Shown: positions 1 through 64,000 of the stretch, piece after piece | Numbering within the stretch: the first letter of the stretch is position 1 | How the letters are laid out: each line of letters begins with the position of its first letter | Assembly (NCBI GenBank): GCA_964537315.1 | Contig: CAZIAP010000002.1 | Location: forward strand, 107,237-171,236 | DNA length: 64,000 nucleotides | Direction of reading: 5' to 3' | Source of the DNA: an uncultured Gammaproteobacteria bacterium | Lineage (GTDB): Bacteria; Patescibacteriota; Microgenomatia; Levybacterales; GWA1-39-11 | Position numbers and translations under genes: made by a program | The notes under the pieces: model-generated | Databases searched by the model: none | What the model was told of the DNA's origin: nothing | The model's input: only the letters and a program-made list of their open reading frames with translations

Positions 1-360
1 GTGTATTACGCGTGGTTTGCGGCATGCGGATTGATTTTGCTTGCAGCTGCAGTACTTGGAAACTATTTCTCAATAATCTTTCTTTTGTTATTTACCTTCA
101 ACTACCGGATTATTAAACTTGTTTTTGAAGGTCGAGTACAAGATCAGATTCCTACCTCAGTGCGAGCTACTGTGTCATCAGTAAATGGTTTTGCGATGGA
201 GACAAGTGCGATAACTATGTTTTTTCTATTTGGATTGATAGTGGGAGAAGGAGAATATCAAACAGGATTCTTCTTTGTAGCGTTCACTATGATTTTAATT
301 GGGTCGCTATATTTAGTACAACGTTTAGTTCGTACTAAAATAATTACATCAAGAGATTGA
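1..360 (+). CDS. Partial (5' truncated by window edge) C-terminal part of a polytopic membrane protein
   Basis: ORF is open from base 1 and stops at 360. The translation is dominated by hydrophobic helices (AWFAACGLILLAAAVLG, IIFLLLFTF, ITMFFLFGLIVG, FFFVAFTMILIGSLYLV). No family is recognisable. Confidence 0.4.
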   Translation: MYYAWFAACGLILLAAAVLGNYFSIIFLLLFTFNYRIIKLVFEGRVQDQIPTSVRATVSSVNGFAMETSAITMFFLFGLIVGEGEYQTGFFFVAFTMILIGSLYLVQRLVRTKIITSRD

Positions 361-398
361 CTGTGTATGATTGATAGCGTAAAATAAGTTCCACACCT

Positions 399-482
399 GG
401 AGAGTTGGCCGAGCGGTTTATGGCGCTAGTCTTGAAAACTAGTGGGAGCAATCCCTCACAGGTTCGAATCCTGTACTCTCCG
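399..482 (+). tRNA. tRNA-Ser (anticodon UGA)
   Basis: Cloverleaf read directly. Acceptor stem GGAGAGT/ACTCTCC, anticodon stem CTAGT/ACTAG with 7-nt loop CTTGAAA (anticodon TGA), long variable arm GGGAGCAATCCCTC (class II, Ser-type). T-arm ACAGG-TTCGAAT-CCTGT, discriminator G. CCA not fully encoded (GCCT). Confidence 0.8.
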
Positions 483-560
483 CCTCATTTTGATTTCTTT
501 GCTTTCTCTTACACTTTTATCTCCCCCCTCTTACTATAAGCCGCTATATTAATGCGAAAC

Positions 561-1640
561 ATGAAAATCGCGCAGATCGCACCTTTAAGCGAGCGGGTGC
601 CCCCTCCTAAGTACGGAGGCACAGAGAGAGTTGTTTACGAACTCACAGAAGGATTAGTAAAAAGAGGACACGACGTTACTTTGTTTGCAAGCGGTAACTC
701 CAAGACTTCTGCTCAATTATACTCCTTACTCCCTAAGTCAATTAGAGAACTTAACCTAAAAAATCCCTATGGACTAAATGAATGGAATATCCTTAATGTA
801 GGCGTAGCATATGCGCACCAGAGTGAATTTGATATTATTCACGATCATAATTACGTGATTAGTATGCCAACTGCTAATCTTTCACGAACTTCGGTTATCC
901 ATACTGTACACGGATGTTTTCATGAAGATAATATCCCGTTGTACTCCATTTTAAATCGGGTTAATCTGGTAACGATTTCCAAAAAACAAGAAGAAATGGG
1001 TAAAGGATTGAATATTATTGGCACGGTGTATAACGGTTTGTCGATGGACCATTATCCGTTTAGCCGAGAACATGATGGGTATCTGCTGGTGATTGCTCGT
1101 ATCTCAGAGGAAAAAGGAATTCACTACGCAATTGATGTGGCTGAGGCACTAGATCTTCCATTAATAATAGGTGGAAGGATTAGTACGAATGAGTATAAGT
1201 ATTTTACCGAGCAGATAAAACCTCGTCTTTCAGGAAAAATAAAGTGGGTAGGAGAAGTAAATGAAAAAGACAGAAATGTTCTTATGAGTAAGGCGATGTG
1301 TATGCTTCATCCGGTAACTTGGCCTGAGCCGTTTGGACTCACAATGATAGAGGCAATGGCGTGTGGTTGTCCTGTAGTTGCGTTAAACCAAGGATCTATA
1401 TCAGAAGTGATTGCTGACGGGAGAACAGGGTTTGTAGTAAATAGTGTGGAAGGAATGACATATGCAGTTAAACGTATACACGAGATAAGAAGGACAGCTT
1501 GTCGTGCTTATGCCTTAGATAAGTTTAACGCGCAGACTATGGTTGACTCATATGAAAGGATATATCAAAATATCCTTCTTTCTCCTTCTTCATTCAAATC
1601 TTCACGTTCCTCTACTTCATCAAAAGTTCGCAAAATGTAA
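561..1640 (+). CDS. GT4-family (GT-B fold) glycosyltransferase
   Basis: N-terminus MKIAQIAPLSERVPPPKYGGTERVV is typical of GT4 enzymes. The C-terminal E-x7-E region EPFGLTMIEAMACGCPVVA is the GT1/GT4 nucleotide-sugar binding signature. The likely true start is the ATG at 561; the ORF track opens at 552. Confidence 0.75.
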   Translation: MKIAQIAPLSERVPPPKYGGTERVVYELTEGLVKRGHDVTLFASGNSKTSAQLYSLLPKSIRELNLKNPYGLNEWNILNVGVAYAHQSEFDIIHDHNYVISMPTANLSRTSVIHTVHGCFHEDNIPLYSILNRVNLVTISKKQEEMGKGLNIIGTVYNGLSMDHYPFSREHDGYLLVIARISEEKGIHYAIDVAEALDLPLIIGGRISTNEYKYFTEQIKPRLSGKIKWVGEVNEKDRNVLMSKAMCMLHPVTWPEPFGLTMIEAMACGCPVVALNQGSISEVIADGRTGFVVNSVEGMTYAVKRIHEIRRTACRAYALDKFNAQTMVDSYERIYQNILLSPSSFKSSRSSTSSKVRKM

Positions 1641-1649
1641 TAAAAAAGA

Positions 1650-3002
1650 ATGCTCGCTTGCCTACTTTTAAAAAAAGTTGGTATAGTAGTTCTCATGCCT
1701 GAGAATTTATTAGAAAATCACATTGAGTTACTTCGTGGTCATTTGCGTGATCTATCGACAGAAATTGGTATAAATGCTTCTGGACGTGATGAAGTGTACG
1801 GTTGTCTTTTTGGTCGTGATAGCGCTCTGACAATTTTACAGATTTTACAGTCTGTAGACAGAGATTCCGTCTCGTCGGATCAAGATGCTCTTGAATTACT
1901 TAGTATCTGTGAGAAGACGCTACTTACCCTTGTTGATTTACAAGGGCAGACCATTAATTTGGAAAGCGGTGAAGAACCTGGCAAGTTTATACATGAGTAT
2001 CGTACTGAGAAATATGAAAGACTCCTTACCCTACCTAAACCCTGGTATGTATATCCTGATGGTGTTTTAAGAAACTATGACTCTGTTGATTCCACTCCAT
2101 TGGTATTATTAGCAATGTTTCGGTATTATCAAGTCACGAAAAATGATCAATTTTTGCTAAAAGTATTGCCTGCGGTAGAGAAAGGATTAAACTGGATAGT
2201 AACTTACGGTGATCGTGACAAAGATAAACTGTTGGAATATGAACTTCCAGTAACGCGAAAAAGCGGAGGTTTACAAGTTCAGTCATGGACAGATTCAATT
2301 GAGTCTATACTACAGACAGATGGTACTATGCCTCCTTATCCCATCGCTCCTGTGGAAGTACAAGGTTATGCTTGGCTTGCACTACAGACCTGGGGTCGTT
2401 GGTATTCTGAACAATCTTCGCCTGCGCATCATCAGTTCGGACAGCAACTGTTCGCTGACGCGTACCAGCTAAAAGAAAAATTTAATAAAACATTTTTAAT
2501 GGAAGATCAAATTGGACTTTTTCCAGTACAAGCGCTTGATGGGAATAAAAATAAAATAAAAACACTTACAGGAAACTCATTGCTATTGTTGTGGGCGACA
2601 GATATGGTTACAGGAGAATGTATTTTAGAGACAGAACACATTGAACCTTTAGTAAATCGCTCCTTTATGCCTGATTTGTTTGATCCAAGTGCCGGAATAA
2701 GAACTATGAGTATGCTTTCTCCTACCTATAATCCTGGAAGGGACTCATATCACAATGGAAGCTTTTGGCCGGTGCTAAACGGTTTGATATATGAAGGACT
2801 TAGAGTTCAAGGTTTTGATAAAATGGCCAAGTCGCTTAAAGATGCTTCGCTTAAGCCTTATCATTTTTTCCAGCTTCCTATAGAGTTATATGTAAAAGAA
2901 GATGACGGAACATACGCAGAGTTTTGCGGTTCTAACGGACAGAGAAGTTGTAAAGTTCAAGCCTGGTCTGCGGCCGCATTTCTTCACATGCTTACCTCAT
3001 AA
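1650..3002 (+). CDS. Amylo-alpha-1,6-glucosidase / glycogen-debranching-enzyme C-terminal-domain family (six-hairpin glycosidase) protein
   Basis: Motifs GCLFGRDSALTILQIL and YHNGSFWPVLNGL are characteristic of the GDE_C / GH63-like (alpha/alpha)6 glycosidase fold. Family assignment is from motif recall only. Confidence 0.55.
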   Translation: MLACLLLKKVGIVVLMPENLLENHIELLRGHLRDLSTEIGINASGRDEVYGCLFGRDSALTILQILQSVDRDSVSSDQDALELLSICEKTLLTLVDLQGQTINLESGEEPGKFIHEYRTEKYERLLTLPKPWYVYPDGVLRNYDSVDSTPLVLLAMFRYYQVTKNDQFLLKVLPAVEKGLNWIVTYGDRDKDKLLEYELPVTRKSGGLQVQSWTDSIESILQTDGTMPPYPIAPVEVQGYAWLALQTWGRWYSEQSSPAHHQFGQQLFADAYQLKEKFNKTFLMEDQIGLFPVQALDGNKNKIKTLTGNSLLLLWATDMVTGECILETEHIEPLVNRSFMPDLFDPSAGIRTMSMLSPTYNPGRDSYHNGSFWPVLNGLIYEGLRVQGFDKMAKSLKDASLKPYHFFQLPIELYVKEDDGTYAEFCGSNGQRSCKVQAWSAAAFLHMLTS

Positions 3003-3776
3003 AGACTCATCTGGGGTAATTAAATTATTCTCATACAAATGCATAATCTCTGCCATTGTCGAAGCGCCATCGTGGGTAAATTCGTTAATATTTATTATGG
3101 AACCTCGATCTAAGTAATTTTCGTATTTAGAGCTCTTTGTTACAGATATATCAGAAGGTTCGGGTTTTACACTAATCATAAATTTACTACTATCTAGATG
3201 TATTTTTCCCTCAATCGGCGTGTATAAAACAGGTTCAAGTTCATCTGAATAAAGTAATTCTTCTAGTTTAATATTCAATGAGCGATTAGAAGGTGAGTTG
3301 GTTTTGTTATATGCAATTGTTGCTCTTCCTTTATATGTTTTGAATACTTTTCTAATTAACTCGTCTCCATTGTTTAAAGGGATTGGTTTAATGTTTTCCT
3401 TTTCTAGATGTTTAACAGTATTTTGAGCTGCATTAGATAAAAGCTCAGACATAGTCACAACATCATTTTCTTGTGTGAGATCAAACTCCGGCATAAAAAT
3501 GAATGGCTGAGGCGTTAATAAATATTCTTTATCTTTTACTAAGATGGACTCGAAGTTATCTGGTCTAGTTAGATTATCATTGTTAACTCTCCATTTAATA
3601 AACTCAAGTCTGTTAAGTTCTCCCGAGTCGAACATTTCTACGTACGGATACCGTTGTCTGACATCAATTAGTTGTTTAATCTGATCAGGTTTTATGCCTT
3701 GAAGCTTTAAAGTCTCTTCTGTTTGATATTTGGGTTTAGGTAGTATTTTTCGAAGTTGAGGGACGCGTTCTATCAT
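2997..3776 (-). CDS. Hypothetical protein (no recognisable domain)
   Basis: Clean 259-aa ORF convergent with the upstream glycosidase gene. Charged and hydrophilic, with no motifs recognised. Confidence 0.45.
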   Translation of the reverse strand: MIERVPQLRKILPKPKYQTEETLKLQGIKPDQIKQLIDVRQRYPYVEMFDSGELNRLEFIKWRVNNDNLTRPDNFESILVKDKEYLLTPQPFIFMPEFDLTQENDVVTMSELLSNAAQNTVKHLEKENIKPIPLNNGDELIRKVFKTYKGRATIAYNKTNSPSNRSLNIKLEELLYSDELEPVLYTPIEGKIHLDSSKFMISVKPEPSDISVTKSSKYENYLDRGSIININEFTHDGASTMAEIMHLYENNLITPDESL

Positions 3777-3851
3777 TTTTTTAAAATTATAGCATGCTTA
3801 TAACCTATGGAACGAGTTTTTTTAATCAATAGGTTTTGCTACACTAGTTAT

Positions 3852-4724
3852 ATGTCACAAAATGGTGTAGTTACTGTTGTGAAAAAAAATGGCGAACGTG
3901 AACCGTTTTCAGAAGAAAAAGTCATAAGATCGATGAAAAGGATTGGTCTTGACGATAGGCTACAGGAACAGGTATTAGAAGATCTTAAACCTAAACTTCA
4001 CGAGGATATTGAGACTGTAGAGATATATTCTCACATAAAAGATTATCTTGATAAAAACGATAGAAAAGCGTCAATCCGATTTAACCTTAAACAAGCAATA
4101 TTTGACCTTGGTCCGACAGGTTTTCCGTTTGAGAGGTACATGCAGAGGATCTTTGAGGGTTTGGGATATCAGACAAAAGTTGGTGAGATAGTTCAAGGCG
4201 CGTGTGTGACGCATGAAATTGATCTACAGATTGAAAAAGAGGGTAAGAGAGAGATTATTGAAGCAAAATTTCATAATCAACAAGGGGTAAAAACAGATGT
4301 GCAAGTGTTGCTATATACATACGCCAGATTCTTGGATGTCAAGGAAGTAAGCCCCGTTGAGCGAGTTTGGATAGTAACAAACACTAAGCTTACCGTAGAT
4401 GCAAGTAAATATGCAAAGTGCAAAGGGGTTAATGTAATCGGTTGGAATTATCCTGAAACAAACAATTTGCAGGATTATGTAGAACAGCCTGAGATGTACC
4501 CAATTACTATTCTCAAAACTTTGTCAAAACAGGAAAAGGAAAGTTTGCTTGCTGGAAATATTATTCTTTGTAGGGACCTGCTAAATACTTCAGACCACGA
4601 ATTGCAGGATAAGTACTTTCTTGACAGGGATACCATCTTTAAGGCTAGAGAAGAGGCTCAGATGATTAGTGAAGAAAAGAATGCATCGGATACAAGCTCA
4701 AACGACTCTACTCCTGTTTCTTAG
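3852..4724 (+). CDS. ATP-cone domain fused to Mrr-like (PD-(D/E)xK) restriction-endonuclease-like domain
   Basis: N-terminus from the ATG at 3852, MSQNGVVTVVKKNGEREPFSEEKVIRSMKRIGL, matches the ATP-cone start (V.KR.G..E.F...KI). The downstream segment FERYMQRIFEGLGYQTKVGE...HEIDLQIEKEGKREIIEAKF resembles the Mrr_cat nuclease core (D...E.K). The ORF track starts 45 nt earlier, at 3807. Confidence 0.5.
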   Translation: MSQNGVVTVVKKNGEREPFSEEKVIRSMKRIGLDDRLQEQVLEDLKPKLHEDIETVEIYSHIKDYLDKNDRKASIRFNLKQAIFDLGPTGFPFERYMQRIFEGLGYQTKVGEIVQGACVTHEIDLQIEKEGKREIIEAKFHNQQGVKTDVQVLLYTYARFLDVKEVSPVERVWIVTNTKLTVDASKYAKCKGVNVIGWNYPETNNLQDYVEQPEMYPITILKTLSKQEKESLLAGNIILCRDLLNTSDHELQDKYFLDRDTIFKAREEAQMISEEKNASDTSSNDSTPVS

Positions 4725-5226
4725 TGAATAACCAAATAACGCTTGCGATACTTTCAAATGCAATCTGGTCATAGGGGATTTTGTTAAAAGCAAAAAATTT
4801 ATAATCTTCTACATCGTCATTCGCCTTTAGATTAGTATCAGATATTTCTCCGGTAAAGAAAGCATTTAAAGTAGGATAAGGCACTTCTTGATAGGTATAA
4901 TTGTCTGCTCCTGAGGAAAAATAGGTGAGGTTTTGAGCAGTAATATTAAGCTCTTCGGAAAGCTCTCTTTGTGTTCCCTCTTCAAGCGTTTCACCTACTT
5001 CAATAAAACCACCGGGAATATCCCAGAGACCTTTTTGAGGTTCAATTTTTCGTTTTACCAGCAGTAAGTGGTTTTGAGAGTTAGTAAGAAGCGCACCGAT
5101 ACATATTTTAGGATTAATGTAGAAGCGATGCTTCTGTCCACAAATAAGAACACTTTTTTCTTGAGTTTTAAATTGGTCACCACAAAGATTGCAGTATTTA
5201 ATAGTTGCTATATATTTACTACTCAT
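4708..5226 (-). CDS. NUDIX hydrolase with N-terminal C4 zinc ribbon (NudC-like architecture)
   Basis: NUDIX box GGFIEVGETLEEGTQRELSEELNI (GX5EX7REUXEEXGU). It is preceded by CNLCG...CGQKH, a Cys4 ribbon. Internal start at 5226 is preferred because it removes a 58-nt head-on overlap with the divergent methyltransferase. Confidence 0.7.
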   Translation of the reverse strand: MSSKYIATIKYCNLCGDQFKTQEKSVLICGQKHRFYINPKICIGALLTNSQNHLLLVKRKIEPQKGLWDIPGGFIEVGETLEEGTQRELSEELNITAQNLTYFSSGADNYTYQEVPYPTLNAFFTGEISDTNLKANDDVEDYKFFAFNKIPYDQIAFESIASVIWLFTKKQE

Positions 5227-5240
5227 AGTACAGTAATACA

Positions 5241-5798
5241 ATGATTGTTGTATATTTTTCACTTGGACTTGTTGTATTACTTCTGGTAATTTTATCATTT
5301 ATTTGGCCTCCTGACAGCCCTTGGTCGCCAAAATGGAGAACAAATCGTGATACTGCTCGTCGTGCTTTAAAGCTTGCGAATGTGACAAAAAAAGATACTG
5401 TATATGAACTTGGGTGTGGAGATGGAGAAGTAGTGTTAATTGCTGCAAAAGACTTTGGAGCACGGGCCACGGGTATTGAGATCGACCCGTTGCGTGCCCT
5501 TATCTCAATCGTTCGAGTAAGGTTAAATAGACTTTCTTCACAAGTTAATATAGTCAGCAATGACTTTAAGCAAATTAACTTAGCAGATGCCACAGTTATT
5601 TATATGTACTTGGTTCCGGCAGGAATGCAGAGATTAATTCCAAAGTTTAAAAAGGAGCTTGCAAATGGGGTGAGGATTATTAGCTATAGATACCAGCTAC
5701 CGTTAGAGAAAAATGAAAAAAACATTCGCTTTGTAAAAGAAGACAAAGAGAAAAAAATTTTTCTGTACAGATTTATTCAAAACAGCGGAAAAAATTAA
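5241..5798 (+). CDS. Class I SAM-dependent methyltransferase with N-terminal membrane anchor
   Basis: Motif I VYELGCGDGEVVLIAAKDFGARATGIEIDP (E/DxGxGxG plus an acidic residue ending beta2). The N-terminal segment FSLGLVVLLLVILSFIW is hydrophobic. Confidence 0.6.
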   Translation: MIVVYFSLGLVVLLLVILSFIWPPDSPWSPKWRTNRDTARRALKLANVTKKDTVYELGCGDGEVVLIAAKDFGARATGIEIDPLRALISIVRVRLNRLSSQVNIVSNDFKQINLADATVIYMYLVPAGMQRLIPKFKKELANGVRIISYRYQLPLEKNEKNIRFVKEDKEKKIFLYRFIQNSGKN

Positions 5799-7152
5799 GC
5801 CTATTTGCGACTCCTTCTGCATAAATCGGATGACTATATGCTAGAGTACAGCGCTCTTGTATAATCTCTCTTACGACTATTTCATCTAATACTGTATCTT
5901 CAATTTTGTACTGAGGGAAGGAAACTCCATGAACAACTACCAGTGCTTTTTTAGCGATCGCTTGGTTTGTCATTTCCTCTGCACTCAGTATTCCTTTCCT
6001 AAAAATATTGGCATTGGTGTCTATTGTATCGTTGAGTAACGGAGTATCTGAGAGAAAGGCAAGGGCTGGAGCAATATCGTTGCTTCCGTAAATATAATTA
6101 GCATGCTGAGATCGGACTTGCCGTACAAGTAATTCTTTCTGTTGTAAAGTCTGTAGTGATCGAAAGCTAGATATATATATCCAAAGATTAATTATGATGA
6201 TAACTCCAATAAGAGATGGTATTACCATTTTTTGTAGTGAGAGTTTTTTTTCTATAGCGGAAAAATATATGGGTAAGGAAACTACAAGAAAGGGAACAGT
6301 AAAGTTTAAATAAAGATAATAAATATCTTGGTATAAGATGATAAATATGAGTGAAAAAGCGGAAAACAGAGAGAATAATAAATACTTTCTAAATAGAAGC
6401 AGATTAGTAATTAACAAGGCAAAAAGTATTAGATCACGAAATATAAAAAACTGAAAAACCTCAAATTTACTTGTACCTGCACCCCTGGTAAGTGAATAAA
6501 GAAAAACATTATCAATCAATCCTTCTCGCGCAAAGATCAAAAAAGGACTGAGTATTAGTATAGATGCTGTAATACCTCCAACAATAAACTTGTATAAGTG
6601 CTTTTTTTGTTTAAGAAGCAAAAAGCAACCATAAGTGAGTGCAATAGGTAGAAAATAAGCTTTGGTGAGAATGGCAACTGCGGTAAAAATACCGGTTAAA
6701 AAGTATTTATTACGCTGGAAAAAAAAGTATGATAATACGGTGAATAATGAGGCAGAAAATACTCCTGATTGATGATCTGAAGTTGCAAGAACGATAAATG
6801 AGAAGAGATATATCACTTGACTGCTCAAAGCATACAATCTTCGTTTCCACTGTTTATAAACTACTGCATAGATAAAAACTGAGGTGAGTGCAATTTCAAG
6901 TACTGCCGAAAAATAATAAAAATTAAGATTATTGCTAGATACAAGCAAGTAGAGGGATGAAAGATAAGGGAATACAGGAAAGTTCGTAAAGAAGATATCA
7001 TTGTATAAGATTTGTCCTTCTAGAAGCTTATATGCAGTATAAAAATAAACATTAGTGTCAGATAGACGAAGTGTGGTGCTGGTAAGTTTTAAAATGATAA
7101 ACGGGAGTGGGATCAGAAGACTTATCCAATTATAACGAAGGAACTGACTCAT
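5773..7152 (-). CDS. Polytopic membrane protein, putative GT-C-fold glycosyltransferase
   Basis: At least 10 predicted TM helices plus a C-terminal soluble domain. It is co-directional with, and overlaps by 4 bp, the FemAB gene. No DE-loop motif is seen, so family assignment is weak. Confidence 0.4.
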   Translation of the reverse strand: MSQFLRYNWISLLIPLPFIILKLTSTTLRLSDTNVYFYTAYKLLEGQILYNDIFFTNFPVFPYLSSLYLLVSSNNLNFYYFSAVLEIALTSVFIYAVVYKQWKRRLYALSSQVIYLFSFIVLATSDHQSGVFSASLFTVLSYFFFQRNKYFLTGIFTAVAILTKAYFLPIALTYGCFLLLKQKKHLYKFIVGGITASILILSPFLIFAREGLIDNVFLYSLTRGAGTSKFEVFQFFIFRDLILFALLITNLLLFRKYLLFSLFSAFSLIFIILYQDIYYLYLNFTVPFLVVSLPIYFSAIEKKLSLQKMVIPSLIGVIIIINLWIYISSFRSLQTLQQKELLVRQVRSQHANYIYGSNDIAPALAFLSDTPLLNDTIDTNANIFRKGILSAEEMTNQAIAKKALVVVHGVSFPQYKIEDTVLDEIVVREIIQERCTLAYSHPIYAEGVANRLNFFRCFE

Positions 7153-8177
7153 GGTTGAAAATATTTTTTAAGTCGAAGTAGAGACCATCGGACAACATCT
7201 GCTCCTTGATAGATTTTATATAATGCAGGGTTCAGTACAAAATCATAGCTTCCCACATACTCTGTGAGTTTAGCTCCGTAGTTATGTTTAAATCGATGAA
7301 AACCATACCAGGGGTCTGATGGATTGGGGTCAGGTCCCAGTGCTCCCCACATGTCGAATTTTGCAAACCCGTATTTTTTTCCAAAACGGATTGCTTCCCA
7401 CATGATTAGATTTGAAGCCATTTTATCCCTATGCGTAGACGAAGATGCCCCATACGGATAATAGAGTGTGTCTTTAAAAGCAAAGAGAATCCATGCTGCA
7501 AGTGTTTCTTTATTATATTTTGCAGTTAACAAATGAGAACTTAAGGTGTCAGTACTTACTTTATGCGGAAGTGTTTCCCATTGAAGATTGTGATATCGAT
7601 GAGTGTGGGCATAGAACTTCTGACGATTTGTAGTCTCATCAGTAAGTGAGAGATAAGTCTTAAATGCCTCGTCTGTACTCTCTTCTGCTACTTCTACACC
7701 TTTGCGTTGCGCAACTCGAATATTATAACGGGTTTTGTGGTGCATAGCAGATAGCAAATCTTCTTCACTCTTTGATATATCAAGAATAAAAGTGTACTTG
7801 GTAAATAAAGGATGGTGGGAAGGACGAAGTCCTAGTTTTGAACTGAGAGTTGTAAACTTCGTGTCTTGTACTATGTTAGGTTCGAACTGGATAAAAATAC
7901 ATTTATTTTCTTTTCCGATCTGTTCAAGGGCTTTTAACATCTCTTTTGTTGGGGATTGTCCTTTTGGCAGATATCCAATGGTAAAAGGAGTTTTCGGTAC
8001 GGGGTGAAGCGTCAGCGTAAATGCTTGTGTCAGCTTGCCACTTTCTTCAATTCCTTGTCGTATGACTTTAACTCCTGTTTTTTCTCGAAACTCTCCCCAC
8101 TCATACGACTGAAGAGGATGAGTAACTAGCTTATTGTAATCTTCACGTTGTTTTTCAGTTATATTTAGTGTTTTCAT
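7149..8177 (-). CDS. FemAB-family aminoacyltransferase (peptidoglycan cross-bridge formation)
   Basis: N-terminus F(L)QSYEWGEFREKTGVKVIRQG matches the FemAB/FemX opening motif. Size is 342 aa. Sits in an envelope gene context. Confidence 0.55.
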   Translation of the reverse strand: MKTLNITEKQREDYNKLVTHPLQSYEWGEFREKTGVKVIRQGIEESGKLTQAFTLTLHPVPKTPFTIGYLPKGQSPTKEMLKALEQIGKENKCIFIQFEPNIVQDTKFTTLSSKLGLRPSHHPLFTKYTFILDISKSEEDLLSAMHHKTRYNIRVAQRKGVEVAEESTDEAFKTYLSLTDETTNRQKFYAHTHRYHNLQWETLPHKVSTDTLSSHLLTAKYNKETLAAWILFAFKDTLYYPYGASSSTHRDKMASNLIMWEAIRFGKKYGFAKFDMWGALGPDPNPSDPWYGFHRFKHNYGAKLTEYVGSYDFVLNPALYKIYQGADVVRWSLLRLKKYFQP

Positions 8178-10034
8178 TTAAAAAAAATCAGGATCATTGT
8201 TTAAGGTTTGTTTTAAATTTTTCTCTAAAACCTTCGTTGGAAGTTCCATAATGAATCTGGAAACGGTGGGTGTGATTCTTTGTCCAAAAAACAATCTTCT
8301 CTTTGCAAAAGTAAGAGTAAGTTTTGTTTTTGCTCGCGTTATTCCGACGTAACAAAGACGACGTTCTTCTTCCAGCTCTGACGTGTCATATAGTGCTTGA
8401 CTATGAGGAAAAATTCCCTCTTCCATACCGACAATAAATACCATTGCAAACTCAAGTCCTTTGGCTGCGTGCAAAGTCATCAAGGTAATTGCATTTGGTC
8501 TGATTGCACCTTTCATGGATTTATCAGACGCATATTCCTGCTCTACTAAAGCAACATTTTGCAAGAATTCGACTAAGTTTGGAAATTCCAGAGCCACAGA
8601 ACGAAGCTCTCTGATATTTTCCAGGCGAGCTTCATCTTCAGGATCGTGAGGATCGTACATTTCTAAGTACTGAGTTTTTCTTAACACCTCATCAAGAATC
8701 TCAATGGTCGACTTTGTTTCTCGGTATCCTCCTTCATCAAATTCTACAAGGTATTCCAAGAAATAAGATAATCTTTTTTTCCCAAGTTTAGTTATTCTAT
8801 TAAGCGCGACGGCATCTTTTTGTGTGCATAAGTAAGATAGATAAGAGAGCACATCTTTTATTTCTTTTCTCTCATAAAACCGTAATCCTCCTATAAGTAC
8901 ATACGGAATGCCGTGGTGAAGCAATACTTCCTCGATCGTACGTGATTGTGCATTCATACGATATAGAATAGCAACGTCTGCGTAAGTTAAGGATGGATGA
9001 TGATCCATCTCGTTGTGAATAAGTTTAATAATTTGTTCTACTTCCTGGTGCTCGTTTTCTGTCTGTACAATTTTCAGATCGTCTCCACTGGGATTTTCAG
9101 TCCATAGATTAAGAACGGGATGGGAGGTATTATTTGAAATCACACTATACGCAGCATCCAGTATGTTTTGAGTAGAACGATAGTTTTGTGATAACGGAAA
9201 TACTTTGCTTTTCGGAAAGTCTTGCTGAAATTTTTTAAGATTTCGAAAATCAGCACCACGAAAACTATAAATACTTTGAGAGAAATCTCCTACAATACAG
9301 ACATTATGGTACTTTCCAGAAAGCAGCAAGGTGAGCTCGTATTGAGCATGATTCGTATCTTGATACTCATCGATCAGAATATATCTGAATTGATTTTGAT
9401 ATTTTTCAAGTATCTCGGGCTGTGTTCTGAAAAGCCTGATTGTCTCAAGCATAAGGTCGTCAAAATCTAAGGCCTCTCTATCTTTCATTAGTTGTTGATA
9501 TATAGGATATATTTTTGCTACGTTTTCCTGAAATCTTCCCCTGGCAAACGAGGCATAAGTTGCCGGATCAATTAACTGATTTTTATTCTGAGAAATTGCT
9601 GATAATACTGAGCGGGGCTTTGCATCTTTTATGGTTAAGGAAAGCATATTCATGGCGTCTTTTACTGTTTGTATCTGGTCTGCAGTATCGTAAATCAGAT
9701 AGTTTCGGGTGATACCTATAGCTTCACCATCGACCCTTAAGATCCGGGCGCAGAGCGAATGAAAAGTACCAACTGTCGGAGGTGAAGCCTGCAATCCGGA
9801 GGCATGTAGAGCGTGTAGAATCCTTTCCTTCATCTCACCAGCTGCTTTATTTGTGAACGTAACCATAAGAATATTATGAGGTGCAATGCCTTTTTCTTGT
9901 ATAAGATATAGAACTTTATGAACTAGAACCCTGGTTTTTCCGCTTCCTGCACCTGCAAGTACAATGGTGGGTCCTTCAGTTGCTAGAACTGCTTCTTTTT
10001 GTTCATCGTTTAATTTATTGAGAATTGTATTCAT
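8178..10034 (-). CDS. uvrD: UvrD/PcrA-family ATP-dependent DNA helicase (compact, 618 aa)
   Basis: Walker A LAGAGSGKTRVLVHKV, motif II ILIDEYQDTN, motif IV YRSTQNIL and downstream helicase motifs VGITRAK. Confidence 0.85.
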   Translation of the reverse strand: MNTILNKLNDEQKEAVLATEGPTIVLAGAGSGKTRVLVHKVLYLIQEKGIAPHNILMVTFTNKAAGEMKERILHALHASGLQASPPTVGTFHSLCARILRVDGEAIGITRNYLIYDTADQIQTVKDAMNMLSLTIKDAKPRSVLSAISQNKNQLIDPATYASFARGRFQENVAKIYPIYQQLMKDREALDFDDLMLETIRLFRTQPEILEKYQNQFRYILIDEYQDTNHAQYELTLLLSGKYHNVCIVGDFSQSIYSFRGADFRNLKKFQQDFPKSKVFPLSQNYRSTQNILDAAYSVISNNTSHPVLNLWTENPSGDDLKIVQTENEHQEVEQIIKLIHNEMDHHPSLTYADVAILYRMNAQSRTIEEVLLHHGIPYVLIGGLRFYERKEIKDVLSYLSYLCTQKDAVALNRITKLGKKRLSYFLEYLVEFDEGGYRETKSTIEILDEVLRKTQYLEMYDPHDPEDEARLENIRELRSVALEFPNLVEFLQNVALVEQEYASDKSMKGAIRPNAITLMTLHAAKGLEFAMVFIVGMEEGIFPHSQALYDTSELEEERRLCYVGITRAKTKLTLTFAKRRLFFGQRITPTVSRFIMELPTKVLEKNLKQTLNNDPDFF

Positions 10035-10129
10035 AAGTTGTTATAATATTTCGAGGAGAGTATCACTTATTATATTGGTACACGCGCCTAGATACAACCG
10101 TTTAGAAGACAGAACACTTTCCCAAACCT

Positions 10130-10810
10130 ATGAAAAACCTAATTGCTGCGAATTGGAAATCTAATAAAAGCTTACAAGAAGTAAAAGATTTCTTCGAAAA
10201 TCTTTCGGATAGATCTGAACAGTTAAGTGTCTCTAATACGGAAGTTCTTATTTGTCCGTCATTTCCTTTTCTCGAGGTAAGTAGGCAGATCATTAATGAC
10301 AAGAAACTCTCTGTTTTACTAGGTGCGCAGAACATCTCACCTTTTTCTCAAGGTGCGTATACAGGAGAGGTTGCAGCGAGCCAAGTAAGTGAACTTTTGG
10401 ATTTTGTCATAATCGGACATTCAGAAAGGCGTAGGTATTTTAAAGAAGATGAGGAGTTAATATCCAAGAAAGTGCAACAGGCACAGGAAGCCGGTCTTCG
10501 TGTAATACTCTGCGTTCAGGATGAACAGAACATGGTTTATGAAGGGGTGGATACAGTAGCTTACGAACCCATTGAAGCAATTGGAACAGGGCGTCCTGAT
10601 GAACCTGATCATGTAGCACAAGTACTGAGCCACATACACAATCAATATCCTTCAGTAAGACTACTTTACGGAGGAAGCGTTGATAAAAATTCTATTCATA
10701 ATTATACTAACATTCCTCTCATAAACGGCTTTCTAGTAGGAGGGGCAAGTTTAGAAGCTGAATCATTTCTTCATCTAATTAAAGCATGCGACACAAAAAA
10801 CTCTCAATAG
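10130..10810 (+). CDS. tpiA: Triosephosphate isomerase
   Basis: AANWKSNKS (the substrate-binding N/K pair), IIGHSERR (catalytic His loop), and the AYEPIEAIGTG catalytic Glu loop. Confidence 0.85.
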   Translation: MKNLIAANWKSNKSLQEVKDFFENLSDRSEQLSVSNTEVLICPSFPFLEVSRQIINDKKLSVLLGAQNISPFSQGAYTGEVAASQVSELLDFVIIGHSERRRYFKEDEELISKKVQQAQEAGLRVILCVQDEQNMVYEGVDTVAYEPIEAIGTGRPDEPDHVAQVLSHIHNQYPSVRLLYGGSVDKNSIHNYTNIPLINGFLVGGASLEAESFLHLIKACDTKNSQ

Positions 10811-11913
10811 CGGCAATCATTTTAGTCATAATTTTACTGCTCGGATTTCAGTATCTACGCATTGCAATCCCATTCTTATATGAACTATTCATAAAAAAAG
10901 ATATTGAGCTTGTCCAAGAAAAAGAAGAGTCGTTAAATATTTTACTTCTGGGTATTGGGGGTGGTACTCATGAAGGGCCTGAGCTTACTGATACCATAAT
11001 CCTTGCTAATATAAATCCAACAAAGAATGAAGTTAGTATGTTCTCTCTTCCTCGGGACTTATGGGTTCCGGAGCTGAAAGACCGAATTAACTCCGCATAT
11101 GCGATTGGGCAAAGTAAAGATAAAAAAGGCATGATATTGGCAAAAGCAGTTGTAGAAAAAGTGACCGGTCATCATGTTGATTACGTCTTTGTAATTGATT
11201 TTGCAGGATTTGTAAAAGGTGTAGATCATCTTGGTGGTATAGAAGTTGATGTTAAAAGAGCTTTTGATGATTATGAGTATCCTATTTCTGGAAAAGAGAA
11301 TGATCTTTGCGGATTAACAGAAGAAGATCTGGAGCAATTAGTCTCTACAGCTGAGGCAGAGTTAGGTGTTGATATTTTTCCTTGTAGATATAAACACCTC
11401 TCTTTTAAAAAAGGATTACAAGAAATGGACGGTAAAACAGCTTTAGAGTTTGTACGTTCGCGACATGCTACGGGTAATGAAGGATCTGATTTTGCCAGAT
11501 CTATGAGACAACAAGAAGTAATCGCTGCACTTCGCAATAAAATGCTTTCTTTAGGAATTTTATTAAACCCTGTTAAAGTTTTTGGCCTGATTAATATCGT
11601 GCAGGAACACACAAACACAGATATTAAAAAAGAAGAATATGATGACTTTATTAAACTAGCACGAAAATTTGAGAATGCTCAAGTGAAGAGTCATATTATT
11701 ACAATGACTGATGAGGCTTCTGAAAAATATGGATTATTGATTAATCCTCCTATTTCACAGGAGTATGGGTATAAATGGGTTTTAATTCCTAGAAAAGGAA
11801 ACGGAGAGTTTTCAGAGATTAAGGAATATATTGACTGTGTTGAAAATGGTAATTTGTGTGAAATTACAGCAAATGGGATAATAGTTGCTTCCGAAATTGA
11901 GAAAAATAATTAG
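10786..11913 (+). CDS. LytR-CpsA-Psr (LCP) family cell-wall glycopolymer ligase
   Basis: N-terminal TM followed by LNILLLGIGGGTHEGPELTDTIILANINPTKNEVSMFSLPRDLWV, the LCP domain signature. Includes conserved Arg and Asp residues. Confidence 0.8.
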   Translation: MRHKKLSIAAIILVIILLLGFQYLRIAIPFLYELFIKKDIELVQEKEESLNILLLGIGGGTHEGPELTDTIILANINPTKNEVSMFSLPRDLWVPELKDRINSAYAIGQSKDKKGMILAKAVVEKVTGHHVDYVFVIDFAGFVKGVDHLGGIEVDVKRAFDDYEYPISGKENDLCGLTEEDLEQLVSTAEAELGVDIFPCRYKHLSFKKGLQEMDGKTALEFVRSRHATGNEGSDFARSMRQQEVIAALRNKMLSLGILLNPVKVFGLINIVQEHTNTDIKKEEYDDFIKLARKFENAQVKSHIITMTDEASEKYGLLINPPISQEYGYKWVLIPRKGNGEFSEIKEYIDCVENGNLCEITANGIIVASEIEKNN

Positions 11914-14042
11914 TTTCTACGTACTTTAATTATAGTTACTTCATCATTTTGATAAACAATATTTCCAAGTGCTCTAAATTTATCTATCTTAATTTCAGGG
12001 TAATGTTCCCGCTCAAGGTTGCCAATATATATATACTCTACGTCATATTTTTCGATTAGTTGTCTTGTTTCTGGAAAAGATGGTGATTCGTATAATAGCT
12101 TTACATCGCTAACACGAGGAGCTGGAACGTCATAACTTCCGCGCCACAACCATTCATGAACTGTCCATCCTAATACTGTAGGAAGACCAGTATTTGAAGA
12201 TATTCTTGCATGGTCTGTATAGGAATCTCCTTGTGATTCAAGTATAACCGGCTGACCGACTATGTTTTTATTAATCCATTGAATAGCTTGATAATCAGAG
12301 GGATAGCGATCTTTTAGGTAAGCTGTTCCATCAATGCCCCGATATTCAGTTAAATCATTGTAGTATGAATACACTGCAAAACGCGGGTAAATTAATACTA
12401 AAGTTACAAGCGCAAACGAGATGACTGTAAGGACAATTTTTTTACGTGGTAGTATAACAGTCGCAATCACTATGGCACTGACTAACGATAGCATGATAAA
12501 TGCCTGGTATGTAAGCTTAAACATGGTGTTTGCTCTGTAGTGATCCGGATAGATGTCTTTTACATAAACAAACTCGGGAATTATAATTAAAAAAGTTGAG
12601 ACTATAGCTAAAATTACAGAAAAGATATAAGGTATATGTACTCGCGCTGATACACGTCTCCATAAAAAGATAAAAAGAATTGTTACAAAAAAGTAGAAAA
12701 ATCCATATAGTACAAGCAACATCCACCACTCAGATCTCTGACAGTGATCTGGCTCGAATAGAAATGGTCCCAGCTTTCCAATATTAGTTAAAAACTCGGG
12801 TGAGCAAAGTACTCCAATATCTGAAGCAAAAGGCTTAAAGTTTATGCTAAATGGGAGAGTGAATAATGCAGCACTAGCAAGAACAGTCACAAAAGTTTTT
12901 GAACCTTCTAGCAAAAATTGTTGAAGAGGGAATGCTCTCCTCTTGTTTCCTTTCTTTTTATCTGGAAGATTTTTGCGAATAAGAATATATCCAATAACGG
13001 CGAAAGAAAGTAAAAAATATATGCCTGTATCCAGTACATTCGTCATATACATTACAGCTAGGATAAATCCTAGTAGAAGATTTCTTAGGAGTGTAAGTTT
13101 TTGTGTATATAAAAGCGTGTATAAAAATGCAATACAGAGAAGAACGATTGGTATATCGAGTACATGACCGTGAAGGTCTGAAACGACAAAAGAGTAAATT
13201 GGGAACTCATGAATAGTATTGGGAATAAAACGTGTAGCGTTTGGATACCAGTACCCATTTGTAAAAAGTGAGAGGGGTTGAAATGCAAGCTGCCAGAAAG
13301 GAACGGGGTCTTCAGGTGGAGTGTATGCTGTAAAAAACGCATATATAACATGCAAGTTGCCTGCAAGACTTACTAATACAGCTGATAATAGTCCTGTAAC
13401 TATACTTTTTCGTGTAGAAAACTTAAGGTGACTTGCAATAGTATGTCCAATAGAAAAACTTGTAGTCATGGCAAATGCAAATATTGCTGCAATCATCATA
13501 TTGTAAGTATAGTTCGATGGAACAAACGAAAGTTTAGTGAGTACTGCTGTTACCAGGTGTCCAAAATAATAATAGTTTATTGAAAACGGAGGGAACCACA
13601 TATCAAGTGGAGGAAAAAACTTGGTTCTAAGTATTGAGTTTACAAAACCGAAGTCCATGAATTTTTCTAGTCCATTAATGCTTGGTTCGTGCCCTCTTAC
13701 ATACGTCCATGCAGCAAGAGACAGTAAGAATAATATCTCTTCTATTATCCAGACAATTAAAGTATTGTGGGTGATTTTTAGCTTGTATTTCCTTATAACT
13801 ACGATATTTATTACTGCAAGAAGTACTATAATTGCGAGTAACGATGGTATTGTAAATGGAAGAAGCTGTATGGTTCCAAATACAAACATAAGATAAGAAA
13901 TTGTGATTGCTGCTATAATTTTTGAAAAGATGTACCCTTTATCTATAAAAGAAGAAAAGATGAGAGAAGAAATCGGAAGAGTTATTAAACCGATTAAAAA
14001 AAATATTCCGTACCACTGTAAGAAGGCTATAATATCTACCAT
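11910..14042 (-). CDS. DUF2298 / 'chlor_Arch_YYY' family large polytopic membrane protein (predicted GT-C-like glycosyltransferase)
   Basis: 710 aa with more than 15 TM helices. Contains the eponymous NYYYFGH motif and a C-terminal soluble domain. Assignment is recalled from TIGR03662. Confidence 0.5.
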   Translation of the reverse strand: MVDIIAFLQWYGIFFLIGLITLPISSLIFSSFIDKGYIFSKIIAAITISYLMFVFGTIQLLPFTIPSLLAIIVLLAVINIVVIRKYKLKITHNTLIVWIIEEILFLLSLAAWTYVRGHEPSINGLEKFMDFGFVNSILRTKFFPPLDMWFPPFSINYYYFGHLVTAVLTKLSFVPSNYTYNMMIAAIFAFAMTTSFSIGHTIASHLKFSTRKSIVTGLLSAVLVSLAGNLHVIYAFFTAYTPPEDPVPFWQLAFQPLSLFTNGYWYPNATRFIPNTIHEFPIYSFVVSDLHGHVLDIPIVLLCIAFLYTLLYTQKLTLLRNLLLGFILAVMYMTNVLDTGIYFLLSFAVIGYILIRKNLPDKKKGNKRRAFPLQQFLLEGSKTFVTVLASAALFTLPFSINFKPFASDIGVLCSPEFLTNIGKLGPFLFEPDHCQRSEWWMLLVLYGFFYFFVTILFIFLWRRVSARVHIPYIFSVILAIVSTFLIIIPEFVYVKDIYPDHYRANTMFKLTYQAFIMLSLVSAIVIATVILPRKKIVLTVISFALVTLVLIYPRFAVYSYYNDLTEYRGIDGTAYLKDRYPSDYQAIQWINKNIVGQPVILESQGDSYTDHARISSNTGLPTVLGWTVHEWLWRGSYDVPAPRVSDVKLLYESPSFPETRQLIEKYDVEYIYIGNLEREHYPEIKIDKFRALGNIVYQNDEVTIIKVRRN

Positions 14043-14620
14043 AGATTTTTAAGATCAGAAGCATTATTGATTTTTTTTATATTCTCAAATGGTACATACC
14101 GTTTTGAAACTTTGCTTGTATCGACCCAGAAAAATTTAATTTTAGGATTGTTTTTTGCAAGGTACATTAAAAGATCAAGATCATCATCAACGAAGTGTGT
14201 AATATTTAATTTTTTCATTAATCGATCCTTAAATAAGTGAGGTTGTTCATTTTGAAAATTAAAATGAATTTCTTGGAAATACTTTTCAAGATCATGTTTT
14301 TTTATCCAGTGTTTGGTACGTTTTTCCAAAAATCCAAATCTTCCTGAAACTAAAAATACTGGAATTTTCTTTTTTGACAGTTTTTTAACTACATCTAAGT
14401 TTTCGGTGATTGGATGTCTAAATAATGGAAAGTGAGATAAAATTCTTATCTTTTGCTCTATTTTTCCCGGAAATCGGTAAGTGAGAGTTTTACTACGTTT
14501 TTTATAAATCCAGTTAATAAACTGATCCGGAATTAGAGGAGGATAATGTACTAAAACTTTATCAAAATCAAACCCTATATGAACATCTGGTTGCTTTTGT
14601 TTTGTTTTTTTTGCTTTCAT
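14036..14620 (-). CDS. HAD-superfamily-like hydrolase (tentative)
   Basis: N-terminus VHIGFDFDKVLV fits HAD motif I (DxDx[TV]). The remainder is weakly informative. Confidence 0.35.
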   Translation of the reverse strand: MKAKKTKQKQPDVHIGFDFDKVLVHYPPLIPDQFINWIYKKRSKTLTYRFPGKIEQKIRILSHFPLFRHPITENLDVVKKLSKKKIPVFLVSGRFGFLEKRTKHWIKKHDLEKYFQEIHFNFQNEQPHLFKDRLMKKLNITHFVDDDLDLLMYLAKNNPKIKFFWVDTSKVSKRYVPFENIKKINNASDLKNLW

Positions 14621-15663
14621 ACAAAACGATTCAAGAGATCAAGTAGTTTAAAGTTCCAGATGGTCCTGTGTGTTGTACCCGTATTGCCGATAAACTCTTT
14701 ACGGTGTTTTTTATACCAGTCATAACTTTCGGTTAAAATTTCTTTGTTAGATTTTGTGGGTTTAAAAGATAGATACTTTTTCGCTTTATCAATCGATACA
14801 TATGAATCAACTGGAAGTGTTTTATAGTGCCATGCAACAATTGGAGAAAGATTCATCTTTTCGAGTACTGCTAGAATTGCTTGTGAAGCTTTAACCGGAA
14901 AGCCTACAATTTTTGATTTAGATTTTGCATGTTTTATGAGCGCTCCAAGATCTTCTGCCCATGTATCATATTTATCCGTTCCTACATTAAATATTTCTCC
15001 TGATTTTCTGGATAGAAGCGCTGCTTCAATCGCTTTACATAAGTCGTTTACTTCTAATAATTGATATAAGTTATGTCCTTTTCCAAGCATAAATACCGGT
15101 TTATTTTGATAAATTGCTTCAAACCATAATGTAAAAACACCTAATCTTTCAGGGCCTAAAAATGTTTTAGGACGAAGAACATTAACTTTTAAACCTTTTT
15201 TGTGATATTTCAAACAAAGATTTTCTCCAAATTGTTTGGATTCTCCATAATGTCCGATTGGAGCAATAGGATCTGTTTCTCTTTCCGGTAAATGTTTAGG
15301 AACACCATATAGAGCAGTGCTGGAAATAAATACAACGCGTTTAACTTTTGACTTAAGTGAAGCATCAAGTACATTTTTTGTGCCAGTGACATTAACATCC
15401 ATGATAGTTTTGCGATCATGCTGAATAGGAAGTGCTGCCGCTGCATGTACCACATATTGGGGTCGATATTTTTTGAAAATTTCTAAAAGCTTTTTTTTAT
15501 TACGTATATCAGCATGTTCTACTAATACTTTTTTTTGTAAATCTACTGCTGTTAATTCTGCAACGTCAAGAAGAACTACCTTATATTTATTTTTAACAAA
15601 ATGGCGTGCGAGGTAAACACCGAGAAATCCTGTGCCACCAGTAATTAAGACCGTCTTGTTCAT
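14617..15663 (-). CDS. NAD-dependent epimerase/dehydratase (extended SDR)
   Basis: VLITGGTGFLGVYLARHF Rossmann motif, catalytic YxxxK (YGESK), 348 aa. Confidence 0.8.
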   Translation of the reverse strand: MNKTVLITGGTGFLGVYLARHFVKNKYKVVLLDVAELTAVDLQKKVLVEHADIRNKKKLLEIFKKYRPQYVVHAAAALPIQHDRKTIMDVNVTGTKNVLDASLKSKVKRVVFISSTALYGVPKHLPERETDPIAPIGHYGESKQFGENLCLKYHKKGLKVNVLRPKTFLGPERLGVFTLWFEAIYQNKPVFMLGKGHNLYQLLEVNDLCKAIEAALLSRKSGEIFNVGTDKYDTWAEDLGALIKHAKSKSKIVGFPVKASQAILAVLEKMNLSPIVAWHYKTLPVDSYVSIDKAKKYLSFKPTKSNKEILTESYDWYKKHRKEFIGNTGTTHRTIWNFKLLDLLNRFV

Positions 15664-15704
15664 ACAAGCTATTGTACATATTTAATTCGAAAATAACAAT
15701 AATT

Positions 15705-17234
15705 TTATTGAGATATGGAAACAAAGATTGAGGTTTTAGTACACCCCACACAAGGAATACCAGAATGAAAATTTACAATGCTATGTGTAGCTTTTGGAAG
15801 TATTTCTTTTTCAATAAAATACAGAGTGCTTGATTTCTGTGTTGAATCTATAGGAATAATAAGTGTAGTGTTGGGTGTCTGAAGTACTTGGAGTAACTGG
15901 GACAAATTCAAATCAGACACTTTCGTTTTTTTATATGTTAATGAGTGGATCACGGGATGGGCAGAGTAAGTATGAGGAGTGGCAAGTAAATATACTTTAC
16001 CAGAAAGTGTAGACGCATACGCTCCAATACTTCCATTAGGTTCTATCCAGTTATAGTATGCGCGGTTATTAACAGAGTAATCGTAAAAATACAGTTTCAG
16101 GTTTAATAGTGCAATCGCACACACTACTACTACTTGAAAAATAAGTGCCTGCTTACTAGATTTCAAAAAACTTGTAAGGAATAGAGAAATTCCAATAAGT
16201 ACGAAAGGTATACAAAGAATAAGTCGGGTAGATAAAGGTGGAGACTCCGTGAATGAAACAAGAAATACAACTCCAAAAATGCAAAGTAATATAAAAAGTG
16301 TAATTTTATTTATAGTTCTTTTGATAATTCCAACAGTGCAATACACAATAAATAGTATAAAAACAGTCGATGAAAGAGGATCAAGCAACGGTGAGTTACC
16401 ATATTGATTACTGTTATCTTTCAAAGTAAAAAATCCAATAAAATTTTCTTTAAACTGCAGGAATAAAATTTTTATCATTGAGGTTGTTCCCCATTTATCA
16501 AAAAAAATTTGAGAATTAGAAAAAACTGTTACTTGTGCTTCACGTTCTAAAAAATTACTATTGGGTTGAATTATATAAATGACTAATGGAAAGCAAATAA
16601 TTGCAGCTCCTACAAAAAATGCTAAGTAGTGCTTCCATTTATCCTTGTTCCAGTAAAGCGTAAGAAAGAGAATTGTTATAGGAAGAATAATTTTTGCTCC
16701 GGTATAAGAGTAAAACGAAAGAGCTGCAAATGCTCCTGAAAAAATGGGGAAAATTAAGTTATCTTTATCCTTGATTTTATTTGCAATATACAATGAAGCA
16801 GTTATAAAAAACACTGCTTGAATATTAGGAAAATTTGTTCGGGAATATGCTAGGAGCACGTGAGAAGACCCCGCAAGAACCGCAGCAATGATACCTGTTC
16901 TTTGGTTAAAGAGATCTTTAACTAGAAGGTAAATAAATATAACAGAAAATGAGCCAAATATTACAGATTGCAACCTAATTATTCCTGGCTCTGTTCCAAA
17001 TAAATAAAGAAATATTGCTGTTAAAATATTTCCGATTACAGTAATGCTGTAGAAGGTTTCGAAAGGGTGCTGTGTTTGTTCAATTAACGAAATTGCAGCG
17101 GATGTCATTAATCCTTCATCGATATGTAGGGGTGCGGGATAACTATCAAGGAAAAGAGCTCGAGCTAGCGTAGAAAAAAATATTATTATAATGATTACGC
17201 TATTTCTCTTGAATTGTTTTTTTAAATTTTTCAC
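15705..17234 (-). CDS. GT-C-fold membrane glycosyltransferase (PMT/ArnT, GT39/GT83-like)
   Basis: N-terminal TM, then a DE motif in the first extracytoplasmic loop (PLHIDEGLMTSAA). About 11 TMs and a C-terminal soluble domain. Confidence 0.55.
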   Translation of the reverse strand: MKNLKKQFKRNSVIIIIIFFSTLARALFLDSYPAPLHIDEGLMTSAAISLIEQTQHPFETFYSITVIGNILTAIFLYLFGTEPGIIRLQSVIFGSFSVIFIYLLVKDLFNQRTGIIAAVLAGSSHVLLAYSRTNFPNIQAVFFITASLYIANKIKDKDNLIFPIFSGAFAALSFYSYTGAKIILPITILFLTLYWNKDKWKHYLAFFVGAAIICFPLVIYIIQPNSNFLEREAQVTVFSNSQIFFDKWGTTSMIKILFLQFKENFIGFFTLKDNSNQYGNSPLLDPLSSTVFILFIVYCTVGIIKRTINKITLFILLCIFGVVFLVSFTESPPLSTRLILCIPFVLIGISLFLTSFLKSSKQALIFQVVVVCAIALLNLKLYFYDYSVNNRAYYNWIEPNGSIGAYASTLSGKVYLLATPHTYSAHPVIHSLTYKKTKVSDLNLSQLLQVLQTPNTTLIIPIDSTQKSSTLYFIEKEILPKATHSIVNFHSGIPCVGCTKTSIFVSISQ

Positions 17235-18928
17235 TGTTTTTTAAATATTAAGACTTTTGGATGATCATAGACGGAAAATGACTCATCTGCAGATTGATCA
17301 TTAATTTGAATATTTGTCAAAGGAATTGTGGGATAGTTTGTAAACTCGGCAACCTTAGTAAACCCAAGTTCACCGGAGAAAAGGAGCTGATAGTAAGCCG
17401 CGGTTTGTTTATAGCATCGTCCTTCCGGTAATTCTTCACAGTTGGTTAGTTTTTGAAGAGGTATATAAAGACGATTTGAAGCGAGGACGATATAGTCAGT
17501 GTTTTGTAATTTTTCCTCCATGAGCAGCCATTTTTCCGGCGTGTCATGGTCATATAGCGGGTACTCAATATGTACGTATCTTTCTCCTCCGTATAGTGGT
17601 AAATGATCATCCCAGTGCTCTACTCCGAGGGTACTTCCGGAGGGAACATTTTTGTGTATCCATTCAGACGCATTAATGCGAGGATGAGTTTGTGTATAAA
17701 TCTTCATAAATGACATTGGCCAGATCAAAATGGCTAAGATAGTCAGGATTAATATGGGAATTTTTATGGATAGATAACGAAGTTTTTTTAGTACTTTTAT
17801 TCCCACAATGAGAATTGAAAGTGATGTAAATAACGCAAAGTAAGGATAAAGTGGAAGCATGTATCGCATCCAACCCACAGCAAATCCTCCGACAAGCGCA
17901 AAGTACGTGAGACAAAAAATCAACAAACTTACGAGAACAATTGATACAGGCTTGTTTTTTCTATTAATAACTAGCCTTACCGCAACACCCAAACCGCAAG
18001 CAGACAGTATGCTTTGTACTGGTCCTAAACCCCAAAAAAATATATTTTCTAGTTCGTAAATATAAGGGAGCTTTCCGACATACTGCAGAGTATATGGAAA
18101 AGTAAATGCACTTTTAGTCATTTCGGATTGTAACGTCGTATCACGAATAAAAGATTGAAAATCAATGAACACGTACGGCTGACAAATAAACGCTGTAATT
18201 ACTGTTACTACAGTTAAGACTACAAGTTGTAATCCTAAAGAGATAACATGCTGCAGAGTAAAAACTTTTTTTAGTTCTTTAATTTTCAGAGAAGAAGCCG
18301 AACCTAAAGATAACAAAATTAAAATCGGTAGAATGATTGGAAATGCACTTATTTTAGTAGATAGCGCAAGACCAAAACTAATGGCTGTAAACACTAGGTA
18401 CCTCATTTTTTTTGTAAGGTAAAATCTTACCCCAAAGTAAAAAGCAGCTGTCATAAAAAAAGTAAGTAGTATATCAACAGCATAAAAATGAGATGCCTGG
18501 ATAGGGAAGACACTTATTCCGTAAATGGCTGCGCTTAAAAATCCAACAGATTTAGAATGTATAAGTCTTCCAATTAGAAAAATAAAAATTAATGTACCTA
18601 TATCAGCAGTTGCTGATATAAATCTCCCAACTATCAGCTGGTTTGCAAAACTTGACCAATCCAAATCTATAGTTTTTGCAATTTCACCTAAAATCTTTAA
18701 AAGGTATAACGGTAAACTGCCATATGCAAAAAAATCGGGATTTAGGGGGCTGTCAGCAGAGAAAAACTGAGAAACTGATGTGGGAAAAGAAATATTACCT
18801 ACGAACATGACTATTGCTCGTTCATCAGGGTGAAGACTGAAACCTTGATCCCAATGAATAGAAAACGTACGAAGTATAAATGCGATTATGCAGATACCAA
18901 ATAACAGTAATATATGTTTGTTAGTCAT
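17231..18928 (-). CDS. GT-C-fold membrane glycosyltransferase, 'HPDER' paralog 1
   Basis: First loop GFSLHPDERAIVMF and polytopic. It is a paralog of the next gene. Internal start at 18928 is preferred because it reduces the overlap with the upstream gene to 8 nt. Confidence 0.55.
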   Translation of the reverse strand: MTNKHILLLFGICIIAFILRTFSIHWDQGFSLHPDERAIVMFVGNISFPTSVSQFFSADSPLNPDFFAYGSLPLYLLKILGEIAKTIDLDWSSFANQLIVGRFISATADIGTLIFIFLIGRLIHSKSVGFLSAAIYGISVFPIQASHFYAVDILLTFFMTAAFYFGVRFYLTKKMRYLVFTAISFGLALSTKISAFPIILPILILLSLGSASSLKIKELKKVFTLQHVISLGLQLVVLTVVTVITAFICQPYVFIDFQSFIRDTTLQSEMTKSAFTFPYTLQYVGKLPYIYELENIFFWGLGPVQSILSACGLGVAVRLVINRKNKPVSIVLVSLLIFCLTYFALVGGFAVGWMRYMLPLYPYFALFTSLSILIVGIKVLKKLRYLSIKIPILILTILAILIWPMSFMKIYTQTHPRINASEWIHKNVPSGSTLGVEHWDDHLPLYGGERYVHIEYPLYDHDTPEKWLLMEEKLQNTDYIVLASNRLYIPLQKLTNCEELPEGRCYKQTAAYYQLLFSGELGFTKVAEFTNYPTIPLTNIQINDQSADESFSVYDHPKVLIFKKQ

Positions 18929-20600
18929 GATTAATTCTATAAATAAACAAAGTTGGTCTGTCAAAAACATTTGCTGTATCCTCTACCCCATATACCGGAT
19001 CTCCGAGGTAAAGTAGTGTACACATCACATCACAGTCGGTTTTATAAATTAAGTTATATTGCTTGCTTGAGTTAAGAGATTCATATAATCGATTTCCTAA
19101 AGGGAAAGCTTGTGGGTTCTCTATACGGGATTTTATAATTCTCTGGCTTGGCAAGATTATAACGTCATTAGTAGATAACTTGGAGGGTAGATCGGCTAGA
19201 AGATTTGGATCGTGTTCAAGATCATAAAAGTTGAAGAGGGTGATATTAGAGAAGTGGTTGTTAAAAGGCAGTATTCCCAGATCGTATACTTCAGATAATA
19301 TATGTGTGTCGTCTGGAAACGTATTTTTTAAATGCTCTGCAGCTTCGATTCTTGTGTCAGGAGAATAGTAAACTGTTTTTATAAGTGCAGCAGACCAAAC
19401 TACGCTGCTGAAAATGCATAAGATACTTACGAAAGATATTGTTGCTCTAGTCTTTTTTTTAAAATTAACAGGTAGATTATTAAACAATAAAGATAGTGAT
19501 AGAGTCACTCCAAGATATATAAACGGAAGTGTAGGTACCATGTAGCGGGTCCATTTTACAAAAAAGACAAGCTGTGGGATAAGCAAAAACATAAAAAATA
19601 TAACAAAAAATAGATGAAGAACCTGCTTTTTTTGAAATACATGTATTATCAACAATATAAAGGCTGGCAAAGAAATGATTGCCATAATAGGATTTAGAAG
19701 AAACGGAAAGACATATAAGCTCTGATATAAACCTGGTACTGTATCGATGAATGAACCAGTATAAAAAACAGGGAGTGTCCCTAACGCAACAGATGATTCG
19801 TATTGCATGGAATTTCGGAAAGAGTTCCAGTCAAGAAAAGCAAATGGATTAGTAAGTACAAAAATTCCCATACTGATGATTGCAAGCAGCATGGTGTTAG
19901 CCGCTAATACTCCTATATACCTAGCTAACTTCTTAAACGAATAAGGTTTATATTTTTTCTTTAGAATGAATACAAGAGCCAGAATGGGTAGAGGAACAAG
20001 CGAAAGGGAAGAAATTTTAATAGAACAAAGTACTCCTAGTGTGACTCCTGCGTATATGAAGTTAGAGTAATTTTTTGTCTTGAGGTATCGAAGAAGAAAG
20101 TATAAAAGCAGCAAAGAAAAAAAAGTCAGATACAATTCAAAAGTACCGAAGTGTGCGTATTGGATAAGCCCTACACTGAAAGTTGCTAGAAAGACAGAGA
20201 ATAATGACCATTTAGGAGAGACAATAGTTCTTGCTGCAAGATATAGTATGATAATCGTTCCCACGGATAGAACTGCAGACAGTACTCTTCCAATAATTAT
20301 TGCTTGTTCAAATGTTACGGTGAATATGTCTCCAGAGTTAAATAACCCTGAAACGCCGTTGAAGATTACTCCTAGCGCATAAACTGTATAGATAGGAAGA
20401 CTGCCATAAGCGAAAAACTTTGGATTGAGCTGCTCTGGAAATTTAAGCTGACTAATTGCTGACGCAATATTTCTTTCGTCGGGATGAAAATAAAACGGTG
20501 CACCCCAGTTTAAATCATAAAATCGAAGTAAAGAAGCTATTATTAATAAAACGAGGAGGATAAGAATTTTGTTTTTAAAGTAAGTAGATAGTAGACTCAT
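18921..20600 (-). CDS. GT-C-fold membrane glycosyltransferase, 'HPDER' paralog 2
   Basis: First loop APFYFHPDERNIASAI. The overall architecture aligns with the 17231-18928 gene. Confidence 0.55.
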   Translation of the reverse strand: MSLLSTYFKNKILILLVLLIIASLLRFYDLNWGAPFYFHPDERNIASAISQLKFPEQLNPKFFAYGSLPIYTVYALGVIFNGVSGLFNSGDIFTVTFEQAIIIGRVLSAVLSVGTIIILYLAARTIVSPKWSLFSVFLATFSVGLIQYAHFGTFELYLTFFSLLLLYFLLRYLKTKNYSNFIYAGVTLGVLCSIKISSLSLVPLPILALVFILKKKYKPYSFKKLARYIGVLAANTMLLAIISMGIFVLTNPFAFLDWNSFRNSMQYESSVALGTLPVFYTGSFIDTVPGLYQSLYVFPFLLNPIMAIISLPAFILLIIHVFQKKQVLHLFFVIFFMFLLIPQLVFFVKWTRYMVPTLPFIYLGVTLSLSLLFNNLPVNFKKKTRATISFVSILCIFSSVVWSAALIKTVYYSPDTRIEAAEHLKNTFPDDTHILSEVYDLGILPFNNHFSNITLFNFYDLEHDPNLLADLPSKLSTNDVIILPSQRIIKSRIENPQAFPLGNRLYESLNSSKQYNLIYKTDCDVMCTLLYLGDPVYGVEDTANVFDRPTLFIYRINHD

Positions 20601-20629
20601 TCTTGTATTGTAAATGTTTATAAGTCAGA

Positions 20630-21919
20630 TCAAACTCCATCATTAATAATCCCTGCCACTTTTTCTCCTAGTTCTACAGCATAATTTGTGCCTCTATCCC
20701 AAGGATAAACTTGCTGCATGTTGGCGAGATAGACACCCTTAATAGGTGTTGTAAACTCAGGAATCATTTTAGAATAGTTTGCGGGTACTATTGGTTGTGC
20801 GAATGGTGCTCTGAAAACTTCATAATCTATCAAGTCTTTTTTATAATCGGGTTTAATTTTGCTAAGTAATGGGTGATATATTTCAAGAAGTTTTTCTTTT
20901 GGCGCAGAAAATTTCGGATCATCAACTGACATATAGTTGCCTATATACACCAGATGTTCGTTGTTATAATTTTTATTGTCCATAAAGTTTGTATGTTCAA
21001 CAATTACCATAACGTTTGAGTCTGTAGTGCATATACTTAGCCAATATGTACTATCCGTGAGAAACTGTTTTTTTAAACGTAAAACCATATTTGTCGCTCC
21101 CATCCCTTTCAGTTTAGCCAGTGATTCTATGTATGAGCTAGGTAATGTCGGAGAAAGTTTTATAAATTGAGGAGTAGGAAGCGTTACCAATATTTTATCG
21201 AATGACTCAGTATGTTTTTTGCCTGCATGAACATATTCCAAAGTAGGAAGACCGTCCTTAGAAGAAATTTCTGTAATTTCACTCTGATAATGTACTGTTC
21301 CTTTCGATTGAACAATAAGTTCGGATAAGTGCTGTGCAAACTTAAGAAATCCTCCTTCAGGATAAGCGAGGGATGTAGTTCTTTTTTTAATGCGTGCCCA
21401 AAACCAGACAAGTGAAATTTCATCAACAAATTTACCTAGTTTGTTGATAAGCTGAGGTCTCCATATAAGTCGATATGGTTTTTTTCCTATGAGAAGAGGT
21501 AGTGCCTTTGTAGTTTTTATTCCTTCTAGTAATTTCCAAAAAGGATTAAGACGAAACAAAACTGCAAATACTGCTGCCATTCTAAATCTTTCTAGAGGTG
21601 ATAGCAAAGGAAACGTTAAAAGCTTTGTTGGAGAATCCAGCTGGTAGTTCTTATTTTTAATATAAACAGATGTTTTTGGACGTTTAGTAAGTACTGGAAA
21701 ATTTGTTCTCTCTGCAAGCGAAAGTATTGAGTTGTCGTTGGTAAACCAGTGGTGGTAATGTTGTTCTAAAGTCCAGTTCCATTTAGCTTCTTTATAACCC
21801 AATGCAAGCCCTCCTGGTTGTTTGTCTTTTTCAACCAGTACAACAGTGTGCCCCATTTTTTGTAATTCAAGTGCTGCAGCAAGACCAGTAAATCCTGCAC
21901 CGACAATTCCGATTCTCAT
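20630..21919 (-). CDS. Rossmann-type FAD-dependent oxidoreductase (amine-oxidase / UDP-galactopyranose-mutase-like)
   Basis: MRIGIVGAGFTGLAAALELQKMGHTVVLVEKDKQPGGLA is the dinucleotide-binding GxGxxG...E...GG motif. HYHHWFTND loosely resembles the UGM HIFHTND motif. Confidence 0.65.
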   Translation of the reverse strand: MRIGIVGAGFTGLAAALELQKMGHTVVLVEKDKQPGGLALGYKEAKWNWTLEQHYHHWFTNDNSILSLAERTNFPVLTKRPKTSVYIKNKNYQLDSPTKLLTFPLLSPLERFRMAAVFAVLFRLNPFWKLLEGIKTTKALPLLIGKKPYRLIWRPQLINKLGKFVDEISLVWFWARIKKRTTSLAYPEGGFLKFAQHLSELIVQSKGTVHYQSEITEISSKDGLPTLEYVHAGKKHTESFDKILVTLPTPQFIKLSPTLPSSYIESLAKLKGMGATNMVLRLKKQFLTDSTYWLSICTTDSNVMVIVEHTNFMDNKNYNNEHLVYIGNYMSVDDPKFSAPKEKLLEIYHPLLSKIKPDYKKDLIDYEVFRAPFAQPIVPANYSKMIPEFTTPIKGVYLANMQQVYPWDRGTNYAVELGEKVAGIINDGV

Positions 21920-21922
21920 AAT

Positions 21923-23293
21923 TTATCCTAGGACAAAAAGCAGTGTAGTGCCTGCAATGATTAATATAACAGATGAAAATGTAATTAACAGAGTTGAAAC
22001 GCTTCCGGGAGGAGTTGGAGTGATTGTTATAACTGGGGGGACTGTAGGAGGTGGAGTATTTGTCACAGTAGGAATATTGGTTGGTGTTACCGTTGGGCTT
22101 GGTGGAATAGTTACGGTTATTGTAGGTGTTGTTGGAGTGGTTGGAGTTGGTGTGTTCTGCGGAGGTGTTGTAGTTGGGGTTAGTGTACCTGAAGGTGTTG
22201 CACTCTCACTTACTTGTGATCCAGCAGGGAAAATTGAAAATGTGCGAGTAATAGATCGGGTGACACCGAAGCTATCTTTTGCGTGCACTGTAAGAGTGTT
22301 TACCCCCTGAGGCAAATTTGTGTCGGGTCTATACTGCCATCTACCTGTTGAGTCAGCTGAGGTTTCTGCAATTATGTCAGAGGGTTGTAGGTCAAGGTTT
22401 ACTAGTGCATTTGGTACGGACGTTCCTCTAATAGTTAGACGTTCATCGATAGTACTCTGTCCCTCTGTGGGTGAAGTTATGGAAAGCGTAGACTGTATAG
22501 TGCTTGGAGTGGGTATAGAAAGAAGAGTATCACTGTCATCGTTTGATGAAGTAATTTGCAAGGATTGAGAGAAGTCATAATTTTGCGATAAGGTAAGTGG
22601 AGGAATAGCAAAGATGTTTTCATATAGTACAAATGCTTGGGAAGATAAGTCAGCACTGTATGACTTTAAAGTAAACTTGGAGTTGTTAGCAAGGGTAGGA
22701 TTACTTGTTAGTGTTTTTGATCTAAGAAAAGACAAGTTAAAAGAATACTCTCCAGCGCTATTTGTTAGAGTACTTAGTGGATGTGTCTCTTCACTTTCCA
22801 AAATTACTAATGAGTCAGATGCGGGTGTACCATCTGAAAGAATTATTTTTCCATGAGCGTATTGCGGAGCAAGAGGATCATCTTCAAAGGGGGGGGCTGT
22901 TGATATTGAATAAGTGTTTTCTGATTCTGGATATGTTTTACCATCAACTAAAATTACGTAATCGTACTCTGTTGAAGGACTGAGATTAGGAATGGATATG
23001 CGGTGAGTTGTTCTTTCATCTTGTGTTGGGTTCTGAAAAAAAACTGAAGGTGGTAAGTTCGGTCCTGTAATTCTAACTCCCGCTATTGCAGGTGATGAGG
23101 TCGTAAAAACCACTGTAAATGTTGTTGCTGAAATATCAGTTACTTGTATGTTTTGAGGTTCGGTTTCTTTGGAAGCTTGTCCTACTGTCTGTGTCCCTTG
23201 TAATAGAAAGTATCTGGTCAGCCAAATACTTCCTGCAATAAGTAACAGGGCAAATAAAGTTGGAATTCTAACGTCCCATATTGGTTTTTTCAT
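21923..23293 (-). CDS. Cell-surface protein: signal anchor, Fn3/Ig-like domains, Thr/Pro-rich stalk, C-terminal TM
   Basis: N-terminal TM, beta-sandwich-like segments (ISATTFTVVFTTSSP...EYDYVILV), a long TPTTPT linker encoded by codon repeats, and a terminal hydrophobic helix LLITFSSVILIIAGTTLLFVLG. Confidence 0.55.
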   Translation of the reverse strand: MKKPIWDVRIPTLFALLLIAGSIWLTRYFLLQGTQTVGQASKETEPQNIQVTDISATTFTVVFTTSSPAIAGVRITGPNLPPSVFFQNPTQDERTTHRISIPNLSPSTEYDYVILVDGKTYPESENTYSISTAPPFEDDPLAPQYAHGKIILSDGTPASDSLVILESEETHPLSTLTNSAGEYSFNLSFLRSKTLTSNPTLANNSKFTLKSYSADLSSQAFVLYENIFAIPPLTLSQNYDFSQSLQITSSNDDSDTLLSIPTPSTIQSTLSITSPTEGQSTIDERLTIRGTSVPNALVNLDLQPSDIIAETSADSTGRWQYRPDTNLPQGVNTLTVHAKDSFGVTRSITRTFSIFPAGSQVSESATPSGTLTPTTTPPQNTPTPTTPTTPTITVTIPPSPTVTPTNIPTVTNTPPPTVPPVITITPTPPGSVSTLLITFSSVILIIAGTTLLFVLG

Positions 23294-23296
23294 ACA

Positions 23297-23701
23297 CTAC
23301 AAAGAGTTTTCTGAGTCAGGAATTTCTGTTGGACTCGGTAGGTTAGGTGTCTCTTCCGGTAATTCTTCTAGCTGTGTTTCTTCTTCTAAAGAAGTTTCAG
23401 GGTTGGTTTGTGTAATAGGGTTAAGATCTGCGCTTGAAGTCCCATCTTCTGTACTTTCAGGAAGCGGAAGATATTCTGCAGTCAAAGAAAGATCAACTGG
23501 AACATCTACTCTACTTTCTAGCTGATTAAGAGTTTCTCTATCAAATGTAGGTTCAATTGGTATTGAGTGTACATTTGTGTCTTCAGGGATAGTTGAGGTA
23601 GTTACGTTAAAATAAATAACTGCTGCTATCCAGGTAACTACTACAACAGACGTAAGTACAGCAAAATAAAATAAATTCTTTACAAGATTATTGTTTGGCA
23701 T
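23297..23701 (-). CDS. Small bitopic membrane protein with acidic Pro/Glu/Thr-rich ectodomain
   Basis: Single TM (FYFAVLTSVVVVTWIAAVIYF). The C-terminal region is rich in E/T/P. Overlaps neighbouring genes on both sides. Confidence 0.4.
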   Translation of the reverse strand: MPNNNLVKNLFYFAVLTSVVVVTWIAAVIYFNVTTSTIPEDTNVHSIPIEPTFDRETLNQLESRVDVPVDLSLTAEYLPLPESTEDGTSSADLNPITQTNPETSLEEETQLEELPEETPNLPSPTEIPDSENSL

Positions 23702-24311
23702 AGAAAAATACCCTCCCCGTAATTGAGACTTCAGATCTACTTTCGTCAGCTCTCCCCGAAGTGATGGAGTCTATGCTGACGATTCTGTCAAAATTGATAA
23801 TATCTGAGATAAATGAATTGATACTTTCTGAATTACCTGCAAGTTTCATACTTATGGTGTACGAGTAAAGCGGAGGGTCTTTTTTAGCGCCTGGGAATAG
23901 TTCGACTGCGCCTGTATCAATTCCTGTAATGAATAAAGCATGGTTTTGTGCTAAAGTTTCTACTTTTCTTACGACTACCGGAATCTGCGCAGTAGCAGGA
24001 ATTGCTTCTTCTACCAAAGCGATCTGTGGTCCTAGTTGCGAGTATAAATTTGTGAGAACTTGTAAATTCTCAAGCTTTACCTTCAAGTTTTCATATACCA
24101 GTTGGTTATCTGCATACTGTTTCTTAAGAGTAGAGATAGTTGAGAGAGTTGGAAGTATGGCAAAAATACCGAAAAAAGACACTGTAAACAGGGTAAGAGT
24201 TATGTATATATATCCTACAAACTTTTCTTTTTCTTGAAGTTTTGATAACTCAGGATACTTCAATATATATACTTTATATAATTCTTTAAAGTTTAATTCT
24301 GGTTTTTTCAT
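23688..24311 (-). CDS. PilO-like bitopic membrane protein (type IV pilus alignment-complex-like)
   Basis: Short cytoplasmic N-terminus, one TM, then a coiled-coil (KKQYADNQLVYENLKVKLENLQ) and a C-terminal alpha/beta domain. Architecture matches PilO. Confidence 0.4.
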   Translation of the reverse strand: MKKPELNFKELYKVYILKYPELSKLQEKEKFVGYIYITLTLFTVSFFGIFAILPTLSTISTLKKQYADNQLVYENLKVKLENLQVLTNLYSQLGPQIALVEEAIPATAQIPVVVRKVETLAQNHALFITGIDTGAVELFPGAKKDPPLYSYTISMKLAGNSESINSFISDIINFDRIVSIDSITSGRADESRSEVSITGRVFFYAKQ

Positions 24312-24961
24312 AGTACTTCCTCAGTAGACTGCTGCTGACTTGTTTCGGTTTCTTCAGGAAGGTTTACAAGTGTGATTTGTAGTTTGAATAATACACCTGT
24401 ATCAGTACTTGTAATCTCATCAATACTTATACTTGTTATGTAAGGATGCGATTTTAGTTCATCAACAAAATTATTTATTGGAAAGATAGATGAAGATACT
24501 CCATTAAGTGAGATTATATTTTTATTTACGTTTAAGTTGTTTGTAGAAAAAACTCCTGTGTTGGCAGTATTCAAAATTTTATTCATTACTTCCACTTTAG
24601 CGTCAGTATCTTGCTTGATAGTCTTAATAGTAGCAAGCTTGTTCTGTATGGATCTAAATTCTTTTTCGCTGGCTTCTTGGTTTTTTATATATAGAACTTG
24701 TCTATCTATTTGATCATTAATATCTGCGATCTGTCTGTCTATTACGAATCTATAAAAAAGAGCAGAAAGCGCAACTAATTCGGTGAGAATTATTATGACT
24801 CTTCCAGCTTGAATTGCCCATTTATAAAAAACTGTACTTGTTGATTGTTTTGGTTTTCCTGAAAGGTTAATCGAAATTTGTTTTTTTTCACCTTTATCCT
24901 TATTACCTTGCGGTATTGAGTTGAGAGAGGCATTGTTTTGTACTCCTGAAGATGCAGGCAT
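24308..24961 (-). CDS. PilN-like bitopic membrane protein
   Basis: N-terminal cytoplasmic segment with an INL motif (ISINLSGKP, compare the PilN INLLP motif). Single TM, a periplasmic coiled-coil, and a C-terminal domain. Confidence 0.45.
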   Translation of the reverse strand: MPASSGVQNNASLNSIPQGNKDKGEKKQISINLSGKPKQSTSTVFYKWAIQAGRVIIILTELVALSALFYRFVIDRQIADINDQIDRQVLYIKNQEASEKEFRSIQNKLATIKTIKQDTDAKVEVMNKILNTANTGVFSTNNLNVNKNIISLNGVSSSIFPINNFVDELKSHPYITSISIDEITSTDTGVLFKLQITLVNLPEETETSQQQSTEEVL

Positions 24962-25025
24962 AGTACTTATCAGTGTAGAGTATTTTTGAGCAGTTTGTCA
25001 AAGGTAAATGAGGGAGAAAAAACGG

Positions 25026-25304
25026 TTATTTTCCAGCCGTAGATGCTTTTGGTTTAGTAGTTTTTGCAGGTTTAATCAATTTCGCAATTTGAGACTTCAT
25101 CCGTGCAGCTTTGTTAGGGTGTAATAGGTTCTTTTTTGCAGCCTTGTCTACAACAGAATAAGCTTCCTGAAGAACTTTCAGGTCAGAAGAGCTTTTTTTA
25201 ACTTTTCGCATGGTATCACGAAGCGTCTTGCGAAACTCGTCGTTTTTGGTCTCTCGCATGCGATCTTTTCTTAATTTTTTTATAGCTGATTTAATAACTG
25301 GCAT
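25026..25304 (-). CDS. rpsT: 30S ribosomal protein S20
   Basis: MPVIKSAIKKLRKDRMRETKNDEFRKTL, canonical bS20; 92 aa, basic. Confidence 0.85.
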   Translation of the reverse strand: MPVIKSAIKKLRKDRMRETKNDEFRKTLRDTMRKVKKSSSDLKVLQEAYSVVDKAAKKNLLHPNKAARMKSQIAKLIKPAKTTKPKASTAGK

Positions 25305-25398
25305 AGGCGTATTCTACCATGATATACTTAGGAACACAAGAAAGGGGGTTTTTTGTGGCAAAAAACCGATATATTTTGTCATATTAAGATAGATATTT

Positions 25399-27045
25399 AT
25401 GGTAAAAGATCTTTTTTTAAGAGGTATAGATGCAATTACCTCGAAGCAAACTAGTATATTTTCTGCAGCCTTTTTTATCGTTTTAACCTCGGCAGTAGGA
25501 CAGTTCTTAGGGTATTTCAAGTATCGTTTGTTAGCAATGATTTATGGTCCTTCACCAGATCTTGGGGTTTACCTTGCGTCATTTAAAGTACCAGATTTTA
25601 TTTTTCAAGTATTTATTGCAAGTGCGCTAACTTCTGCATTTATTCCAATATTCACAGATTATTTAGATAAGGACGACAGAAAAAAAACAAATGAGTTTAT
25701 TTCTTCGCTTATGACCATCGGAGTAGGTTTTTACTTAGTGTTAGCAACAATGATTGCTATATTTGCCTATCCTATCTCTCAAAAAGTTGCGCCTGGATTT
25801 AGTCCTCGCGAATTAGAGTTAATGGTGAACCTCACAAGAATCATCCTGTTTTGTCAAGTTTTTTTTATTTTAGGGACGATGGCTACTGGAATGCTTCAGT
25901 CTCTACAGCATTTTCTTCTTGCTGGCATGGCGTCTGCTCTTTACAATGTGGGAATTATTATCGGCTTGATAATTTTTGCTTCAAAATACGGAATATATGG
26001 AGCTGTGATTGGAGTTTTTATAGGAGCATTTTTATTCTTTATCGTACAGGTACCGCTACTTATCCGTTCCGGTTATAGATTTATACCTAGGCTGATTGTA
26101 AGTAAAGGCGCAATTAGAGTTTTTCGTTTGATGGGACCACGTGCACTAACTGCATTGGTAGTACAGATGGTTTCACTGTCAAACCTATTCTTTATCTCGT
26201 TAATCTCTGCTCGTAGCATGGTGTTTTTTGAGTTCGCTAGTACCCTGATGTTAGTACCCGTTTTACTCTTCGGTCAATCAATAGCACAGGCAAGTTTTCC
26301 GTCTCTAGCAAAAAAATCTAAAAATCCAAAAGAGTTTCTGGATATCTTAGTTCCTTCATTTAACCAGATTCTTTTCTTCACTTTACCTATTAGCGCGCTA
26401 CTTATAATTTTGAGAATTCCAATTATTCGTTTGGCATTTGGAGTAGATAGGTTTGATTGGGAAGCAACAGTGCTCACTGGTATGACACTGGCTGCATTTG
26501 CCTTATCTATTGCTGCTCAGTCCCTCATTTATCTCTTAAGTCGAGCATTTTTTGCTATGAAAGACACAAAAACACCTTTTATAATTACGTCAATTTCTGT
26601 AGGAGTTAATATTGTACTTTCATACATTTTTATAGTTGTTCTACAGCGGGACGTACACTATTTAGCGCTCGCTTTTTCTATATCAAATATACTGGCTGCG
26701 GTGATTATGACTATAAATATGAACATACACATTGTTCTACCTAAATTTTCAATGAGTGTAAGCGTGGTTAAAACGCTTATTGCAACACTTATCATGGGCT
26801 TCTCTCTATATATTCCTATAAAGCTTCTTGATCAGCTTGTATTCGATACTACAAGGACTATTAATTTGATTATGCTAACAGGAATCTCATCATTTTTTGG
26901 GCTGCTTTCATTTCTCTTCTTTACTTGGCTACTTGAAATACGTGAGGCTTACTATATACTTGCAGTTGTGAAACGTTTTAGCAGCAGGACACCAATTTTG
27001 AGAAATATAAAGGAGATTATCGATGGACCAAAAATTAATACGTAA
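25399..27045 (+). CDS. murJ: Lipid II flippase MurJ (MviN)
   Basis: 14-TM MOP-superfamily profile. The N-terminal region (FKVPDFIFQVFIASALTSAFIPIF) and overall length fit MurJ. Confidence 0.8.
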   Translation: MVKDLFLRGIDAITSKQTSIFSAAFFIVLTSAVGQFLGYFKYRLLAMIYGPSPDLGVYLASFKVPDFIFQVFIASALTSAFIPIFTDYLDKDDRKKTNEFISSLMTIGVGFYLVLATMIAIFAYPISQKVAPGFSPRELELMVNLTRIILFCQVFFILGTMATGMLQSLQHFLLAGMASALYNVGIIIGLIIFASKYGIYGAVIGVFIGAFLFFIVQVPLLIRSGYRFIPRLIVSKGAIRVFRLMGPRALTALVVQMVSLSNLFFISLISARSMVFFEFASTLMLVPVLLFGQSIAQASFPSLAKKSKNPKEFLDILVPSFNQILFFTLPISALLIILRIPIIRLAFGVDRFDWEATVLTGMTLAAFALSIAAQSLIYLLSRAFFAMKDTKTPFIITSISVGVNIVLSYIFIVVLQRDVHYLALAFSISNILAAVIMTINMNIHIVLPKFSMSVSVVKTLIATLIMGFSLYIPIKLLDQLVFDTTRTINLIMLTGISSFFGLLSFLFFTWLLEIREAYYILAVVKRFSSRTPILRNIKEIIDGPKINT

Positions 27046-28783
27046 CTTTGCCATTATTGCACATGTCGATCATGGAAAATCTACACTTGCAGATCGTTTG
27101 CTCGAAATTACAGGAACTATACCTCGTGAGCAGCTACAAGAGCAGTTTTTAGATTCTAATCCTATCTCTCGTGAGCGAGGAATTACTATCAAACTTGCGC
27201 CAGTGAGAATGGAATATGAAATTTCAGATTCAGTCTACCAACTCAATTTGATAGACACTCCTGGACACGTGGACTTTTCTTATGAAGTCGTAAGGACAAT
27301 GAATGCATGCGAGGGAGCAATTCTACTTGTAGATGCGACTAAAGGTATACAAGCACAGACAATAGCAAACTTTAATTTTGCCAAAAGACTCAACTTAGTC
27401 ATAATTCCTGTGATCAATAAAATAGATCTTCCATCAGCAAATACAGAAAAAATTTTACAAGATATGCAAAGCTTAGGTTTCGAAGAAAGTGATGTATTAA
27501 AAATATCTGCTAAAACGGGGCAAGGAGTTGAAGAATTGTTAAATAAAGTTGTGGAAGTTGTTCCTCCTCCATCAGGAGAAAAGGAAACTAATACTCAGGC
27601 TCTAATTTTTGATTCTGTATACGACGAACATAAAGGTATTGTAATTTATGTTCGTCTGATGAACGGCTCTATTAAAAAAGGAGATGAAATTACTTTTCTT
27701 TCAGACAAGTCTTCTGCAATTGTGCTTGATGTGGGATATATGAAGCCGACCTATGTTTCTACAGAATCACTTGATAATGGAGAAGTGGGATATGTGGTTA
27801 CAAATATAAAAGATATTACACAAGCAAAGGTGGGAGACACAATTACTTTACGCGGACAAAATCCTCCTATGTTGCCAGGTTATAAACCATTAAAGCCTTT
27901 TGTTTTTTTGAGCATTTATCCCTCTACAAATGCTGAGTTTCAAAACCTGAGAAAAGCACTTCACACACTCAAACTTACCGATGCCTCATTAGTCTTTACA
28001 TCTGAGCATTCATCAATTTTTGGGCCAGGATTTAGATGTGGTTTTCTTGGCTTGCTTCATGCACAGATTATCACAGAGCGGCTTGAGCGTGAATTTGGTT
28101 TAGATGTGTTTACTGCACCGCCAAGTATTGAATATCTTGTGGATGGGGAGAAAATATCAAATCCAAAAGACTTTGATATCTCCAAGAAAGATATTCAAGA
28201 GCCTTATATGTTAGCCGAAATTTATACTCCTCAAGAGTACCTAGGAGCAGTTTTGGAGCTTATTTATGCACGACGGGGTGAGCAGCAGGATATTGCTTAT
28301 TACTCTTCTCAGGTTAGGGTTACTTTTGTAATGCCATTGTCAAATGTTATCTATGATTTCTTCGATAAGGTAAAGTCTGTTTCTTCAGGCTTTGCCTCAT
28401 TCGATTATGAGTTTCTGGAGTACAGACCTTCTGATCTAGTAAAGGTTGATATTTCTGTCAATGAACAAGTAATCCCTGAGCTATCATTTATTGTACATAG
28501 AACAGAGAGCGACTATTTTTCCCGTAGAATAGTTGAACTGCTTGCAAAAGAGATTCCAAAACATCAGTTTGTTATTGCAGTTCGTGCAAATATCGGATCA
28601 AGAGTAATTGCGAGCGAGAAAATCTCGGCGCTTTCAAAAAATGTTACTGCCAAGCTATATGGTGGAGATGTAACTAGAAAAAATAAACTACTTGATAAAC
28701 AAAAAGAAGGAAAGAAGAAAATGAAAACAATTGGTCGTGTAAGTGTTCCTAAGGAAGCTTTCCTCTCGGTCTTAAAAGTTTAA
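27023..28783 (+). CDS. lepA: Elongation factor 4 (LepA)
   Basis: IRNFAIIAHVDHGKSTLADRLL G1 motif, DTPGHVDF G3, NKIDL G4, and the LepA-specific C-terminal domain. Confidence 0.9.
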   Translation: MDQKLIRNFAIIAHVDHGKSTLADRLLEITGTIPREQLQEQFLDSNPISRERGITIKLAPVRMEYEISDSVYQLNLIDTPGHVDFSYEVVRTMNACEGAILLVDATKGIQAQTIANFNFAKRLNLVIIPVINKIDLPSANTEKILQDMQSLGFEESDVLKISAKTGQGVEELLNKVVEVVPPPSGEKETNTQALIFDSVYDEHKGIVIYVRLMNGSIKKGDEITFLSDKSSAIVLDVGYMKPTYVSTESLDNGEVGYVVTNIKDITQAKVGDTITLRGQNPPMLPGYKPLKPFVFLSIYPSTNAEFQNLRKALHTLKLTDASLVFTSEHSSIFGPGFRCGFLGLLHAQIITERLEREFGLDVFTAPPSIEYLVDGEKISNPKDFDISKKDIQEPYMLAEIYTPQEYLGAVLELIYARRGEQQDIAYYSSQVRVTFVMPLSNVIYDFFDKVKSVSSGFASFDYEFLEYRPSDLVKVDISVNEQVIPELSFIVHRTESDYFSRRIVELLAKEIPKHQFVIAVRANIGSRVIASEKISALSKNVTAKLYGGDVTRKNKLLDKQKEGKKKMKTIGRVSVPKEAFLSVLKV

Positions 28784-28787
28784 CTCG

Positions 28788-29909
28788 TTACAGTAAGAAT
28801 AAAAGTAATCCTCCGATTACAGTTATAACAACTGCCCCTCCTACTCCCAGCATAGTACCTATTGACCCTGGAGGTGCAATAGTGGGAATAGGGGCTTCAG
28901 TAGGAGCAATAGGTGTTTGTGCAGATGGAGTTGAATTGCCTGTATTCGCACTTACTATTACTGTCTGCGTACAAGCTGTACTGGAATCACCGTCATTATC
29001 AGTGAAAACAACCGATAAATTATAAGTGTTAGCAGTTGTATATGTATGACTTTGTTGAATGTTGGCAGACGGTGAACCTAAGCCTTCTGTAACATCAATA
29101 ACCTGTCCATCCCCAAAGTTAAATGTAGCTTTTACTACTTGTCCGTCAGTATCATTGCCTTGAGCGGTGAGTTGAGTTATAAGAGGTGCTGCTCCACTAG
29201 CAGGTATTATCTGAAGGCTTGAACAGACAGGTAACTTATTAGGAGATTTGGTTGGAGTAGGGTTTGAAGTAGGCGAAGCTGGTGGAGAAGCTGAGATTGT
29301 AGGACGACTTGTAGGTGTAGGGCTCGTTGTTCCTCCTGCAAGTATTGTTATAGAAGTTGGCGCTGCATTTACGAGCACATTTTCACCTGGACCATCATTA
29401 GTAGATATTGATAGAACTTGAGTAGATCCTGGGAAATCAAAAGAAATCTCCGTTGGAGTATCTGTTACCTCTAAAGCTTCGAGTTCGATAGTAGCAACTT
29501 TAAATGGTTGAGTAATGTCACCAGAAGGATCATAACCTGTATCTATAATCTTATTTATTCCGAACTCTACACTGGCAGTATTTTCAGTAATATCTGGCCC
29601 TGATAAAGTCGTAGATATATTCTGTGGATCAGGAGTAATCTGAGTTATTATAATTTTACTCGGATCAAACTGTAGTGAAAATTTAATAAAGGATGGGATA
29701 TTTTGACCGGGATCGAGCATTACGTCTACAGTAAACGACTCTCCTACAGCAACAGAGGGCTTTGAGGATACTAATGTAAGGTTGCTCGAAGGTGCTGCAC
29801 TACTTCTTAGGTCTTGTTGTTGCTTCACAAAATAAAGAGTTAAAGGTATAGTTACTAAAAGAAGCGCCAAAACTCCTATCAAAAAAAACTGTTTACTGGT
29901 GAATTTCAT
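28788..29909 (-). CDS. Surface protein with cohesin-like domain, PKD domain, Pro/Thr/Ser linker and C-terminal TM
   Basis: N-terminal signal anchor carrying the shared IPLTLYFVKQQQDLRSSAA motif. Cohesin-like beta-sandwich (VAVGESFTVDVMLDP...LQFDPSKIII). PKD-like FNFGDG...HTY. C-terminal helix GAVVITVIGGLLLFLL. Confidence 0.5.
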   Translation of the reverse strand: MKFTSKQFFLIGVLALLLVTIPLTLYFVKQQQDLRSSAAPSSNLTLVSSKPSVAVGESFTVDVMLDPGQNIPSFIKFSLQFDPSKIIITQITPDPQNISTTLSGPDITENTASVEFGINKIIDTGYDPSGDITQPFKVATIELEALEVTDTPTEISFDFPGSTQVLSISTNDGPGENVLVNAAPTSITILAGGTTSPTPTSRPTISASPPASPTSNPTPTKSPNKLPVCSSLQIIPASGAAPLITQLTAQGNDTDGQVVKATFNFGDGQVIDVTEGLGSPSANIQQSHTYTTANTYNLSVVFTDNDGDSSTACTQTVIVSANTGNSTPSAQTPIAPTEAPIPTIAPPGSIGTMLGVGGAVVITVIGGLLLFLL

Positions 29910-30006
29910 ACAAAAGTCTTGCTGATATTAGCGTAGTGGAAATGATAAGTGAAGTCAATAATGTAAGAAATCAGTAAAATGTCCTTGGTTTGAGACTGTA
30001 AAGGTC

Positions 30007-30036
30007 TTGACAATACAACGTTTTCTATTGTATATT
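30007..30036 (+). promoter_or_regulatory. Sigma70-like promoter of groES (TTGACA-N18-TATATT) with a weak CIRCE-like half-site downstream
   Basis: TTGACA at 30007-30012 and TATATT at 30031-36. TTAGCAGTC (30035-43) is 8/9 to the CIRCE left arm, but the right arm AAATGACAA is a poor match. Confidence 0.4.
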
Positions 30037-30070
30037 AGCAGTCATATAGATTAAATGACAAAAAAGAGTT

Positions 30071-30376
30071 ATGGCAAAATCTACAAAAACAATGACCCCA
30101 CTTTTCGGAAATGTTTTAATCAAACCACTAGAAGCAGAAGAAAAAACTGCAGGTGGTATATATTTACCTGACACAGCAAAAGAGAAGCCTCAGGTCGGTG
30201 AAGTTATGGCAGTTGGAAAAGGATCATGGGATGAGGATGGAGAAAAAAGGATTCCTATGGAAGTATCCGTTGGTCAAAAGGTTATGTATAAAAAATGGGG
30301 TGGAAATGAGGTAAAAGTAGGTAATGAAGAGTGGACAATCGTAGATCAGAAAGATATATTGGCAATAGTAAGTTAG
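30071..30376 (+). CDS. groES: Co-chaperonin GroES
   Basis: 101 aa. Shows the GroES mobile-loop and roof-hairpin pattern (KPLEAEEKTAGGIYLPDTAKEKPQVGEVMAVG). Confidence 0.9.
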   Translation: MAKSTKTMTPLFGNVLIKPLEAEEKTAGGIYLPDTAKEKPQVGEVMAVGKGSWDEDGEKRIPMEVSVGQKVMYKKWGGNEVKVGNEEWTIVDQKDILAIVS

Positions 30377-30391
30377 AAATATAGAAATAAA

Positions 30392-30414
30392 ATGATAAGT
30401 CTTTTACTTATCAT
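30392..30414 (+). other. Perfect 9-bp stem / 5-nt loop hairpin between groES and groEL, followed by T-rich tract
   Basis: ATGATAAGT-CTTTT-ACTTATCAT read directly, followed by TATTTACTTTAATTTTTAT. Confidence 0.4.
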
Positions 30415-30435
30415 TATTTACTTTAATTTTTATAG

Positions 30436-32094
<1,659 letters not shown>

Positions 32095-32256
32095 AATAAT
32101 CCACCTTCACAAACCAACTCTCCTAGCTTTTAATTTTCACTTGTTTCACTTTATATGTGCAGAACCATTATAATGGTAGACCACACTTGAAGTAGAATTA
32201 AATATTTTCTTATAATGACTTTTTGTTTACTTCAATATTCGTAGTACAATACATCT

Positions 32257-33051
32257 ATGGTTGATAGTCATTGTCATTTAAATTTTCATAAGTTTGCAGA
32301 CGACGTAGATGAGGTTGTACAACGTGCAACTGAGTCAGGAGTAAGCAAGATCGTAAATGTCGGAACTCAAATCAGCTCCAGTAGGGAGGCAATAATGCTT
32401 GCTGAGAAATTTGATTCATGCTTTGCAGTAGTAGGAATTCATCCTCATCATGCAGATAAAGTTGATAACGATTGGGTTAAAGATTTAGAAAGCCTTATAT
32501 CAAACGAAAAAGTAATCGCAGTTGGAGAGTGCGGACTTGATTACTTTTCTTATCAATCCAACGGTATAGTTGACCCGAAAGTTCAAAAAAAGGTATTTGA
32601 GACGCAGATTGAAATTGCATATAGATCAAAACTCCCGCTTGTGATTCATAACCGACACGCGGGAAAAGAGATCATTGAGATTCTCTCGTACTATAAATCT
32701 TCATTGTTAAATCTCCCAGGGATGTTTCACTGTATGTCAGGTGATCTCGATCTATTGCATCAGGTGTTAGATCTAGGATTTTATGTAGGTTTTGACGGTA
32801 ATATAACTTATCCAAAATTAGCTCCTGGCGAGACGGTGCATTTACAAGATTTGGTACGTGCCGCCCCTTTGGATAAAATCTTAATTGAAACGGATAGTCC
32901 ATATCTAACTCCCATTCCACATCGAGGTAAAAGAAATGAGCCAAAAAATGCTATAATAATTGGTGAATTTATTGCTAGTTTAAAAGGAGTCTCATTAGAA
33001 GAAGTTGATTTCGTTACTACGAAGAATTTTTCAACAGTGTTTTCCATATAA
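32257..33051 (+). CDS. tatD: TatD-family metal-dependent hydrolase/DNase
   Basis: MVDSHCHLNF, GEcGLDY, HNRHA, and GFYVGFDGNITY; the TatD signature. Confidence 0.85.
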   Translation: MVDSHCHLNFHKFADDVDEVVQRATESGVSKIVNVGTQISSSREAIMLAEKFDSCFAVVGIHPHHADKVDNDWVKDLESLISNEKVIAVGECGLDYFSYQSNGIVDPKVQKKVFETQIEIAYRSKLPLVIHNRHAGKEIIEILSYYKSSLLNLPGMFHCMSGDLDLLHQVLDLGFYVGFDGNITYPKLAPGETVHLQDLVRAAPLDKILIETDSPYLTPIPHRGKRNEPKNAIIIGEFIASLKGVSLEEVDFVTTKNFSTVFSI

Positions 33052-33059
33052 ATTTAATT

Positions 33060-34559
33060 ATGCACGCTTTTTTTGATCGCATTTTCTATACATATCCCGT
33101 AAAAACTAGGAGAAGTCTTGAAATTCTTCCTCCATTAGTATCACTTACTTTAATCAGTATGCCTGTTTGGGGAGCGTTGCTCTTTCCAGTACAGCTTGCA
33201 TACTTTATTATTTTTTTTGATATTTACTTTTTGTGGAAGTCGATCTATTTAGTAGTTACAGCATTTATTTCAGCACGAAAGATTAAAAAAACTGAAGAGG
33301 TGAACTGGGTGAAAAAGGCTGAGAAGCTTGAACACTTTAAAGATACCCACCACGTCATAATTATTCCTAGTTATACAGAGAGCGCTTCAAAACTTTCCCG
33401 AACCATTGAAACACTTAAAAATCAAACTTTTCCCCGAGAGCGTATCCATGTTTATTTAGCTCTCGAAAAAAGGGAAGAAAATGTTGAAGAAAAAGCTGAG
33501 AACTTAGTGGCACTATTCAAAGGTTCATTTGGTACATTTTCATACACGCTACATCCTGATGTAGAAGGAGAGGTAAAGGGAAAATCTTCTAACCAGGCAT
33601 ATGCGGTGAAGTATGCATACAAAGATTTGATAGAAAAAAGAGGTTTAGATATTAATTATATGACTGTGTCTTCTGTAGATGCAGATGCTATATTTGATCC
33701 TCAGTACTATGCAAATCTTGCTTATCACTTTCTTGTCTCCTCGAATCCACACCTTCATATATGGCAATCAGCAACAGTATTTTATAACAACTTCTGGGAA
33801 ATCCCAGCTTTTACGCGCGTTATGACCTTTTTTAGTGGTCTGTGGCGTACGGCTTTATTGGTTCAAGGACTCCGTCTTCTGCCTCACTCTACCTATTCAT
33901 TATCACTCAAACTTTTGCATGACATTGGGTATTGGGACACAGATGTAATCCCGGAAGATTATAGAATCTTCTTTAAAGCGTTTTATAAAACGAAGGGACA
34001 AGTATCAGTCGAACCGATATTTCTAAAAACTTCTTTGGATGCTGCTCAGTCACATACTTATCGCGCAAGTCTTATGAATAAATATAATCAAGAACGAAGA
34101 TGGGCTTGGGGTGTGTCTGATGATGCATTATACCTAAAGTGGTGGTTTACAGTTCCTGGAGTCCCGTTTATAAAAAAAACATACCTGATGTATTATGTAT
34201 TGCTTGACCACATACTTTGGCCAGTTGCTTGGTTCCTGATTACTGTCTCTGCAAACTTAGTCGTGCTAATTAATCCAATATTTTCGCGTACTAGCTTAGG
34301 GTATTATCTCCCACAGTTATCAGGATTTATAATTACTCTTACACTTGTGTCACTTATTGCAATGATGTACATCGATTACACAATACATAGGTACAAACAT
34401 TATAAAAAGCCCTCTTTATGGAGAAGACTTTTATTTCCTTTAGAGTTTATTGTAATGCCTGTTGCAGGATTTTTTCTGTCTGCACTACCTGCACTAATTT
34501 CTCATTTGCAACTATTCTTTGGTAAGCGATTGGAATATAAAGTAACAGAAAAAGTGTAA
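33060..34559 (+). CDS. Processive membrane GT2 glycosyltransferase (cellulose/chitin/hyaluronan-synthase-like)
   Basis: Two N-terminal and about four C-terminal TMs flank a cytoplasmic GT-A domain. Contains DAD (SSVDADAIFD) and the processive-synthase QxxRW motif (QERRWAWG). Confidence 0.65.
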   Translation: MHAFFDRIFYTYPVKTRRSLEILPPLVSLTLISMPVWGALLFPVQLAYFIIFFDIYFLWKSIYLVVTAFISARKIKKTEEVNWVKKAEKLEHFKDTHHVIIIPSYTESASKLSRTIETLKNQTFPRERIHVYLALEKREENVEEKAENLVALFKGSFGTFSYTLHPDVEGEVKGKSSNQAYAVKYAYKDLIEKRGLDINYMTVSSVDADAIFDPQYYANLAYHFLVSSNPHLHIWQSATVFYNNFWEIPAFTRVMTFFSGLWRTALLVQGLRLLPHSTYSLSLKLLHDIGYWDTDVIPEDYRIFFKAFYKTKGQVSVEPIFLKTSLDAAQSHTYRASLMNKYNQERRWAWGVSDDALYLKWWFTVPGVPFIKKTYLMYYVLLDHILWPVAWFLITVSANLVVLINPIFSRTSLGYYLPQLSGFIITLTLVSLIAMMYIDYTIHRYKHYKKPSLWRRLLFPLEFIVMPVAGFFLSALPALISHLQLFFGKRLEYKVTEKV

Positions 34560-36017
34560 ATGATGAAAAACCTTCTAGGATCGTGGAAACCATATCCTCA
34601 TTTTTTTATATTAAGTGCAGTATTGCTATTTACGTTTCTTAGAATGCCTTCATTAATAGAGCCGTACTGGTACGGAGACGAAGGAATATACGCAGTTATA
34701 GGACAATCATTGCGTGATGGAGCTGTTCTATATAAAGATATTTGGGATAATAAGCCACCGGTACTATATCTTCTTTATGCAGCTGTAAATGGAGAACTCT
34801 TATGGATTAAAGGAATGTCTTTAATTTTTGGGGCAGCTACCGTATTTGCAATCTTTAAACTTGCTGAAAAACTCTTAAAAGATAAACGTGCGGTTATTGT
34901 ATCTGTAACTGTGTTCACTTTTCTTTTTGGTTTGCCCATATTAGAGGGAAATATCGCAAATGCAGAAAATTTTATGTTGCTTCCTTTAAGCGTAGCATTT
35001 TATTTTATTTTGCGTAACGGATCTGTAACTACGTATATTGCAGCAGGTTTATTAATCTCTCTTGCAGCGATGATAAAAATAGTGGCGGTATTTGATCTTG
35101 CTGCAATATTGTTTATCATGGCTCTGATGCAGATAAAAGACAAGCGAGCTATTAAATCTGGCTTAATCAGTTTTATCAACAATAAAAAAACTTTGGGTTT
35201 TATTTTAGGTGTACTATTTATCCCTTTACTAGTATTTATATATTATTTAAACATACAGGCCGTACAGTATTTACTTTCATCAGTCTTCACAAATAACGTA
35301 GGTTACGTGGGGGTAAATAATTATTTTCTTTTTCCATTAGGATTAATTTTATTAAAAATTATAATATTGGTTGCTGCTCTAACGACAATTTTTATATTTC
35401 GCAAAGCACTCTCTAGAGAAGAAATTGTAATATACTCCTGGCTAGCATTTGGATTATTTAGTGTTTTTTTTTCAGATAGACCGTATATTCATTACCTCTT
35501 AATGGGTTTACTGCCTTTTTCATTACTAGTTGGATATCTTATCAAACGCCCTAGAACTGTCTCAGTCTTAGTGATTGCCGTAATTATTGTGCTCTCTCAA
35601 GCATATTTTTCTGTCTATAAAAAAAATATCAAGTATTATATAAATTTTGCCGAGTATGTATTCGCAGATAAATCATTTCGAGAATATACAGCCTTCTTTG
35701 ATAGAAATTCTGTAATTGATTATGATATTGCAGGAATAATGAGAACAATCATGGATAAGCAGGACTCAGTATATTACTGGAGTGACAGTGCTCAACTTTA
35801 CTTGCTTACCGGAGTTCGTCCTTTTACTAAGTATATTGTGGCGTATCATAATCTGGGCTATGAGGAGGCACTAGCTCAAACATCAAGAGAAATTCAAGAG
35901 AAAAGGCCTAAATATATTGTATCAACCAAAAATATGCCAATTTACTTTAATCTTTTAGATGAATATGAATTAAAATATACTATAGAATCAGCACGAATTT
36001 ATGAAAAACGCCTTTAA
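34560..36017 (+). CDS. GT-C-fold membrane glycosyltransferase (ArnT/PMT-like)
   Basis: First-loop DE motif (EPYWYGDEGIYAV) and about 11 TMs. The start abuts the GT2 stop (TAA-ATG). Confidence 0.55.
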   Translation: MMKNLLGSWKPYPHFFILSAVLLFTFLRMPSLIEPYWYGDEGIYAVIGQSLRDGAVLYKDIWDNKPPVLYLLYAAVNGELLWIKGMSLIFGAATVFAIFKLAEKLLKDKRAVIVSVTVFTFLFGLPILEGNIANAENFMLLPLSVAFYFILRNGSVTTYIAAGLLISLAAMIKIVAVFDLAAILFIMALMQIKDKRAIKSGLISFINNKKTLGFILGVLFIPLLVFIYYLNIQAVQYLLSSVFTNNVGYVGVNNYFLFPLGLILLKIIILVAALTTIFIFRKALSREEIVIYSWLAFGLFSVFFSDRPYIHYLLMGLLPFSLLVGYLIKRPRTVSVLVIAVIIVLSQAYFSVYKKNIKYYINFAEYVFADKSFREYTAFFDRNSVIDYDIAGIMRTIMDKQDSVYYWSDSAQLYLLTGVRPFTKYIVAYHNLGYEEALAQTSREIQEKRPKYIVSTKNMPIYFNLLDEYELKYTIESARIYEKRL

Positions 36018-36354
36018 TACCTTACTTTCTGATAATATTATAAAAGTATCATCCGGAGCTTCATTTTTGCTTCTCTTGATTGCCACATTGCTAATAGCAT
36101 TTTTTTATCAAAAGCTTCCTCCTTATATTCCTTTCTTTAATAGTTTACCGTGGGGAACAGAGAGGTTGTTTTCATCTGTAATTGTGGTTTTTCTTCCATT
36201 AATTTTCCTTTTGGTTTTAATTATCAATAATGCACTTAGCGCGTACGTATATGAAAAACATGCTTTGATTGCCAGAATGATTTCATTTAATGGTTTACTT
36301 GTGATTCTTTTGGGATTTCTTGCCTACTTACAAATTGTACTGTTAGTATTATGA
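36001..36354 (+). CDS. Small 3-TM membrane protein
   Basis: 117 aa and hydrophobic. Sits between the GT-C gene and the GT4 phosphotransferase gene. Confidence 0.35.
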   Translation: MKNAFNTLLSDNIIKVSSGASFLLLLIATLLIAFFYQKLPPYIPFFNSLPWGTERLFSSVIVVFLPLIFLLVLIINNALSAYVYEKHALIARMISFNGLLVILLGFLAYLQIVLLVL

Positions 36355-36357
36355 CCT

Positions 36358-37416
36358 ATGCTTAACACGCTAATAATATCGCTCGTTACCAGTTTTGTGA
36401 TTATGATTATTCTGACCCCTTTGGCTATAAAGGTGATAAAGAGACTAAAATTGATTGACGACCCTACCACACACAAGCATCCAGCAATTATTCACTCTCG
36501 TCCGATTCCCAGGGGAGGAGGACTGCCTATTTATATCTCATTAGTAAGTAGTATGATAATTTTTCTTCCTTTAACACCAATTTTTATTGGAGTAATAGCA
36601 GCAGGGTTACTGGTAGTTGGAGTAGGATTGCTTGACGATAGGTATGATATCTCACCATATGTTCGTTTTTTTATGAACATTGTTTCGGCAGTGTTAGTTG
36701 TTTGGTCTGGTGTAACAATTCCTTTTATTACACATCCATTAGGAGGAATATTGAGGTTTGATGATTTTAGTGTTACTTTAGGTACATTCTCAGTTGTGTT
36801 ACCATTGGCACATATTCTTGCAGTAGTTTGGATTATTTGGGTTATGAACATGCTGAACTGGAGTAAAGGAGTAGACGGACAAATGCCGGGTATTGCAGCA
36901 ATATCCGCAATTATTATTGGTATCGCAGCTCTTAGGTTTGGAATAATTGATGAGTCAAGTAGCAATACAGCGATATTTTCATTTATTATCGCTGGAACGG
37001 CGCTTGGATTTTTGGTATATAATTTTTATCCAGCACGAATATTTCCAGGATATAGCGCAACTATTTTAGGTTTTGCAATAGGTGTGGCTTCTATACTTTC
37101 TAGTGTAAAGCTTGCGACGGCGCTACTTGTTATGGGAATACCTGCTGCTGATGCATTATTTACAATTGCCAGAAGACTAGCGGCTAAAAAGTCTCCATTC
37201 TGGCATGACAAAGGACACTTGCATCATTTATTGCTTAACCTTGGCATGAGTCAGCGTACCATCGCGTTGTTTTATTGGGGTATGTCCTTTATTTTAGGTC
37301 TTGCTGCACTTACACTTTCGAGTAAAGGAAAAATATTTGCTATAATACTGGTGGTAGTATTGGTAATTGGGTTTATCTTGACATTACGTTTTTTGACGAA
37401 TAAAGAGCGAAAATGA
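36358..37416 (+). CDS. Polyprenyl-phosphate sugar-1-phosphate transferase (MraY/WecA family, GT4 'glycosyl transferase family 4')
   Basis: 10-TM profile, LLDDRYDISP, NMLNWSKGVDGQMPGIAAI (the NxxNxxDGxDGL equivalent), and a HLHHLL His-rich C-terminal motif. Cannot distinguish MraY from WecA on sequence alone. Confidence 0.75.
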   Translation: MLNTLIISLVTSFVIMIILTPLAIKVIKRLKLIDDPTTHKHPAIIHSRPIPRGGGLPIYISLVSSMIIFLPLTPIFIGVIAAGLLVVGVGLLDDRYDISPYVRFFMNIVSAVLVVWSGVTIPFITHPLGGILRFDDFSVTLGTFSVVLPLAHILAVVWIIWVMNMLNWSKGVDGQMPGIAAISAIIIGIAALRFGIIDESSSNTAIFSFIIAGTALGFLVYNFYPARIFPGYSATILGFAIGVASILSSVKLATALLVMGIPAADALFTIARRLAAKKSPFWHDKGHLHHLLLNLGMSQRTIALFYWGMSFILGLAALTLSSKGKIFAIILVVVLVIGFILTLRFLTNKERK

Positions 37417-38357
37417 AGCACTCTCACATTTTTTATCTTCTCAAGCTACTCCGTCCACGCCAGTGGATTAAGAACCTTGCCTTGTTTGCGGGAGTTACTT
37501 TCAGCGGTCAACTTTTTGAATCTGAAGCGCTAGTGAGGGTAGGGATCGCGTTTATTGCGTTTTGTTTTCTTTCATCGGCTACTTATATCCTCAATGATGT
37601 GCTTGATATAAAAAAGGACAGGTTGCATCCTTTCAAAAGAAACAGACCTCTTGCAAGTGGTAAAGTAAGCCCTATTGAAGCAGTAATAATTTTCGTGGTA
37701 CTGCTTTCTTCTTCTTTAACACTTGCTTATCAGCTCGAAGGGATGTTTATTGTACTTGCAGTAGTTTATCTTGCTTTGCAGGTCTCCTACTCAGTGTTAT
37801 TTAAAGGTGTAGTAATTTTTGATATTTTCTTTATTGCTTCCGGTTATATTTTACGTGTGCTAGCAGGAGGAGAAATTGTAAATTATCATATTTCAGTGTG
37901 GTTATTACTTACTACTGTCTCACTTTCACTCTTTTTAGCTGTTGGTAAACGTAGGTCTGAGTTAACCTTACTTAAAAACGTAAAAGCAAGCAAAATTCAG
38001 GAGATTCGTCGGAGTCTTTCACATTATTCAGAAAATCTACTTGATGCGTATACTGCCATATTTGCTACTACGGCCGTTATGTTTTATACGATGTTTACGT
38101 TTTTAGAACATCCACGTGGAATTCGTATTAATATAGAACTCTTCCTACCAGAGTTTTTGCCTTATTACTTACAAAGAAAATGGTTGATGATCACAATTTT
38201 GCCGGTAATTTACGGAATCATGCGTTATATGCAGGACATTTATGAAAAAAGTGAGGGTGAAAGTCCTGACCGTGTACTATTGGCTGATAAGGCACTACTG
38301 GCGTCAGTAATTTCATGGGTAATTTTAGTAATCGTAATTATTTACTTTATTGGGTGA
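37413..38357 (+). CDS. UbiA-family prenyl-phosphate phosphoribosyltransferase (decaprenyl-phosphate 5-phosphoribosyltransferase-like)
   Basis: NDVLDIKKDRLHPFKRNRPLASGKVSP matches the DPPR-synthase (Rv3806c-type) motif ND..D...DR.HP.KR.RP.A.G.V.P. Eight TMs. Confidence 0.7.
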   Translation: MKHSHIFYLLKLLRPRQWIKNLALFAGVTFSGQLFESEALVRVGIAFIAFCFLSSATYILNDVLDIKKDRLHPFKRNRPLASGKVSPIEAVIIFVVLLSSSLTLAYQLEGMFIVLAVVYLALQVSYSVLFKGVVIFDIFFIASGYILRVLAGGEIVNYHISVWLLLTTVSLSLFLAVGKRRSELTLLKNVKASKIQEIRRSLSHYSENLLDAYTAIFATTAVMFYTMFTFLEHPRGIRINIELFLPEFLPYYLQRKWLMITILPVIYGIMRYMQDIYEKSEGESPDRVLLADKALLASVISWVILVIVIIYFIG

Positions 38358-39216
38358 CTTCTTTAACATATCTTCCGCTTACCCATCCTGATTTTCCATC
38401 CGGTAAAGTAATTTTGTACCATCCGCTCTGTTCGTCTGTATAAGGAAATATCTCTCCTGGCTCTACTGTCGTAACTTCAGCAGTTGCAGTAGATGGACCT
38501 GTCCGTACTCGCAAAAATCCTACTCCAGTATTCTCAATCTCAACTCGTGGAGTAGTATCCTCAGGTTCTGTTTCACTTGGAGTTGGTGTGGGAGTAGGAC
38601 TTACTTTTTCCAGATTACTAGATGTGTTTTCTGCTGACTCTGTTCCTAAGTAGGCGGAGATGATTAGCTTGTACTGCGGAACAGTACGAACTCTAATTGT
38701 TTTTTTAGCAAATCCTTCTTTTTGAATCTCTACTTCATGTTCGGAGGGGGAAATAGATTCTAAATGAAATGGACTTGTTCCTCTCGGAGTACTGTTGACT
38801 GCGACCATTGCAGAGTCTGGGATTGTTCCAACAAATAACTGCGGTTCTTGCGATGAAGTTTTCTCAAGAGTCAGAACGTATGCGCTGGCAAGAGACCCTG
38901 GAAGAAAGGTACGTTCCACTGCAGTAAGTACACCGGGTTCAACTTTGACTTTTACGACAAAGGGGGTAAACTGTGTATCGTTTGGAACTATTTTTACTGT
39001 ATATTCCCCTTGTACAATGGTATTGTTTTGCTCACATTTACATAAAGGGGTCTCGCCAAGCAACTTATCATCAAGATATACCTGACTTGCAATGTTTGCG
39101 GTAACCTGCAATGCTCCCTGACCGGAAGGGCGGAGTGTTTGAATTACCTGTGTGAGTAAGAATAGTCCGACAAGAATTAAAATCACCGCCAGAACTAACA
39201 GAAGATTACGTCTCAT
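38347..39216 (-). CDS. Secreted/anchored protein with PEGA-like domain and C-terminal bacterial SH3 (SH3b) domain
   Basis: N-terminal TM. Segment VTANIASQVYLDDKLLGETP (PEGA-like). C-terminal SGWYKITLPDGKSGWVSGRYV matches the SH3_3 pattern. Confidence 0.5.
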   Translation of the reverse strand: MRRNLLLVLAVILILVGLFLLTQVIQTLRPSGQGALQVTANIASQVYLDDKLLGETPLCKCEQNNTIVQGEYTVKIVPNDTQFTPFVVKVKVEPGVLTAVERTFLPGSLASAYVLTLEKTSSQEPQLFVGTIPDSAMVAVNSTPRGTSPFHLESISPSEHEVEIQKEGFAKKTIRVRTVPQYKLIISAYLGTESAENTSSNLEKVSPTPTPTPSETEPEDTTPRVEIENTGVGFLRVRTGPSTATAEVTTVEPGEIFPYTDEQSGWYKITLPDGKSGWVSGRYVKEVTQ

Positions 39217-39273
39217 GCGTATTCACTATCATACCAAACTTTTCTATTACGGCTCAAGGAAAATTTTTACTAA

Positions 39274-40707
39274 TTACGGTTTGCTGTTACCAGCTAAACG
39301 AGGAAACAGACCTGGCTGTGAAGAAACTAATGGTGCAGAATATTGGTCAAGGATATTTTCCGCTGTACTTGGCATAAATGGTTGTAGATCAAAAGCAATT
39401 TGAGCGATACTTTCAATATATGGATCCAATACCTTGGATAGCTCATCTTCTTCAAGTTTCCATGGAGCATCATTGTTAATTTGTTTATCTGTTTCAGATA
39501 TTCGTTTCCAAATATCAGCTAAAGCCTTGTCAAACGAGTATTTATTTAGGTTATCTGTTACATCTTGGGAAAATTTTGTTACTTTAATGCCTCTTTTATT
39601 CACTTTTTCACATAAACGAGCAACTCGCGCGGTTAAGTTTCCAAGGCCGTTAGCTAGGTCAGCAGTATAAACTTCTCGCAGTCTTCTTTCTGAAAAATCT
39701 CCGTCTGATGCAGACGGAATTTCTCGTAAAAAATAATATCTCAGTGCATCAACACCATATCCGTCGATCATTTCTATTGGATCAATAACATTTCCCAATG
39801 TCTTACTCATTTTTTTACCGTCCACTGTAAAGTAACCGTGTACAAATATTTCTTTAGGAGACTTTAATCCTGCGGATTTCAGAAAAGCTGGCCAATAAAC
39901 AGCATGGAAGCGAGTTATACCTTTGCCTATTATATGAAGGTCAGCTGGCCACCATTTGTTATAGTTATCATCGTCATATGCAAATCCTATTCCACTTTGG
40001 TAAATGTTGAGTGCATCGAACCACACATACATCCTCTGCGTATCATCTCCTGGAACTGGCACTCCCCAGTTTTTTGCTCTTTCGTTTGAGCGAGAAATAC
40101 TGATATCTTGCAGACCATTTCTAACAAAAGAGAGCATCTCATTTTTACGTGATGTAGGAGTTATTTTAAGTGTATCAGACTTAATTAACTCTTCAATATA
40201 TGATTGATATTTAGACAGCCTGAAAAAGTAATTTTCTTCTGTAACTTCTTCCAGAGCTTTTCCGGGATGCTCAAAACACTCGCCTTTCTCATCTAGTTCT
40301 GACGGCTCGTAAAATTGCTCACACCCAACGCAGTATAAGCCAGAGTACGATTTTTTATATATATCTCCATTGTTATCACAGAGTTCCCATAACTTTTGCG
40401 AAGACTTGTGGTGTTGGGGGTTACTGCCTTTTTGGAACACATCAAATCTTACGTCAAGGGACTTTGCTAATTTTTGAAAAAGTTCACTATTTTCGTCAAT
40501 GAATGTTTGAACATCTTTGCCTACATTTTCTGCTGCCTGTACATTTTTTATCGCGTTTTCATCAGAGCCGGATAGTAAGGTTACTTCGTCTCCAAGCAAT
40601 TTTCTGTAACGTCTTATTACATCTGCTTGAACAAACTCTAGAGCATGTCCTACATGTGGTTTTGCGTTTACATAAGGGATTGCAGTTGTAAGATAATACT
40701 TGCTCAT
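39274..40707 (-). CDS. metG: Methionyl-tRNA synthetase (short form)
   Basis: MSKYYLTTAIPYVNAKPHVGH (HIGH motif) and KMSKTLGN. Start at the internal ATG giving MSKYYL. Confidence 0.9.
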   Translation of the reverse strand: MSKYYLTTAIPYVNAKPHVGHALEFVQADVIRRYRKLLGDEVTLLSGSDENAIKNVQAAENVGKDVQTFIDENSELFQKLAKSLDVRFDVFQKGSNPQHHKSSQKLWELCDNNGDIYKKSYSGLYCVGCEQFYEPSELDEKGECFEHPGKALEEVTEENYFFRLSKYQSYIEELIKSDTLKITPTSRKNEMLSFVRNGLQDISISRSNERAKNWGVPVPGDDTQRMYVWFDALNIYQSGIGFAYDDDNYNKWWPADLHIIGKGITRFHAVYWPAFLKSAGLKSPKEIFVHGYFTVDGKKMSKTLGNVIDPIEMIDGYGVDALRYYFLREIPSASDGDFSERRLREVYTADLANGLGNLTARVARLCEKVNKRGIKVTKFSQDVTDNLNKYSFDKALADIWKRISETDKQINNDAPWKLEEDELSKVLDPYIESIAQIAFDLQPFMPSTAENILDQYSAPLVSSQPGLFPRLAGNSKP

Positions 40708-40762
40708 AGATGTGTTGTATTGTATCAAAAAAAAAGACACATTTCTTTAGTTTGAGGCTAGC

Positions 40763-41143
40763 TTAAGCTGGAGGGTTATTTTTTTGATGAGAGACTTCCT
40801 GAAATTTTTTAGGAGGTTTTCGAAAATAAACTATACTGAGAAGTACAATCAGTAGTAATATCACTACATAAGATCCTTCCGTATATCCAAGCATACGCAG
40901 TAGCAAAGTTGCAACTACAAAAAGCGCAAAGAAAACTCCTTTAATACTATTAAAAAAAATGTAAGTAAATACAAGATACGCGTACAAAAAAATCAATAAA
41001 AAGAATAAAATAATCGGATCAATCATAAAAGTATATAACTCAATTTTTTGATGAGGATCAATAAAATAAACAAGTTCAAATAGTGCAATGCTGAAAATTG
41101 CAATCGCGATAATAAAATGCAGCAGGCGTTTTCTAGAATGCAT
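40763..41143 (-). CDS. Small 4-TM membrane protein
   Basis: 126 aa and hydrophobic; no family recognised. Confidence 0.3.
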   Translation of the reverse strand: MHSRKRLLHFIIAIAIFSIALFELVYFIDPHQKIELYTFMIDPIILFFLLIFLYAYLVFTYIFFNSIKGVFFALFVVATLLLRMLGYTEGSYVVILLLIVLLSIVYFRKPPKKFQEVSHQKNNPPA

Positions 41144-41464
41144 GTTTATAGTATAGAGTATTAAGTATTAATTATTAACGAGTTATTTATTAATGGGTTA
41201 AAAGGTTAAAAAGTTATTGATGAAAGGCTCAATAATTTGAGTAAACCTAAATCTTAAAATCTAAAAATGGTAAGTACTTTTAGAGATAAAAATTTAAATA
41301 GAAAATCGAAAATTGAAAATACATTTTAAAACTACGAACCATAAACTATTAACTAACCCGCTTTTGGGGGATAATCATCCGTGAACTAATAACTATAAAC
41401 TGATATTCTGTTGACTTTATATTTTTGCTTCTGTTACTCTTAAACTAGCGAGATTTATATTTAT

Positions 41465-43408
41465 ATGATGGATGGATTTAATCATCTAGTTTCTTCTTTT
41501 TTCTCATCTTCCAAAAACATGGCTGGAATGATTGTGATTTTAATAATTGCAATCGCAGTTCCTGTCACGTTAGGTCTTATCAAACAGAATCAGGATAATC
41601 GGCAGGAGGCTGCTACTACTTACAGGCCTGGAACAGCAGCAGAAATTGCGCAGTGTAAACAAGGGTGTAACGGCTTATCAAGCTGGAGCAAGAATGGATG
41701 TTTAACTAGTTGTGAAGGATTACAAGTACCAGTTAGCGATGGTTCTGGTTCATCAAGTACAAAAAAAGAGAATGGTGAGCGGTGTAATACAAATACTGAT
41801 TGTAAAAGTTCTCAGTGTACTACAGCTACTTACTGTGGAACAACAGCTAAATATTGTGTAGCAACCACATATTATCCCAATCGGAACGTAGCTTGTCCAG
41901 CTGGATCTGGAGGGTCATCAGATGCGTCATCTTGTACAGGCTCAACTAACAGGGGATACAATTGTGCTTGTACGTCCAATTCTCAGTGTTCTTCTGGTAG
42001 CTGTGGATATGTAGACTCACAATATAGTCAGTTGATAGGTAAAAAATGTCTTACCGGAACTAGTACTGCTCCTACATCTGCTCCCGCAGGTGGAGCTTCT
42101 GGTAACTTCTCATGTTCAATAAGCGCCAGACAGGCTACAATTATTACAAGTGGTGTGACTTCAGTTAATAACATTAGGGGGCAAGTTAATCCTTCAAATA
42201 ATACCGGAGGAAAATATAACAGAATACGATGGATATTAACACGTGGATCAACAACTGTGGTAGACGAACACTCGATTGGTAACACAAATAATCCAACAGA
42301 AAAGTATTTTAAGAGTCTTTCTGCAGGCACATATACTCTAAATGCAAGGTTTTATCCATTAGATGGCTCTGCAGCGTCTGTTTCTTGTGGTAGTAGTACT
42401 GTAACAATTTCATCTACAGGCAGTTTTGCTTGTACTATGAATGCGGGAGTAGAGTTGGGAAATGAAGTGTGGATGAAAGTAGATAAGCCTACAGGGGACA
42501 CAACGGGTTACGATAGAATCGTTTGGAGAATAGGAAATTCACTTGAAAAGCATACCAACGGTAATACAAACAATTTTACGATATCATCGTTTACAGGTGT
42601 TCCTTCTGGTACTCATAGGGCTTATGCTAATTTTTATTCTTCAAATGGAACAAAACCTTCTGAGTACTGTGGCGAGAAATGGGTGACTGTCGCTGCTGCA
42701 CCAACTAGTACTCCAACAAACACGCCTACGAAGACTCCAACAAATACGCCAACTGTAACAGTATCAGCTCCAGTGGGGGGGAATAATTCTACAGTGACAA
42801 GCACACCAACGAATACTCCTACTGCGACTAGCACTCCTACCAGAACCCCTACTACACCTGTAAATCCTACTGCGACTAGGACTCCTACTGCAACTCCAAC
42901 TACAAACCCTCAGCAAATGACATTGAAGTTGTCTGCCACTCTTCCGGGAATCGGGAGTGGAACTGGGAATAATGCCAATCCTAAACGTACTACACGAACG
43001 GGGTCAGTAGAGATCTATAATACTCAAAACGTCAAAGTAAAAGAAGGAGAGACAAGCTTTACATATCAAGGTGGCGTATACAGTGGAACTATTGAGATGA
43101 CTAACGCTCCTGCAGGTACATATTATGTAAAGATGAAATTTGATAACACGATCTTCCAGCAGTTGCCTGGTGTATATAACCTAACATTGGGAGCAAACAC
43201 GCTTCCTACTGTAGCGCTTGCTCCAGGTGATCTAAATCAGGACAATAACCTGAATATGCAGGACTACTCTATTTTTGTCAGCTGCTATGGCGAAAAAGAA
43301 TGCGAAGCTTCATCAAAGCAAATGTCTGACTTTAATGATGATGGGATAATTGATGGAATAGATTACAATATTTTGATCAGGTCATTTGCGATCAGATCAG
43401 GAGATTAA
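41465..43408 (+). CDS. Large secreted Cys-rich protein with tandem beta-sandwich repeats, Thr/Pro linker, Cna-B/CarboxypepD_reg-like domain and dockerin-like C-terminus
   Basis: Signal anchor with the shared VPVTLGLIKQNQDNRQEAA motif. Cys-rich module (about 28 Cys). Two roughly 100-aa internal repeats (NRIRWILTRG... and DRIVWRIGNS...). TPTNTPT linker. C-terminal duplicated D-x-N-x-D-G-x-I-D segments (DLNQDNNLNMQDYSIF, DFNDDGIIDGIDYNILIRSF). Confidence 0.55.
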   Translation: MMDGFNHLVSSFFSSSKNMAGMIVILIIAIAVPVTLGLIKQNQDNRQEAATTYRPGTAAEIAQCKQGCNGLSSWSKNGCLTSCEGLQVPVSDGSGSSSTKKENGERCNTNTDCKSSQCTTATYCGTTAKYCVATTYYPNRNVACPAGSGGSSDASSCTGSTNRGYNCACTSNSQCSSGSCGYVDSQYSQLIGKKCLTGTSTAPTSAPAGGASGNFSCSISARQATIITSGVTSVNNIRGQVNPSNNTGGKYNRIRWILTRGSTTVVDEHSIGNTNNPTEKYFKSLSAGTYTLNARFYPLDGSAASVSCGSSTVTISSTGSFACTMNAGVELGNEVWMKVDKPTGDTTGYDRIVWRIGNSLEKHTNGNTNNFTISSFTGVPSGTHRAYANFYSSNGTKPSEYCGEKWVTVAAAPTSTPTNTPTKTPTNTPTVTVSAPVGGNNSTVTSTPTNTPTATSTPTRTPTTPVNPTATRTPTATPTTNPQQMTLKLSATLPGIGSGTGNNANPKRTTRTGSVEIYNTQNVKVKEGETSFTYQGGVYSGTIEMTNAPAGTYYVKMKFDNTIFQQLPGVYNLTLGANTLPTVALAPGDLNQDNNLNMQDYSIFVSCYGEKECEASSKQMSDFNDDGIIDGIDYNILIRSFAIRSGD

Positions 43409-43454
43409 AGTAAAATACTGGATACAGAATACGGAATACAGTATACTAAAAACT

Positions 43455-44051
43455 ATGCCTAAGCGAACAGTTATATTGATCTTAGTTTTAACTATCTTAA
43501 CAGGAGTTTTGGTGTTTTTAGCGCTTAAGAATGAGCAGAGAACAGCACCTCAACAAGCTGGTGAAGGAGAAAGGATAACCGAAGATACAGCGCTGCCCGA
43601 GAAAACAGCAACTCTAACATTTGATCCTCAAATAATGGAAGCTATACCTTCAACCGCGTCAGCAAACACTGTTGATGTAGTACTCAATGCCAATGAGCAT
43701 ACTATTGATAGTGTTCAGCTCGAGATAGTTTATGACCCTGCTGATCTTTCTAATGTAACAGTGAGTGCACCGGAGAATAACATATTCGGTGGTCCAGGTA
43801 GCTATACTGTCATACCAATGCCTTCAGATCCTGCACTTGGTAGAGTTTCATTTGCAATGGGTATCAGTACTCAAGCTCAAGCAGTACAAGGTGCTGGTCC
43901 TGTAGCACGAATTTCATTCACGGTGAACCCATCAACTACAAAAGATGTTACTCAAATCCAGATCATGGATCGATCTATGATAGTTGAGACAAATAGTCAT
44001 GAAAGTGTTCTTGCGCCGGTTGATCCACTTACTATTAACATTATTCGGTAA
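43455..44051 (+). CDS. Secreted cohesin-like domain protein
   Basis: Signal anchor. The beta-sandwich segment ATLTFDP...VDVVLNANEHTIDSVQLEIVYDPADLSNVTV is cohesin-like. Start chosen at the ATG at 43455 (MPKRTV...). Confidence 0.45.
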   Translation: MPKRTVILILVLTILTGVLVFLALKNEQRTAPQQAGEGERITEDTALPEKTATLTFDPQIMEAIPSTASANTVDVVLNANEHTIDSVQLEIVYDPADLSNVTVSAPENNIFGGPGSYTVIPMPSDPALGRVSFAMGISTQAQAVQGAGPVARISFTVNPSTTKDVTQIQIMDRSMIVETNSHESVLAPVDPLTINIIR

Positions 44052-44057
44052 CGCTGC

Positions 44058-44855
44058 ATGAAAAATTTAGTTTCAAAATTCCCTCAGTATTTTTCTTCTC
44101 ATACAAGAGTCATCCCATTACTCGGAGTTCTTACATTACTTCTTGCACTTCCTTTAACTCTAAACCTAATTAAGAACAATCAAGATAATAGGCAGCAAGC
44201 TGCATCCTTAAATGATCAACTTTCTATACAGCAAAACAACCCGAATCCTGGTGTCCAAAGTTTAACATGTGAGTCAGTTAACGGAAGGTGTGTGACCGAA
44301 TCTGAGTGGGCAAGTACGCAGGCAATTTTTGCAGCTGCTTCTGTAGATGGTACATATGCTTGTCCTCAAAAAGGCGGACAGAACCAGGTTTGTATTGTAC
44401 AAGAACGAGCAAATGTATCTAATCAGACATGTGACGTATCTGCCGGATTCACTTGTGATTATCGAGGACACGATGAATGTGAGGCTACCCTCGGGGTTGG
44501 TAATTGTGAACATGAAGCGAATGCTAGATGTCATAATGGAAATCTGTGTATGAAAATTTCCAGTTCTTCAAACTCAAACTTTCCGCCTTTAGGTAGTCCA
44601 TGTCCTGACGGATCATCCAACTTCTCTTGTGGATATGGATCTCCAAATACACAGTGTCCAGTATGTAGCCCTACTTCCTCTTGTAGCACTGGAAACTATA
44701 CCATACAAGCCTGTTCAGGAGCTGGGTCGTGTACAAATGATCCTGACTGCGCAGGAAATCCTCCAAGTTGTCCTGCAGGACAGACTGGTCAGGTAGTTTG
44801 CCAAAAAGCTGCCGGGCAAACACAAGGTGCTTGTGTTACTGTTAACTGTCGATAA
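44058..44855 (+). CDS. Small secreted, extremely Cys-rich protein
   Basis: Signal anchor with the LPLTLNLIKNNQDNRQQAA motif. More than 30 Cys in roughly 210 mature residues (about 15%). No TM after the anchor. Confidence 0.5.
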   Translation: MKNLVSKFPQYFSSHTRVIPLLGVLTLLLALPLTLNLIKNNQDNRQQAASLNDQLSIQQNNPNPGVQSLTCESVNGRCVTESEWASTQAIFAAASVDGTYACPQKGGQNQVCIVQERANVSNQTCDVSAGFTCDYRGHDECEATLGVGNCEHEANARCHNGNLCMKISSSSNSNFPPLGSPCPDGSSNFSCGYGSPNTQCPVCSPTSSCSTGNYTIQACSGAGSCTNDPDCAGNPPSCPAGQTGQVVCQKAAGQTQGACVTVNCR

Positions 44856-44888
44856 ATTCATTAAGATAAGAGAGTGCATATCAAACTA

Positions 44889-44925
44889 TTGACAATATTT
44901 AGCACTCATGCTATCATTTTGCTAA
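44889..44925 (+). promoter_or_regulatory. hrcA promoter (TTGACA-N17-TATCAT) overlapping a CIRCE-like inverted repeat
   Basis: TTGACA 44889-94 and TATCAT 44912-17. TTAGCACTC (44899-907, exact CIRCE left arm)-N9-TTTTGCTAA (44917-25, 6/9 to GAGTGCTAA). An additional GAGTGC...GCACTC palindrome lies upstream. Confidence 0.55.
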
Positions 44926-44965
44926 TAGAGATTTAGTTAGTAATTTTAAGTTTTTAATCTGAAAT

Positions 44966-45688
44966 ATGTACGATCTTACACCTCGCCAGATAGAGATATT
45001 GAAAAATATTGTACGTGAGTACATAGACTCTGCTGAGGCAGTGGGCAGCGAAACTTTAGAAAAAAAATATGATCTCGGAGTTTCACCTGCAACTATCAGA
45101 AATGAAATGGCAGATATGGTAAAACTCGGATATCTTGCTAAGCCGCACTCTTCTTCAGGTCGTATTCCTACAAGTAAAGCCTTAAAACTATACGTAAACG
45201 AATTGATGAAAGAGAGAGAGCTCTCGGTTGCAGACGAAGTTGAAGCCAAAGAAAAGGTGTGGGACGTAAGAGATGCAGAGTCACAATTTTTCCGTCAACT
45301 GACACGCAGTCTCTCCCAAAAGACAGGTACATTAGCTGTTGCGGCAACCCAGGAGGGAGACATGTACTTTGCGGGTTATTCTAATATCTTAGATATGCCT
45401 GAGTTCTATGACATTGATATTACAAAAAATTTACTTGCAATTTTAGATGATGTGTCATATTTCGATATGATACTCAAACATATCGAAAATGATTATGCAG
45501 TTATACTTGGTGAAGATTTTGGTTTAGAACCATTAAGACCATACGGATTTGTGTTTTCTAAATATAGCACGAAGAAAAATAGAGAAGGTTCTATAGGTGT
45601 AATCGGTCCTGCCAGGCTACATTATGAATTAGTAGTCCCATGTGTTAGATACTACGGAAGCCTAGTTGGTGAAATTGCAGATTGGTAA
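44966..45688 (+). CDS. hrcA: Heat-inducible transcription repressor HrcA (short, 240 aa)
   Basis: N-terminal wHTH LTPRQIEILKNIVREYIDSAEAVGSETL. Position is immediately upstream of grpE-dnaK. Confidence 0.7.
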   Translation: MYDLTPRQIEILKNIVREYIDSAEAVGSETLEKKYDLGVSPATIRNEMADMVKLGYLAKPHSSSGRIPTSKALKLYVNELMKERELSVADEVEAKEKVWDVRDAESQFFRQLTRSLSQKTGTLAVAATQEGDMYFAGYSNILDMPEFYDIDITKNLLAILDDVSYFDMILKHIENDYAVILGEDFGLEPLRPYGFVFSKYSTKKNREGSIGVIGPARLHYELVVPCVRYYGSLVGEIADW

Positions 45689-45702
45689 GTTTAAAAATTG
45701 AT

Positions 45703-45790
45703 CTAATTTCTAATTAACTAATTAATCTAAATTTTTGGAAATTGGATAAATTAGGACTTTTTTAGAAATTAGAATAATTAGAGCAATTAG
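45703..45790 (+). repeat. CTAATT x3 / AATTAG x4 direct- and inverted-repeat array in the hrcA-grpE intergenic region
   Basis: CTAATT at 45703, 45710 and 45718. AATTAG at 45749, 45767, 45776 and 45785. A near-identical CTAATTTCTAATT..CTAATTAA core recurs after dnaK at 48302-48335. Confidence 0.6.
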
Positions 45791-45795
45791 AAATT

Positions 45796-46260
45796 ATGCA
45801 AGATAAGAAAGTAAAGAAAAAGGACGATACGGTTCTCAAAATAGATGAACTAGAGCAAAAAATTAGTGAATTAGATGACCAATATAAAAGAGCTATTGCA
45901 GATTATCGAAATCTTGAAAAAAGAGTTGCTGAAGATAGACTTGAGTTCATTAAATTTGCAAATAAAGAATTATTGGACAGATTGCTTCCTGCATTTGACA
46001 CTTTGTTTTTGGCAGAGAAGTATGTTCAAGATGATGGTCTGAAGCTTACGATTAAGTCACTCTCTGACGCTTTGGAGCAAGTAGGCGTTAAAAGAGTGGA
46101 TACGACAGGAAACAAATTCGATCCACAAACAATGGAGTGTGTAGAGACAGTTGAAGGTGAAGAAGGTAAAGTAACAGAAGAAGTGAGACCAGGATTTATG
46201 TTAGCTGATAAAACACTTCGTCCTGCATTAGTAAAAGTGGGAAAGGAGAAAAAAGAATAA
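45796..46260 (+). CDS. grpE: Nucleotide exchange factor GrpE
   Basis: RAIADYRNLEKRVAEDR coiled-coil region and the GrpE C-terminal beta domain. 154 aa. Confidence 0.85.
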   Translation: MQDKKVKKKDDTVLKIDELEQKISELDDQYKRAIADYRNLEKRVAEDRLEFIKFANKELLDRLLPAFDTLFLAEKYVQDDGLKLTIKSLSDALEQVGVKRVDTTGNKFDPQTMECVETVEGEEGKVTEEVRPGFMLADKTLRPALVKVGKEKKE

Positions 46261-46342
46261 GGTAGGATGTATAAAGTATTAAGTTTTCTAAAGATTTAGT
46301 ATATACTTAATACCTGATACATAGTACTTGAAATAAAAAAAT

Positions 46343-48286
46343 ATGGCAAAAATTATAGGTATTGATTTAGGTACAACAAACTCAGCAGTTGCTGTCATGG
46401 AAGGTGGCAGCCCTAAAGTGATCTTTTCATCAGAAGGACGAAACGTTACTCCGTCAGTTGTAGACCCAGTCGAAAGAGTTGTTGGCGACGTGGCAAAGCG
46501 TCAGATGGCTTTAAAGCCAAAACGAATCATCTACTCGATTAAACGATTAATGGGTCACCGTTTTAAAGATGACGCAATACAGGAAGAAATAAAACGACTT
46601 CCCTACACTATAAAAGAAGGTCGCGATGGCATGGCCGTCGTTGAAGTAGAAGGAAAAACATACACTCCTCAAGAAATATCTGCACAAATTTTACAGAAGC
46701 TTAAAAAAGATGCTGAGAGTTATTTGGGTGATACTGTTACTCAGGCAGTTATTACCGTACCAGCATACTTTGATGATGCTCAGCGTCAGGCAACTAAGCA
46801 GGCGGGAGAGATTGCAGGGCTTGAAGTACTGCGGGTGGTTAACGAGCCAACTGCAGCTGCACTCGCGTACGGATTGGATAAAAAGCACGCGCACACTATT
46901 GCAGTCTACGATTTAGGAGGAGGAACATTTGATATCTCATTGCTTGAACTAGGTGAAGGAGTATATGAAGTGAAAGCTACAAATGGTGATACACACCTTG
47001 GAGGAGATGATTTCGATAAAGCAATTATTGACTGGTTAGCAGAGGAGTTTAAGAAAGAAAATGGCGTTGATCTGCGTCAAGATCCTCAGGCGCTACAACG
47101 CTTGAAAGAATCTGCTGAAAAAGCAAAGATCGAGTTATCTACTTCCATGGAAACTGAGATTAATCAGCCATTTATTACCATGGGTCAAAATGGTCCTCTT
47201 CACTTAACAGTAAAACTTACCAGAAGCAAACTTGAACAGTTAATCGACGGACTTGTACAGAAAACATTTAAACCAGTTGAAGATGCTCTAAAAGACGCAG
47301 GTTTGACTGCAGATAAAATTGATGAGGTTATATTGGTCGGAGGTATGACTCGTATGCCAAAAATCGTCGATGCCGTAACTAAATTTTTTGGAAAGGAACC
47401 AAACAAAAGTGTTAATCCAGATGAAGTAGTATCCATTGGAGCAGCTGTACAAGCAGGAGTTCTTGGAGGAGATGTAAAAGACGTTTTACTTCTGGATGTT
47501 ACACCGCTGACACTGGGAATCGAGACATTAGGAAGTGTGGCAACTCCACTTATACCACGTAATACGACTATTCCTACCAAAAAATCACAAGTCTTTTCAA
47601 CCGCAGCAGATAATCAGACACAGGTTGAGATACACGTAGTGCAAGGAGAGCGACCGATGGCAAGTGATAATAAATCGCTAGGTAAATTTGTCCTCGATGG
47701 AATTCCTCCAGCTCCAAGAGGAGTGCCACAGATTGAGGTTTCGTTTGATCTTGATGCCTCTGGTATTTTGTCGGTTACCGCCAAAGATAAAGCCAGCGGA
47801 AAAGAGCAGAGTATTAAAATCACGGGTTCAACAGGACTGACAGATGATGAAATTCAAAAAATGACTCAGGAAGCAGAAAAGAATGCGGAAGAAGATCAAA
47901 AGAAAAAAGAGTTAATAGAAGCAAAAAATCATGCAGAGAATCTAGCTTTTACAGCTGAAAAATCACTTAAAGACGCAGGAGATAAAGTGGCTGAAGATCT
48001 CAAAAAAGAGATAACGGATAAAGTCGCTGCAGTTCGTGAAGCAATTAAAGGTGATAATAAAGAAGAGATTGATAGCAAGACTAATGAGCTTTCAGAAAGC
48101 ATGCAGAAAATCGGCCAAGAGATGTATGGATCGGCAGGCTCACCACAGGATGGTTCTGACAGCTCATCGCAAGACTCTCGTGACTCTGCTCATGACGGAA
48201 CAGCTGAAAACTCAGATGATCAAAAGAAAGACTCCTCAGATAATCCAGACGAGCCTGTTGAAGGTGAAGTCGTAGATGAGAAGTAA
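46343..48286 (+). CDS. dnaK: Chaperone DnaK (Hsp70)
   Basis: [29 protein letters not shown], and an acidic C-terminal tail. Confidence 0.95.
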
Positions 48287-48301
48287 TTCTCATAAAAATT
48301 A

Positions 48302-48335
48302 CTAATTTCTAATTGATCTAATTAACCAAAATTAG
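48302..48335 (+). repeat. Second copy of the CTAATT-array element, downstream of dnaK
   Basis: CTAATT at 48302, 48309 and 48318, plus AATTAG at 48330. The core aligns with 45703-45723 with few mismatches. Confidence 0.55.
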
Positions 48336-48447
48336 TCTCAATATTAAAATCCCTAATCAATAAGAAGTTAGACTCTAGATATCTGAAGTGATTAATTTTA
48401 ATTTCTCCCGTTTGTATTGATTTTCTTCTTTATGCTACTATTAATAT

Positions 48448-48738
48448 ATGCCGTGTGAAGCAAATGAGGTTTATACTGACTTTGGGTGTGTTCCTAATGA
48501 TCCAATCGGATTTGTAGAAAGATTTTACGGAATAGGACTTTCGGTTATAGGAATGGTGGCTGTACTATTCCTTATAATTGGTGGGTATCATATTCTGACT
48601 TCTCAAGGGAGTCCTGAAAAGCTGCAAAAAGGTCGTGAATATATCTTGTATTCTATTTTAGGGTTACTGCTTGGAGTATTTGGGTTCGTTTTCGTACAGA
48701 TAATAACCGGTGTATTACATATTCCCGGATTTAGCTAA
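48448..48738 (+). CDS. Small 2-TM protein (VirB2/TrbC-pilin-like topology; alternatively holin-like)
   Basis: 96 aa. Polar N-terminus with two Cys (CEANEVYTDFGC), two hydrophobic helices separated by TSQGSPEKLQKGRE, and a short tail. Confidence 0.35.
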   Translation: MPCEANEVYTDFGCVPNDPIGFVERFYGIGLSVIGMVAVLFLIIGGYHILTSQGSPEKLQKGREYILYSILGLLLGVFGFVFVQIITGVLHIPGFS

Positions 48739-48744
48739 AGACTT

Positions 48745-51162
48745 ATGAAAAAATTTCTGCCCAAATTTGTACTTATCACATTTTTCTCTATTGCCTTTCT
48801 CCTTGTAGGTACTCTGACTAGCGTTAGTGCTCAGACATTAGACTCTCCGAATGATGTTAATAACGGTAACTGGGTTGAGGATCCAGAGGTGACATTTGTC
48901 GGAAAGGCAGCAAACAGAGCAAACGATTTTTTAAACTGGACATTGCAAAATTATAACTGGCTATGTGTAGAAAAAGCCGGTGATGCCTGTGTAAATACAT
49001 ATGACAATAATCCCTTAGTTGAGTTTTGGGAAATGGTGCGTAATATCATATATGCTTTACTTCTCTTATTTGTTTTGGGAACTGCGGGTGTAATTATAGT
49101 TACGCGAGGTCAAAACATCACTATTATGCGTTTTGTGCCTAGATTTATCGTAATTATTTTACTTGTTACATTTTCATTTGCGTTAGTTCAGTTCTTATAT
49201 GTTGTAGTTGATATTGTCCAAGGATTTTTCCTTCGACCTGATGGACCAGAAGGACCGCTAATTTCATCAGCTGATCTGCTTTATATAGCTTTTCCTTATG
49301 AATTTACTGGCTTTAGGGCACTAGGATCTGATAATGACGAATCCGCATTTATCTCATTGTTGCTTGTAAAACTAACCGCAATTACTTATTATGTGATGAC
49401 AGGTGTGTTATTAGTGCGAAAAATCATCCTCTGGTTTTTCCTTATCGTGTCACCTATATTTCCTCTGCTTATCTTTTACCGCCCTGTTCGCAATACCGCA
49501 AAGATTTGGGTTGGAGAGTTCTTCCGTTGGTTGTTGTACGCGCCTCTCTTTGCACTTTTTCTACACGGTTTGGTGGTTATGTGGAGAGATAAAATTCCAC
49601 TCGCATTTGATTTTAACTCACAGGGTAGTGTTGCAGGCACAGACGTACTCTATCCTACAGCAGTAAACATTTTAATCGGTGGACCAGGTCAACAGATAGG
49701 GATCAATAACTCAGTTAATCTTCCTGATACTTTCGCACTATACGTAGTTGCTTTAATCATGCTTTGGGTGGTTATCTTGCTACCATTTTTACTACTTCGA
49801 ATTTTCTTAGATTACTTTAATTCCATCTCATTTAGCGGATTTATGTCTAAGCAGGTCAACAAAAACTTTGCTTTCTTAAACCCACGTGGTCCATCGGGTG
49901 GTCCAACTCCTCCGCCTCCTCCGGGTAAGGTGTTTCCAACCGGCATGGCGCGTCAGTTGCCATTTTTGAATAAAGCCGCAAAAACAATTGAAGTTGGTAG
50001 GCCGGTCAGTACCAGTAGTACGAGAGATATTAGATCATCCGTGCAGTCTAATGTTAGCCAACCTGTAGCAGTAAGAGAGGTTAACGAAGTTCTCAAGTCT
50101 GTCAATATAAGTGTTCCTAAGATGCAGGACGTTGTGAAGTATGAGAGAGCGTTATTAAGTAATAATATTACTGAACGTCAAACAGTCACACAGTTCCGTG
50201 AGACATTAGAAAAAATTGCAAATCCAGCACAGGTTACTTCAGTTACAGAGCGTCAGCAGTTTAGCCAGATACACGAGAAGCTAACTACCCAGCAGGAGAG
50301 AGGAAACCCGTTGGCAACATCAATTCTTAAGGCTGCTGGAAAAACAACTGTAAGTAGTACAATTGATATTAATCAGCAGCTTCGAATGTTGCTCCAGCAG
50401 CTAGCGAGCCCATCTACTGTAAACCCACGTGTACGTCAAAAGATGAGTACACTTAAAACACAGCTTACAGGTGCTCAACATAGTGGAAATAATTTAGCAA
50501 CAACTGTGCTGACTACTGCTGAGAAAATCAGTAAAAAAGAGCTAACTAAAGAGCAGGAAGATGCAGCGATTGAGGAGATCAAGACAAAGATCCAGGAGCA
50601 AAAACAGACAAGCGATCCAGTTACTCAGTCTGTTGTATCTACGATGCAACAAGCACAGGCTGTAACAGAAACTCAATCATTACCTGTTATAAATAGAGTC
50701 CAGCAAGTAAGCATTGAAGATTATGAGGAGGTACGAAAGATGTGGGTAGAGAATTATGAGACATTAGAACCTCCTAAGACGCTTGAAGGCAAGCAACTGG
50801 AGAGAGAGGAATGGGTTAGAAGTGACGTGCAGAAGATTAATGAAGCAGTCACTCTGCTTTCATCTGTTGAGCCGCAAAAAGTTAATGAAGGTATGGAGAT
50901 GGTCGGAAGTATTTTGCCGTTCCTACTCATGGGAGGTTTCTCTAAATCTGAGGTTGTTGCCTACTTGAAAGCGAAGCTTGCAGCTGCCAAGTCTATACTG
51001 GAAGCAGCCGAAAAGCAGAAAGACGATGAAGATTCGATGATATATCGCGAGACCAAGAAAGAAGAGGCAAAAGAAATGAGCATAAAACATGCTATAGAGC
51101 TTCCGAGTGAAAAAGAATCGCCTAAAAATTCGGAAGACGACGAGACTAAGACTCAACCGTGA
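48745..51162 (+). CDS. Large polytopic membrane protein with Sec signal peptide, ~6 TMs, poly-Pro hinge and ~400-aa coiled/Q-rich cytoplasmic tail (VirB6/TrbL-like architecture)
   Basis: Signal peptide ...TSVSA|QT. The TM block spans roughly aa 95-330. GGPTPPPPPGK follows. A long hydrophilic C-terminus carries degenerate internal repeats. Confidence 0.4.
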   Translation: MKKFLPKFVLITFFSIAFLLVGTLTSVSAQTLDSPNDVNNGNWVEDPEVTFVGKAANRANDFLNWTLQNYNWLCVEKAGDACVNTYDNNPLVEFWEMVRNIIYALLLLFVLGTAGVIIVTRGQNITIMRFVPRFIVIILLVTFSFALVQFLYVVVDIVQGFFLRPDGPEGPLISSADLLYIAFPYEFTGFRALGSDNDESAFISLLLVKLTAITYYVMTGVLLVRKIILWFFLIVSPIFPLLIFYRPVRNTAKIWVGEFFRWLLYAPLFALFLHGLVVMWRDKIPLAFDFNSQGSVAGTDVLYPTAVNILIGGPGQQIGINNSVNLPDTFALYVVALIMLWVVILLPFLLLRIFLDYFNSISFSGFMSKQVNKNFAFLNPRGPSGGPTPPPPPGKVFPTGMARQLPFLNKAAKTIEVGRPVSTSSTRDIRSSVQSNVSQPVAVREVNEVLKSVNISVPKMQDVVKYERALLSNNITERQTVTQFRETLEKIANPAQVTSVTERQQFSQIHEKLTTQQERGNPLATSILKAAGKTTVSSTIDINQQLRMLLQQLASPSTVNPRVRQKMSTLKTQLTGAQHSGNNLATTVLTTAEKISKKELTKEQEDAAIEEIKTKIQEQKQTSDPVTQSVVSTMQQAQAVTETQSLPVINRVQQVSIEDYEEVRKMWVENYETLEPPKTLEGKQLEREEWVRSDVQKINEAVTLLSSVEPQKVNEGMEMVGSILPFLLMGGFSKSEVVAYLKAKLAAAKSILEAAEKQKDDEDSMIYRETKKEEAKEMSIKHAIELPSEKESPKNSEDDETKTQP

Positions 51163-51223
51163 CGAAGTTTAGTTGTGAGAGAGGTCAGAGTGTGTCTATA
51201 ATAAACAAGTTATTAGTTATCTT

Positions 51224-54200
51224 ATGTTTGGAAATCTATTTAATCAGAAAAAAGATGGAACGGAAGAACAGGTTCCTCCTACACCTGTGCAGGTGCCACA
51301 GCAGGGAGTAAATCCTGTTGTTGACCCTTCTCAGCCGCAGATGACACAACAACCTCCACAAGTAGTGCAGACAGGTAGCGTAGAACAGACGACTACAGGT
51401 ATGGGAATTCAGGCAGGCCTGCCCGCAATGCAAAGCAACGCGTTTCAGGCGGGACCTGTTGTGTTTAGTCAGACTGACACAGTAACAAATACTCAAAATG
51501 TACCAATTCAACCTCAGCAACCGGGGCAAAATCCACAAGCCGTGTCTCAGCCAACTATGCCAGATCAAACAGTACCAGGTCAGCCTATTGCTCCTGATAA
51601 TCCAGGGATGGGAGCAGAGAAAATGCAAAACGTATCGGCTCTTTCTCGTTTGGATGCCAGAGCAACGCAGGTATTACACCATGCGCAAGAAGAAACCAGG
51701 AGGATTCAGCAAGCACTTATAGAACCTGACCAGATACTTTATGGCTTGATCTATGACAGTGGGGTATACAAGCTCCTTGAACAGTTCTCAATTGATGCAT
51801 CAAAAATTGCAAAAGATATACAAGGAAAATCCCAACAGGGTACATTTACAGGACAGCCAACTCTAAGCCCGCAGTCTCAAGAAATTTTTGATACTGCTTT
51901 TAATTCGGTAAAAGCGCGACAGGCAAGTTTTATAACTCCTGAGGATATTCTACTAGCCCTTTTCAATGCAGCAGCAATGGCTGAGTTTTTCAGAACTCAG
52001 GGAGTTGATAAAGGAAAAGTAGAAGAAAAGCTTGCAAAAAACACTAGTTTTGTGGGAGATGGAAAGAGATCAGTTCTGGATAAATACAGTATAGATCTTA
52101 CACAAAATGCAAGAGACGGCCTATTAGATCCAGTTACTGGACGTGACGTTGAGATAGAAAGACTTGTACACATTTTGCTTCGTAGAACAAAAAATAATCC
52201 GATAATTATAGGTGAAGCAGGTGTAGGAAAAACAGCTATAGTCGAAGCTATTGCACAAAAAATTGTAGATGGACAGATTCCTGAAGATCTAAAAAACAAA
52301 AAAATTATTCAGCTAGACCTTGCTTCGATGATTGCAGGTGCTGCTCGTAGAGGTGAGTTTGAAGAGCGCCTACGTAGTATTATTCAGGAGGTGCAAGCTT
52401 CTGGACAGATAATTTTATTCATCGATGAAATACATACTCTAGTTGGAGCAGGCGATTCGGGAGGCGCGCTGGATGCATCAAATATTATTAAACCATATCT
52501 TTCTCGTGGGCAGCTTCAGCTAATTGGTACAACCACAACTGCTGAGTTCAGGAAGTATTTTGAAAAAGACAAAGCATTTGAAAGAAGATTCCAACCGATT
52601 ATGGTTCAAGAACCGGACGAAGAGGTTGCGGTAGAGATGTTAAATGTTATCAAACCTAAATATGAAAAGTATCACAACGTTGTGATGACGCCTGAGTCTA
52701 TCGAAGCTGCTGTTGTGCTATCTAAAAAATATATCGGAGAAAGATTTCTACCCGATAAAGGTGTGGATTTGCTTGATGAAGCAGCTGCAGAGGTAAAGCT
52801 TGCTAAAGCAGAAGGGAAACGGCAGGATAATAATATTGTTAAAACTGATATAGAAAAAGTAGTTTCAAGTTGGACGGGGATTCCGATCACACGACTTACA
52901 GAAGACGAAAGTGAAAAGTTGCTGCACTTAGAAGATCATATTCATAAACGCCTCATTGATCAGGAGGAAGCTGTTGCAGCGGTCTCAGAGGCAGTACGTA
53001 GAGGGCGAATCGGTCTCGCTTCAGCAAACAGGCCGATTGCTTCATTTATATTTTTGGGTCCTACAGGTGTCGGTAAAACGGAGCTTGCCAAAACCCTTGC
53101 TGAGATTTTGTTTGGCAGGGATGACGCAACTATCCGACTTGATATGTCTGAGTATATGGAAAAGCATGAGGTTGCAAAACTTATCGGTGCTCCTCCGGGA
53201 TATGTAGGTTATGAAGAAGGCGGACAATTAACAGAAGCTGTAAGATCAAAACCATACTCAATTGTGCTCCTTGATGAGGTTGAGAAGGCACATCCTGATG
53301 TGTTTAATATTCTACTGCAAATTTTGGAAGATGGAAGACTCACCGATAATAAAGGTAATACAATTTCATTTAAAAATACTATTATTATTGCCACTTCAAA
53401 TCTTGGAAGCCACATAATCCAAAAGTTTTTACTTGAACGGGCAAAAAATTCTGGAAAATCTACCGAGAATATCGAAAGTTCTACAACTGAGAAGAATCCA
53501 GATGAATCCAAAGGTAAAGAAAATACTGAAAAACAGGCTAACTTAGAAAATGACGAGAAGAATAATGATGTCTCAACAGAGGGTGCACAATCTGGTAAGG
53601 ATACAACTGGATCAAAGTCATATTCAGAACAACGAGTAAATCTACAGCTTGGAGGAAATACTGATAAGAAAACCGATGGTGAGTTCGAAGAGCTGACAAA
53701 ATTACTGCAAGAAGAGCTGCATAAATTCTTCCGTCCTGAATTGTTGAATAGATTTGATGATCTTGTAGTATTCAAGCCGCTTGCACAGCGTGATATGATG
53801 CAGATTGCAAAGCTCGGTATCGGTAAAACTCAAAAACTCTTAAAAGAGCAAGGATTTGACATCCAAATTACGGATCTAGCACTGGATCAGCTGGCAAAAG
53901 AAGGGTACGATCCTGTATATGGTGCTCGACCTTTGAGAAGATTAATTCAAAACTCAATTGAAAACGCAATCGCTATTGCATTAATTAGTAAACAGTTTGT
54001 TGCTGGTGACACCATTATTATTGATTACGACACTACACAGCAAAAGTTTGCTTTCTCAAAGGGAGCTTCTCAAAACCAGTCAGGACAGCCACAGGGAGAG
54101 GGTTCTCAACCACCTACTGGGCCAGGTCAGCCTGTCAATACCCAAGGTACAACAAATCAACAAACTGGATTACCCCAGAACTCTCCTCAAGCTCAGATAC

Positions 54201-54463
54201 CAAATCAGAACACAGGTCAGGTAGTTAATCAAAATCCTGCAACACAGCAACCTGTTCAGCCAACTGCTCCACAAGAAGTGTACTATGGTGTTCCTCCTCA
54301 GAATCAGCAAGTAAATTCTCAGCCAGTTCAACCAAATCAACCTATTGGACAAGAAAATGGAACAGGTATAGTGCAGCCACCGCAAACACCTCCACAGTAT
54401 CCGCAGACTAACGGTGCGGGTCCGGCAGGAAATGGCGCAACCATGAATACGTCTGTATCCTAG
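51224..54463 (+). CDS. ClpC/ClpA-like double-ring AAA+ ATPase with Q/P-rich N- and C-terminal extensions and a low-complexity insert in D2
   Basis: Clp_N-like repeat. D1 Walker A IIIGEAGVGKTAIVEAIA, Walker B ILFIDEIHTLVGAG. D2 Walker A FIFLGPTGVGKTELAKTLAE, Walker B IVLLDEVEKAHPDV. The short inter-ring linker means no ClpB-type M-domain. A roughly 100-aa K/E/S/T-rich insert at 53433-53735 replaces the usual ClpP-binding IG[FL] loop. Confidence 0.8.
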   Translation: MFGNLFNQKKDGTEEQVPPTPVQVPQQGVNPVVDPSQPQMTQQPPQVVQTGSVEQTTTGMGIQAGLPAMQSNAFQAGPVVFSQTDTVTNTQNVPIQPQQPGQNPQAVSQPTMPDQTVPGQPIAPDNPGMGAEKMQNVSALSRLDARATQVLHHAQEETRRIQQALIEPDQILYGLIYDSGVYKLLEQFSIDASKIAKDIQGKSQQGTFTGQPTLSPQSQEIFDTAFNSVKARQASFITPEDILLALFNAAAMAEFFRTQGVDKGKVEEKLAKNTSFVGDGKRSVLDKYSIDLTQNARDGLLDPVTGRDVEIERLVHILLRRTKNNPIIIGEAGVGKTAIVEAIAQKIVDGQIPEDLKNKKIIQLDLASMIAGAARRGEFEERLRSIIQEVQASGQIILFIDEIHTLVGAGDSGGALDASNIIKPYLSRGQLQLIGTTTTAEFRKYFEKDKAFERRFQPIMVQEPDEEVAVEMLNVIKPKYEKYHNVVMTPESIEAAVVLSKKYIGERFLPDKGVDLLDEAAAEVKLAKAEGKRQDNNIVKTDIEKVVSSWTGIPITRLTEDESEKLLHLEDHIHKRLIDQEEAVAAVSEAVRRGRIGLASANRPIASFIFLGPTGVGKTELAKTLAEILFGRDDATIRLDMSEYMEKHEVAKLIGAPPGYVGYEEGGQLTEAVRSKPYSIVLLDEVEKAHPDVFNILLQILEDGRLTDNKGNTISFKNTIIIATSNLGSHIIQKFLLERAKNSGKSTENIESSTTEKNPDESKGKENTEKQANLENDEKNNDVSTEGAQSGKDTTGSKSYSEQRVNLQLGGNTDKKTDGEFEELTKLLQEELHKFFRPELLNRFDDLVVFKPLAQRDMMQIAKLGIGKTQKLLKEQGFDIQITDLALDQLAKEGYDPVYGARPLRRLIQNSIENAIAIALISKQFVAGDTIIIDYDTTQQKFAFSKGASQNQSGQPQGEGSQPPTGPGQPVNTQGTTNQQTGLPQNSPQAQIPNQNTGQVVNQNPATQQPVQPTAPQEVYYGVPPQNQQVNSQPVQPNQPIGQENGTGIVQPPQTPPQYPQTNGAGPAGNGATMNTSVS

Positions 54464-54464
54464 T

Positions 54465-56408
54465 ATGGAAAATCCGCAGTCTTCAAGTTTTACATCACTG
54501 TTTCAATCTCGTAGGTTTCTAATTGCAGCAGGATTTATTTTACTTCTTGTGCTTGTTGGAGTAGGAATATTTTTTATCTTAAGCAGCAAGCCTCCACTCG
54601 AGCCTATTCCTGAAGGCTCTGTGTACACTCCCGACGAAGTAACTGTACAGTTTGCGCAAGGTTATACACCTGCTCCGCAGGGAGAGAATGAAAATTGGGA
54701 TAGGTTGTATGCAAAGCTCCAAGAACTGGGCGTTCAGTCATACTCTAAAGTGTTCGATTCAAATGATCCTGATTTATCAAGATATTATAAGCTTAAGCTT
54801 TCTTCTGATGCTGAAGTTGCCACAATCCGTGAAGAGTTATATAAGCTTGATGAAATAAAAGCTTCTGAACCTGAGTATATCCTCAGTACTCAGTTGAGTG
54901 CTAATGATGCAGAATATTCTGGTATGTGGGGACTGAAAAAAATTGATATTGAAAAAGCTTGGGATGTAACCAGAGGCTCAAACTCTGTGAAAGTCGCAGT
55001 GGTAGATACGGGAATTGACTATAATCACCCTGATTTCGCAGGGAGATCAATTATTAAGGGTAAGGACGTATCAACTTGCGACAGCACATACCAAGAGCTT
55101 CTTGCTTCAAACGGTCAATGTACGAAACCTAAACAACCTGATAATGACCCATTAGATAGTAATAACGGACACGGCACTCACGTTGCGGGAACAATAGGCG
55201 CTGCGACTAATAATGGAATAGGAGTCTCTGGAGTAAATTGGAACGTAACACTAATTGCCGTAAAAACGATGGGAGAAGGTGGCGCAGGGGGTATGTCTGA
55301 AATTGCAAATGGATTGGTAGATGCAGTGGATAGAGGAGCTGATGTGGTAAATATGAGTCTTGGTGGAGAGGGAACATGTACATCTCAGATGCAACAAGCG
55401 ATAAATTATGCCAGAAATAAAGGAGCTGCTATAGTAGTCGCTGCCGGAAACGGTGACAGAAATGGTAATCCTATTGATGCCTCTCGGGTTACTCCAGCGA
55501 GCTGTACAGGTGTAATTGTGGTTGGAGCAACGGGACCAAATGATGAACGCTCAAGTTATTCAAACTACGGAACACGGGTAGATCTAGCGGCGCCTGGAGG
55601 AAATGAACCAAGAGGAACATCATCATGCACAAAATCTAATTGCATAACTTCAACATGGCCAGGAAGACAGTACAGATCGGTTCAAGGTACATCTATGGCA
55701 GCGCCTCACGTAGCAGGTGTCGCAGCTCTTCTGCTGGCACAAAATGGCAGCCTAACACCGGATGACATTAAAAGATGTCTTATTAACAGTGGAAACCCAA
55801 TAAGTACAGACAGACCAATTGGTGGAAAAAGACTTAATGCATATAGTGCGCTTAACGGCTGTATAGCAAGTGCGAATCAGCCGACGACTCCTCCTGCAAA
55901 TCCGCCTACTGCTACTCCAACAGATACGCAAGCGCAAACACCAGCCATTGAACCATCAGAGTATTATCTAAAAGGTTTTACATACTCGGATGCTAATAAT
56001 AATCTTACCTTTGATTCAGGAGAGACCATGGTTGCGGGAGTCATATTGAAGTTGACTGATGAATCAAACGTAAACACTAATATTCCTACTGGAGCAGATG
56101 GTAAGTTCGAATTTAGAAATTTAAAACCTGGTTCTTATCTATTAACCGCAACAGTTGGTACTCGAGATGTGATGGAGTATAGAATAGGACTTGATTTAAA
56201 TATGAGCAGCCAAAACATACCAATTCCGATTCCCTCAGTAGAACCGTCTGATCCCGATAATCCTTCACAAGGGGAGAATAGGGTAATTATAACAGGCTCA
56301 CCTACTCCAACTCCTCGTCCGTTACATACATGTGTAGAGAAGACTACTCAGCAACGTGTTAATAACCGTGTCTTGCAGCTTAAGTACCTCGACTGCACTC
56401 CTATATAA
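54465..56408 (+). CDS. Membrane-anchored subtilisin-like serine protease (S8) with C-terminal Cna-B/CarboxypepD_reg-like domain
   Basis: N-terminal TM. Catalytic triad motifs VAVVDTGIDYNHPDF (Asp), HGTHVAGTIGA (His) and GTSMAAPHVAGVAALL (Ser). The C-terminal segment DGKFEFRNLKPGSYLLTA is a prealbumin-like fold. Confidence 0.85.
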   Translation: MENPQSSSFTSLFQSRRFLIAAGFILLLVLVGVGIFFILSSKPPLEPIPEGSVYTPDEVTVQFAQGYTPAPQGENENWDRLYAKLQELGVQSYSKVFDSNDPDLSRYYKLKLSSDAEVATIREELYKLDEIKASEPEYILSTQLSANDAEYSGMWGLKKIDIEKAWDVTRGSNSVKVAVVDTGIDYNHPDFAGRSIIKGKDVSTCDSTYQELLASNGQCTKPKQPDNDPLDSNNGHGTHVAGTIGAATNNGIGVSGVNWNVTLIAVKTMGEGGAGGMSEIANGLVDAVDRGADVVNMSLGGEGTCTSQMQQAINYARNKGAAIVVAAGNGDRNGNPIDASRVTPASCTGVIVVGATGPNDERSSYSNYGTRVDLAAPGGNEPRGTSSCTKSNCITSTWPGRQYRSVQGTSMAAPHVAGVAALLLAQNGSLTPDDIKRCLINSGNPISTDRPIGGKRLNAYSALNGCIASANQPTTPPANPPTATPTDTQAQTPAIEPSEYYLKGFTYSDANNNLTFDSGETMVAGVILKLTDESNVNTNIPTGADGKFEFRNLKPGSYLLTATVGTRDVMEYRIGLDLNMSSQNIPIPIPSVEPSDPDNPSQGENRVIITGSPTPTPRPLHTCVEKTTQQRVNNRVLQLKYLDCTPI

Positions 56409-56472
56409 ATTTCACCACTGGAAACCTACTTGTCTAGCAATCTGACCTCCCATTTGATAAAATGACTAGCGT

Positions 56473-57345
56473 ATGGCATCACGTGATTATTATGAAATAC
56501 TAGGTGTTTCAAAAAATGCAACTGCTGAAGAGCTGAAGCGCGCGTATCGTAAACTAGCTCTTGAATATCACCCTGACAGAAATAAAACTAAAGAAGCAGA
56601 AGCGAAATTCAAAGAGTTGAACGCAGCTTACGAAGTGTTGAAAGATCCTGAAAAACGCCGAGTTTATGATCAGGTTGGTCCGTCAGCTTTTGAAAATGGT
56701 GGTGGAGCAGGAGGACCATTTGGAAATGCTGCAGGAGGACAGTACGGGCCGTTTACATATACATATAGTACTTCAGGAGGAGAAAATCCTTTTGAGGGGT
56801 TCGGAGGCTTTTCAGATCCGTTTGACATTTTTGAACAGTTCTTTGGAGGAGGATCCCCTTTTGGTAGAAGAAAGCCTGCTTATTCCTTGCGTATAGATTT
56901 TATGGAGTCGGTCAAGGGAGCTGAGAAAAAAGTTACAATTGAAGGAAAGTCAAAAACAATTAAAATCCCGGCCGGAGTGCAAACAGGGTCGCGCATAAGA
57001 TTTGACGAGTTTGATATTGTTTTAGAAGTAGAATCCCACCCTAAATTTCACAGAGAGGGATACGATATCGTAACAGTAGAGAGTATTTCTATGACAATGG
57101 CCGCTTTGGGAGGAACCATTGAGGTTGAAACAGTGGAGGGTAAAGTAAAGCTTAAAGTACCCGCAGGTACTCAACCAAACGCAATTATCAGAATCAAAGG
57201 AAAGGGAGTGCCACATATTAAAGGAAATGGCAAAGGTGATCATTTCGTGAAAGTAAACGTAGAGATTCCAAAAAAGGTAAGTGGAAAACAAAAAGAACTT
57301 CTTGAGCAACTTGATAGTGAACTGAAAAAGAAAAAATGGTTCTAA
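56473..57345 (+). CDS. dnaJ: DnaJ-like co-chaperone lacking the Zn-finger domain (type II/CbpA-like)
   Basis: J-domain [33 protein letters not shown], a G/F-rich region and C-terminal substrate-binding domains. There are no CxxCxGxG repeats. Confidence 0.8.
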
Positions 57346-57405
57346 AATCAGAATAAGGAAGCCCTCACACTTTATACATTCTACATAATACTTTATACTA
57401 GTTGT

Positions 57406-57732
57406 ATGCCTGCCCTGCTGTACCCTATTTTTCTATTGAAATTTTGGTATATCGATGCGACAAAGTTTTTTTTGCACGTTTACCGTGAACTATTTGTTTA
57501 TTGTTTGTCTCTTTTTTCTCTACCATTACTCATTCGTTCATTCTTCAGACCGGTTAAAAACGAGTACAGAAAGGACTTAGTATTGTTTTCTATTTTTTTC
57601 GGTATGGGGGTAAAATCTGTACTTATCAGTATATCTATCGCAATTATGCTGTTTCTATTACTTGTAGGCGTAATATTACTTATTAGTTTTTGGGCATTTC
57701 CTTACTTTGTCTATCAGCTATTAAGCTTATGA
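57406..57732 (+). CDS. Small 3-TM membrane protein
   Basis: 108 aa and hydrophobic. It overlaps the start of the following AAA+ gene, so its reality is uncertain. Confidence 0.3.
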   Translation: MPALLYPIFLLKFWYIDATKFFLHVYRELFVYCLSLFSLPLLIRSFFRPVKNEYRKDLVLFSIFFGMGVKSVLISISIAIMLFLLLVGVILLISFWAFPYFVYQLLSL

Positions 57733-60122
57733 ACGATTATAAAAACCTGTTTACATATTATTCTTTTTTTAATACTGGCTGGGTGGTATTGGTAAGATAT
57801 GTCATTTTTTTCGCGTGTTTACTGCTTCTTTTTCTATTTATCCAGGATCTAGATAAGTCTAAAATGATCTTAGCAGGATTCATGCTTTTTTTAGCAAATG
57901 AGCTATTTATACATCTGAAAATAAATAAAGTTCGTCCTCAAAAGACAGTTTCACAGGTTGCAGTCGATACGCTTGAGTTAGCAGTTTTTTTCCGTCCGCT
58001 TTTATTTCTTAGACATTCTAAGAATGGAATAGATCTTGCTCGTAAGCTGGTAAGACATCCCGCAAATACATATTTACTAGGAAAAATTACTGGTTCACTG
58101 GCGATACCAGAAGCAGATGTAGAAATAACAGCAATACTTCAAAAAGCTTATGTATTAGTTAATAGTGTAAAAGGACAGTATATCTCTCAACTCGATTTAT
58201 TTGCTGCTTATATTCTGCTCGCGGAAAACTCTGTGCACATGCTTGAGAATGCGGATATGAACGAACAGGACTTTATAAACATATACTACTGGGCACGTAA
58301 TTCCTATAAGGTTGATGAAAATAATAAGCCATTTAAGATGTCATTTTATGGAGATGGTTCTTTTGATTTTTTTGTTTACGGTTGGAGTACAGAGTTAAAA
58401 AAATATGCAAGAAGTGTTAATTCAAGTGTGCTTTCTCGCAAGCATATTCCTCGTGTTATCGGGCGAGGTGCAGAATACGAACAATTGATTGTTGCACTAA
58501 GTAAACCGCAAGCTCGCAATATACTGCTTATCGGTGAACCCGGTACCGGAAAAACTTCACTTGTCGAGTTTTTCTCGTACAATTCTCATCTTGGTAAAGT
58601 CCCTGCTCAACTATCTAATATGCAAGTATATGAAATATTCATTGATAGGTTACTAGCTGGAGTATCTGATAGAGGAGAGCTTGAACATCGTTTAGTTACA
58701 CTGATCGATGAAGCGGGTCATGCCGGAAACATCATATTATTTATACAGAACATTGAAAATATTTTTGGTGCGGGAGGATTTGATTTTGATATCTCAGGAG
58801 TACTATATGATTACCTTAAAAACGGAATGTTAACTGTTATCGGTACAACAACAAACTCCGCTTATAATACTCACATTGCAAATCGTGAAGCTACAGCTGC
58901 GCTTTTTACAGCAATCGATCTTCCTGAGCCGGATGAGGATACTACACTTTACATGTTATTTGAAAAAGTAGGAGATATAGAGCGTCAGTACGGTGTTGAT
59001 ATTACCTACTCTGCAGTAAAAACACTAACCACTTTATCAGGAAGTTATCTGACAGATAGAGCTTTGCCTGGAAAGGCGATTACTGTTTTAGAAGATATAG
59101 CTACCTCCCAGCAGATAAAAGGAAAACATCCTATTATTACAAAAGAAGTTGTGGAAGCGCATCTATCTGCGAAGACTCGCATTATTATTGGTAATCCAAC
59201 TAAAGAAGAAAAAGAACTACTGCTTAATCTTGAGGATAAACTGCACGAACGTATTGTAAGTCAGGATAGAGCAGTACAGGTAGTGGCAAATGCCATGCGT
59301 CGAGTTAGAAGTGGACTTAAATCAGGACATAGGCCAATAGCTGTTTTTCTATTTCTTGGACAGACTGGCGTGGGAAAAACGGAGACAGCAAAAGCTTTGG
59401 CAGAGGTTTATTTTGGAAGCGATGAGTCTATGATCAGGCTAGATATGAGTGAGTTTCAGAATCAGGATTCAATAGGAAAGTTACTAGGGGAGCAGGTTGG
59501 TCAAGAATACGCGGAAAATGCATTTACTGAGCAAGTTGCTAAAAATCCTTTTTCTCTCATCCTTTTAGATGAGTTTGAAAAAGCCCACCCGCAAATTTTA
59601 AATTTATTTCTTCAGGTTTTTGAGGATGGTAGGCTAACGGATAATAAAGGCAGAACTGTATCATTTCAAAACTCCATTATCATAGCTACATCCAACGCTG
59701 GTAGTGAGTATATACGTCAACAAGCTGGTCAGATTACCGACATTGATGTATTTACAAAACAGTTAATGGATATGCTGATGCGATCAGGACAGTTTAAGCC
59801 GGAGTTGCTTAACCGCTTTGATGAAACAGTTGTGTTTACTCCGCTTACCAAAGAAAATTTGCTCTCAGTTGCCAGCTTACTGCTTCAGAAAGCACTTGCT
59901 CCTCTGCAGGACAAGCAGATTAGCATAACATTTGATCAGGCTATTTTGAACAAAATCGTTTCAGAAAGCTATGATGAATATTTTGGAGCGCGGAACATTC
60001 GAAGATATATTACATCAACGGTTTCGGGATATATATCAGACCTCGTATTAAAAGATCAGCTTAAAAAAGGTTCACAGGCGGTACTTACAGTTGATTCATC
60101 GAATCAAATAACGATAAGATAG
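57690..60122 (+). CDS. Membrane-anchored Clp/Hsp100-like double AAA+ ATPase with degenerate D1 Walker B
   Basis: The N-terminal 90 aa form 2-3 TM helices in place of a Clp_N domain. D1 Walker A LIGEPGTGKTSLVEF. D1 Walker B reads ILFIQNIENIFGAG, i.e. QN where DE is expected (Q353/N354, nt 58746-58751). D2 Walker A FLFLGQTGVGKTETAKALAE and Walker B LILLDEFEKAHPQI are canonical. No IG[FL] loop. Confidence 0.75.
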   Translation: MGISLLCLSAIKLMNDYKNLFTYYSFFNTGWVVLVRYVIFFACLLLLFLFIQDLDKSKMILAGFMLFLANELFIHLKINKVRPQKTVSQVAVDTLELAVFFRPLLFLRHSKNGIDLARKLVRHPANTYLLGKITGSLAIPEADVEITAILQKAYVLVNSVKGQYISQLDLFAAYILLAENSVHMLENADMNEQDFINIYYWARNSYKVDENNKPFKMSFYGDGSFDFFVYGWSTELKKYARSVNSSVLSRKHIPRVIGRGAEYEQLIVALSKPQARNILLIGEPGTGKTSLVEFFSYNSHLGKVPAQLSNMQVYEIFIDRLLAGVSDRGELEHRLVTLIDEAGHAGNIILFIQNIENIFGAGGFDFDISGVLYDYLKNGMLTVIGTTTNSAYNTHIANREATAALFTAIDLPEPDEDTTLYMLFEKVGDIERQYGVDITYSAVKTLTTLSGSYLTDRALPGKAITVLEDIATSQQIKGKHPIITKEVVEAHLSAKTRIIIGNPTKEEKELLLNLEDKLHERIVSQDRAVQVVANAMRRVRSGLKSGHRPIAVFLFLGQTGVGKTETAKALAEVYFGSDESMIRLDMSEFQNQDSIGKLLGEQVGQEYAENAFTEQVAKNPFSLILLDEFEKAHPQILNLFLQVFEDGRLTDNKGRTVSFQNSIIIATSNAGSEYIRQQAGQITDIDVFTKQLMDMLMRSGQFKPELLNRFDETVVFTPLTKENLLSVASLLLQKALAPLQDKQISITFDQAILNKIVSESYDEYFGARNIRRYITSTVSGYISDLVLKDQLKKGSQAVLTVDSSNQITIR

Positions 60123-60128
60123 TATGAT

Positions 60129-61136
60129 ATGAAATTTGCATGCTTTGAAATTGATTCAGAAGAAAAGAAGTTTTTATCAAAGTTTTTAAAAGGACAAGAG
60201 CTTGTATACTTTGATCACCCACTTCGAGAAAGTAATTTAGACTCGATTGCTGATGTACAAGGGCTCATAATTTTTATTTACTCAAAGATTGATGAAGCAG
60301 TACTTGAAAAATTACCACAGTTAAAATTTATTACTACCATGTCTACAGGCTTCGATCATATTGATCTTGAAGCATGTGAAAGACGTAATATTGTTGTATC
60401 AAATGTCCCAACCTACGGAGAAGTGTCTGTGGCAGAGCATACATTCGCTTTAATCTTGGCTGTTTCAAGGCGAATTACTGAGTCATACAGTAGGGTAAAG
60501 AGTGGATACTTTTCTCCGGATGGTCTTACTGGATTTGACTTAAACGGAAAAACGCTCGGTGTAATTGGAGTGGGAACAATAGGGTCCCATGTAATTAAAA
60601 TTGCCAAAGGGTTTGGAATGAATGTGATTGCGTACAAACGATCACCTGATCCTGAACTTGAGAAAAAGCTTGATTTTAGGATTAAGGATTTAGAAACGGT
60701 ATTGCAGGAATCAGACATAATCAGTTTAAATCTTCCGTATAATCAGGAGACTCATCACCTTATTGATGATGAGAAATTTTATATGATGAAGAAAGGCGCT
60801 GTTATTATTAACACTGCACGTGGTGCTATTATTGATACCAAAGCAATGCTTGCAGCTCTTGAGCGTGGAGATCTGGGAGGAGCTGGTCTTGATGTTTGCG
60901 AAGGAGAACCTGTGTTAAATGAAGAGAGACAGCTACTGTCAAAACAGTTTAACAGTGAGGAGATGATGTACGTTATGAATGAACATATGCTACTATATTA
61001 TCCTAATGTTGTGATTACTCCTCATAATGCTTTCAATAGCCAAGAGTCGCTAAAAATTATTCTTAATACGACTGTGGAAAATGTTAACGCATTTAATAAT
61101 AACCAACCAAAGAATGTGGTTGGTGCGAAAAATTAA
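60129..61136 (+). CDS. D-isomer-specific 2-hydroxyacid dehydrogenase (D-lactate/phosphoglycerate dehydrogenase family)
   Basis: NAD-binding GVIGVGTIGSHVIKIAKGFGMNVIAY. Catalytic Arg/Glu/His pattern (NTARGAIID...E...HNAF). Confidence 0.8.
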   Translation: MKFACFEIDSEEKKFLSKFLKGQELVYFDHPLRESNLDSIADVQGLIIFIYSKIDEAVLEKLPQLKFITTMSTGFDHIDLEACERRNIVVSNVPTYGEVSVAEHTFALILAVSRRITESYSRVKSGYFSPDGLTGFDLNGKTLGVIGVGTIGSHVIKIAKGFGMNVIAYKRSPDPELEKKLDFRIKDLETVLQESDIISLNLPYNQETHHLIDDEKFYMMKKGAVIINTARGAIIDTKAMLAALERGDLGGAGLDVCEGEPVLNEERQLLSKQFNSEEMMYVMNEHMLLYYPNVVITPHNAFNSQESLKIILNTTVENVNAFNNNQPKNVVGAKN

Positions 61137-61167
61137 ATTGAACCCGTTAATTCGTTAATAAATAGTA

Positions 61168-61737
61168 TTATTGTAGTTCCGCAAATACAAGTAGCCTTCT
61201 CAGATCAGTTCCAACTGGTGTGCAAGTTTGTAGAATCAAGTCCGCGTTGGGTTTTTTCAGATATTGTACTTCACTTGGCCAGACCTCTTTAATTTCAATT
61301 ACTTTATAAGTATATTTTTTATCTCCGTTTGTGATGGTGATTTCATCTTTAATCTGGAGCTGGTGAAGTTTAAAAAAAGCAGTGTTGTATTGTGTAATAT
61401 TCCAAGGATAATCTGATGAGTGAGCAAAAAGGTAAGTTCCTTTTTGACCCGGAAGAGCAGTACCTTTAGCGTGTGCTATGCCGTGCCTCAATGAATCTTT
61501 GTATTCTGACTCATTCCAAGGATCAACATTTTTAACGATGGGCGCAGCAGCTTTAATCTTAGGAATTTCAATCCAATAAGATTCCGAATCTTGAGCTACA
61601 GCGACATTTTGCAACGGTGTAGGTGGAGTAAAAAAATATATACGAATAATAGGAGTGTATATGTAAAGCAGTAAAATAACTGCAGATATCATAAGTGCTG
61701 TTCCTAGTTTTTGGTGAAATTTTTTTGGTTGTATCAT
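61168..61737 (-). CDS. Sortase-family transpeptidase
   Basis: N-terminal TM. Active-site TLxTC-type motif LILQTCTP with Arg downstream (DLRRLL), and upstream His (LFAHSSD). 189 aa. Confidence 0.65.
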   Translation of the reverse strand: MIQPKKFHQKLGTALMISAVILLLYIYTPIIRIYFFTPPTPLQNVAVAQDSESYWIEIPKIKAAAPIVKNVDPWNESEYKDSLRHGIAHAKGTALPGQKGTYLFAHSSDYPWNITQYNTAFFKLHQLQIKDEITITNGDKKYTYKVIEIKEVWPSEVQYLKKPNADLILQTCTPVGTDLRRLLVFAELQ

Positions 61738-61788
61738 GTGGATATTATTGCGAACGAGGAAACTGGAGTCAAGGAAAAGAGACTCGGA

Positions 61789-62934
61789 CTATCGTGCTAA
61801 TCCCGGTGCACAGCCGGAACGGAATCGCAGATACCATCCTGCAAAGAACATTATTAAGCTTGCGATAGTTGCCCATAGTAAGAAGAGGCTTCCTGTAACT
61901 GGCAGTACTTCACCGATAGCTGCTCCAAGAATGTCACCATTTGGTGCTCCGTTACCACCGATATGACCATTACCATTACTAACTTGGGTGGGAGGGGTGG
62001 TTGGTTTTTCATGTTTCTCTGGTTTTTCGGGTTTAGGTTTTTCAGGACAGTCACAATCAGCTTTTAAATGGTTAATATTTATATCTTTATTAACAACTGT
62101 GGCAACGGACTTAATGTCACCTGTGTGAATTTTTATATCTCCTTCATTATCGTTTGCGACATTGCCTCCAGTATTTAAGTTGTGTTTAATATCATTGAAT
62201 ATGTTTGCAAGATTGGTGCTGTTAAAAGTTTTAGATTCATCTACCTTAAATAGTAGTTTATTAAATGATCCGTACCCATTACCAAAAATTTTTAATATCA
62301 TCTCATTTGATGATTTGCATGAGCCGTCACAGTTAACTCCGTTTAAATTGATGAATGAGTTGTTGATTCTCTTATTCTCAATATTAGTTTCAGCAGTTAT
62401 ATGTCCGGATCTAATTGATACATCACCTTTGTTCCAGTTTGCTGAGTTGTTTCCTGTGTTAGCGTTTACAATCACATTATTAGATATGAATGCGTAGTTA
62501 TCTTGATTAAATGTTGTATTGTTAGAGGCGTCAGCAGTGATAGAATTATTAGATTTGCTGCTATTTCCACTGATTTGTGCTGTACCGCCTGTTAAGCCTC
62601 CGCTAGGAATATGCGCAATGTTTTGGTTAATGCCACTATTTGTGATGTTTGTCTCTGTTTTTATGTCTCCGGTTGAGATATTGGTATCCCCTGAGTTGTC
62701 AGTAGCAGTATTATCTCCGGTATTAGTATTTACCTCGACATTGTTTTCAATATTTGCAGTATTGTTTTGTTGAAAATTAGAAGTAGATTCAGAGGTGATA
62801 TTAATAGAGTTATTAGATCCTTGATCATTGTCCGTGATAGAAAAATTAGAATCGTCAGCATATACCGGAATTACAGATCCAAATACTGATACAAGTACTA
62901 TTCCGAATGTTATAAAGGTTTTTGTGTTGTACAT
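61789..62934 (-). CDS. LPXTG-anchored surface protein built from Asn/Thr/Gly-rich ~33-aa repeats
   Basis: Signal peptide. Repeats of the form N-x-N-T-G-x-N-x-A-x-x-N-x-G-D-x-x-I-x-T-G-D-I. PEKPKPEKPEKHEKP stalk. C-terminal LPVTG (61885-61899), then a hydrophobic helix and a basic tail RFRSG. Confidence 0.7.
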   Translation of the reverse strand: MYNTKTFITFGIVLVSVFGSVIPVYADDSNFSITDNDQGSNNSINITSESTSNFQQNNTANIENNVEVNTNTGDNTATDNSGDTNISTGDIKTETNITNSGINQNIAHIPSGGLTGGTAQISGNSSKSNNSITADASNNTTFNQDNYAFISNNVIVNANTGNNSANWNKGDVSIRSGHITAETNIENKRINNSFINLNGVNCDGSCKSSNEMILKIFGNGYGSFNKLLFKVDESKTFNSTNLANIFNDIKHNLNTGGNVANDNEGDIKIHTGDIKSVATVVNKDININHLKADCDCPEKPKPEKPEKHEKPTTPPTQVSNGNGHIGGNGAPNGDILGAAIGEVLPVTGSLFLLWATIASLIMFFAGWYLRFRSGCAPGLAR

Positions 62935-63016
62935 AGTATATAAATATAAAAATTAAGTTACAGACTAGATAATATTCCGTATGAATACTGTATGAAGGCA
63001 AGACAATATTCTTAAT

Positions 63017-64000
63017 TTATATTTGGACAGGACGCCTTATTAATCTTTTTGTAACTTTAGTTGCAATTAATAGTATTGGCAGAATAACTAATAACCAGGC
63101 TAGGTTAATTGTTAGTTTTTGCGTGTCCGCTACTATATCCTGGACTGATGATGATCCTTTTACAGCACCAGCAACTCTTGTTTGTATATCAGATACTCCT
63201 TCCCGTAGGTTGTTACCTGCTGAGTAAGAAAGCCTAGTATTGCCGTTGGTATTAGTAGTAGATGCAGCAAGCGAAGTTGTAGTTGTAGAGGCATCAGATT
63301 CTTGAGTACCTTGACTTTGTTCATTAACATTCTTTTCGCTACTACCATGCTGCTGTCCTCCTCCTAGATTCGTAATCGAATTATTATTGTTTTCGGAATT
63401 TGTAGCAGTAGTATTTTGTACATTTTCTTTCTTCTGTCCAGGGGTTATAAAGTCTCCCATCCAGCTACCGAAAACATTAACAAATGTAACAACAAGCTTT
63501 CCGTCTCCTATGATATTGTTATTTACGAAGTTTATGAGATTTACTATTACGTTTGCGTCACCTGTTGTAATGCTGGTGTTACCCCTGTTATCATTTGCCT
63601 GATTCCCTCCTGTATTCGCACTGAGGTTAAGTGTGTTATTTATTTGTGCATTGTTTGTTTGTTCAGTTGTACTATTGTTAGATTGCGATACTGAAGACGT
63701 GTTAGTTGAGTCTTCTCCATTATTACTATTCCTTGCGACAATGTCTCCATTTTCATTCACTACAAACTCAGTTCCGCTTGAGCCAGCCATATTACTTCCT
63801 TCCGGTGCTCCAAGAATTCTTCCAATCCAGTTGCCTGCTTCATTAACAATGACTAGCCACCAAGTTTCACCTGAGTCGATATTAGAGTTTGCGATATTCA
63901 GCACATTGACATCCACATTGGCGTCTCCTGTAGTAATTGAGGAGTTACCACGATTGTCACTGGTTGTGTTATTACCAGTTGTAGCATCGATTACAATATC
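63017..64000 (-). CDS. Second repeat-family surface protein, 5' end beyond window; C-terminal TM + basic tail but no LPXTG
   Basis: Same N/T/G repeat unit (TTGNNTTSDNRGNSSITTGDANV). The frame is open to the window edge: the ORF-track 'M' at 63916 is an internal GTG. The C-terminus reads ...LAWLLVILPILLIATKVTKRLIRRPVQI. Confidence 0.55.
   Translation of the reverse strand, partial: DIVIDATTGNNTTSDNRGNSSITTGDANVDVNVLNIANSNIDSGETWWLVIVNEAGNWIGRILGAPEGSNMAGSSGTEFVVNENGDIVARNSNNGEDSTNTSSVSQSNNSTTEQTNNAQINNTLNLSANTGGNQANDNRGNTSITTGDANVIVNLINFVNNNIIGDGKLVVTFVNVFGSWMGDFITPGQKKENVQNTTATNSENNNNSITNLGGGQQHGSSEKNVNEQSQGTQESDASTTTTSLAASTTNTNGNTRLSYSAGNNLREGVSDIQTRVAGAVKGSSSVQDIVADTQKLTINLAWLLVILPILLIATKVTKRLIRRPVQI

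Follow-up and report, generated by a model that had tools for sequence, protein, structure and literature searches.

The DNA analysed here, a stretch of 64 kb called the window below, comes from an uncultured ultra-small CPR bacterium, Levybacteria-like, and contains an operon whose last gene encodes a relative of Mycobacterium tuberculosis DPPR synthase. What is such an enzyme used for in this organism? An earlier note on this DNA had proposed a polyprenyl-phospho-sugar pathway resembling mycobacterial arabinogalactan biosynthesis. Our analysis indicates that the operon most likely supplies a five-carbon sugar for the decoration of the cell surface, and that the three-component pentofuranose glycosylation system (PMC11127046) is its closest known counterpart and a better basis for comparison than arabinogalactan synthesis.

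Results

Gene order and conservation of the operon

The operon is a block of five genes on the + strand (Table 1) encoding, from 5' to 3', a processive-type GT2, a GT-C, a protein with three transmembrane (TM) helices, a polyprenyl-phosphate phospho-sugar transferase (PNPT) and a UbiA-fold protein identified below as a polyprenyl-phosphate 5-phosphoribosyltransferase (PPPRS). The last two open reading frames, which form the 3' end of the block, were those singled out in the earlier note, and both were present, with the 4-bp overlap that it had described (ATGA at 37413-37416). Orthologs of these two, 53-90% identical, were found with the same gene order in more than 80 independent contigs, indicating that they are real genes rather than chance reading frames. 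No departure from the order GT2-GT-C-TM117-PNPT-PPPRS was seen in loci L001-L004 or among 80 metagenome loci, the most distant of which have 53-55% UbiA identity, and the block was complete in all related contigs long enough to show it, with rearranged flanking regions. The PNPT gene lay immediately 5' of the UbiA gene in all loci with room for it (65/65), the reading frames overlapping or nearly abutting.

Two flanking genes accompany the block. A TatD-family hydrolase gene precedes the GT2 gene in every locus, even in loci where the orientation of the block with respect to metG and groEL is reversed; it is probably a housekeeping gene (it usually follows metG) and we left it out of the pathway. 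On the other side, the gene for a PEGA/SH3b surface protein is convergent with the UbiA gene, overlaps its 3' end and travels with the block (59 of the 80 loci, adjoining UbiA each time). The block and these two genes were found inverted as one unit with respect to metG and groEL.

Table 1. Features of the 64-kb window that bear on the proposed pathway
Feature	Position	Strand	Evidence
Polytopic GT-C/YYY gene	5773-7152	-	
LCP (LytR-CpsA-Psr) glycopolymer-to-peptidoglycan ligase	10786-11913	+	PF03816, E = 5.6e-35; TIGR00350, 102 bits
DUF2298/Chlor_Arch_YYY polytopic membrane protein, 710 aa, GT-C-like	11910-14042	-	PF10060, E = 2.4e-96; TIGR03662, 505.8 bits
CPR-restricted HAD-fold phosphatase, 194 aa	14036-14620	-	Motifs, AF2, Foldseek
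Extended SDR epimerase/dehydratase-family enzyme, 348 aa	14617-15663	-	PF01370, E = 3e-45
Three tandem PMT_2-type GT-C glycosyltransferases	15705-17234, 17231-18970, 18921-20600	-	PF13231
FAD oxidoreductase, PRK07233/amine-oxidase family, 429 aa	20630-21919	-	NF005560, 355 bits (cutoff 252)
MurJ-family gene	25399-27045		231.8 (cutoff 235.55)
TatD-family hydrolase, 5' edge of conserved block	32257-33051	+	PF01026, E = 2.5e-79
GT2, membrane-embedded, 499 aa, with the motif set of processive synthases	33060-34559	+	PF00535, 20.9 bits (cutoff 23.3)
GT-C glycosyltransferase (GT39/PMT_2-like), 485 aa	34560-36017	+	Ortholog Pfam domains, AF2 model
Conserved membrane protein, 117 aa, 3 predicted TM helices	36001-36354	+	Hydropathy
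Divergent TagO/WecA-like PNPT, 352 aa, ~10 TM helices	36358-37416	+	PF00953
PPPRS (DPPR-synthase family, UbiA fold), 314 aa	37413-38357	+	NF008978, PDB 8j8j
PEGA + SH3b membrane-anchored surface protein with Pro/Thr-rich linker	38347-39216	-	PF08308 (PEGA), PF08239 (SH3_3)

The UbiA-fold protein

The last protein of the operon matched PF01040 (UbiA, E = 9e-22). It scored 223.6 bits with NCBIfam NF008978 (decaprenyl-phosphate phosphoribosyltransferase), above the cutoff of 207, and 233.5 bits with NF008977 (cutoff 234), while the best non-PRTase model of the UbiA superfamily reached 47.6 bits. It thus belongs, as had been anticipated, to the DPPR-synthase (Rv3806c) clade (224-234 bits, compared with at most 48 for quinone, heme and chlorophyll prenyltransferases). 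The Rv3806c structure (PDB 8j8j) aligned with residues 9-309, i.e. over the whole protein, with 35% identity (E = 3.5e-38). The residues of Rv3806c that contact PRPP, Mg2+ and polyprenyl phosphate have been set out, and ordinary UbiA enzymes do not conserve the sites that bind phosphoribose (PMC10994848). Twelve of the 13 contact residues that we checked were identical, namely R14, K20, Y58, N61, D65, K75 and R78 (R22, K28, Y70, N73, D77, K87 and R90 in Rv3806c) and Q123, Y126, K131, Y145 and K179 (Q135, Y138, K143, Y157 and K191); the 13th, K208, was replaced by Arg. Most of them were invariant across the ortholog alignment. The motif quoted in the earlier note, NDVLDIKKDRLHPFKRNRPLASGKVSP, corresponds to residues 61-87. 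NCBI already gives close orthologs the name DPPR synthase.

Homology and a conserved active site identify this protein as a PPPRS. That it could be an ordinary aromatic, heme, quinone or ether-lipid prenyltransferase, as the Pfam match and the label '4-hydroxybenzoate polyprenyltransferase' put on several orthologs by JGI pipelines might suggest, has a negligible probability, since the UbiA, MenA-type (MqnP), CyoE, ChlG and GGGP-type models gave at most 48 bits, far under their cutoffs, and the PRPP-specific residues corresponding to Rv3806c Y70, Q135, Y138, K143 and Y157 are all kept.

The phosphotransferase encoded next to PPPRS

PNPT scored 91.8 bits with PF00953 (Glycos_transf_4; gathering score 27, E = 6e-26), 90 bits with the curated WecA model (cutoff 326) and 43.1 bits with that of MraY (cutoff 192). 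Its best tblastn matches were Firmicutes TagO-type proteins (30-33% identity), and the gene for one such relative adjoins an LCP gene. On both counts it groups with TagO/WecA and not with bona fide MraY. It resembles the former in its PF00953 domain, its ~10 TM helices, the DD motif (D93-D94), the second Asp of the NxxNxxDGxDG motif (D173) and the HxHH motif (H287-L-H-H). It differs from TagO/WecA by two insertions, by scores under both curated cutoffs and by the loss of two acidic residues: the first Asp of NxxNxxDGxDG is replaced by Lys170 in 70-71 of 71 orthologs, and the Asp of the (V/F)MGD motif by Tyr232 (F-P-G-Y-S/G-A-T) in 71 of 71. We take this MGD-motif Asp of MraY/TagO to be the equivalent of D265 of Aquifex MraY. 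D265 binds Mg2+ (PMC4790310). The absence of the two canonical acidic residues makes a role as primer synthase doubtful. Thus, of the suggestion that a WecA-like enzyme builds a lipid-linked primer, the likeness to TagO/WecA stands, but the primer step is not assured.

Other genes of the operon

The GT2, called processive in the earlier note, and the GT-C enzyme that had been placed upstream of PNPT were both present. For the GT2, the match with PF00535 was just under the cutoff and that with PgaC was weak, and no homolog was found in PDB or plasmid searches. Its processive-synthase motifs (P.Y.E, H.D...E..GKSSN, SS.DAD, VIPEDYR and Q..RW.WG) were invariant in 48 orthologs and include the D, DxD, (T)ED and QxxRW set of synthases of the cellulose, chitin and PNAG type, and it has two N-terminal and about four C-terminal TM helices. 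The assignment of the 485-aa GT-C is based on its orthologs, annotated as GT39 or phospholipid carrier-dependent glycosyltransferase and carrying PF13231, PF02366 and PF27757, and on an AF2 model (pLDDT 89.3) whose best Foldseek matches were STT3, AglB, DPY19, ArnT, PglB and PMT, all with the GT-C fold. AftA, EmbB, AftB and AftD ranked under OST, ArnT and PMT, with E values of 0.017 or worse. The loop-1 motif YGDEG was invariant, and the gene was found two genes 5' of PPPRS, in the same operon, in every locus reaching that far.

The 117-aa protein encoded between the GT-C and PNPT, which was found wherever the contig reaches (63/80 loci), had no Pfam or NCBIfam match and contains a conserved PP..P..N..PWG..RL loop. 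It is a candidate flippase or accessory subunit. No MATE, SMR or GtrA match was found in the UbiA operon. The MurJ-family gene, which scored slightly below its cutoff (Table 1), is most simply interpreted as encoding a lipid II flippase.

A second cluster in the same window

The window contains an SDR/FAD/GT-C cluster at a distance of 16-23 kb from UbiA. The five polytopic GT-C or YYY genes that the earlier note had listed on the minus strand were all present. The three tandem GT-Cs matched PF13231 with E values of 2.8e-15, 9.9e-11 and 2.3e-10, the middle one also matched PF02366, and the trio was syntenic in loci L005-L008. The LCP gene was present as announced, but it lies on the + strand and not opposite to the UbiA operon; in L005-L008 and L104, it and the YYY gene are convergent. 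Genes for PilN and PilO adjoin this second cluster.

The HAD-fold protein, whose gene shares 4 bp with that of the SDR, has invariant D18xD20, S92, K131 and D145-D147, and its AF2 model (pLDDT 90.4) gave top Foldseek matches in the PDB that were all HAD phosphatases. It was not significantly similar to the HAD protein of the Lactococcus plasmid described below or to a fused PRP domain; relatives were found fused to GT-B enzymes, and no fusion to UbiA was detected. We consider it a weak candidate for the phosphatase acting on polyprenyl-P-ribose-5-P.

The extended SDR, an epimerase-family protein as predicted, has an intact cofactor motif (TGGTGFLG) and catalytic Y139xxxK. It is 40% identical (E = 7e-80) to an SDR of Halostagnicola encoded beside the PPPRS of this organism. 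Nine of the 11 plasmid SDR homologs that we checked had a PPPRS-type UbiA gene no more than 6 kb away, and homologs adjoin PPPRS genes in haloarchaea, Streptomyces, Nonomuraea and rhizobia; two lower-scoring matches had no UbiA nearby. One of the loci with a homolog, that of Rhizobium CCGE531, was listed as a candidate system by Kelly et al. (PMC11127046). We regard the SDR as a candidate epimerase of polyprenyl-P-ribofuranose.

The FAD oxidoreductase, which had been compared with UGM, turned out to be of the amine-oxidase/PRK07233 type: it matched Amino_oxidase, NAD_binding_8 and PRK07233, and the GLF domain was absent. Homologs occur in operons with the order UbiA(HAD-fused)-DprE1-like-DprE2-like-SDR-FAD-GtrA on plasmids of Burkholderia, Rhodobacteraceae, Rhizobium and Agrobacterium, Embleya being an exception to the association with UbiA. 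The association of this FAD enzyme with PPPRS comes mostly from one proteobacterial operon type. The enzyme is a candidate for tailoring of the lipid-linked pentose. In haloarchaea, actinomycetes and proteobacteria, members of these SDR and FAD subfamilies are encoded beside PPPRS, which links the second cluster to the UbiA operon.

Comparison with known systems

Systems consisting of PPPRS, a phosphatase, a flippase and a GT-C have been established experimentally (Kelly et al. 2024, PMC11127046). In Citrobacter youngae O1/O2 they comprise ORF15 (PPPRS-PRP), ORF14 (a MATE flippase), ORF12 (a GT-C of family GT136) and, optionally, ORF13 (an SDR epimerase) (PMC11127046). The present locus shares with this type the PPPRS gene beside a GT-C gene, an extended-SDR partner with homologs in PPPRS loci (one of them in the SI of PMC11127046), a HAD-fold phosphatase candidate and the logic of polyprenyl-P-Ribf made inside and used outside. 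It differs in that PPPRS has no PRP domain fused to it and shares its operon with a processive-type GT2 and the divergent PNPT, no MATE, SMR or GtrA flippase gene adjoins it, the GT-C is GT39/PMT_2-like, and the components are split over the two distant clusters, with the SDR not beside PPPRS. Furthermore, the C. youngae genes are in a variable O-antigen locus, whereas those described here occupy a conserved place in the core genome of a monoderm CPR bacterium.

Haloarchaeal megaplasmids (Halostagnicola larsenii, Haloterrigena, Natronococcus) carry the order SDR - PPPRS - PHP phosphoesterase - LPG-synthase-TM protein - GT-C. They have in common with the window PPPRS (~34% identity), the extended SDR (37-40%, full length) and adjoining GT-Cs, but on these plasmids the SDR gene adjoins that of PPPRS in divergent orientation, and the PHP protein is the candidate phosphatase. 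These loci are themselves uncharacterised, so that the likeness is one of association, not of function. The Lactococcus plasmid pLLF27D (hypothetical polytopic protein - PPPRS - HAD-IB phosphatase - GtrA ... LCP) resembles the window in its monoderm host, its stand-alone PPPRS (~290 aa, 32-33% identity), its stand-alone HAD phosphatase (~190 aa) and an LCP gene in the vicinity; it differs in being compact and plasmid-borne, with a GtrA flippase. No sequence similarity was detected between its HAD and polytopic proteins and those of the window.

Discussion

Judged from sequence comparisons and gene neighborhoods, the locus probably represents a form of the three-component pentofuranose glycosylation pathway, starting with PPPRS and using GT-Cs, that belongs to the core genome across the Levybacteria. 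At the cytoplasmic face of the membrane, PPPRS would transfer ribose-5-phosphate from PRPP to polyprenyl phosphate. The lipid-linked product would then lose its phosphate, and the extended SDR may epimerise the lipid-linked ribose, either alone or together with the PRK07233-type FAD enzyme. After flipping, the lipid-linked pentose would be consumed outside the membrane by GT-C glycosyltransferases, the operon's 485-aa GT-C being the first candidate and the PMT_2/YYY set the second, which would put pentofuranose residues on a surface glycan. The GT2 and the divergent PNPT probably produce the acceptor backbone or its lipid-linked primer, and the LCP could join the finished polymer to peptidoglycan.

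A different use of the lipid-linked pentofuranose, i.e. protein O-glycosylation (of type IV pilins, the PEGA/SH3b protein or S-layer-like proteins) by GT39/PMT-like GT-Cs rather than assembly of a wall polysaccharide, appears rather unlikely to us. It is consistent with the PMT/PMT_2 matches of the GT-Cs and the GT39 name of their orthologs, with the PilN/PilO genes, and with the PT-rich surface protein invariably convergent with the UbiA gene. The transfer would resemble the arabinosylation of Pseudomonas aeruginosa pilin by TfpW. There is also a precedent, PPPRS-dependent glycosylation of pilin being cited in PMC11127046. However, PMT_2 matches are generic among GT-C enzymes, no pilin gene adjoins the UbiA operon, and the operon's processive-type GT2 and PNPT, with the LCP flanking the second cluster, point to a polymer.

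A true mycobacterial-type pathway seems improbable. It would turn DPPR into decaprenyl-P-arabinofuranose (DPA), from which Emb/Aft-like GT-Cs would build a polymer on a galactan-type linker primed by WecA, and LCP would attach the product to peptidoglycan. The parts of the original proposal that held up are the first enzyme, common to both pathways, the TagO/WecA-like PNPT overlapping its gene, the numerous GT-Cs as downstream users and the LCP ligase. In contrast, the search of window ORFs of at least 150 aa over the 64 kb revealed neither DprE1 (VAO/FAD_binding_4) nor DprE2 (classical SDR), whose equivalents had already been described as not obvious, and the 64-kb window contained no PAP2 phosphatase (Rv3807c in M. 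tuberculosis) and neither of the galactan genes UGM and GlfT; a GtrA-like Rv3789 is also missing from it. The window GT-Cs are not detectably Emb/Aft-like, the modelled one being nearer OST, ArnT and PMT, and two canonical catalytic Asp residues are missing from PNPT. The FAD oxidoreductase and the SDR could in principle stand in for DprE1/DprE2, but the proteobacterial operons hold the PRK07233-type enzyme alongside DprE1/E2-like genes, so that it is not simply their substitute. The M. tuberculosis pathway uses a C50 lipid, while a C55 lipid is presumed here. A ribofuranose or an SDR-made epimer is a more likely sugar than arabinofuranose made by DprE1/E2.

We attach still less weight to the possibility that the gene order reflects only synteny inherited at the level of the clade, PPPRS making lipid-phosphoribose for an unrelated use (head group of a membrane glycolipid or lipoglycan) and its neighbors being functionally independent. 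The CPR loci that we recovered all belong to one clade (UbiA identity of at least 53%), so that co-occurrence within CPR could indeed be inherited; the block lies among housekeeping genes (groEL, tatD, metG), and the 'Rosetta' fusions of the HAD protein indicate GT-B partners, not UbiA. Yet the block outlasts an inversion that parted it from both flanks, its reading frames overlap or abut, and homologs of the SDR and FAD enzymes are linked to PPPRS in unrelated phyla. The presence of a GT-C partner in all characterised or predicted PPPRS systems also counts against functionally independent neighbors.

A more far-reaching version, to which we give a low probability, is that Levybacteria make a peptidoglycan-linked pentofuranose wall polymer that would be convergent with mycobacterial arabinan and made with other parts: a PNPT with its metal-binding Asp changed to Lys/Tyr, translationally coupled to PPPRS, and a PRK07233-type FAD oxidase and an extended SDR replacing DprE1/DprE2. 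If this were true, the product could be a pentofuranose epimer new to bacterial walls. The reading that we favor, PPPRS-first pentofuranose glycosylation of the cell surface, would place a pathway of a known kind in a group, the Levybacteria within the CPR, where it had not been described before.

Identity of the UbiA-fold protein

The UbiA-fold ORF (PF01040, E=9e-22), in which the motif quoted in the earlier note occupies residues 61-87, scored 223.6 bits with NF008978 (cutoff 207) and 233.5 bits with NF008977, both named 'decaprenyl-phosphate phosphoribosyltransferase', and at most 48 bits with the models for quinone, heme, chlorophyll and ether-lipid prenyltransferases. Its only relatives in the PDB were the two entries for M. 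tuberculosis Rv3806c, both from cryo-EM (8j8j, E=3.5e-38), with 35% identity over residues 9-309. In Rv3806c, Mg2+ and ribose are bound by N73, D77 and Q135, the 5-phosphate by K28, Y70 and Y157, the pyrophosphate by a K/R cluster (R22, K87, R90, K143, Y138) and the lipid phosphate by K28, Y157 and K191; in ordinary UbiA enzymes the phosphoribose sites are not conserved (PMC10994848). The window protein has the same amino acid at each of these positions; K208 is replaced by Arg. Because of the NF008978 score, the low scores with the other families and the contact residues, a grouping with quinone or heme prenyltransferases was not borne out, and an ordinary prenyltransferase has practically no probability left. 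As proposed earlier, the protein is, judged from its sequence, a polyprenyl-phosphate phosphoribosyltransferase (PPPRS) of the DPPR-synthase type. This assignment is not new, since a Levybacteria ortholog with 70% identity already carries the name DPPR synthase at NCBI. Identity among the 120 best database matches was 64-90%, and the family is widely distributed (Lactococcus, Bacteroidota, haloarchaea, rhizobia).

Features of the window considered in this study
Feature	Position	Strand	Remarks
FemAB-family peptidyltransferase	7149-8177		
LCP protein	10786-11913	+	
Operon of the second cluster	11910-21919	-	FAD oxidoreductase, three PMT_2 GT-Cs, extended SDR, HAD-fold protein, DUF2298/YYY
DUF2298/Chlor_Arch_YYY protein	11910-14042	-	TIGR03662, 506 bits
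HAD-fold protein	14036-14620	-	194 aa
Extended SDR	14617-15663	-	
Three PMT_2-type GT-Cs	15705-20600	-	
FAD oxidoreductase	20630-21919	-	
MurJ-family flippase	25399-27045		231.8 bits (cutoff 235.55)
PNPT (polyprenyl-phosphate phospho-sugar transferase)	36358-37416	+	352 aa
PPPRS	37413-38357	+	314 aa
PEGA + SH3b protein	38347-39216	-	membrane-anchored
Dockerin- and cohesin-containing proteins	41465-44051		647 aa and 221 aa, adjoining
ClpB/subtilase/DnaJ region	51224-60122		
Subtilase	54465-56408		

A conserved block around the PPPRS gene

The window has a low GC content (about 37%), and the closest relatives of its genes are found in MAGs labelled Candidatus Levybacteria, Levyibacteriota or Patescibacteria. 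In four related genomes and 80 metagenome contigs (UbiA identity 53-85%), genes for TatD, a GT2, a GT-C, a 117-aa transmembrane protein, PNPT, PPPRS and a convergent PEGA/SH3 protein followed each other in an order that did not vary wherever the contig reached far enough; the scan of genome contigs had returned these four close relatives only. The PNPT gene lay immediately 5' of the PPPRS gene in all 65 loci with room for it, the ORFs overlapping or almost abutting, and the 4-bp overlap described for the window is real (ATGA at 37413-37416). In one genome group, the block is found between groEL and metG in the orientation opposite to that of the window, which means that the whole of it was inverted together. 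Its occurrence in either orientation with respect to metG and groES/groEL (comparison loci L011-L090 versus window positions 28788-40740) indicates an ancestral inversion whose breakpoints coincide exactly with the edges of the TatD-PEGA/SH3 block. A promoter and terminator scan of positions 31900-39400 gave matches at chance level only.

The 499-aa GT2 had a weak Pfam score (20.9 bits) and no match in the PDB or the plasmid collection. It displays unvarying P.Y.E, D...GK, DAD, PED and Q..RW motifs, flanked by N- and C-terminal transmembrane helices; such a motif set is characteristic of processive membrane synthases, and the protein would belong to this class. The 485-aa GT-C had no Pfam match itself, its orthologs matching PMT_2, PMT and PF27757 and being named GT39 or 'phospholipid carrier-dependent glycosyltransferase'. 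Its predicted structure (pLDDT 89) resembles STT3, AglB, DPY19, ArnT, PglB and PMT, with Aft/Emb lower; it is a GT-C, the donor specificity of which is not fixed by these matches. The PEGA + SH3b protein carries the linker SPTPTPTPSETEPEDTTP, and its gene is always convergent with that of PPPRS (overlap 11 bp). It is possibly a wall-binding protein or a glycosylation target.

PNPT has an altered catalytic signature

PNPT matched PF00953 (Glycos_transf_4, E=6e-26) and scored higher with the WecA model (90 bits) than with that of MraY (43 bits), both under cutoff. Its nearest annotated relatives were Firmicutes TagO-type enzymes (30-33% identity), and it is not MraY. Residues were mapped with HMMER alignments to MraY structures and with a MAFFT alignment that included TagO-type proteins of Listeria and Priestia. 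Lys170 replaces the first Asp of NxxNxxDGxDG (70 of 71 orthologs), and Tyr232 the Asp of the MGD motif (71/71), while DD and HxHH (HLHH in the window protein) are kept. We take this MGD Asp to be equivalent to D265 of Aquifex MraY. D265 is the Mg2+ coordination site of that enzyme (PMC4790310). A WecA-like primer synthesis is thus possible rather than assured. Nothing else in the locus was as unexpected as this conserved change, and PNPT may represent a subfamily with changed metal use or another substrate.

The adjacency of PNPT and PPPRS was not found outside the CPR. A 'glycosyltransferase family 4 protein' encoded upstream of the Marivivens PPPRS had no similarity to the window PNPT; presumably it belongs to the CAZy-GT4 type. 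The FemAB and MurJ genes (the latter slightly below cutoff) show that the organism produces peptidoglycan bearing an interpeptide branch, so that a canonical MraY is expected elsewhere in the genome.

The second cluster and the remaining genes

Pfam and NCBIfam scans essentially confirmed the neighbour inventory drawn up earlier, except for the LCP gene, said to be on the opposite strand and found on the plus strand, and for the type of the FAD enzyme. The minus-strand operon is syntenic in relatives (47-51% identity). When its SDR was compared by tblastn with 72,556 plasmid/chromid records and 11 loci of best matches were checked, the homolog lay no more than 6 kb from a PPPRS-type UbiA gene in nine (four haloarchaea, Streptomyces, Nonomuraea, Rhizobium CCGE531, Sinorhizobium NGR234 and Neorhizobium), the other two being an IS-disrupted Mesorhizobium cluster and Azospirillum. 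Identity with the haloarchaeal homologs was 37-40% (Halostagnicola, E=7e-80). The Rhizobium CCGE531 locus is among the candidate pentofuranose systems listed by Kelly et al., as one with epimerases (PMC11127046). The SDR belongs to a GalE-like extended subfamily that is PPPRS-adjacent in plasmid loci L091, L094-L098 and L109.

The FAD enzyme matched NF005560 (355 bits; PRK07233 type). It had tentatively been considered UGM-like, which was rejected: no GLF domain was present, and its best PDB matches were limited to the dinucleotide-binding N-terminus of amino-acid oxidases. Homologs in Burkholderia, Rhodobacteraceae, Rhizobium and Agrobacterium (loci L099-L101 and L103) are encoded within operons of the type UbiA(HAD-fused)-DprE1-like-DprE2-like-SDR-FAD-GtrA, which suggests a further modification of a lipid-linked pentose; the Embleya homolog is not in such an operon. 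The SDR and FAD homologs outside the CPR tie these two enzymes of the minus-strand cluster to PPPRS. Inherited synteny alone is a very improbable explanation of the arrangement.

The HAD protein, whose gene overlaps that of the SDR by 4 bp, has the full DxD/S/K/DD signature and a confidently predicted HAD fold. An exhaustive profile search of 1.84 billion proteins yielded only 284 representatives of this CPR-restricted family, the fusions of which, present in some genomes, are to GT-B Glycos_transf_1 domains and never to UbiA; one such fusion (L104, another CPR locus, 6696-8354) lies beside DUF2298/YYY, LCP, TIM and UvrD genes. A 'Rosetta stone' link between HAD and UbiA was therefore dropped, and the assignment as a phosphatase stays weak. 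The profile had no significant similarity to the Lactococcus HAD-IB phosphatase or the N-terminal domain of a fused Vibrio PPPRS, neither the sequence nor the profile found a match in the PDB, and Foldseek returned generic HAD matches only. A role as ribose-5-phosphate phosphatase is thus a weak inference.

Two of the three GT-Cs sharing the operon with the DUF2298/YYY gene had weak, sub-cutoff Agl23 matches (TIGR03663, 40 and 20 bits; cutoff 126). No BLAST-level similarity was seen between the GT-Cs of the window and those of the haloarchaeal, Lactococcus and Bacteroidota PPPRS loci. The remaining window genes encode chaperones, ClpB paralogs, a subtilase, a sortase, a cohesin/dockerin pair and similar proteins. 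The cohesin/dockerin pair is unusual for a CPR bacterium. The subtilase and a DnaJ gene lie between two ClpB-like AAA+ chaperones, one of which (1079 aa) has a long N-terminal extension, with HrcA-GrpE-DnaK upstream.

Proposed pathway and alternatives

By homology, PPPRS would convert PRPP and polyprenyl-P to polyprenyl-P-ribofuranose-5-P at the cytoplasmic face. This would be dephosphorylated by the HAD protein or another phosphatase, optionally epimerised or oxidised and reduced by the SDR, alone or together with the FAD enzyme, and flipped across the membrane by some carrier. GT-Cs would then transfer the sugar to a glycan with a backbone or primer from GT2 and PNPT, and LCP-mediated attachment to peptidoglycan is possible. 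The logic is that of the characterised Citrobacter three-component systems (PMC11127046), and a Lactococcus plasmid with PPPRS, HAD-IB, GtrA and LCP nearby offers a monoderm parallel.

Protein O-pentosylation by the PMT-like GT-Cs, to which the adjacent pili genes and the PT-rich PEGA/SH3 protein would lend some credit, is an unlikely reading that deserves to be weighed. There is a small chance of a more novel reading, in which the locus encodes an 'arabinan-like' pathway to a wall polymer that is convergent and equipped with other parts. A true DPA/arabinan pathway is improbable: as the earlier note had suspected for DprE1 and DprE2, Pfam and NCBIfam scans of window ORFs of at least 150 aa revealed no VAO-type DprE1 or classical-SDR DprE2, nor the PAP2 phosphatase that it proposed to look for, nor UGM/GlfT or GtrA/SMR. 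In view of this absence of DprE1 and DprE2, the sugar is likelier to be Ribf or an SDR-made epimer than Araf.

Significance

The enzyme family, its wide distribution, the pathway concept and the ortholog annotation are already known. New are the architecture of a core operon shared throughout the Levybacteria, the association across phyla of one SDR and one FAD-oxidoreductase subfamily with PPPRS, and a PNPT subfamily whose catalytic signature is altered, hereby brought to notice. In our literature searches we came across no paper that connects DPPR synthase with CPR/Patescibacteria. The GalE-like SDR and PRK07233-type FAD subfamilies, neither of which has an assigned reaction, stand out as companions of PPPRS across archaea, actinomycetes and proteobacteria.

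Patescibacteria live attached to other cells, and to our knowledge there is next to no experimental information on their envelope glycans. The strong conservation of the PPPRS operon and its ties to ten polytopic or accessory genes provide a concrete, checkable prediction, which would extend the three-component concept of 2024 to a new superphylum: these CPR bacteria are predicted to make a polyprenyl-phosphate-linked pentofuranose donor that would be used outside the membrane.

Follow-up and report, generated by a model that had tools for sequence, protein, structure and literature searches.

The N-terminal segment shared by secreted proteins in the stretch of DNA analysed here (64 kb, the window) is part of a conserved module that is cargo-independent and, among the matches listed, confined to Levybacteria and related Microgenomates. 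The module is built from one or two Lys/Arg residues and a hydrophobic helix, followed by the polar block [QK]-Q-[QN]-Q-[DE]-x-R-[SQ]-x-A-A. We place about as much belief as doubt in the reading that it is a lineage-specific Sec-type N-terminal export signal, which Levybacteria and related Microgenomates (CPR) use on most of their secreted and surface proteins. Residue frequencies suggest that it is probably cut after its invariant Ala. Sec dependence, cleavage and the peptidase are what we infer, and the sequence statistics fit a cleavage site.

Three copies of an approximately 19-residue motif, each just after a hydrophobic helix, had been noticed in a sequence-only reading of the window. 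Translation confirmed all three, and each directly follows the hydrophobic stretch near the N-terminus of a long ORF (Table 1). When the regular expression proposed in that reading was run on the six-frame translation of the window, only these three places matched, and the same three were found with a degenerate DNA form of the motif, which gave 0 matches in 100 dinucleotide-preserving shuffles. The 647-aa and 265-aa proteins have 14 of 19 motif residues in common, and 8 of these 14 are encoded by different codons. Such synonymous differences rule out that the DNA was duplicated recently and show that selection keeps the likeness at the amino-acid level. As had been claimed for the cargo, the mature parts of these two proteins are unrelated (BLASTP E=0.71). 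The motif itself is present as described, but the conserved unit is longer, extending over a hydrophobic segment whose length is fixed and, in the 647-aa and 265-aa proteins, over an n-region motif (F..FSS.K/R) upstream of the helix. These two genes are close together and share motif residues, which might suggest a chance likeness, or that neighbouring paralogues recently acquired copies of one exon-like N-terminal segment. This is next to impossible given the empty shuffles, the codon differences, the unrelated mature parts and the occurrence of the same module in about 50 cargo families of many genomes, and it is already refuted by these observations.

Table 1. Motif copies, export modules and cargo regions of the proteins in the window
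Feature	Position	Strand	Residues	Description
647-aa protein, ORF	41465-43408	+	647 aa	
647-aa protein, motif copy	41558-41614	+		VPVTLGLIKQNQDNRQEAA
647-aa protein, export module	41465-41614	+	1-50	predicted cleavage after invariant Ala49 (codon 41609-41611)
647-aa protein, cargo	41615-43408	+		Cys-rich and Pro/Thr-rich region, C-terminal type I dockerin
647-aa protein, dockerin	about 43223-43384	+	587-640	PF00404, E=4.7e-7
Small cohesin-domain protein	43455-44051	+		PF00963; plain N-terminal membrane anchor; without the motif
265-aa protein, ORF	44058-44855	+	265 aa	
265-aa protein, motif copy	44148-44204	+		LPLTLNLIKNNQDNRQQAA
265-aa protein, export module	44058-44204	+	1-49	predicted cleavage after Ala48 (44199-44201)
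265-aa protein, cargo	44205-44855	+		Cys-rich domain; homologue in locus L076
373-aa protein, ORF	28788-29909	-	373 aa	
373-aa protein, motif copy	29793-29849	-		IPLTLYFVKQQQDLRSSAA
373-aa protein, export module	29793-29909	-	1-39	predicted cleavage after Ala38 (29796-29798)
373-aa protein, cargo	28791-29792	-		cohesin-fold (42-190), Pro/Thr linker, PKD (240-317), second linker, C-terminal anchor
373-aa protein, C-terminal anchor	28791-28877	-	345-373	PPGS plus hydrophobic helix, no basic tail (from the C-termini of 119 homologues)

The module of the 647-aa dockerin protein comprises the n-region LVSSFFSSSKN, the hydrophobic stretch MAGMIVILIIAIAVPVTLGLI and the polar block KQNQDNRQEAA. Its upstream n-region is kept in homologues at loci L030 and L063, and the cargo of this protein ends in ...IRSFAIRSGD. 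The 265-aa Cys-rich protein has the n-region FPQYFSSHTR, a hydrophobic stretch with LPLTL and the polar block KNNQDNRQQAA; its cargo gave no match in Pfam or NCBIfam. In the 373-aa cohesin-PKD protein, MKFTSK is followed by 21 hydrophobic residues with IPLTL and then by KQQQDLRSSAA, and a cut after the invariant Ala is predicted to give a mature sequence beginning APSSNLTLVSSK. The PKD domain was matched by Pfam, and the top Foldseek matches of the cohesin fold were cohesin modules with TM-scores of 0.7-0.76 by target length. In the cohesin-PKD family (104 members), residues 1-40 show the same degree of conservation as the folded domains. A weaker version of the motif, FLALKNEQRTAPQQA, had been proposed for the small cohesin-domain protein, whose start is likely the ATG at 43455. 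It is not an instance, as the N-termini of the orthologues at other loci (MPKKTTILI...FLAVSEGQKPKAPE, ...YLAVRSDQTLQTRT and others) do not retain Q-[DE]-x-R-x-x-A. Elsewhere in the window, a sortase gene (61168-61737, PF04203) adjoins a canonical LPVTG-plus-basic-tail substrate with a classical signal peptide.

When one genome per species was searched with the DNA pattern, at least 120 loci were found, holding at least 83 N-terminal matches with a hydrophobic stretch upstream. Where the taxon is named meaningfully, the N-terminal matches listed come only from Levyibacteriota, Gottesmanbacteria or 'Patescibacteria group', and the approximately 35 matches listed in other phyla are internal, non-hydrophobic chance matches. 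A scan of viral contigs gave two pattern matches (one internal, at L125; none recovered from L126) and no N-terminal signal. The N-terminal matches listed, together with neighbouring genes, make up a set of at least 99 carriers in about 50 cargo families at about 80 loci. The motif is thus found in related genomes well beyond the three window proteins, and its proposed conservation across different cargo holds. In 43 carrier representatives, Pfam identified dockerin (12), CAP (6) and cohesin (5) domains as well as, among others, VWA, PKD, GH39/GH5/GH16, M4 peptidase and CBM96 domains; Ig-like cargo also occurs. An exhaustive HMM profile search returned 842 representatives of 50%-identity clusters at E<=1e-3, and the best 150 of the 842 were mostly orthologues of the cohesin-PKD protein, since the profile was built mostly from these. 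A homologue search with an alignment of the three window N-termini yielded six candidates, none of which scored, the word index used being coarse for short queries; with 53 diverse N-termini the same index gave two matches, one of them 'Candidatus Shapirobacteria'. Among the likely secreted proteins in carrier loci, 87 have the motif-type signal, compared to about eight with classical AXA signals. The C-termini of carriers are of every kind, with a dockerin, a membrane anchor or neither. The idea that Ser versus Gln at position -3 encodes the destination was rejected, since either residue is found whether carriers have a dockerin, an anchor or a plain C-terminus.

The geometry of the module is nearly constant. 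Its hydrophobic stretch is 21 residues long in 67 of 99 carriers, which is also the median, and usually contains Pro-x-Thr seven residues before the helix end. Relative to this Pro, several positions are conserved beyond the search pattern, namely Gln at +8 (27/38), Ala at +17 (21/38), I/L/V at -1 and K/R at -16/-15, and conservation drops to background immediately after A16-A17. The carriers have Sec-type features, as they begin with a basic n-region and a hydrophobic core comes next. We also considered [IL]-P-x-T-[LIV] in the helix as a sortase-like LPXT site. This was rejected, as many carriers are without the Pro or Thr, the position lies within the membrane and the sortase substrate of the genome has a canonical LPVTG.

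Around the putative cleavage site, residue -1 is Ala in 99/99 carriers, partly by construction of the search. Pro was never found at +1 (0/99), yet it is the commonest residue at +2 (22/99). Position -3 is occupied by S/G/T in 52% of carriers, Gln in 38% and K/R in 7%; the 373-aa protein has a small-x-Ala type site (S-S-A|A) and the 647-aa and 265-aa proteins have Gln. In carriers the first domain follows the motif without a spacer, its fold starting 3-5 residues past the Ala, whereas the C-terminal anchors of carriers are preceded by long Pro/Thr spacers (30-50 residues). The stop of conservation at Ala-Ala, together with a Pro that is barred at +1 and frequent at +2, fits a scissile bond and would be unexpected for a structural stalk. 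In addition, dockerin-tagged cargo would presumably have to leave the membrane to dock.

If the module is an export signal, the helix would take the protein to the Sec translocon and insert with the N-terminus inside, and its fixed length would determine how far above the membrane the polar block stands. There, a type I signal peptidase-like enzyme bound to the membrane would cut after the invariant Ala and thereby free the cargo, whose folded domain would start a few residues on. This peptidase may be either the general LepB-type enzyme, with an S3 pocket that tolerates Gln, or a specialised second paralogue. Mutagenesis of E. coli LepB has marked Gln and K/R as poor residues at -3. Their presence at this position in 45% of carriers counts against a canonical SPase I site. 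The earlier claim that the site is not a standard SPase I site is only partly upheld: about half of the carriers have small-x-Ala, with Pro barred at +1 as for signal peptidase I, and the other half have the non-canonical Gln at -3. Moreover, the invariant Ala lies about 10 residues past a full membrane-spanning helix, at the long end of SPase I tolerance, which counts against cleavage.

A rather unlikely explanation is that the module is an uncleaved type II signal-anchor. The 21-residue helix would then stay in the membrane and hold the cargo at the cell surface, and the Q-Q-[DE]-x-R-x-x-A block would be a juxtamembrane element, perhaps a membrane or cell-wall docking site or a topology determinant. 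The fixed hydrophobic length is enough to span the membrane, and the Gln, Lys or Arg at the would-be -3 position in 45% of carriers also speaks for an anchor. In the AF2 model of the 373-aa protein, one continuous helix (residues 5-35) runs through most of the polar block and ends at R35, followed by a coil (36-41, SSAAPS) and a first strand at residue 42. The extension of the helix into the polar block counts against cleavage; its end at R35, the coil and the start of the cohesin fold at residue 42 count in favour of it. A carrier with a PpiD-like chaperone domain (SurA_N_3; L048:7024-7947) and a carrier family of small Pro/Thr-rich proteins, in which about 45 conserved residues precede the helix, look more like uncleaved signal-anchors. 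An anchor would not, however, readily account for folded domains so close to the Ala without a wall-spanning spacer of the type seen before the C-terminal anchors, nor for the abrupt end of conservation and the distribution of Pro at +1 and +2, and the dockerin in which many carriers end would be pointless on an N-terminally tethered protein.

The polar block could also be recognised by a lineage-specific peptidase or sorting enzyme that is separate from the housekeeping signal peptidase, an N-terminal counterpart of the sortase/LPXTG, exosortase/PEP-CTERM or SipW-TasA pairing, which we consider unlikely. The same genomes encode sharply different classical short AXA signal peptides (in the window, genes 48745-51162 and 61789-62934), so two signal classes need explaining. 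Sequence and geometry are better conserved than signal peptides usually are, nearly half of the carriers have a non-canonical residue at -3, and the motif is without a model in Pfam or NCBIfam. On the other hand, neighbourhood clustering of the carrier loci (about 700 kb) revealed no recurrent protease or other candidate gene beside the carriers, where the housekeeping genes groES/EL, lepA, murJ and hrcA-grpE-dnaK were found instead. A regular expression for LepB boxes B, D and E detected no S26-like peptidase gene in this locus DNA, a result that says nothing of whole genomes. The only proteases that Pfam identified among about 35 of the about 54 window ORFs are one sortase and one S8 subtilase, neither of them near the motif genes. 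As the motif occurs on the majority of likely exported proteins regardless of their final destination, it looks like a general route and not like the mark of a special subset. Of the earlier proposal that the motif marks a dedicated machine, the cargo-independent recurrence stands, but the breadth of its use and the lack of a protease gene beside the carriers argue against the machine. It is likewise improbable that the module is a tag by which an N-terminal processing or sorting enzyme specific to CPR recognises its substrates. Such an enzyme might be an unrelated membrane protease, or a second signal peptidase whose S3 pocket is specific for Gln/Ser. The surface proteome of Levybacteria, which includes a cohesin-dockerin display system, would in that case have an export branch of its own, and standard predictors would systematically miscall the Levybacteria secretome as membrane-anchored.

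Levybacteria and other Microgenomates are uncultured, ultra-small organisms thought to be attached to or dependent on other cells, and surface and secreted proteins are the likeliest mediators of such a lifestyle. A sequence tag would allow the exported set to be listed directly from metagenomes; here it contains glycoside hydrolases, an M4 protease, CAP-domain proteins, Ig proteins that resemble adhesins and what looks like a cohesin-dockerin display system. From the fixed geometry and the Gln/Ser at -3, a signal peptidase of altered specificity would be expected. Because the tag resembles a full-length transmembrane helix, signal-peptide predictors may call carriers anchors or miss them. The literature that we searched for signal peptides, signal peptidase and cohesin/dockerin of CPR/Levybacteria contained nothing on the motif. 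A preprint on the CPR Pam pilus mentions ordinary SignalP-predicted signals only, and a Microgenomates genome paper describes glycoside hydrolases, including a GH39, 'lacking recognisable signal peptides' (PMC7143001), which may reflect the same predictor problem.

Among known systems, LPXTG/sortase, PEP-CTERM/exosortase and PGF-CTERM/archaeosortase likewise place a short motif and a membrane helix on many unrelated cargos per lineage. However, those tripartite signals are C-terminal, of opposite topology and usually with a basic tail, and their enzymes are often encoded nearby, while the module is N-terminal. In agreement with the sequence-only reading, neither a lipobox (L-[AS]-[GA]-Cys at the end of the hydrophobic core) nor a prepilin site (G|F-[ST]-L-[IL]-E before the hydrophobic stretch) was found in any of the 99 carriers, and only 6/99 have a Cys at any place in the N-terminal region. 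A loose regular expression for the Tat motif S/T-R-R-x-F-L-K matched 1/99, and the module is not a Tat signal. SipW-cognate signals (TasA/TapA of Bacillus; TIGR04088) are a precedent for a distinct signal class with a second, dedicated signal peptidase, but they serve a handful of substrates, whereas the module is on most exported proteins, and no SipW-like gene was found adjoining carrier genes. Neither TIGR04088 nor other NCBIfam and Pfam N-terminal models matched full-length proteins (E<=1) or isolated N-termini (E<=10). These scans returned noise only, such as MreC and Phr_nterm below the cut-offs. The YSIRK-G/S and KxYKxGKxW signals of Gram-positive bacteria are Sec signals, as the module may be, and likewise have a conserved, lineage-restricted motif on unrelated surface proteins, many with a C-terminal anchor; the motif influences routing and not cargo. 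Their motifs lie in the n-region or early h-region, in contrast to a polar block after the hydrophobic core, and there is no sequence similarity ([YF]-S-[IL]-R-K in 0/99 carriers). Like the Gram-positive Sec signals cleaved by type I signal peptidase (LepB/SipS, S26A), the module is N-terminal, has a basic n-region, a long hydrophobic core containing a helix-breaking Pro and a polar c-region with Ala at its end, bars Pro at +1 and is borne by extracytoplasmic cargo. It differs from them in a core nearly fixed at 21 residues, a c-region of 9-10 residues with conserved Q-Q-[DE]-x-R, the frequent Gln at -3 and a conservation of the whole signal like that of folded domains.

The sequence-only reading had placed one stretch of about 19 residues in three unrelated secreted proteins of the window, and translation agreed exactly at all three sites. 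Its regular expression matched these sites only within the window, as did a degenerate DNA form, and neither gave a match in 100 dinucleotide-preserving shuffles. Each copy is in a long ORF and follows closely on its hydrophobic N-terminal segment. Protein 1 ends in a type I dockerin, protein 3 is Cys-rich and matched no protein-family model, and the 373-aa protein combines a PKD domain with an N-terminal domain of cohesin fold (AF2 model, mean pLDDT 83.8; best Foldseek matches in the PDB are cohesin modules). The three cargo types differ. Proteins 1 and 3 have unrelated mature parts (E=0.71), and 8 of their 14 identical motif residues are encoded by different codons; recent duplication was therefore ruled out as the source of the likeness. 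A weak fourth copy had also been read, in the cohesin protein that starts at 43455; this did not hold, since its orthologues elsewhere keep another N-terminus (MPKKTTILI...) without Q-[DE]-x-R-x-x-A. A protein of 126 aa, predicted to have four membrane helices and without a match among family models, is divergently transcribed from the dockerin protein gene; one related genome keeps it in the equivalent place.

The motif was also found well beyond the window. Homologues bearing a name came from Candidatus Levybacteria/Levyibacteriota, and among 119 homologues of the 373-aa protein all but a few retained the N-terminal block (consensus aIPLTLfFVkkQQ[DE]xRS[RK]A). An exhaustive search of 1.84 billion cluster representatives with a 37-column profile returned 842 at E<=1e-3 and 54 at E<=1e-10; the best 150 matches were mostly orthologues, and 8 had unrelated or truncated mature parts. 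When one genome per GTDB species was searched with a cargo-blind DNA pattern (P-[LVIFM]-T-[LVIFM]-x2-[LVIFM]-x2-[QHNK]-Q-[DE]-x-R-x2-A), at least 120 loci were obtained. Among the matches listed, at least 83 were N-terminal with a hydrophobic stretch upstream and, where the title was meaningful, belonged to Levyibacteriota, Gottesmanbacteria or the 'Patescibacteria group'; about 35 from other phyla (Prevotella, Streptomyces, Rhodopirellula, others) were internal and non-hydrophobic and were therefore regarded as chance. Many true loci among the matches listed are titled 'uncultured Gammaproteobacteria'. Eleven such loci bear a GroEL 63-90% identical to that of the window and share the synteny groES/EL-cohesin/PKD-lepA, which indicates mislabelled relatives; judged from these comparisons, the titles of these GTDB representative MAGs (TPA assemblies) are wrong or placeholders. 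Synteny is likewise of Levybacteria type in a few MAGs titled Saccharimonadales or Lysobacterales. Together, the scan matches and neighbouring genes of the same loci comprise at least 99 proteins with the module at their N-terminus (carriers) in about 50 families of related genomes.

Counted from the Pro (position 0), the module has K/R at -16/-15, then a hydrophobic stretch (21 residues long in 67 of the 99 carriers listed), I/L/V at -1 and frequent, not obligatory, Pro and Thr at 0 and +2. These are followed by Q at +8 (27/38), Q/N at +9, Q at +10, D/E at +11, R at +13, Q or S at +14 and A at +16 and +17 (the latter in 21/38); beyond +17, information content is at background level. An n-region motif, F..[IL]FSS.K[RK], is common to a 13-family subset that includes proteins 1 and 3. 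Conservation over the first 40 residues matches that of the folded domains in the cohesin-PKD family, which is unusual for a signal peptide.

Pfam searches of 43 carrier representatives identified dockerin (12), CAP (6), cohesin (5) and SdrD_B (4) domains, as well as VWA, PKD, Big_7, GH39, GH5, GH16, CBM96, beta-helix and CHRD domains, an M4 thermolysin-like peptidase and one PpiD-like SurA_N_3 protein. By regex, 39 of the 99 carriers listed end in a hydrophobic anchor and 16 in a dockerin-like sequence, the latter an undercount, as about a dozen more are visible by eye. The S or Q subtype at +14 showed no correspondence with the C-terminus class. In the loci listed, motif-type N-termini numbered 87 against about 8 classical short AXA signal peptides, a count biased by the choice of loci through the motif. 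That both types coexist is shown by two window proteins with classical signals, the VirB6-like protein (...SVSA, then Q) and the LPVTG protein (...PVYA, then DD). Levybacteria seem to display proteins on their surface by a cohesin-dockerin system, in which many unrelated secreted proteins carry a single C-terminal dockerin (...D.NDDG.[IV]D..D.N.L...F..R.GD); small cohesin proteins and the syntenic, C-terminally anchored cohesin-PKD protein between groES/EL and lepA could be its receptors.

The best-supported reading of the module is a lineage-specific Sec-type export signal with predicted cleavage after the invariant Ala. This is suggested by the abrupt stop of conservation at Ala-Ala and by the distribution of Pro, which occupies +1 of the predicted site in none of the 99 carriers listed and +2 in 22, where it is the commonest residue; absence of Pro at +1 is a signal peptidase I rule. 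In the AF2 model of the 373-aa protein, the helix stops at R35, SSAAPS is coil and the cohesin fold begins at residue 42, three residues past Ala-Ala, which also favours cleavage. Unlike the C-terminal anchors, which follow long Pro/Thr spacers, the N-terminal side has no such spacer, and dockerin-tagged cargo would need to come off the membrane. Residue -3 points both ways: it is small in 52% of carriers listed, as suits cleavage, and Gln in 38% or K/R in 7%, which, like the full-membrane-length helix with its long polar spacer, argues against cleavage. Uncleaved anchors are suggested by the PpiD-like chaperone and also by the small Pro/Thr-rich proteins, in which an N-terminal extension of about 45 residues is conserved. 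A presumed cytoplasmic extension before the motif-type helix (..NSFQGPLAP..) is common to both, and its carriers look the most anchor-like of all.

The module had been proposed as a dedicated sorting or processing signal, an interpretation that the results bear out in part. It is a genuine, cargo-independent signal, and it appears to be the lineage's main export signal, not a tag for a special subset. A dedicated, undiscovered enzyme recognising it seems unlikely and gained no direct support: gene neighbourhoods of carriers showed no recurrent protease gene, a regex search of about 700 kb found no LepB-like gene, and Pfam, applied to about 35 of the roughly 54 window ORFs, identified only two proteases, a sortase and an S8 subtilase, neither of them near a motif gene. 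Under the Sec-type reading, the module probably contains a signal peptidase site whose specificity is unusual.

The window also encodes FemAB, LytR-CpsA-Psr, the sortase, PilN/PilO, several PMT-type glycosyltransferases and, together with the VirB6-like protein, a T4SS pilin. Such features are usual in the candidate phyla radiation (CPR) and in bacteria with a single-membrane envelope. The T4SS pilin gene is followed by those of the VirB6/TrbL-like protein, a ClpB-like AAA+ protein and the subtilase. After PilN-like and PilO-like genes come those of an anchored protein of 134 aa and an fn3/Big_13 protein of 456 aa; in the latter, the N-terminal polar block (LLQGTQTVGQASKE) is degenerate and the C-terminal anchor is of PPGS type. 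Four PMT_2-type (protein O-mannosyltransferase-like) membrane glycosyltransferases are clustered with a DUF2298 protein and could plausibly glycosylate Pro/Thr-rich linkers on exported proteins. In a second, unclassified C-terminal signal, P-[PT]-G-[SGP] is separated by a few residues from a hydrophobic helix that reaches the stop codon (for example ...PTIAPPGSIGTMLGVGGAVVITVIGGLLLFLL and ...TPTPPGSVSTLLITFSSVILIIAGTTLLFVLG). It lacks a basic tail, is distinct from the canonical LPVTG-plus-RFR tail of the protein adjoining the sortase, matched no NCBIfam CTERM or LPXTG model, and may have a sorting enzyme of its own.

Coordinates of features in the window and in loci (L) of other genomes; P, protein handles
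Feature	Position	Strand	Remarks
Protein 1 (647 aa)	41465-43408	+	
Protein 3 (265 aa)	44058-44855	+	
373-aa protein	28788-29909	-	
126-aa four-helix protein	40763-41143	-	related genome: L030:4879-5250(-)
Cohesin-dockerin system	41465-44051; 28788-29909(-)		L007, L011, L030, L037, L063, L067, L069, L077, L090, L099, L120
PMT_2/DUF2298 cluster	5773-7152, 11910-14042, 15705-20600	-	
PilN/PilO region	21923-24961	-	
P-[PT]-G-[SGP] signal	28791-28877, 21926-22020	-	also P0190, most of P0001-P0110
T4SS pilin	within 48448-56408	+	PF18895
VirB6/TrbL-like membrane protein (805 aa)	48745-51162	+	classical signal peptide
ClpB-like AAA+ protein (1079 aa)	within 48448-56408	+	
S8 subtilase	within 48448-56408	+	membrane-anchored
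Second ClpB-like protein	57690-60122		N-terminal membrane region
Sortase	61168-61737	-	PF04203, E=8.5e-22
381-aa Asn/Thr-rich repeat protein	61789-62934	-	adjoins sortase; classical signal peptide; canonical LPVTG, hydrophobic helix, basic tail
Extension carriers	L008:6005-6370(-); L086:30-401(+); L048:7024-7950(+)		..NSFQGPLAP..
'Gammaproteobacteria' loci checked by GroEL			L025, L029, L052, L054, L056, L058, L078, L083, L088, L094, L106

Pfam and NCBIfam models gave no match to the module even at E<=10, lipobox, Tat, prepilin and YSIRK patterns were absent from the carriers listed apart from one loose Tat match, and no description of the motif was found in the literature searched. The module resembles a Sec signal peptide of Gram-positive type to which a conserved motif has been added. 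In this it is akin, without shared sequence, to the YSIRK-G/S and KxYKxGKxW signals or the SipW-cognate class.

Follow-up and report, generated by a model that had tools for sequence, protein, structure and literature searches.

A gene for a dockerin-tailed secreted protein adjoins a cohesin gene in a Candidatus Levyibacteriota (CPR/Microgenomates) bacterium

[quoted passage not shown] Gene A (41465-43408, + strand) encodes a 647-aa secreted, Cys-rich protein (22 Cys) that ends in an X-module-dockerin (XDoc) and is referred to here as the cargo. Gene B (43455-44051, + strand) encodes a 198-aa protein with an N-terminal membrane helix and a single cohesin, referred to as the anchor. The two genes are separated by 46 nt, and the dockerin of A, which lies upstream, is the only one in the window, that is, in the whole 64-kb stretch of DNA analysed. 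We conclude, with a probability of roughly 60%, that B tethers A, which is secreted and probably adhesive, one-to-one at the cell surface and that the pair is not a cellulosome, since none of the proteins has a second cohesin and no enzyme domain is recognisable in A. We infer, from the adjacency of the genes, that A binds B, and also that the binding depends on Ca2+.

Gene C (44058-44855, + strand) follows B and encodes a 265-aa secreted Cys-rich protein. The gene order A-B-C-hrcA is kept in relatives whose B identity falls to 45%, and A orthologues occupy the same position at loci L001, L006, L008/L009 and L010. In a promoter and terminator scan of 41000-45100, site counts were at chance level, and the sole strong site was a promoter-like match before hrcA. 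Protein C has the same leader motif as A (the two leaders are 46% identical), and 19 of its 22 Cys are invariant in five orthologues, which are always encoded directly after B. It has no dockerin and no Pfam or NCBIfam match. We considered A and C as paralogues and rejected this, as the similarity is confined to the leaders. Genes A, B and C together probably constitute a small surface-display cassette.

A preliminary description of this DNA had noted two tandem calcium-loop-like segments in the C-terminus of A and likened them to the duplicated loops of dockerins. Both segments are present in the translation, and the dockerin assignment holds. The loops, DLNQDNNLNMQD (43229-43264, + strand) and DFNDDGIIDGID (43328-43363, + strand), belong to a dockerin at 43220-43405 (+ strand, aa 586-647) and are the only matches to the dockerin-loop pattern in a six-frame translation of all 64 kb. 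Each is intact and 12 residues long, and their starts are 33 residues apart. Ca-ligand positions 1, 3, 5, 9 and 12 are D or N in both loops and invariant in orthologues, and a conserved CYGxxxC lies between the loops. On Pfam Dockerin_1 (PF00404), A scores 30.3 bits (gathering cut-off 22.9, E=4.7e-7) over aa 587-640, covering profile positions 1-55 of 57, and its orthologues score 29.1 and 30.5 bits. The best PDB sequence match of the A dockerin is dockerin 2y3n_B (E=0.0018), and aa 540-647 show a weak sequence match to the CipA XDoc 2b59_B. No informative NCBIfam model was found for A, B, C or D, with dockerin_GC at 15.2 bits against a cut-off of 29.

Directly N-terminal to the dockerin is an Ig-like, X-module-like beta-sandwich (42914-43219, + strand, aa 484-585). 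In an AF2 model of the last 164 residues of A (aa 484-647; pLDDT 93.7, pTM 0.86) it packs on the dockerin, as in an XDoc dyad. The modelled dockerin has three helices, two following the loops (aa 598-607 and 631-646) and a short one between them (aa 615-621). Without exception, the top 8 Foldseek matches of this model in the PDB were type II XDoc dyads; the alignments span its full length (162-171 columns), with TM 0.58-0.65 and 15-19% identity, and the combination of X-module and dockerin recurs in distant proteins. On the evidence of this model, the A dockerin belongs to an X-module-dockerin unit that is type II-like.

Type II cohesin-XDoc interactions serve cell attachment and not enzyme integration. 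In the known type II pairs (Clostridium thermocellum CipA with SdbA, OlpB or ScaA; Acetivibrio cellulolyticus ScaA with ScaB; PDB 2b59, 5k39, 5m0y and 4wi0) a C-terminal X-module sits rigidly on a two-loop, three-helix dockerin, as in the model of A, and the partner cohesin is on a cell-attached protein, as it would be with B. The differences are that these pairs use SLH repeats, whereas B is a protein of about 200 aa with an N-terminal membrane helix and one cohesin; that their cargo is a scaffoldin, whereas A is not and has neither cohesins nor a CBM; and that they are cellulosomal, whereas the organism here is a CPR bacterium with no cellulosome in the 64 kb.

Protein B consists of a membrane helix (aa ~4-27), a flexible linker of about 20 aa and a cohesin (aa ~50-198; 43602-44048); it contains TVDVVLNANEHTIDSVQLEIVYDPADLSNVTVS and no Cys. 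Its start codon at 43455 (MPKRTV...) is backed by nine homologues with an identical N-terminus. The cohesin-like segment proposed for this protein was confirmed by both computational approaches suggested in the preliminary description, profile search and structure prediction with fold comparison, which had likewise supported the dockerin of A. On Pfam Cohesin (PF00963), B scores 25.9 bits against a cut-off of 24.1 (E=1.2e-5), a marginal match, 1.8 bits over; 46 of 56 diverse B-family members match the same profile at E<0.01, the best at 1.2e-12. The AF2 model of B, built from 9 sequences and of moderate confidence (pLDDT 78.9), has a helix at residues 3-30, disorder at 29-46 and then a beta-sandwich, with aa ~51-170 mostly at 82-93. 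The modelled sandwich fits the nine-stranded jelly-roll of cohesins, and each of its top 50 Foldseek matches in the PDB is a cohesin (best E=1.9e-8, target TM 0.73-0.76). By TM-score B is closest to type I cohesins. The A unit, in contrast, looks like type II XDoc, which leaves the pair without a neat place among the known types. The B sequence has no match among PDB chains even at E<=10; the link to solved cohesins comes through fold comparison only.

The family to which B belongs is CPR-specific and comprises at least 1125 clusters at 50% identity. Its members are proteins of about 200 aa with a conserved N-terminus, MPKRT plus a membrane helix; among the 150 best representatives nearly all are 190-220 aa long, match over their full length and have one cohesin. 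A locus search with a 9-sequence B alignment returned three genome loci only. A neighbouring gene ends in a dockerin at 12 of 13 assessable independent B-family loci (about 30% identity). At the single exception, L021, a two-helix membrane hairpin takes the place of the dockerin at the end of the adjacent cargo; such a replacement by a membrane anchor fits the dockerin itself being an anchoring device. The pair had been thought unusual in a tiny bacterium. Given the size of the B family, and cohesin and dockerin proteins already reported from Microgenomates, that view does not stand: the pair is not rare in this bacterial group.

This conserved adjacency also bears on whether the two modules interact at all. 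The dockerin-like tail could be a Ca2+-stabilised folding module or a glycan- or host-binding module, and B could be a chaperone or pilot in the membrane, or a structural component of the envelope, with only the beta-sandwich fold in common with cohesins. The marginal Pfam score of B is in line with such roles, and a role in targeting host glycans has been proposed for the dockerin domains of Patescibacteria. Yet both members of a known binding pair are kept adjacent across a large family, and the top fold matches are specifically cohesins and XDoc dyads and not sandwiches of a generic kind. The dockerin (72-89%) also exceeds the cohesin and the remainder of A (44-74%) in conservation, which fits the expectation for an interaction module. 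We therefore regard an absence of interaction as very unlikely.

The remainder of A is the part that would be tethered. In its leader (41465-41617, + strand), a single hydrophobic helix precedes the motif LIKQNQDNRQEAA, where processing may take place. This motif is common to A, C, D (see below) and distant dockerin-tailed proteins; it is absent from all B-family proteins searched (158/158), it did not match anywhere past residue 90 in 54 kaa, and a literature search for it as a string returned nothing relevant. The A leader is probably removed at this conserved motif (KQNQDNRQEAA). The N-terminal hydrophobic helix is kept in A, and if uncleaved it would already anchor A in the membrane, making the dockerin redundant for retention. 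The leader is followed by a Cys-rich region (41654-42049, + strand, aa 64-195, 16 Cys) with no Pfam or NCBIfam match, and then by two tandem repeats of about 100 aa (42095-42694, + strand, aa 211-316 and 317-410), with two Cys flanking each repeat. The repeats match each other at E~1e-9 (phmmer) and are found too in orthologues P0160-P0162. A Pro/Thr-rich linker (42695-42913, + strand, aa 411-483), assigned from the sequence, leads to the X-module. Pfam and NCBIfam searches of A revealed neither a catalytic domain nor a CBM. The most likely role of A is that of an adhesin or a binding protein.

A further protein of the window, D (28788-29909, - strand, 373 aa), had also been described as cohesin-like. 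It is composed of a leader (29796-29909) that includes FVKQQQDLRSSAA, a cohesin-like domain (29325-29801, aa 37-195), a Pro/Thr linker, a PKD domain (PF00801; 28959-29192, aa 240-317; 32.9 bits, cut-off 23.5) and a C-terminal membrane helix (28791-28874), all on the - strand. The sequence matches of the PKD region in the PDB are collagenase PKD domains. The segment on which the cohesin-like description was based, FTVDVMLDPGQNIPSFIKFSLQFDPSKIIITQITP, is present in the protein, but D has no match to Pfam Cohesin at E<=1. Instead, hhalign relates D to the B-family profile with 92.9% probability (E=3.6e-7), or 96.7% (E=4e-10) when D is profiled with its homologue, and a local B-family HMM matches aa 37-195 with a domain E of 6e-4. 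The homologue (L013:3001-3657) is 35% identical over the aligned domain and scores 35.9 bits on Pfam Cohesin, over the cut-off. It is the one locus recovered in a metagenome scan for D (30% best-segment identity); among 5.8 billion proteins the N-terminal domain of D had no homologue at E<=1e-3. This indirect evidence, drawn from sequence profiles, suggests that the N-terminal domain of D is cohesin-like. The C-terminus of D (...IAPPGSIGTMLGVGGAVVITVIGGLLLFLL) has no LPXTG and no charged tail, unlike a sortase substrate; the D-like protein of L013 ends in LPETAS, a hydrophobic segment and R (LPETAS...GVR), a sortase-type signal.

Protein D would be a second cohesin-like surface protein, anchored by its C-terminus, which could take the dockerin of A or another, and the actual partner of A may be D or a cohesin encoded beyond the window. 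On this reading the modules are genuine, but B would take other dockerins, and the adjacency of A and B would reflect co-regulation only. The cohesin-like domain and separate membrane anchor of D are compatible with this arrangement, as are loci at which two dockerin genes adjoin one B-type cohesin (L014 and L016) and proteins that combine a cohesin-like domain with a dockerin (L016:3320-4657 and L019:4637-5962), which indicate a network and not strict pairs. We consider it unlikely, as no dockerin gene is next to D and the adjacency of a dockerin to B-family genes persists at 12 of 13 loci despite identities of about 30%.

The preferred reading, tethering of A by B, upholds the scaffolding or adhesion system proposed earlier but refines it: every cohesin protein has a single cohesin, which indicates anchoring instead of scaffolding. 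The same observation bears on a minimal cellulosome, in which cohesin and dockerin would assemble polysaccharide-degrading enzymes on the cell. In a metaproteome, cohesin and dockerin proteins of Shapirobacterales (Microgenomates) were expressed, and that study interprets those of a Shapirobacterales MAG as parts of a cellulosome (Bell et al., bioRxiv 10.1101/2021.08.21.457207 = PMC9123182). Related X-dockerin tails sit elsewhere on hydrolases, namely C1A protease, M14 carboxypeptidase and BNR/sialidase-type domain proteins, and the window encodes a GDE_C/glycoside-hydrolase-like protein (1650-3002), but without a dockerin. Against this, more than one cohesin per protein was never found, here or among the 150 best B-family representatives, Pfam and NCBIfam show neither a catalytic nor a carbohydrate-binding domain in A, its dockerin is the only one in 64 kb, and the cargo beside B-family genes in relatives is VWA/SdrD_B-type and adhesin-like. 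No scaffoldin was found in the window, where B and D have one cohesin-like domain each and no further ORF is cohesin-like, and no enzyme-borne dockerin was found in the 64 kb and no cellulose-binding module in A. A minimal cellulosome is thus highly improbable.

Single-cohesin anchoring and cohesin/dockerin modules outside cellulose degradation both have parallels. The single cohesin ScaE of Ruminococcus flavefaciens, which is anchored by sortase, and autonomous single cohesins (PDB 4n2o, itself among the fold matches of B) are single-cohesin surface anchors for XDoc proteins, as proposed for B. ScaE is attached by sortase, whereas B has an N-terminal membrane helix and D a membrane helix without LPXTG, and the locus described here has no cellulolytic context. 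Cohesins and dockerins also occur outside cellulose degradation in Archaeoglobus fulgidus (PDB 2xdh) and in the glycoside-hydrolase complexes of Clostridium perfringens (PDB 2jh2 and 2vo8), structures that rank 33 and 46-48 among the fold matches of B; unlike A and B, these are not known to be operon-paired genes for a membrane anchor and its cargo. Non-cellulosomal cohesin and dockerin modules were reportedly surveyed by Peer and colleagues in 2009. Within the superphylum, SEML1_0315, a dockerin-domain envelope protein of a Saccharibacterium, is essential for growth on its host (Wang et al. 2023, PMC10633639). This protein and those of Bell et al. share domain types and superphylum with A and B; the available text of both papers gives domain annotations only, without a membrane-anchored single-cohesin family, systematic dockerin-gene adjacency, an XDoc fold or a cargo leader motif.

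In the proposed tethering, the N-terminal helix of B would insert in the cytoplasmic membrane with the positively charged MPKRT inside, placing the single cohesin outside the cell on a short flexible linker. Protein A would be exported and its leader cut at KQNQDNRQEAA, and its X-module-dockerin, folded round two Ca2+ ions, would plug into the B cohesin. The disulfide-rich, repeat-bearing body of A would then be held non-covalently at the surface, at the end of the Pro/Thr linker. More tentatively, the membrane cohesin, the X-dockerin cargo and the cargo leader (hydrophobic helix and K-Q-x-Q-D-x-R-x-x-A) might define a dedicated, lineage-wide display pathway of Microgenomates/CPR, in which a dedicated peptidase frees the cargo and the cohesin recaptures it non-covalently, as a substitute for, or an addition to, anchoring by sortase or S-layer.

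CPR bacteria are generally regarded as living attached to other cells. For the question of how they mount proteins on their own surface, the locus offers a simple, testable answer: a membrane cohesin of about 200 aa, from a family of more than a thousand protein clusters, beside a dockerin-tailed cargo. In relatives the cargo is varied, with Cys-rich and VWA-type adhesin-like proteins at one extreme and proteases and sialidase-like enzymes at the other. The 150-aa cohesin and 164-aa XDoc are small and self-contained and could be reused as an orthogonal protein-display tag. A cellulosome does not follow from cohesin and dockerin matches in CPR genomes, and this corrects a likely misreading. If the display pathway exists, it would be a route by which episymbionts present adhesins and hydrolases to their hosts, and would provide a partner and a mechanism for the essential dockerin-domain envelope protein of Saccharibacteria.

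The domain identities of two adjacent genes can be assigned with near certainty: gene A (41465-43408, + strand) encodes a 647-aa cargo protein ending in a dockerin, and gene B (43455-44051, +) a 198-aa anchor protein carrying a cohesin. The two tandem calcium-loop segments in which the preliminary description had recognised a dockerin are both present in A, and nothing else in the window, translated in all six frames, fits the dockerin-loop pattern. With Pfam Dockerin_1, aa 587-640 of A score 30.3 bits, above the gathering score of 22.9. The solved structure closest in sequence is 2y3n_B, a dockerin from a cellulosome (E=0.0018); the CipA X-module-dockerin matches aa 540-647 more weakly. The loops, 12 residues each and starting 33 residues apart, both have D or N at positions 1, 3, 5, 9 and 12; in orthologues from five other assemblies both loops are invariant, and the intervening CYGxxxC is conserved. 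A structure model of aa 484-647, built from a 23-sequence alignment (pLDDT 93.7, pTM 0.86), shows a beta-sandwich and, after it, three helices, two of them directly behind the loops. Foldseek comparison with the PDB placed type II X-module-dockerin dyads of Clostridium thermocellum and Acetivibrio cellulolyticus in all of the top eight ranks (162-171 aligned columns, TM 0.58-0.65), followed by unrelated sandwiches with E-values about 10 times worse or more. The combination of X-module and dockerin was found again in distant proteins. The two dockerin repeats of A are asymmetric at positions 10-11 (M-Q in the first, G-I in the second); read from the sequence, this difference would suit one mode of binding only, like that of type II dockerins. 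On a more distant CPR-like contig, two secreted proteins encoded upstream of two cohesin genes (L013:679-1101 and L013:1056-2285) end in one dockerin-like loop and helix (GDLNGDNEINGIDWSLMKIYFGQ) in place of the usual duplicated pair, and this tail may be a half-dockerin.

Pfam Cohesin passes B marginally at aa 75-184 (25.9 bits vs 24.1), and sequence comparison of B with solved chains detected no match. The AlphaFold model of B (pLDDT 78.9) comprises a helix (residues 3-30) and a beta-sandwich, with a disordered segment (residues 29-46) leading from one to the other. Cohesins fill all of the top 50 PDB ranks for this model, types I, II and III being represented as well as non-cellulosomal ones such as 2xdh, 2jh2 and 2vo8 (best E=1.9e-8; TM 0.73-0.76, normalised to the target), confirming the cohesin proposed for this gene. 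Non-cellulosomal cohesins and dockerins are known in archaea and clostridia, and were reportedly surveyed by Peer and colleagues in 2009. Searched with a profile, 1.84 billion representative proteins yielded at least 1125 clusters related to B at E<=1e-3, of which 564 reached E<=1e-10. Of the best 150 of these 1125, almost all are 190-220 aa long and match end to end, and Pfam Cohesin matches 46 of 56 diverse members (best E=1.2e-12). B thus belongs to a large family of small proteins with one membrane helix and one cohesin. Nine close homologues all begin with MPKRT and a hydrophobic helix, which places the start codon of B at 43455. Since positive residues precede the helix, the positive-inside rule suggests that the cohesin faces outwards and the N-terminus the cytoplasm.

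A, B and the third cassette gene, C (44058-44855, +; 265 aa), run in the same direction with tight spacing, B starting 46 nt past the stop codon of A and C 6 nt past B. They are flanked by a divergent small membrane-protein gene (40763-41143, -) and by the heat-shock genes hrcA-grpE-dnaK. At 44889-44925, just upstream of hrcA, a CIRCE-like inverted repeat, TTAGCACTC-N9-TTTGCTAA (3 mismatches, chance expectation 0.03), overlaps a strong sigma-70-like promoter match (11 of 12 positions, with a TG extension); because hrcA has this promoter-like site and repeat of its own, the cassette stops before it. Cysteines number 22 in A, 22 in C and none in B, and disulfide-rich secreted proteins such as A and C are notable for a presumably anaerobic CPR bacterium. 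C has no match in Pfam or NCBIfam; 19 of its 22 cysteines are invariant in five orthologues (46-60% identical). Directly after dnaK lie genes for a 96-aa T4SS-pilin (VirB2/TrbC)-like two-helix protein (48448-48738) and an 805-aa TrbL/VirB6-like membrane protein (48745-51162), a pair kept in relatives. Further on are two Clp/Hsp100-type double-AAA ATPases and an S8 subtilase (51224-54463, 54465-56408 and 57690-60122). The first ATPase is unusually long (1079 aa), its Clp_N match not starting until about residue 230 and some 100 residues separating the second AAA module from the D2-small domain; the subtilase, of secreted type and with an SdrD_B-like domain, lies between the two ATPases and has no dockerin.

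The order A-B-C-hrcA-grpE-dnaK recurs in relatives whose B is 45-70% identical, and C directly follows the cohesin gene in every close relative. The closest named syntenic locus, GCA_964448725.1 contig CAYVAJ010000001.1, matches the window, of Candidatus Levyibacteriota (CPR, Microgenomates) type, in gene content and order, and its label "uncultured Gammaproteobacteria bacterium" is therefore probably wrong. A dockerin HMM built from A orthologues was run over every fetched locus, and partial neighbouring genes were checked by eye. A gene with a two-loop dockerin end adjoins the B-family gene in 12 of 13 independent loci with an assessable neighbour, some of them with a family member that shares only about 30% identity with B. 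Locus L014 has two dockerin-tailed genes, one with VWA and SdrD_B domains, L016 has one on either side of the B-family gene, and L017, L018, L019 and L020 have one each. The exception is L021, where a neighbouring 890-aa protein with the same leader as A ends in a two-helix membrane hairpin resembling the T4SS-pilin-like protein at 48448-48738; a direct membrane anchor here takes the dockerin's usual place. Two neighbours (L016:3320-4657 and L019:4637-5962) combine a cohesin-like domain and a dockerin in one protein, making small chains possible.

Protein D (28788-29909, -; 373 aa), with a PKD domain at aa 240-317 above the Pfam cut-off and a C-terminal hydrophobic helix, had also been described as cohesin-like. 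Although Pfam Cohesin does not match its N-terminal domain, and a large protein search found no homologue of that domain, profile comparison gives indirect but consistent evidence for the resemblance: D aligns with the B-family profile in hhalign (probability 92.9%, E=3.6e-7, 121 columns), and is the only other cohesin-like ORF in the window by a local B-family HMM (aa 37-195, domain E-value 6e-4). One metagenomic homologue (L013:3001-3657), 35% identical and with the 15-residue stretch SVAVGESFTVDVMLD in common, scores 35.9 bits on Pfam Cohesin, and a joint profile raises the hhalign probability to 96.7% (E=4e-10, 137 columns). Judged from these alignments, a cohesin-like fold is probable for D. 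The homologue ends in a sortase-type signal (LPETAS, a hydrophobic segment and R) and D in IAPPGSIG and a hydrophobic helix without a charged tail (28791-28874), so the two may be anchored differently.

A common leader is present at the N-termini of A, C and D: a hydrophobic helix ending P-(V/L)-T-L and then K-(Q/N)-(N/Q)-Q-D-x-R-x-x-A-A, or more loosely K-(Q/N)-x-Q-D-x-R-x-x-A-A (A, 41570-41617, +; C, 44160-44207, +; D, 29796-29840, -). The motif also occurs in loci L013, L019 and L021 and in proteins P0166, P0169, P0171 and P0202, distant dockerin-tailed proteins among them. None of the 158 B-family proteins has it, a count over 54,000 residues gave no match past residue 90, and neither Pfam nor NCBIfam has a model for it. 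This leader could serve as a signal or processing site specific to CPR bacteria. Its distribution fits cargo that is processed and released, by a cleavage that we purely infer, while the cohesin protein retains its membrane helix. The leader-bearing proteins differ in attachment: A has its dockerin, D its C-terminal helix and C nothing obvious.

We propose, with a probability of about 0.6, that A is tethered specifically by B. One cohesin would be displayed by B on the outward side of the membrane; A would be exported and its X-dockerin unit would bind that cohesin in a Ca2+-dependent manner, so that the disulfide-rich N-terminal region and two repeats of about 100 aa are held out on a Pro/Thr linker. 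Among known systems the closest is the type II X-module-dockerin-cohesin interaction by which cellulosome scaffoldins are attached to the cell; here it would be pared down to one partner on each side, a membrane helix replacing SLH or sortase anchoring. A cellulosome is the reading given to expressed cohesin and dockerin proteins of a Shapirobacterales (Microgenomates) MAG (Bell et al., 10.1101/2021.08.21.457207, PMC9123182). We tested its defining features and reject it here: a second cohesin is absent from every protein here and in the B family, the window has no dockerin on a CAZyme or CBM, and the B family is uniformly single-domain. The scaffolding or adhesion system of the preliminary description accordingly loses its scaffolding part, only single cohesins being present, and its interpretation is otherwise supported and sharpened to a one-to-one surface tether. 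An essential dockerin-domain envelope protein is also noted for a Saccharibacterium (Wang et al., 2023, PMC10633639), and such domains are thus not new in CPR bacteria. A limited search of open-access full-text literature found no description of a family of membrane-anchored single cohesins, of how nearly always its genes adjoin dockerin-tailed ones, of the X-module-dockerin fold of the tail or of the cargo-specific leader.

Because A has no recognisable enzyme domain in Pfam or NCBIfam and neighbouring cargo in relatives is of VWA/SdrD_B type, our best guess is that its role is adhesive. In more distant proteins, related tails accompany protease, carboxypeptidase, sialidase-like, lectin or cupredoxin domains, and from this variety the tether appears to be general-purpose.

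Follow-up and report, generated by a model that had tools for sequence, protein, structure and literature searches.

Phased CTAATT/AATTAG repeats in the hrcA-grpE-dnaK operon of a Microgenomates bacterium as candidate arms of an intercistronic RNA hairpin

The genomes of CPR bacteria are tiny and encode few regulators that can be recognised, and how these bacteria adjust their stress operons is, to our knowledge, hardly understood. We asked what kind of element is formed by the short phased repeats that flank grpE and dnaK in a Levybacteria-like (Microgenomates/CPR) genome, of which a stretch of 64,000 nucleotides (hereafter the window) was analysed. Here hrcA (44966-45688), grpE (45796-46260) and dnaK (46343-48286, stop codon 48284-48286) follow one another on the plus strand; elsewhere in the window, a 1.1-kb stretch that seemed to lack genes (18971-20079) proved an effect of the ORF filter, since a 559-aa ORF is present there on the minus strand. 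Every coordinate in the original prediction proved correct. In the hrcA-grpE spacer, three CTAATT hexamers (45703-45723; starts 45703, 45710 and 45718, spacing 7 and 8) are followed by four AATTAG hexamers (45749-45790; starts 45749, 45767, 45776 and 45785, spacing 18, 9 and 9), the last of which ends 6 nt before the grpE ATG (45796). The same core was also found 3′ of the dnaK stop (48302-48335), as three CTAATT copies (starts 48302, 48309 and 48318) and one AATTAG (start 48330).

Neither hexamer is over-represented across the window (27 and 22 copies vs. ~32 expected), yet they are clustered: groups of at least three same-orientation copies within 25 nt occurred three times, as against 0/300 dinucleotide-preserving shuffles, well beyond chance. 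Both CTAATT arrays are real and lie within an ~40-nt direct repeat, AAAAATT(GAT/A)CTAATTTCTAATT(AA/GAT)CTAATTAAyC, each copy of which starts 7-9 nt past a stop codon. In the hrcA-grpE spacer, the 5′ (left) arm, AATTGA TCTAATT TCTAATT AACTAATT AATCTAAAT (45696-45734), consists of phased CTAA(TT) units with a period of 7-9 (TRF: 45696-45730, period 8, 4.2 copies), and the 3′ (right) arm, TTAGAAAT TAGAATAAT TAGAGCAAT TAGAAATT A(TG) (45762-45796), reaches the grpE start codon and holds three AATTAG copies. The remaining one (45749) belongs to the apical part (45718-45754), where it would pair with the CTAATT at 45718 around an inner stem AUCUAA/UUGGAU with G-U pairs 45728-45744 and 45734-45738. 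The post-dnaK array, AAAAATTA CTAATTT CTAATTGAT CTAATTAAC (48294-48335), aligns to 45690-45734 and is a partial copy of the spacer element that also includes a mini-hairpin CTAATT...AATTAG; the AATTAG array is complementary to it at 21/22 positions (48304-48325). Unit spacings in the two arrays are 7, 8, (9) and 7, 9, 9, (8), TRF reports periods of 7-9 with 13-20% indels, and a strict period-7 detector misses both; intergenic DNA of the window as a whole has a lag-7 z of 9.6.

The original prediction had taken these hexamers for a binding array of a CtsR-like or heat-shock-specific DNA regulator distinct from HrcA/CIRCE. The distinction from CIRCE held, with no match at up to 3 mismatches at 45689-45795 or 48287-48447. 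CIRCE is, like the arrays, a repeat of the hrcA-grpE-dnaK operon, namely an inverted one, TTAGCACTC-N9-GAGTGCTAA at the promoter, and only 44899-44925 resembles it; this CIRCE-like site, TTAGCACTC-N9-TTTTGCTAA, is the sole match in 64 kb at up to 3 mismatches, lies upstream of hrcA and overlaps a sigma70-like promoter, TTGACA-17-TATCAT (together 44889-44925, plus strand), outside the arrays. Promoter and site are near-identical in three relatives (L100, L103 and L083), and the conserved operator of the operon is the CIRCE-like site at the hrcA promoter and not the CTAATT/AATTAG arrays. The CtsR box, a tandem heptad (A/G)GTCAAA-NAN-(A/G)GTCAAA, was matched 11 times when up to 3 mismatches were allowed, vs. 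12.4 expected, and no match lay in or close to the spacers of the dnaK operon. Between hrcA, grpE and dnaK, neither a promoter nor a terminator was predicted on the plus strand, and hrcA-grpE-dnaK would form a single transcript in the explanation that we favour below.

As RNA, the hrcA-grpE spacer is predicted to fold into an intercistronic hairpin (45689-45784, plus strand; MFE -23.3/-23.5 kcal/mol) whose stability on the transcribed strand is thermodynamically significant (z -3.2 to -3.6), as expected of an intercistronic or 5′UTR regulatory hairpin. It comprises 26 A-U, 5 G-U and 5 G-C pairs; the left arm pairs with 45762-45784 in the MFE fold, two alternative registers exist between the arms, and the CTAATT and AATTAG arrays are each predicted to be more than 75% paired at 37 °C. 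The pairing is strand-specific: the spacer folds at -23.5 kcal/mol in sense vs. -17.9 kcal/mol in antisense (5.6 kcal/mol in favour of sense). G-U pairs far exceed A-C mismatches (17 vs. 0-1) across the window UP, L099 MID and L100 array hairpins, although these copies are related to one another. A second predicted hairpin of unrelated sequence, with arms GTATAAAGTATTAAGT and ACTTAATACCTGATAC, occupies the grpE-dnaK spacer (46260-46329, plus strand; -19.5 kcal/mol, z -2.7 to -3.4, MFE and centroid folds identical). Searches of Rfam returned no known RNA family, either at the gathering score or at E <= 1. We also considered whether the grpE leader might pair at long range with the post-dnaK array and so enclose grpE-dnaK; the duplex energy (-22.5) was matched by unrelated sites in the window, and we regard this pairing as speculation.

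A homologous CTAATTTCTAA element is conserved in four same-genus genomes, with all copies inside the dnaK operon, where it occupies spacers other than in the window; the element is missing altogether in L083. Copies in two of these relatives share the apical TTGGAAATTGGA block with the window and again fold better in sense (L099: -26.3 vs. -8.1 kcal/mol, a difference of 18, with 9 G-U pairs but not one A-C mismatch; L106: -13.8 vs. -8.7 kcal/mol). These two copies are identical at 67/70 positions (96%), in genomes whose 4-fold sites are 47% identical and whose synonymous sites are near saturation; their three differences are non-compensatory and two disrupt pairs, which counts against a hairpin. 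The grpE-dnaK spacers of sister genomes carry strong, sequence-unrelated hairpins (z -5.9 in L103 and -4.6 in L099), and sister-genome hairpins end 13-35 nt upstream of the ATG. Orthologous CTAA/CTAG arrays of three units follow dnaK in L099 (CTAAATTT/CTAATTCAC/CTAAATAA) and L103 (CTAGTTAC/CTAACTT/CTAAAAG), keeping the core of the window units (CTAATTT/CTAATTGAT/CTAATTAAC) and varying the spacer. A five-unit AATACnG array at 43411-43446 behaves likewise: it is identical to its L100 counterpart at 33/36 positions, with synonymous sites saturated at 39%, has five units in both genomes and differs at unit position 6 only.

Array presence differs among relatives (L083, L103). The slightly more distant L083 (DnaK 88% identical) has no arrays, its operon spacers measure 8, 21 and 74 nt, and a stretch of ~90-100 nt (about 48292-48388 of the window) is missing from it while both flanks align; the element is therefore dispensable. 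Among the orthologous arrays that could be compared we found no differences in unit number, including no gain or loss of one unit. At strain level, the only contigs from the same strain (Logan) are identical; the spacers of L103, L104 and L105 are identical except for one SNP in the post-dnaK spacer of L104 and are therefore uninformative on this point.

We then placed the arrays among 46 Microgenomates loci, with gene calls for the enrichment tests made by a crude ORF rule. Microgenomates spacers show a 7-nt periodicity (lag-7 z = 29, lag-14 z = 38) with sharp peaks at lags 7, 14, 21 and 28, and period-7 arrays are found at 0.77/kb in intergenic vs. 0.03/kb in coding DNA. Heptad arrays are enriched in the operon-internal spacers relative to neighbouring spacers (14/44 vs. 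5/98, p = 5e-5), as are hairpins with z <= -3 (13/29 vs. 10/71, p = 0.002), and the density of phased CTA[AG] arrays is ~9 times higher in the spacers of the dnaK operon (7 vs. 2 arrays). These enrichments, with the homologue that stays with the operon in four genomes, strengthen two further proposals of the original prediction, an operon-internal role and a small intergenic repeat element. Repeat cores are lineage-specific, differing between spacers and between genomes, and a frequent layout is a direct array followed by an inverted one. Some observations count against a hairpin: some array hairpins (L004 and L035) are more stable in antisense, and certain arrays lack an inverted partner, among them the TAGA-type arrays that precede grpE in L012, L013 and L018. 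Over all Microgenomates co-directional spacers, folding did not significantly favour the sense strand (p about 0.08).

Several narrower readings were set aside. Intergenic copies of TAGAAAT in the window are confined to chaperone operon spacers; heat-shock specificity of TAGA-type arrays was nonetheless rejected, since in other genomes they precede metG, rodZ-like, radA and DUF192 genes. Many arrays begin at a true stop codon and carry TAG, TAA or TGA every 7 nt; we dropped a reading as phased stop codons or a HutP-like (UAG-N4)n site, since stop triplets show the same lag-7 excess on both strands (sense 164 vs. a baseline near 95; antisense 124 vs. near 72) and share it with all unit triplets, every one of which repeats. 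A Rho-utilisation site (phased UC in a C>G region) fits the post-dnaK array of the window by eye only and was rejected because it does not suit the relatives' G-rich arrays, which have intrinsic terminators behind them. The CtsR-like or heat-shock DNA regulator is unsupported because no CtsR box and no promoter was predicted at the arrays, because the element sits in different spacers of sister species and is missing in L083, because the repeat core changes between genomes, because the arms pair only as mRNA, by G-U wobbles that are superfluous for the DNA palindrome of a dimeric protein, and because strict conservation of regulatory sequence in the operon is seen at the promoter and its CIRCE-like site. 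The operators of omega of pSM19035, ParG (parH) and CtsR are likewise built of short units in 7-8 bp phase, direct and inverted, but such ribbon-helix-helix and CtsR operators are found at promoters or centromeres, each protein having a single fixed core, unlike the window arrays, which have neither promoter nor CtsR consensus and show variable cores and RNA-type complementarity of their arms. The original interpretation thus stands as to real, operon-internal repeats distinct from CIRCE, and is unsupported as to the DNA-regulator array.

We weighed four other accounts, each less supported than a post-transcriptional hairpin. The arrays may be non-functional or selfish, degenerate heptamer-type SSRs, made by replication slippage and template switching and tolerated in spacers, with the hairpin a by-product. 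In many bacteria, according to PMC4679880 and PMC4692102, which cite Mrazek 2007, heptamers head the over-represented classes of long SSR, an excess attributed there to polymerase slippage; moreover, orthologous spacers of different genomes have different cores, a perfect (GTAAACA)n array in L004 runs to at least 17 units, L083 does without arrays, and the same core often recurs in adjacent spacers of an operon (the window, L017, L099 and L001), which suggests local copying. We nevertheless consider pure slippage debris unlikely given the 96% identity between the L099 and L106 elements where 4-fold sites are 47% identical, the 33/36 identity of the AATACnG array despite saturated synonymous sites, the strand-specific wobble pairing, the operon-specific enrichment and the constant unit number of comparable orthologous arrays. 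Alternatively, phased 4-nt cores (CTAA/TTAG) with variable AT-rich spacers, direct and inverted, might be read by a multimeric protein, for which candidates would be a DNA-binding repressor of the ribbon-helix-helix type (omega-heptad- or ParG-tetramer-box-like) or an RNA-binding protein with an ~7-nt footprint (cold-shock protein, S1, HutP/TRAP-like). The retention of core and variation of spacer in the post-dnaK orthologues (window, L099, L103) and the ATAC array agree with such a reader, as does the density of CTA[AG] arrays in this operon; MacGregor proposed Csp, S1 or CsrA binding to TAACTGA heptamers upstream of start codons (PMC4679880), and V. cholerae TTTTGAT heptads recruit regulators (bioRxiv 10.1101/2021.05.14.444153). 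We judge this account distinctly unlikely: the many different cores within one genome and among genomes mean that no single factor fits, there is no promoter at the arrays and no CtsR box, the UAG/UAA/UGA phasing has no sense/antisense bias, the inverted arms are wobble-complementary rather than DNA-palindromic, and no candidate protein was identified.

An RNA thermometer, in which an AU/GU-rich hairpin hides the grpE start region when cool and melts on heat shock, would suit a heat-shock operon with associated arrays and a helix nearly all of A-U and G-U pairs; one register (45704-45715 with 45785-45796) extends to the A of the AUG, and positions -12..+3 are predicted to open on warming, with an unpaired probability of 0.32 at 25 °C and 0.54 at 55 °C. 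The start region is, however, free in the MFE register, and across 142 spacers start accessibility at 25 °C was 0.49 in array-bearing vs. 0.47 in other spacers (p = 0.59), so that start-codon occlusion was rejected as a general trait of array-bearing spacers. With the sister-genome hairpins ending short of the ATG, the element missing in L083 and neither the SD/AUG occlusion nor the Rfam match (even at E <= 1) of ROSE, fourU and similar thermometers, we think this account improbable. Still harder to believe is a MITE or REP-like miniature mobile element inserted in these spacers, although homologous elements do occupy different spacers of sister species, the ~90-100-nt presence/absence relative to L083 has conserved flanks, the L099 and L106 copies are highly identical, and spacers of relatives contain other MITE-like hairpins (GTCATYCTGAA...TTCAGRATGAC). 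Only two copies exist in 64 kb, both in one operon, and the copies in four genomes all lie within the dnaK operon; the many dispersed copies, TIR and TSD of a MITE or REP were not seen within the window, with no terminal inverted repeats or target-site duplication at the indel boundaries that L083 defines and no transposase context.

We hold, with about even confidence, that the arrays are the arms of an AU/GU-rich imperfect mRNA hairpin, one case of a lineage-wide class of phased repeats. The CTAATT array would be the 5′ arm and the AATTAG array the 3′ arm in the RNA of the hrcA-grpE spacer, with a partial second 5′ arm in the 3′ region beyond dnaK, the whole being assembled from short units phased ~7-9 nt. 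By analogy with B. subtilis, the most likely role of such a hairpin is post-transcriptional, in intercistronic processing or stability: PMC11313650 and PMC3446304 (the latter citing Homuth 1999) describe cleavage by RNase Y between hrcA and grpE. According to the same papers, the dnaK operon processing site of B. subtilis and B. cereus, in the same operon and the same spacer as the window arrays, is a cis element in a polycistronic mRNA that uncouples the repressor from the chaperone cistrons; it has no sequence similarity to the long predicted AU/GU hairpin of phased repeats described here, which, unlike it, shifts spacers in sister species and is missing in L083. In the hmw1A 5′UTR of H. influenzae, an (ATCTTTC)n heptamer SSR hairpin is cut by RNase III (PMC12721329). 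There too, tandem units of ~7 nt make up one side of a long hairpin within untranslated mRNA, the opposite side pairs partly through G-rich or wobble pairing, and control is post-transcriptional, as it may be here; the hmw repeat, which precedes an adhesin gene, is a perfect, phase-variable SSR with more than 10 units, whereas the window units are degenerate, number 3-4 per arm at a spacing of 7-9 and lie in a heat-shock operon, and no variation in unit number was seen in the arrays compared. Heptameric long SSRs (cyanobacterial STRR, Xanthomonas/Nostoc GGGAATC and Beggiatoaceae TAACTGA) are, according to Mrazek 2007, PMC4692102 and PMC4679880, also 7-nt tandem units that are intergenic only, sometimes in inverted pairs, often directly upstream of start codons without a Shine-Dalgarno, and suspected of a post-transcriptional function at most; the genomes described there have one or few dominant heptamers genome-wide, whereas in Microgenomates the core changes between spacers and between genomes, with the arrays concentrated in a single operon.

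On the hairpin account, Microgenomates intergenic heptad arrays with fast-changing cores would preferentially build up between the genes of this heat-shock operon, the repeats probably originating and spreading by slippage or template switching between nearby spacers. The hairpin on the mRNA may act as a processing or stability determinant that uncouples the repressor cistron hrcA from grpE-dnaK or shields the downstream segment. A bolder proposal, which we advance only tentatively and think rather unlikely as it stands, is that Microgenomates (perhaps also other CPR and Chloroflexi) possess a new class of 7-nt-phased cis elements, with a conserved 3-4-nt core, a free spacer and often wobble-paired arms, that would be under purifying selection, concentrated in hrcA-grpE-dnaK and recognised in the mRNA by an RNase or a multimeric factor, thereby setting chaperone/repressor stoichiometry.

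If the repeats are mere tolerated slippage, the lesson is one for annotation, that such motif arrays are not to be called transcription-factor operators. If they are functional, they would offer a sequence-flexible, structure-based way to uncouple the cistrons of the main chaperone operon, would extend the Bacillus hrcA/grpE processing paradigm to an uncultured radiation and would lend a function to the surplus of heptameric repeats in bacterial intergenic DNA, which has long lacked an explanation; and if the bolder proposal is true, the phased elements would constitute a layer of heat-shock control separate from HrcA/CIRCE.

The CTAATT and AATTAG hexamers of the original prediction are all present: three CTAATT (45703-45723) and four AATTAG copies (45749-45790) between hrcA and grpE, and a second CTAATT array after dnaK (48302-48335). 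Neither hexamer is over-represented across the window (27 CTAATT and 22 AATTAG vs. ~32 expected; 37% GC); however, at least three same-orientation copies fall within 25 nt in three clusters, vs. none in 300 dinucleotide-preserving shuffles. Both CTAATT arrays are parts of a ~40-nt direct repeat, whose copies start 7-9 nt past the stop codon of hrcA and of dnaK, respectively. L081 and L082, independent Logan assemblies of the same strain, both break exactly at 45766, within the AATTAG array; since same-strain contigs also break elsewhere (45437), this may reflect low coverage only, rather than repeat heterogeneity.

DnaK-centred loci from public genomes placed the window in Candidatus Levybacteria (Microgenomates, CPR), a group that keeps the order hrcA-grpE-dnaK throughout. 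In the window, hrcA (44966-45688), grpE (45796-46260) and dnaK (46343-48286) lie on the + strand behind a strong sigma70-like promoter with a TG (TTGACA-17-TATCAT, 44889-44925, +), and no sigma70-like promoter or intrinsic terminator was predicted on that strand from hrcA to the end of dnaK, so the three genes most simply form a single transcript. The window's sole CIRCE-like site (the operator of the repressor HrcA; TTAGCACTC-N9-TTTTGCTAA) overlaps this promoter and is degenerate, with just the outer palindrome halves TTAGCA/TGCTAA retained, and the sequence ttgacaaNaNttagcaStcatgctatcattttgctaata is nearly invariant in the relatives L100, L103 and L083 despite saturated synonymous sites. HrcA, usually ~340 aa long, has just 240 aa in the window and in all these Microgenomates, and its homologues match Pfam HrcA. 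Downstream of dnaK (48448-57345) are genes for a T4SS-pilin-like protein of 96 aa, an 805-aa protein without a Pfam match, ClpB (identified from precomputed Pfam domains of L096, a contig of the same strain), a subtilase carrying SdrD-B/CarboxypepD_reg-like domains, and DnaJ. The first two of these genes form a syntenic pair in L083, L099 and L103 as well, and the conserved stretch at 48407-48447, directly before the pilin gene, is likely the promoter of that gene.

On the transcript strand, the hrcA-grpE spacer is predicted to form a long imperfect hairpin (-23.3 to -23.5 kcal/mol, z -3.2 to -3.6), with the CTAATT array as 5' arm and the AATTAG array as 3' arm, a helix of 26 A-U, 5 G-U and 5 G-C pairs, and two pairing registers that compete owing to the repeats in both arms; folding of the reverse strand is 5.6 kcal/mol weaker. 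A second predicted hairpin, unrelated in sequence, occupies the grpE-dnaK spacer (46260-46329, +; -19.5 kcal/mol, z -2.7 to -3.4), and the copy after dnaK consists of the left arm plus a mini-hairpin, with weak structure (z -1.5). An Rfam search of the spacers gave no match, even at E <= 1.

Searching with GrpE homologues, we found three same-genus lineages (L099-L102, L103-L105 and L106) with unchanged gene order; their identity to the window is 95-96% for DnaK, 88-92% for HrcA and 39% at synonymous sites, which are close to saturation. They carry a homologous element (common blocks ATTGAyCTAATTTCTAA, TTGGAAATTGGA and AATTAGAAATT) in different spacers of this operon: between grpE and dnaK in L099 and L106, and after dnaK in L099, the latter position holding a threefold CTAG/CTAA array in L103. 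The L099 element has a predicted folding energy of -26.3 kcal/mol (z -4.6, nine G-U pairs and no A-C mismatches) vs. just -8.1 kcal/mol for its reverse complement, and differs from that of L106 at 3 of 70 positions, none of them compensatory, although only 47% of 4-fold sites are identical. The grpE-dnaK spacer of L103 holds an unrelated, very strong hairpin (-34.5 kcal/mol, z -5.9) with TAG-N4 and CTA-N4 heptads as arms. The slightly more distant L083 (DnaK 88%) has no arrays, and its spacers measure just 8, 21 and 74 nt; good alignment to the window is seen both at the promoter/CIRCE-like site and ahead of the next gene. These comparisons, in which the copies are related to one another, indicate that the element is under selection in the genomes that have it and bound to the dnaK operon, and that it can move inside the operon and is dispensable. 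In the otherwise identical strains L103 and L105, 49 of 50 differences (L103 2750-5192) lie within hrcA (6.8% divergence, mainly at third positions) and end sharply at the hrcA-grpE spacer, a pattern that suggests a recombination tract ending there.

The arrays belong to a wider pattern. Across 264 spacers (25.9 kb) from 46 Microgenomates dnaK loci and the window, 4-mer self-matches peak sharply at lags 7, 14, 21 and 28 (z 29, 38, 17 and 11), with z 7 at lag 8 and most remaining lags at ~0 (the few exceptions, lags 1, 9 and 10, have z 5-8); the signal is also present in the window's spacers alone (lag-7 z = 9.6). The density of period-7 arrays is 0.77/kb in intergenic vs. 0.03/kb in coding DNA. 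These arrays often adjoin a stop or start codon, commonly comprise direct units and then an inverted copy of them, and have cores specific to lineage and spacer (ACAATTG, ACTAGTn, AGTATTA, TTATAAG, GTAAACA, TAGAAnn, TCTAATT, ACATGTA and others). They match the heptameric repeat excess long noted in bacterial intergenic DNA (Mrazek 2007, as cited in PMC4679880 and PMC4692102), including TAACTGA repeats placed immediately before start codons (PMC4679880).

Further arrays in the window lie at 41150-41321, 43411-43446, 57369-57399 and 30374-30389. That at 43411-43446, between dockerin-domain and cohesin-domain genes, comprises five AATACnG units (AATACTG GATACAG AATACGG AATACAG TATACTA) and stops 8 nt short of the ATG at 43455; it shares 33 of 36 positions with its counterpart in L100 and has all three mismatches at unit position 6, against just ~75% identity in the adjoining coding DNA, a signature that points to constraint on the phased core. 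The L100 counterpart forms the right arm of a G-U-rich hairpin, the left arm of which the window lacks, and in L103 the spacer is 4 nt long, with no array. A divergent intergenic region of 321 nt (41144-41464) is dense with different short arrays (AGTATTA x3, GGTTAAAA x2.6, AAATCTTA x2.5 and GAAAATn x3.7), and its AGTATTAAGT motif recurs in the grpE-dnaK hairpin arm (46271-46284) and in the hrcA-grpE spacer of locus L004. The groES-groEL spacer (30374-30441) has two copies of TAGAAATA from the groES stop codon, then a hairpin (ATGATAAGT...ACTTATCAT); the window's six intergenic TAGAAAT copies all lie within chaperone-operon spacers. After dnaJ, five TAC-N4 units (57369-57399; cacttta tacattc tacataa tacttta tactagt) precede a 108-aa ORF without a Pfam match. 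The cleanest heptamer microsatellite of the data set, a perfect (GTAAACA)n of at least 17 units containing an assembly gap, stands directly past the dnaK stop in L004 (5918-6138), with an intrinsic terminator behind it. A GC-richer hairpin repeat of another kind, GTCATYCTGAA...TTCAGRATGAC, often doubled and resembling a REP- or MITE-type family, recurs in the spacers of several Microgenomates (L007 3884-4140, L013 5933-6005, L030 5894-5992, L035 3891-4000 and L044 3891-4000). Heptad arrays occur beyond Microgenomates too (L049 980-1104, L058 2235-2260, L065 6683-6788): Anaerolineae have cTGAnnn / cTAAnnn runs, a Chloroflexota MAG has TGACTAC x3-4, and a Berkelbacteria MAG has GAATTTA-type arrays, direct plus inverted.

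Among co-directional spacers 20-200 nt long and comparable in length and AT content, delimited by crude gene calls, heptad arrays were present in 8/20 hrcA-grpE, 6/24 grpE-dnaK and 8/31 dnaK-downstream spacers vs. 5/98 other spacers of the same loci (internal operon spacers vs. others, odds ratio 8.7, p = 5e-5; all three classes vs. others with the window excluded, 20/72 vs. 5/85, p = 3e-4). Folds with z <= -3 were likewise more frequent in internal spacers (13/29 vs. 10/71, p = 0.002), and phased CTA[AG] arrays were ~9-fold denser in dnaK-operon spacers. Heptad arrays were not enriched at control loci outside Microgenomates (1/24 vs. 2/64), and start-region accessibility was similar whether or not a spacer bore an array.

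We found no support for the proposal that the arrays are the operator of a CtsR-like or heat-shock regulator, as they have no promoter and pair on the sense strand only, through wobble pairs; it is possible, though, that the phased cores are read by a multimeric RNA- or DNA-binding factor. The alternative of a small intergenic repeat element is supported in part; on present data the element is unlikely to be a MITE. The arrays could possibly be pure slippage debris. A thermometer is possible but less likely, given that the start region is not consistently occluded.

We favour an RNA-level intercistronic element, since wobble pairing is confined to the sense strand, the arrays lack a promoter, the operon repeatedly holds hairpins of unrelated sequence, the element, where present, is conserved, and the start region is not consistently occluded. 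The hairpin in the spacer would then alter processing or segmental stability of the hrcA-grpE-dnaK mRNA, a step that we infer. The predicted operon-internal role finds partial support in the enrichment of arrays and strong folds. According to PMC11313650 and PMC3446304 (citing Homuth 1999), RNase Y cuts between hrcA and grpE in Bacillus, and a heptamer-repeat hairpin in the H. influenzae hmw 5'UTR is cut by RNase III (PMC12721329); these precedents show that such a mechanism exists, and by analogy it may operate here. Heptamer-type repeat hairpins and intercistronic control of dnaK operons are kinds of element already known, of which the present case would be a variant in an uncultured lineage.
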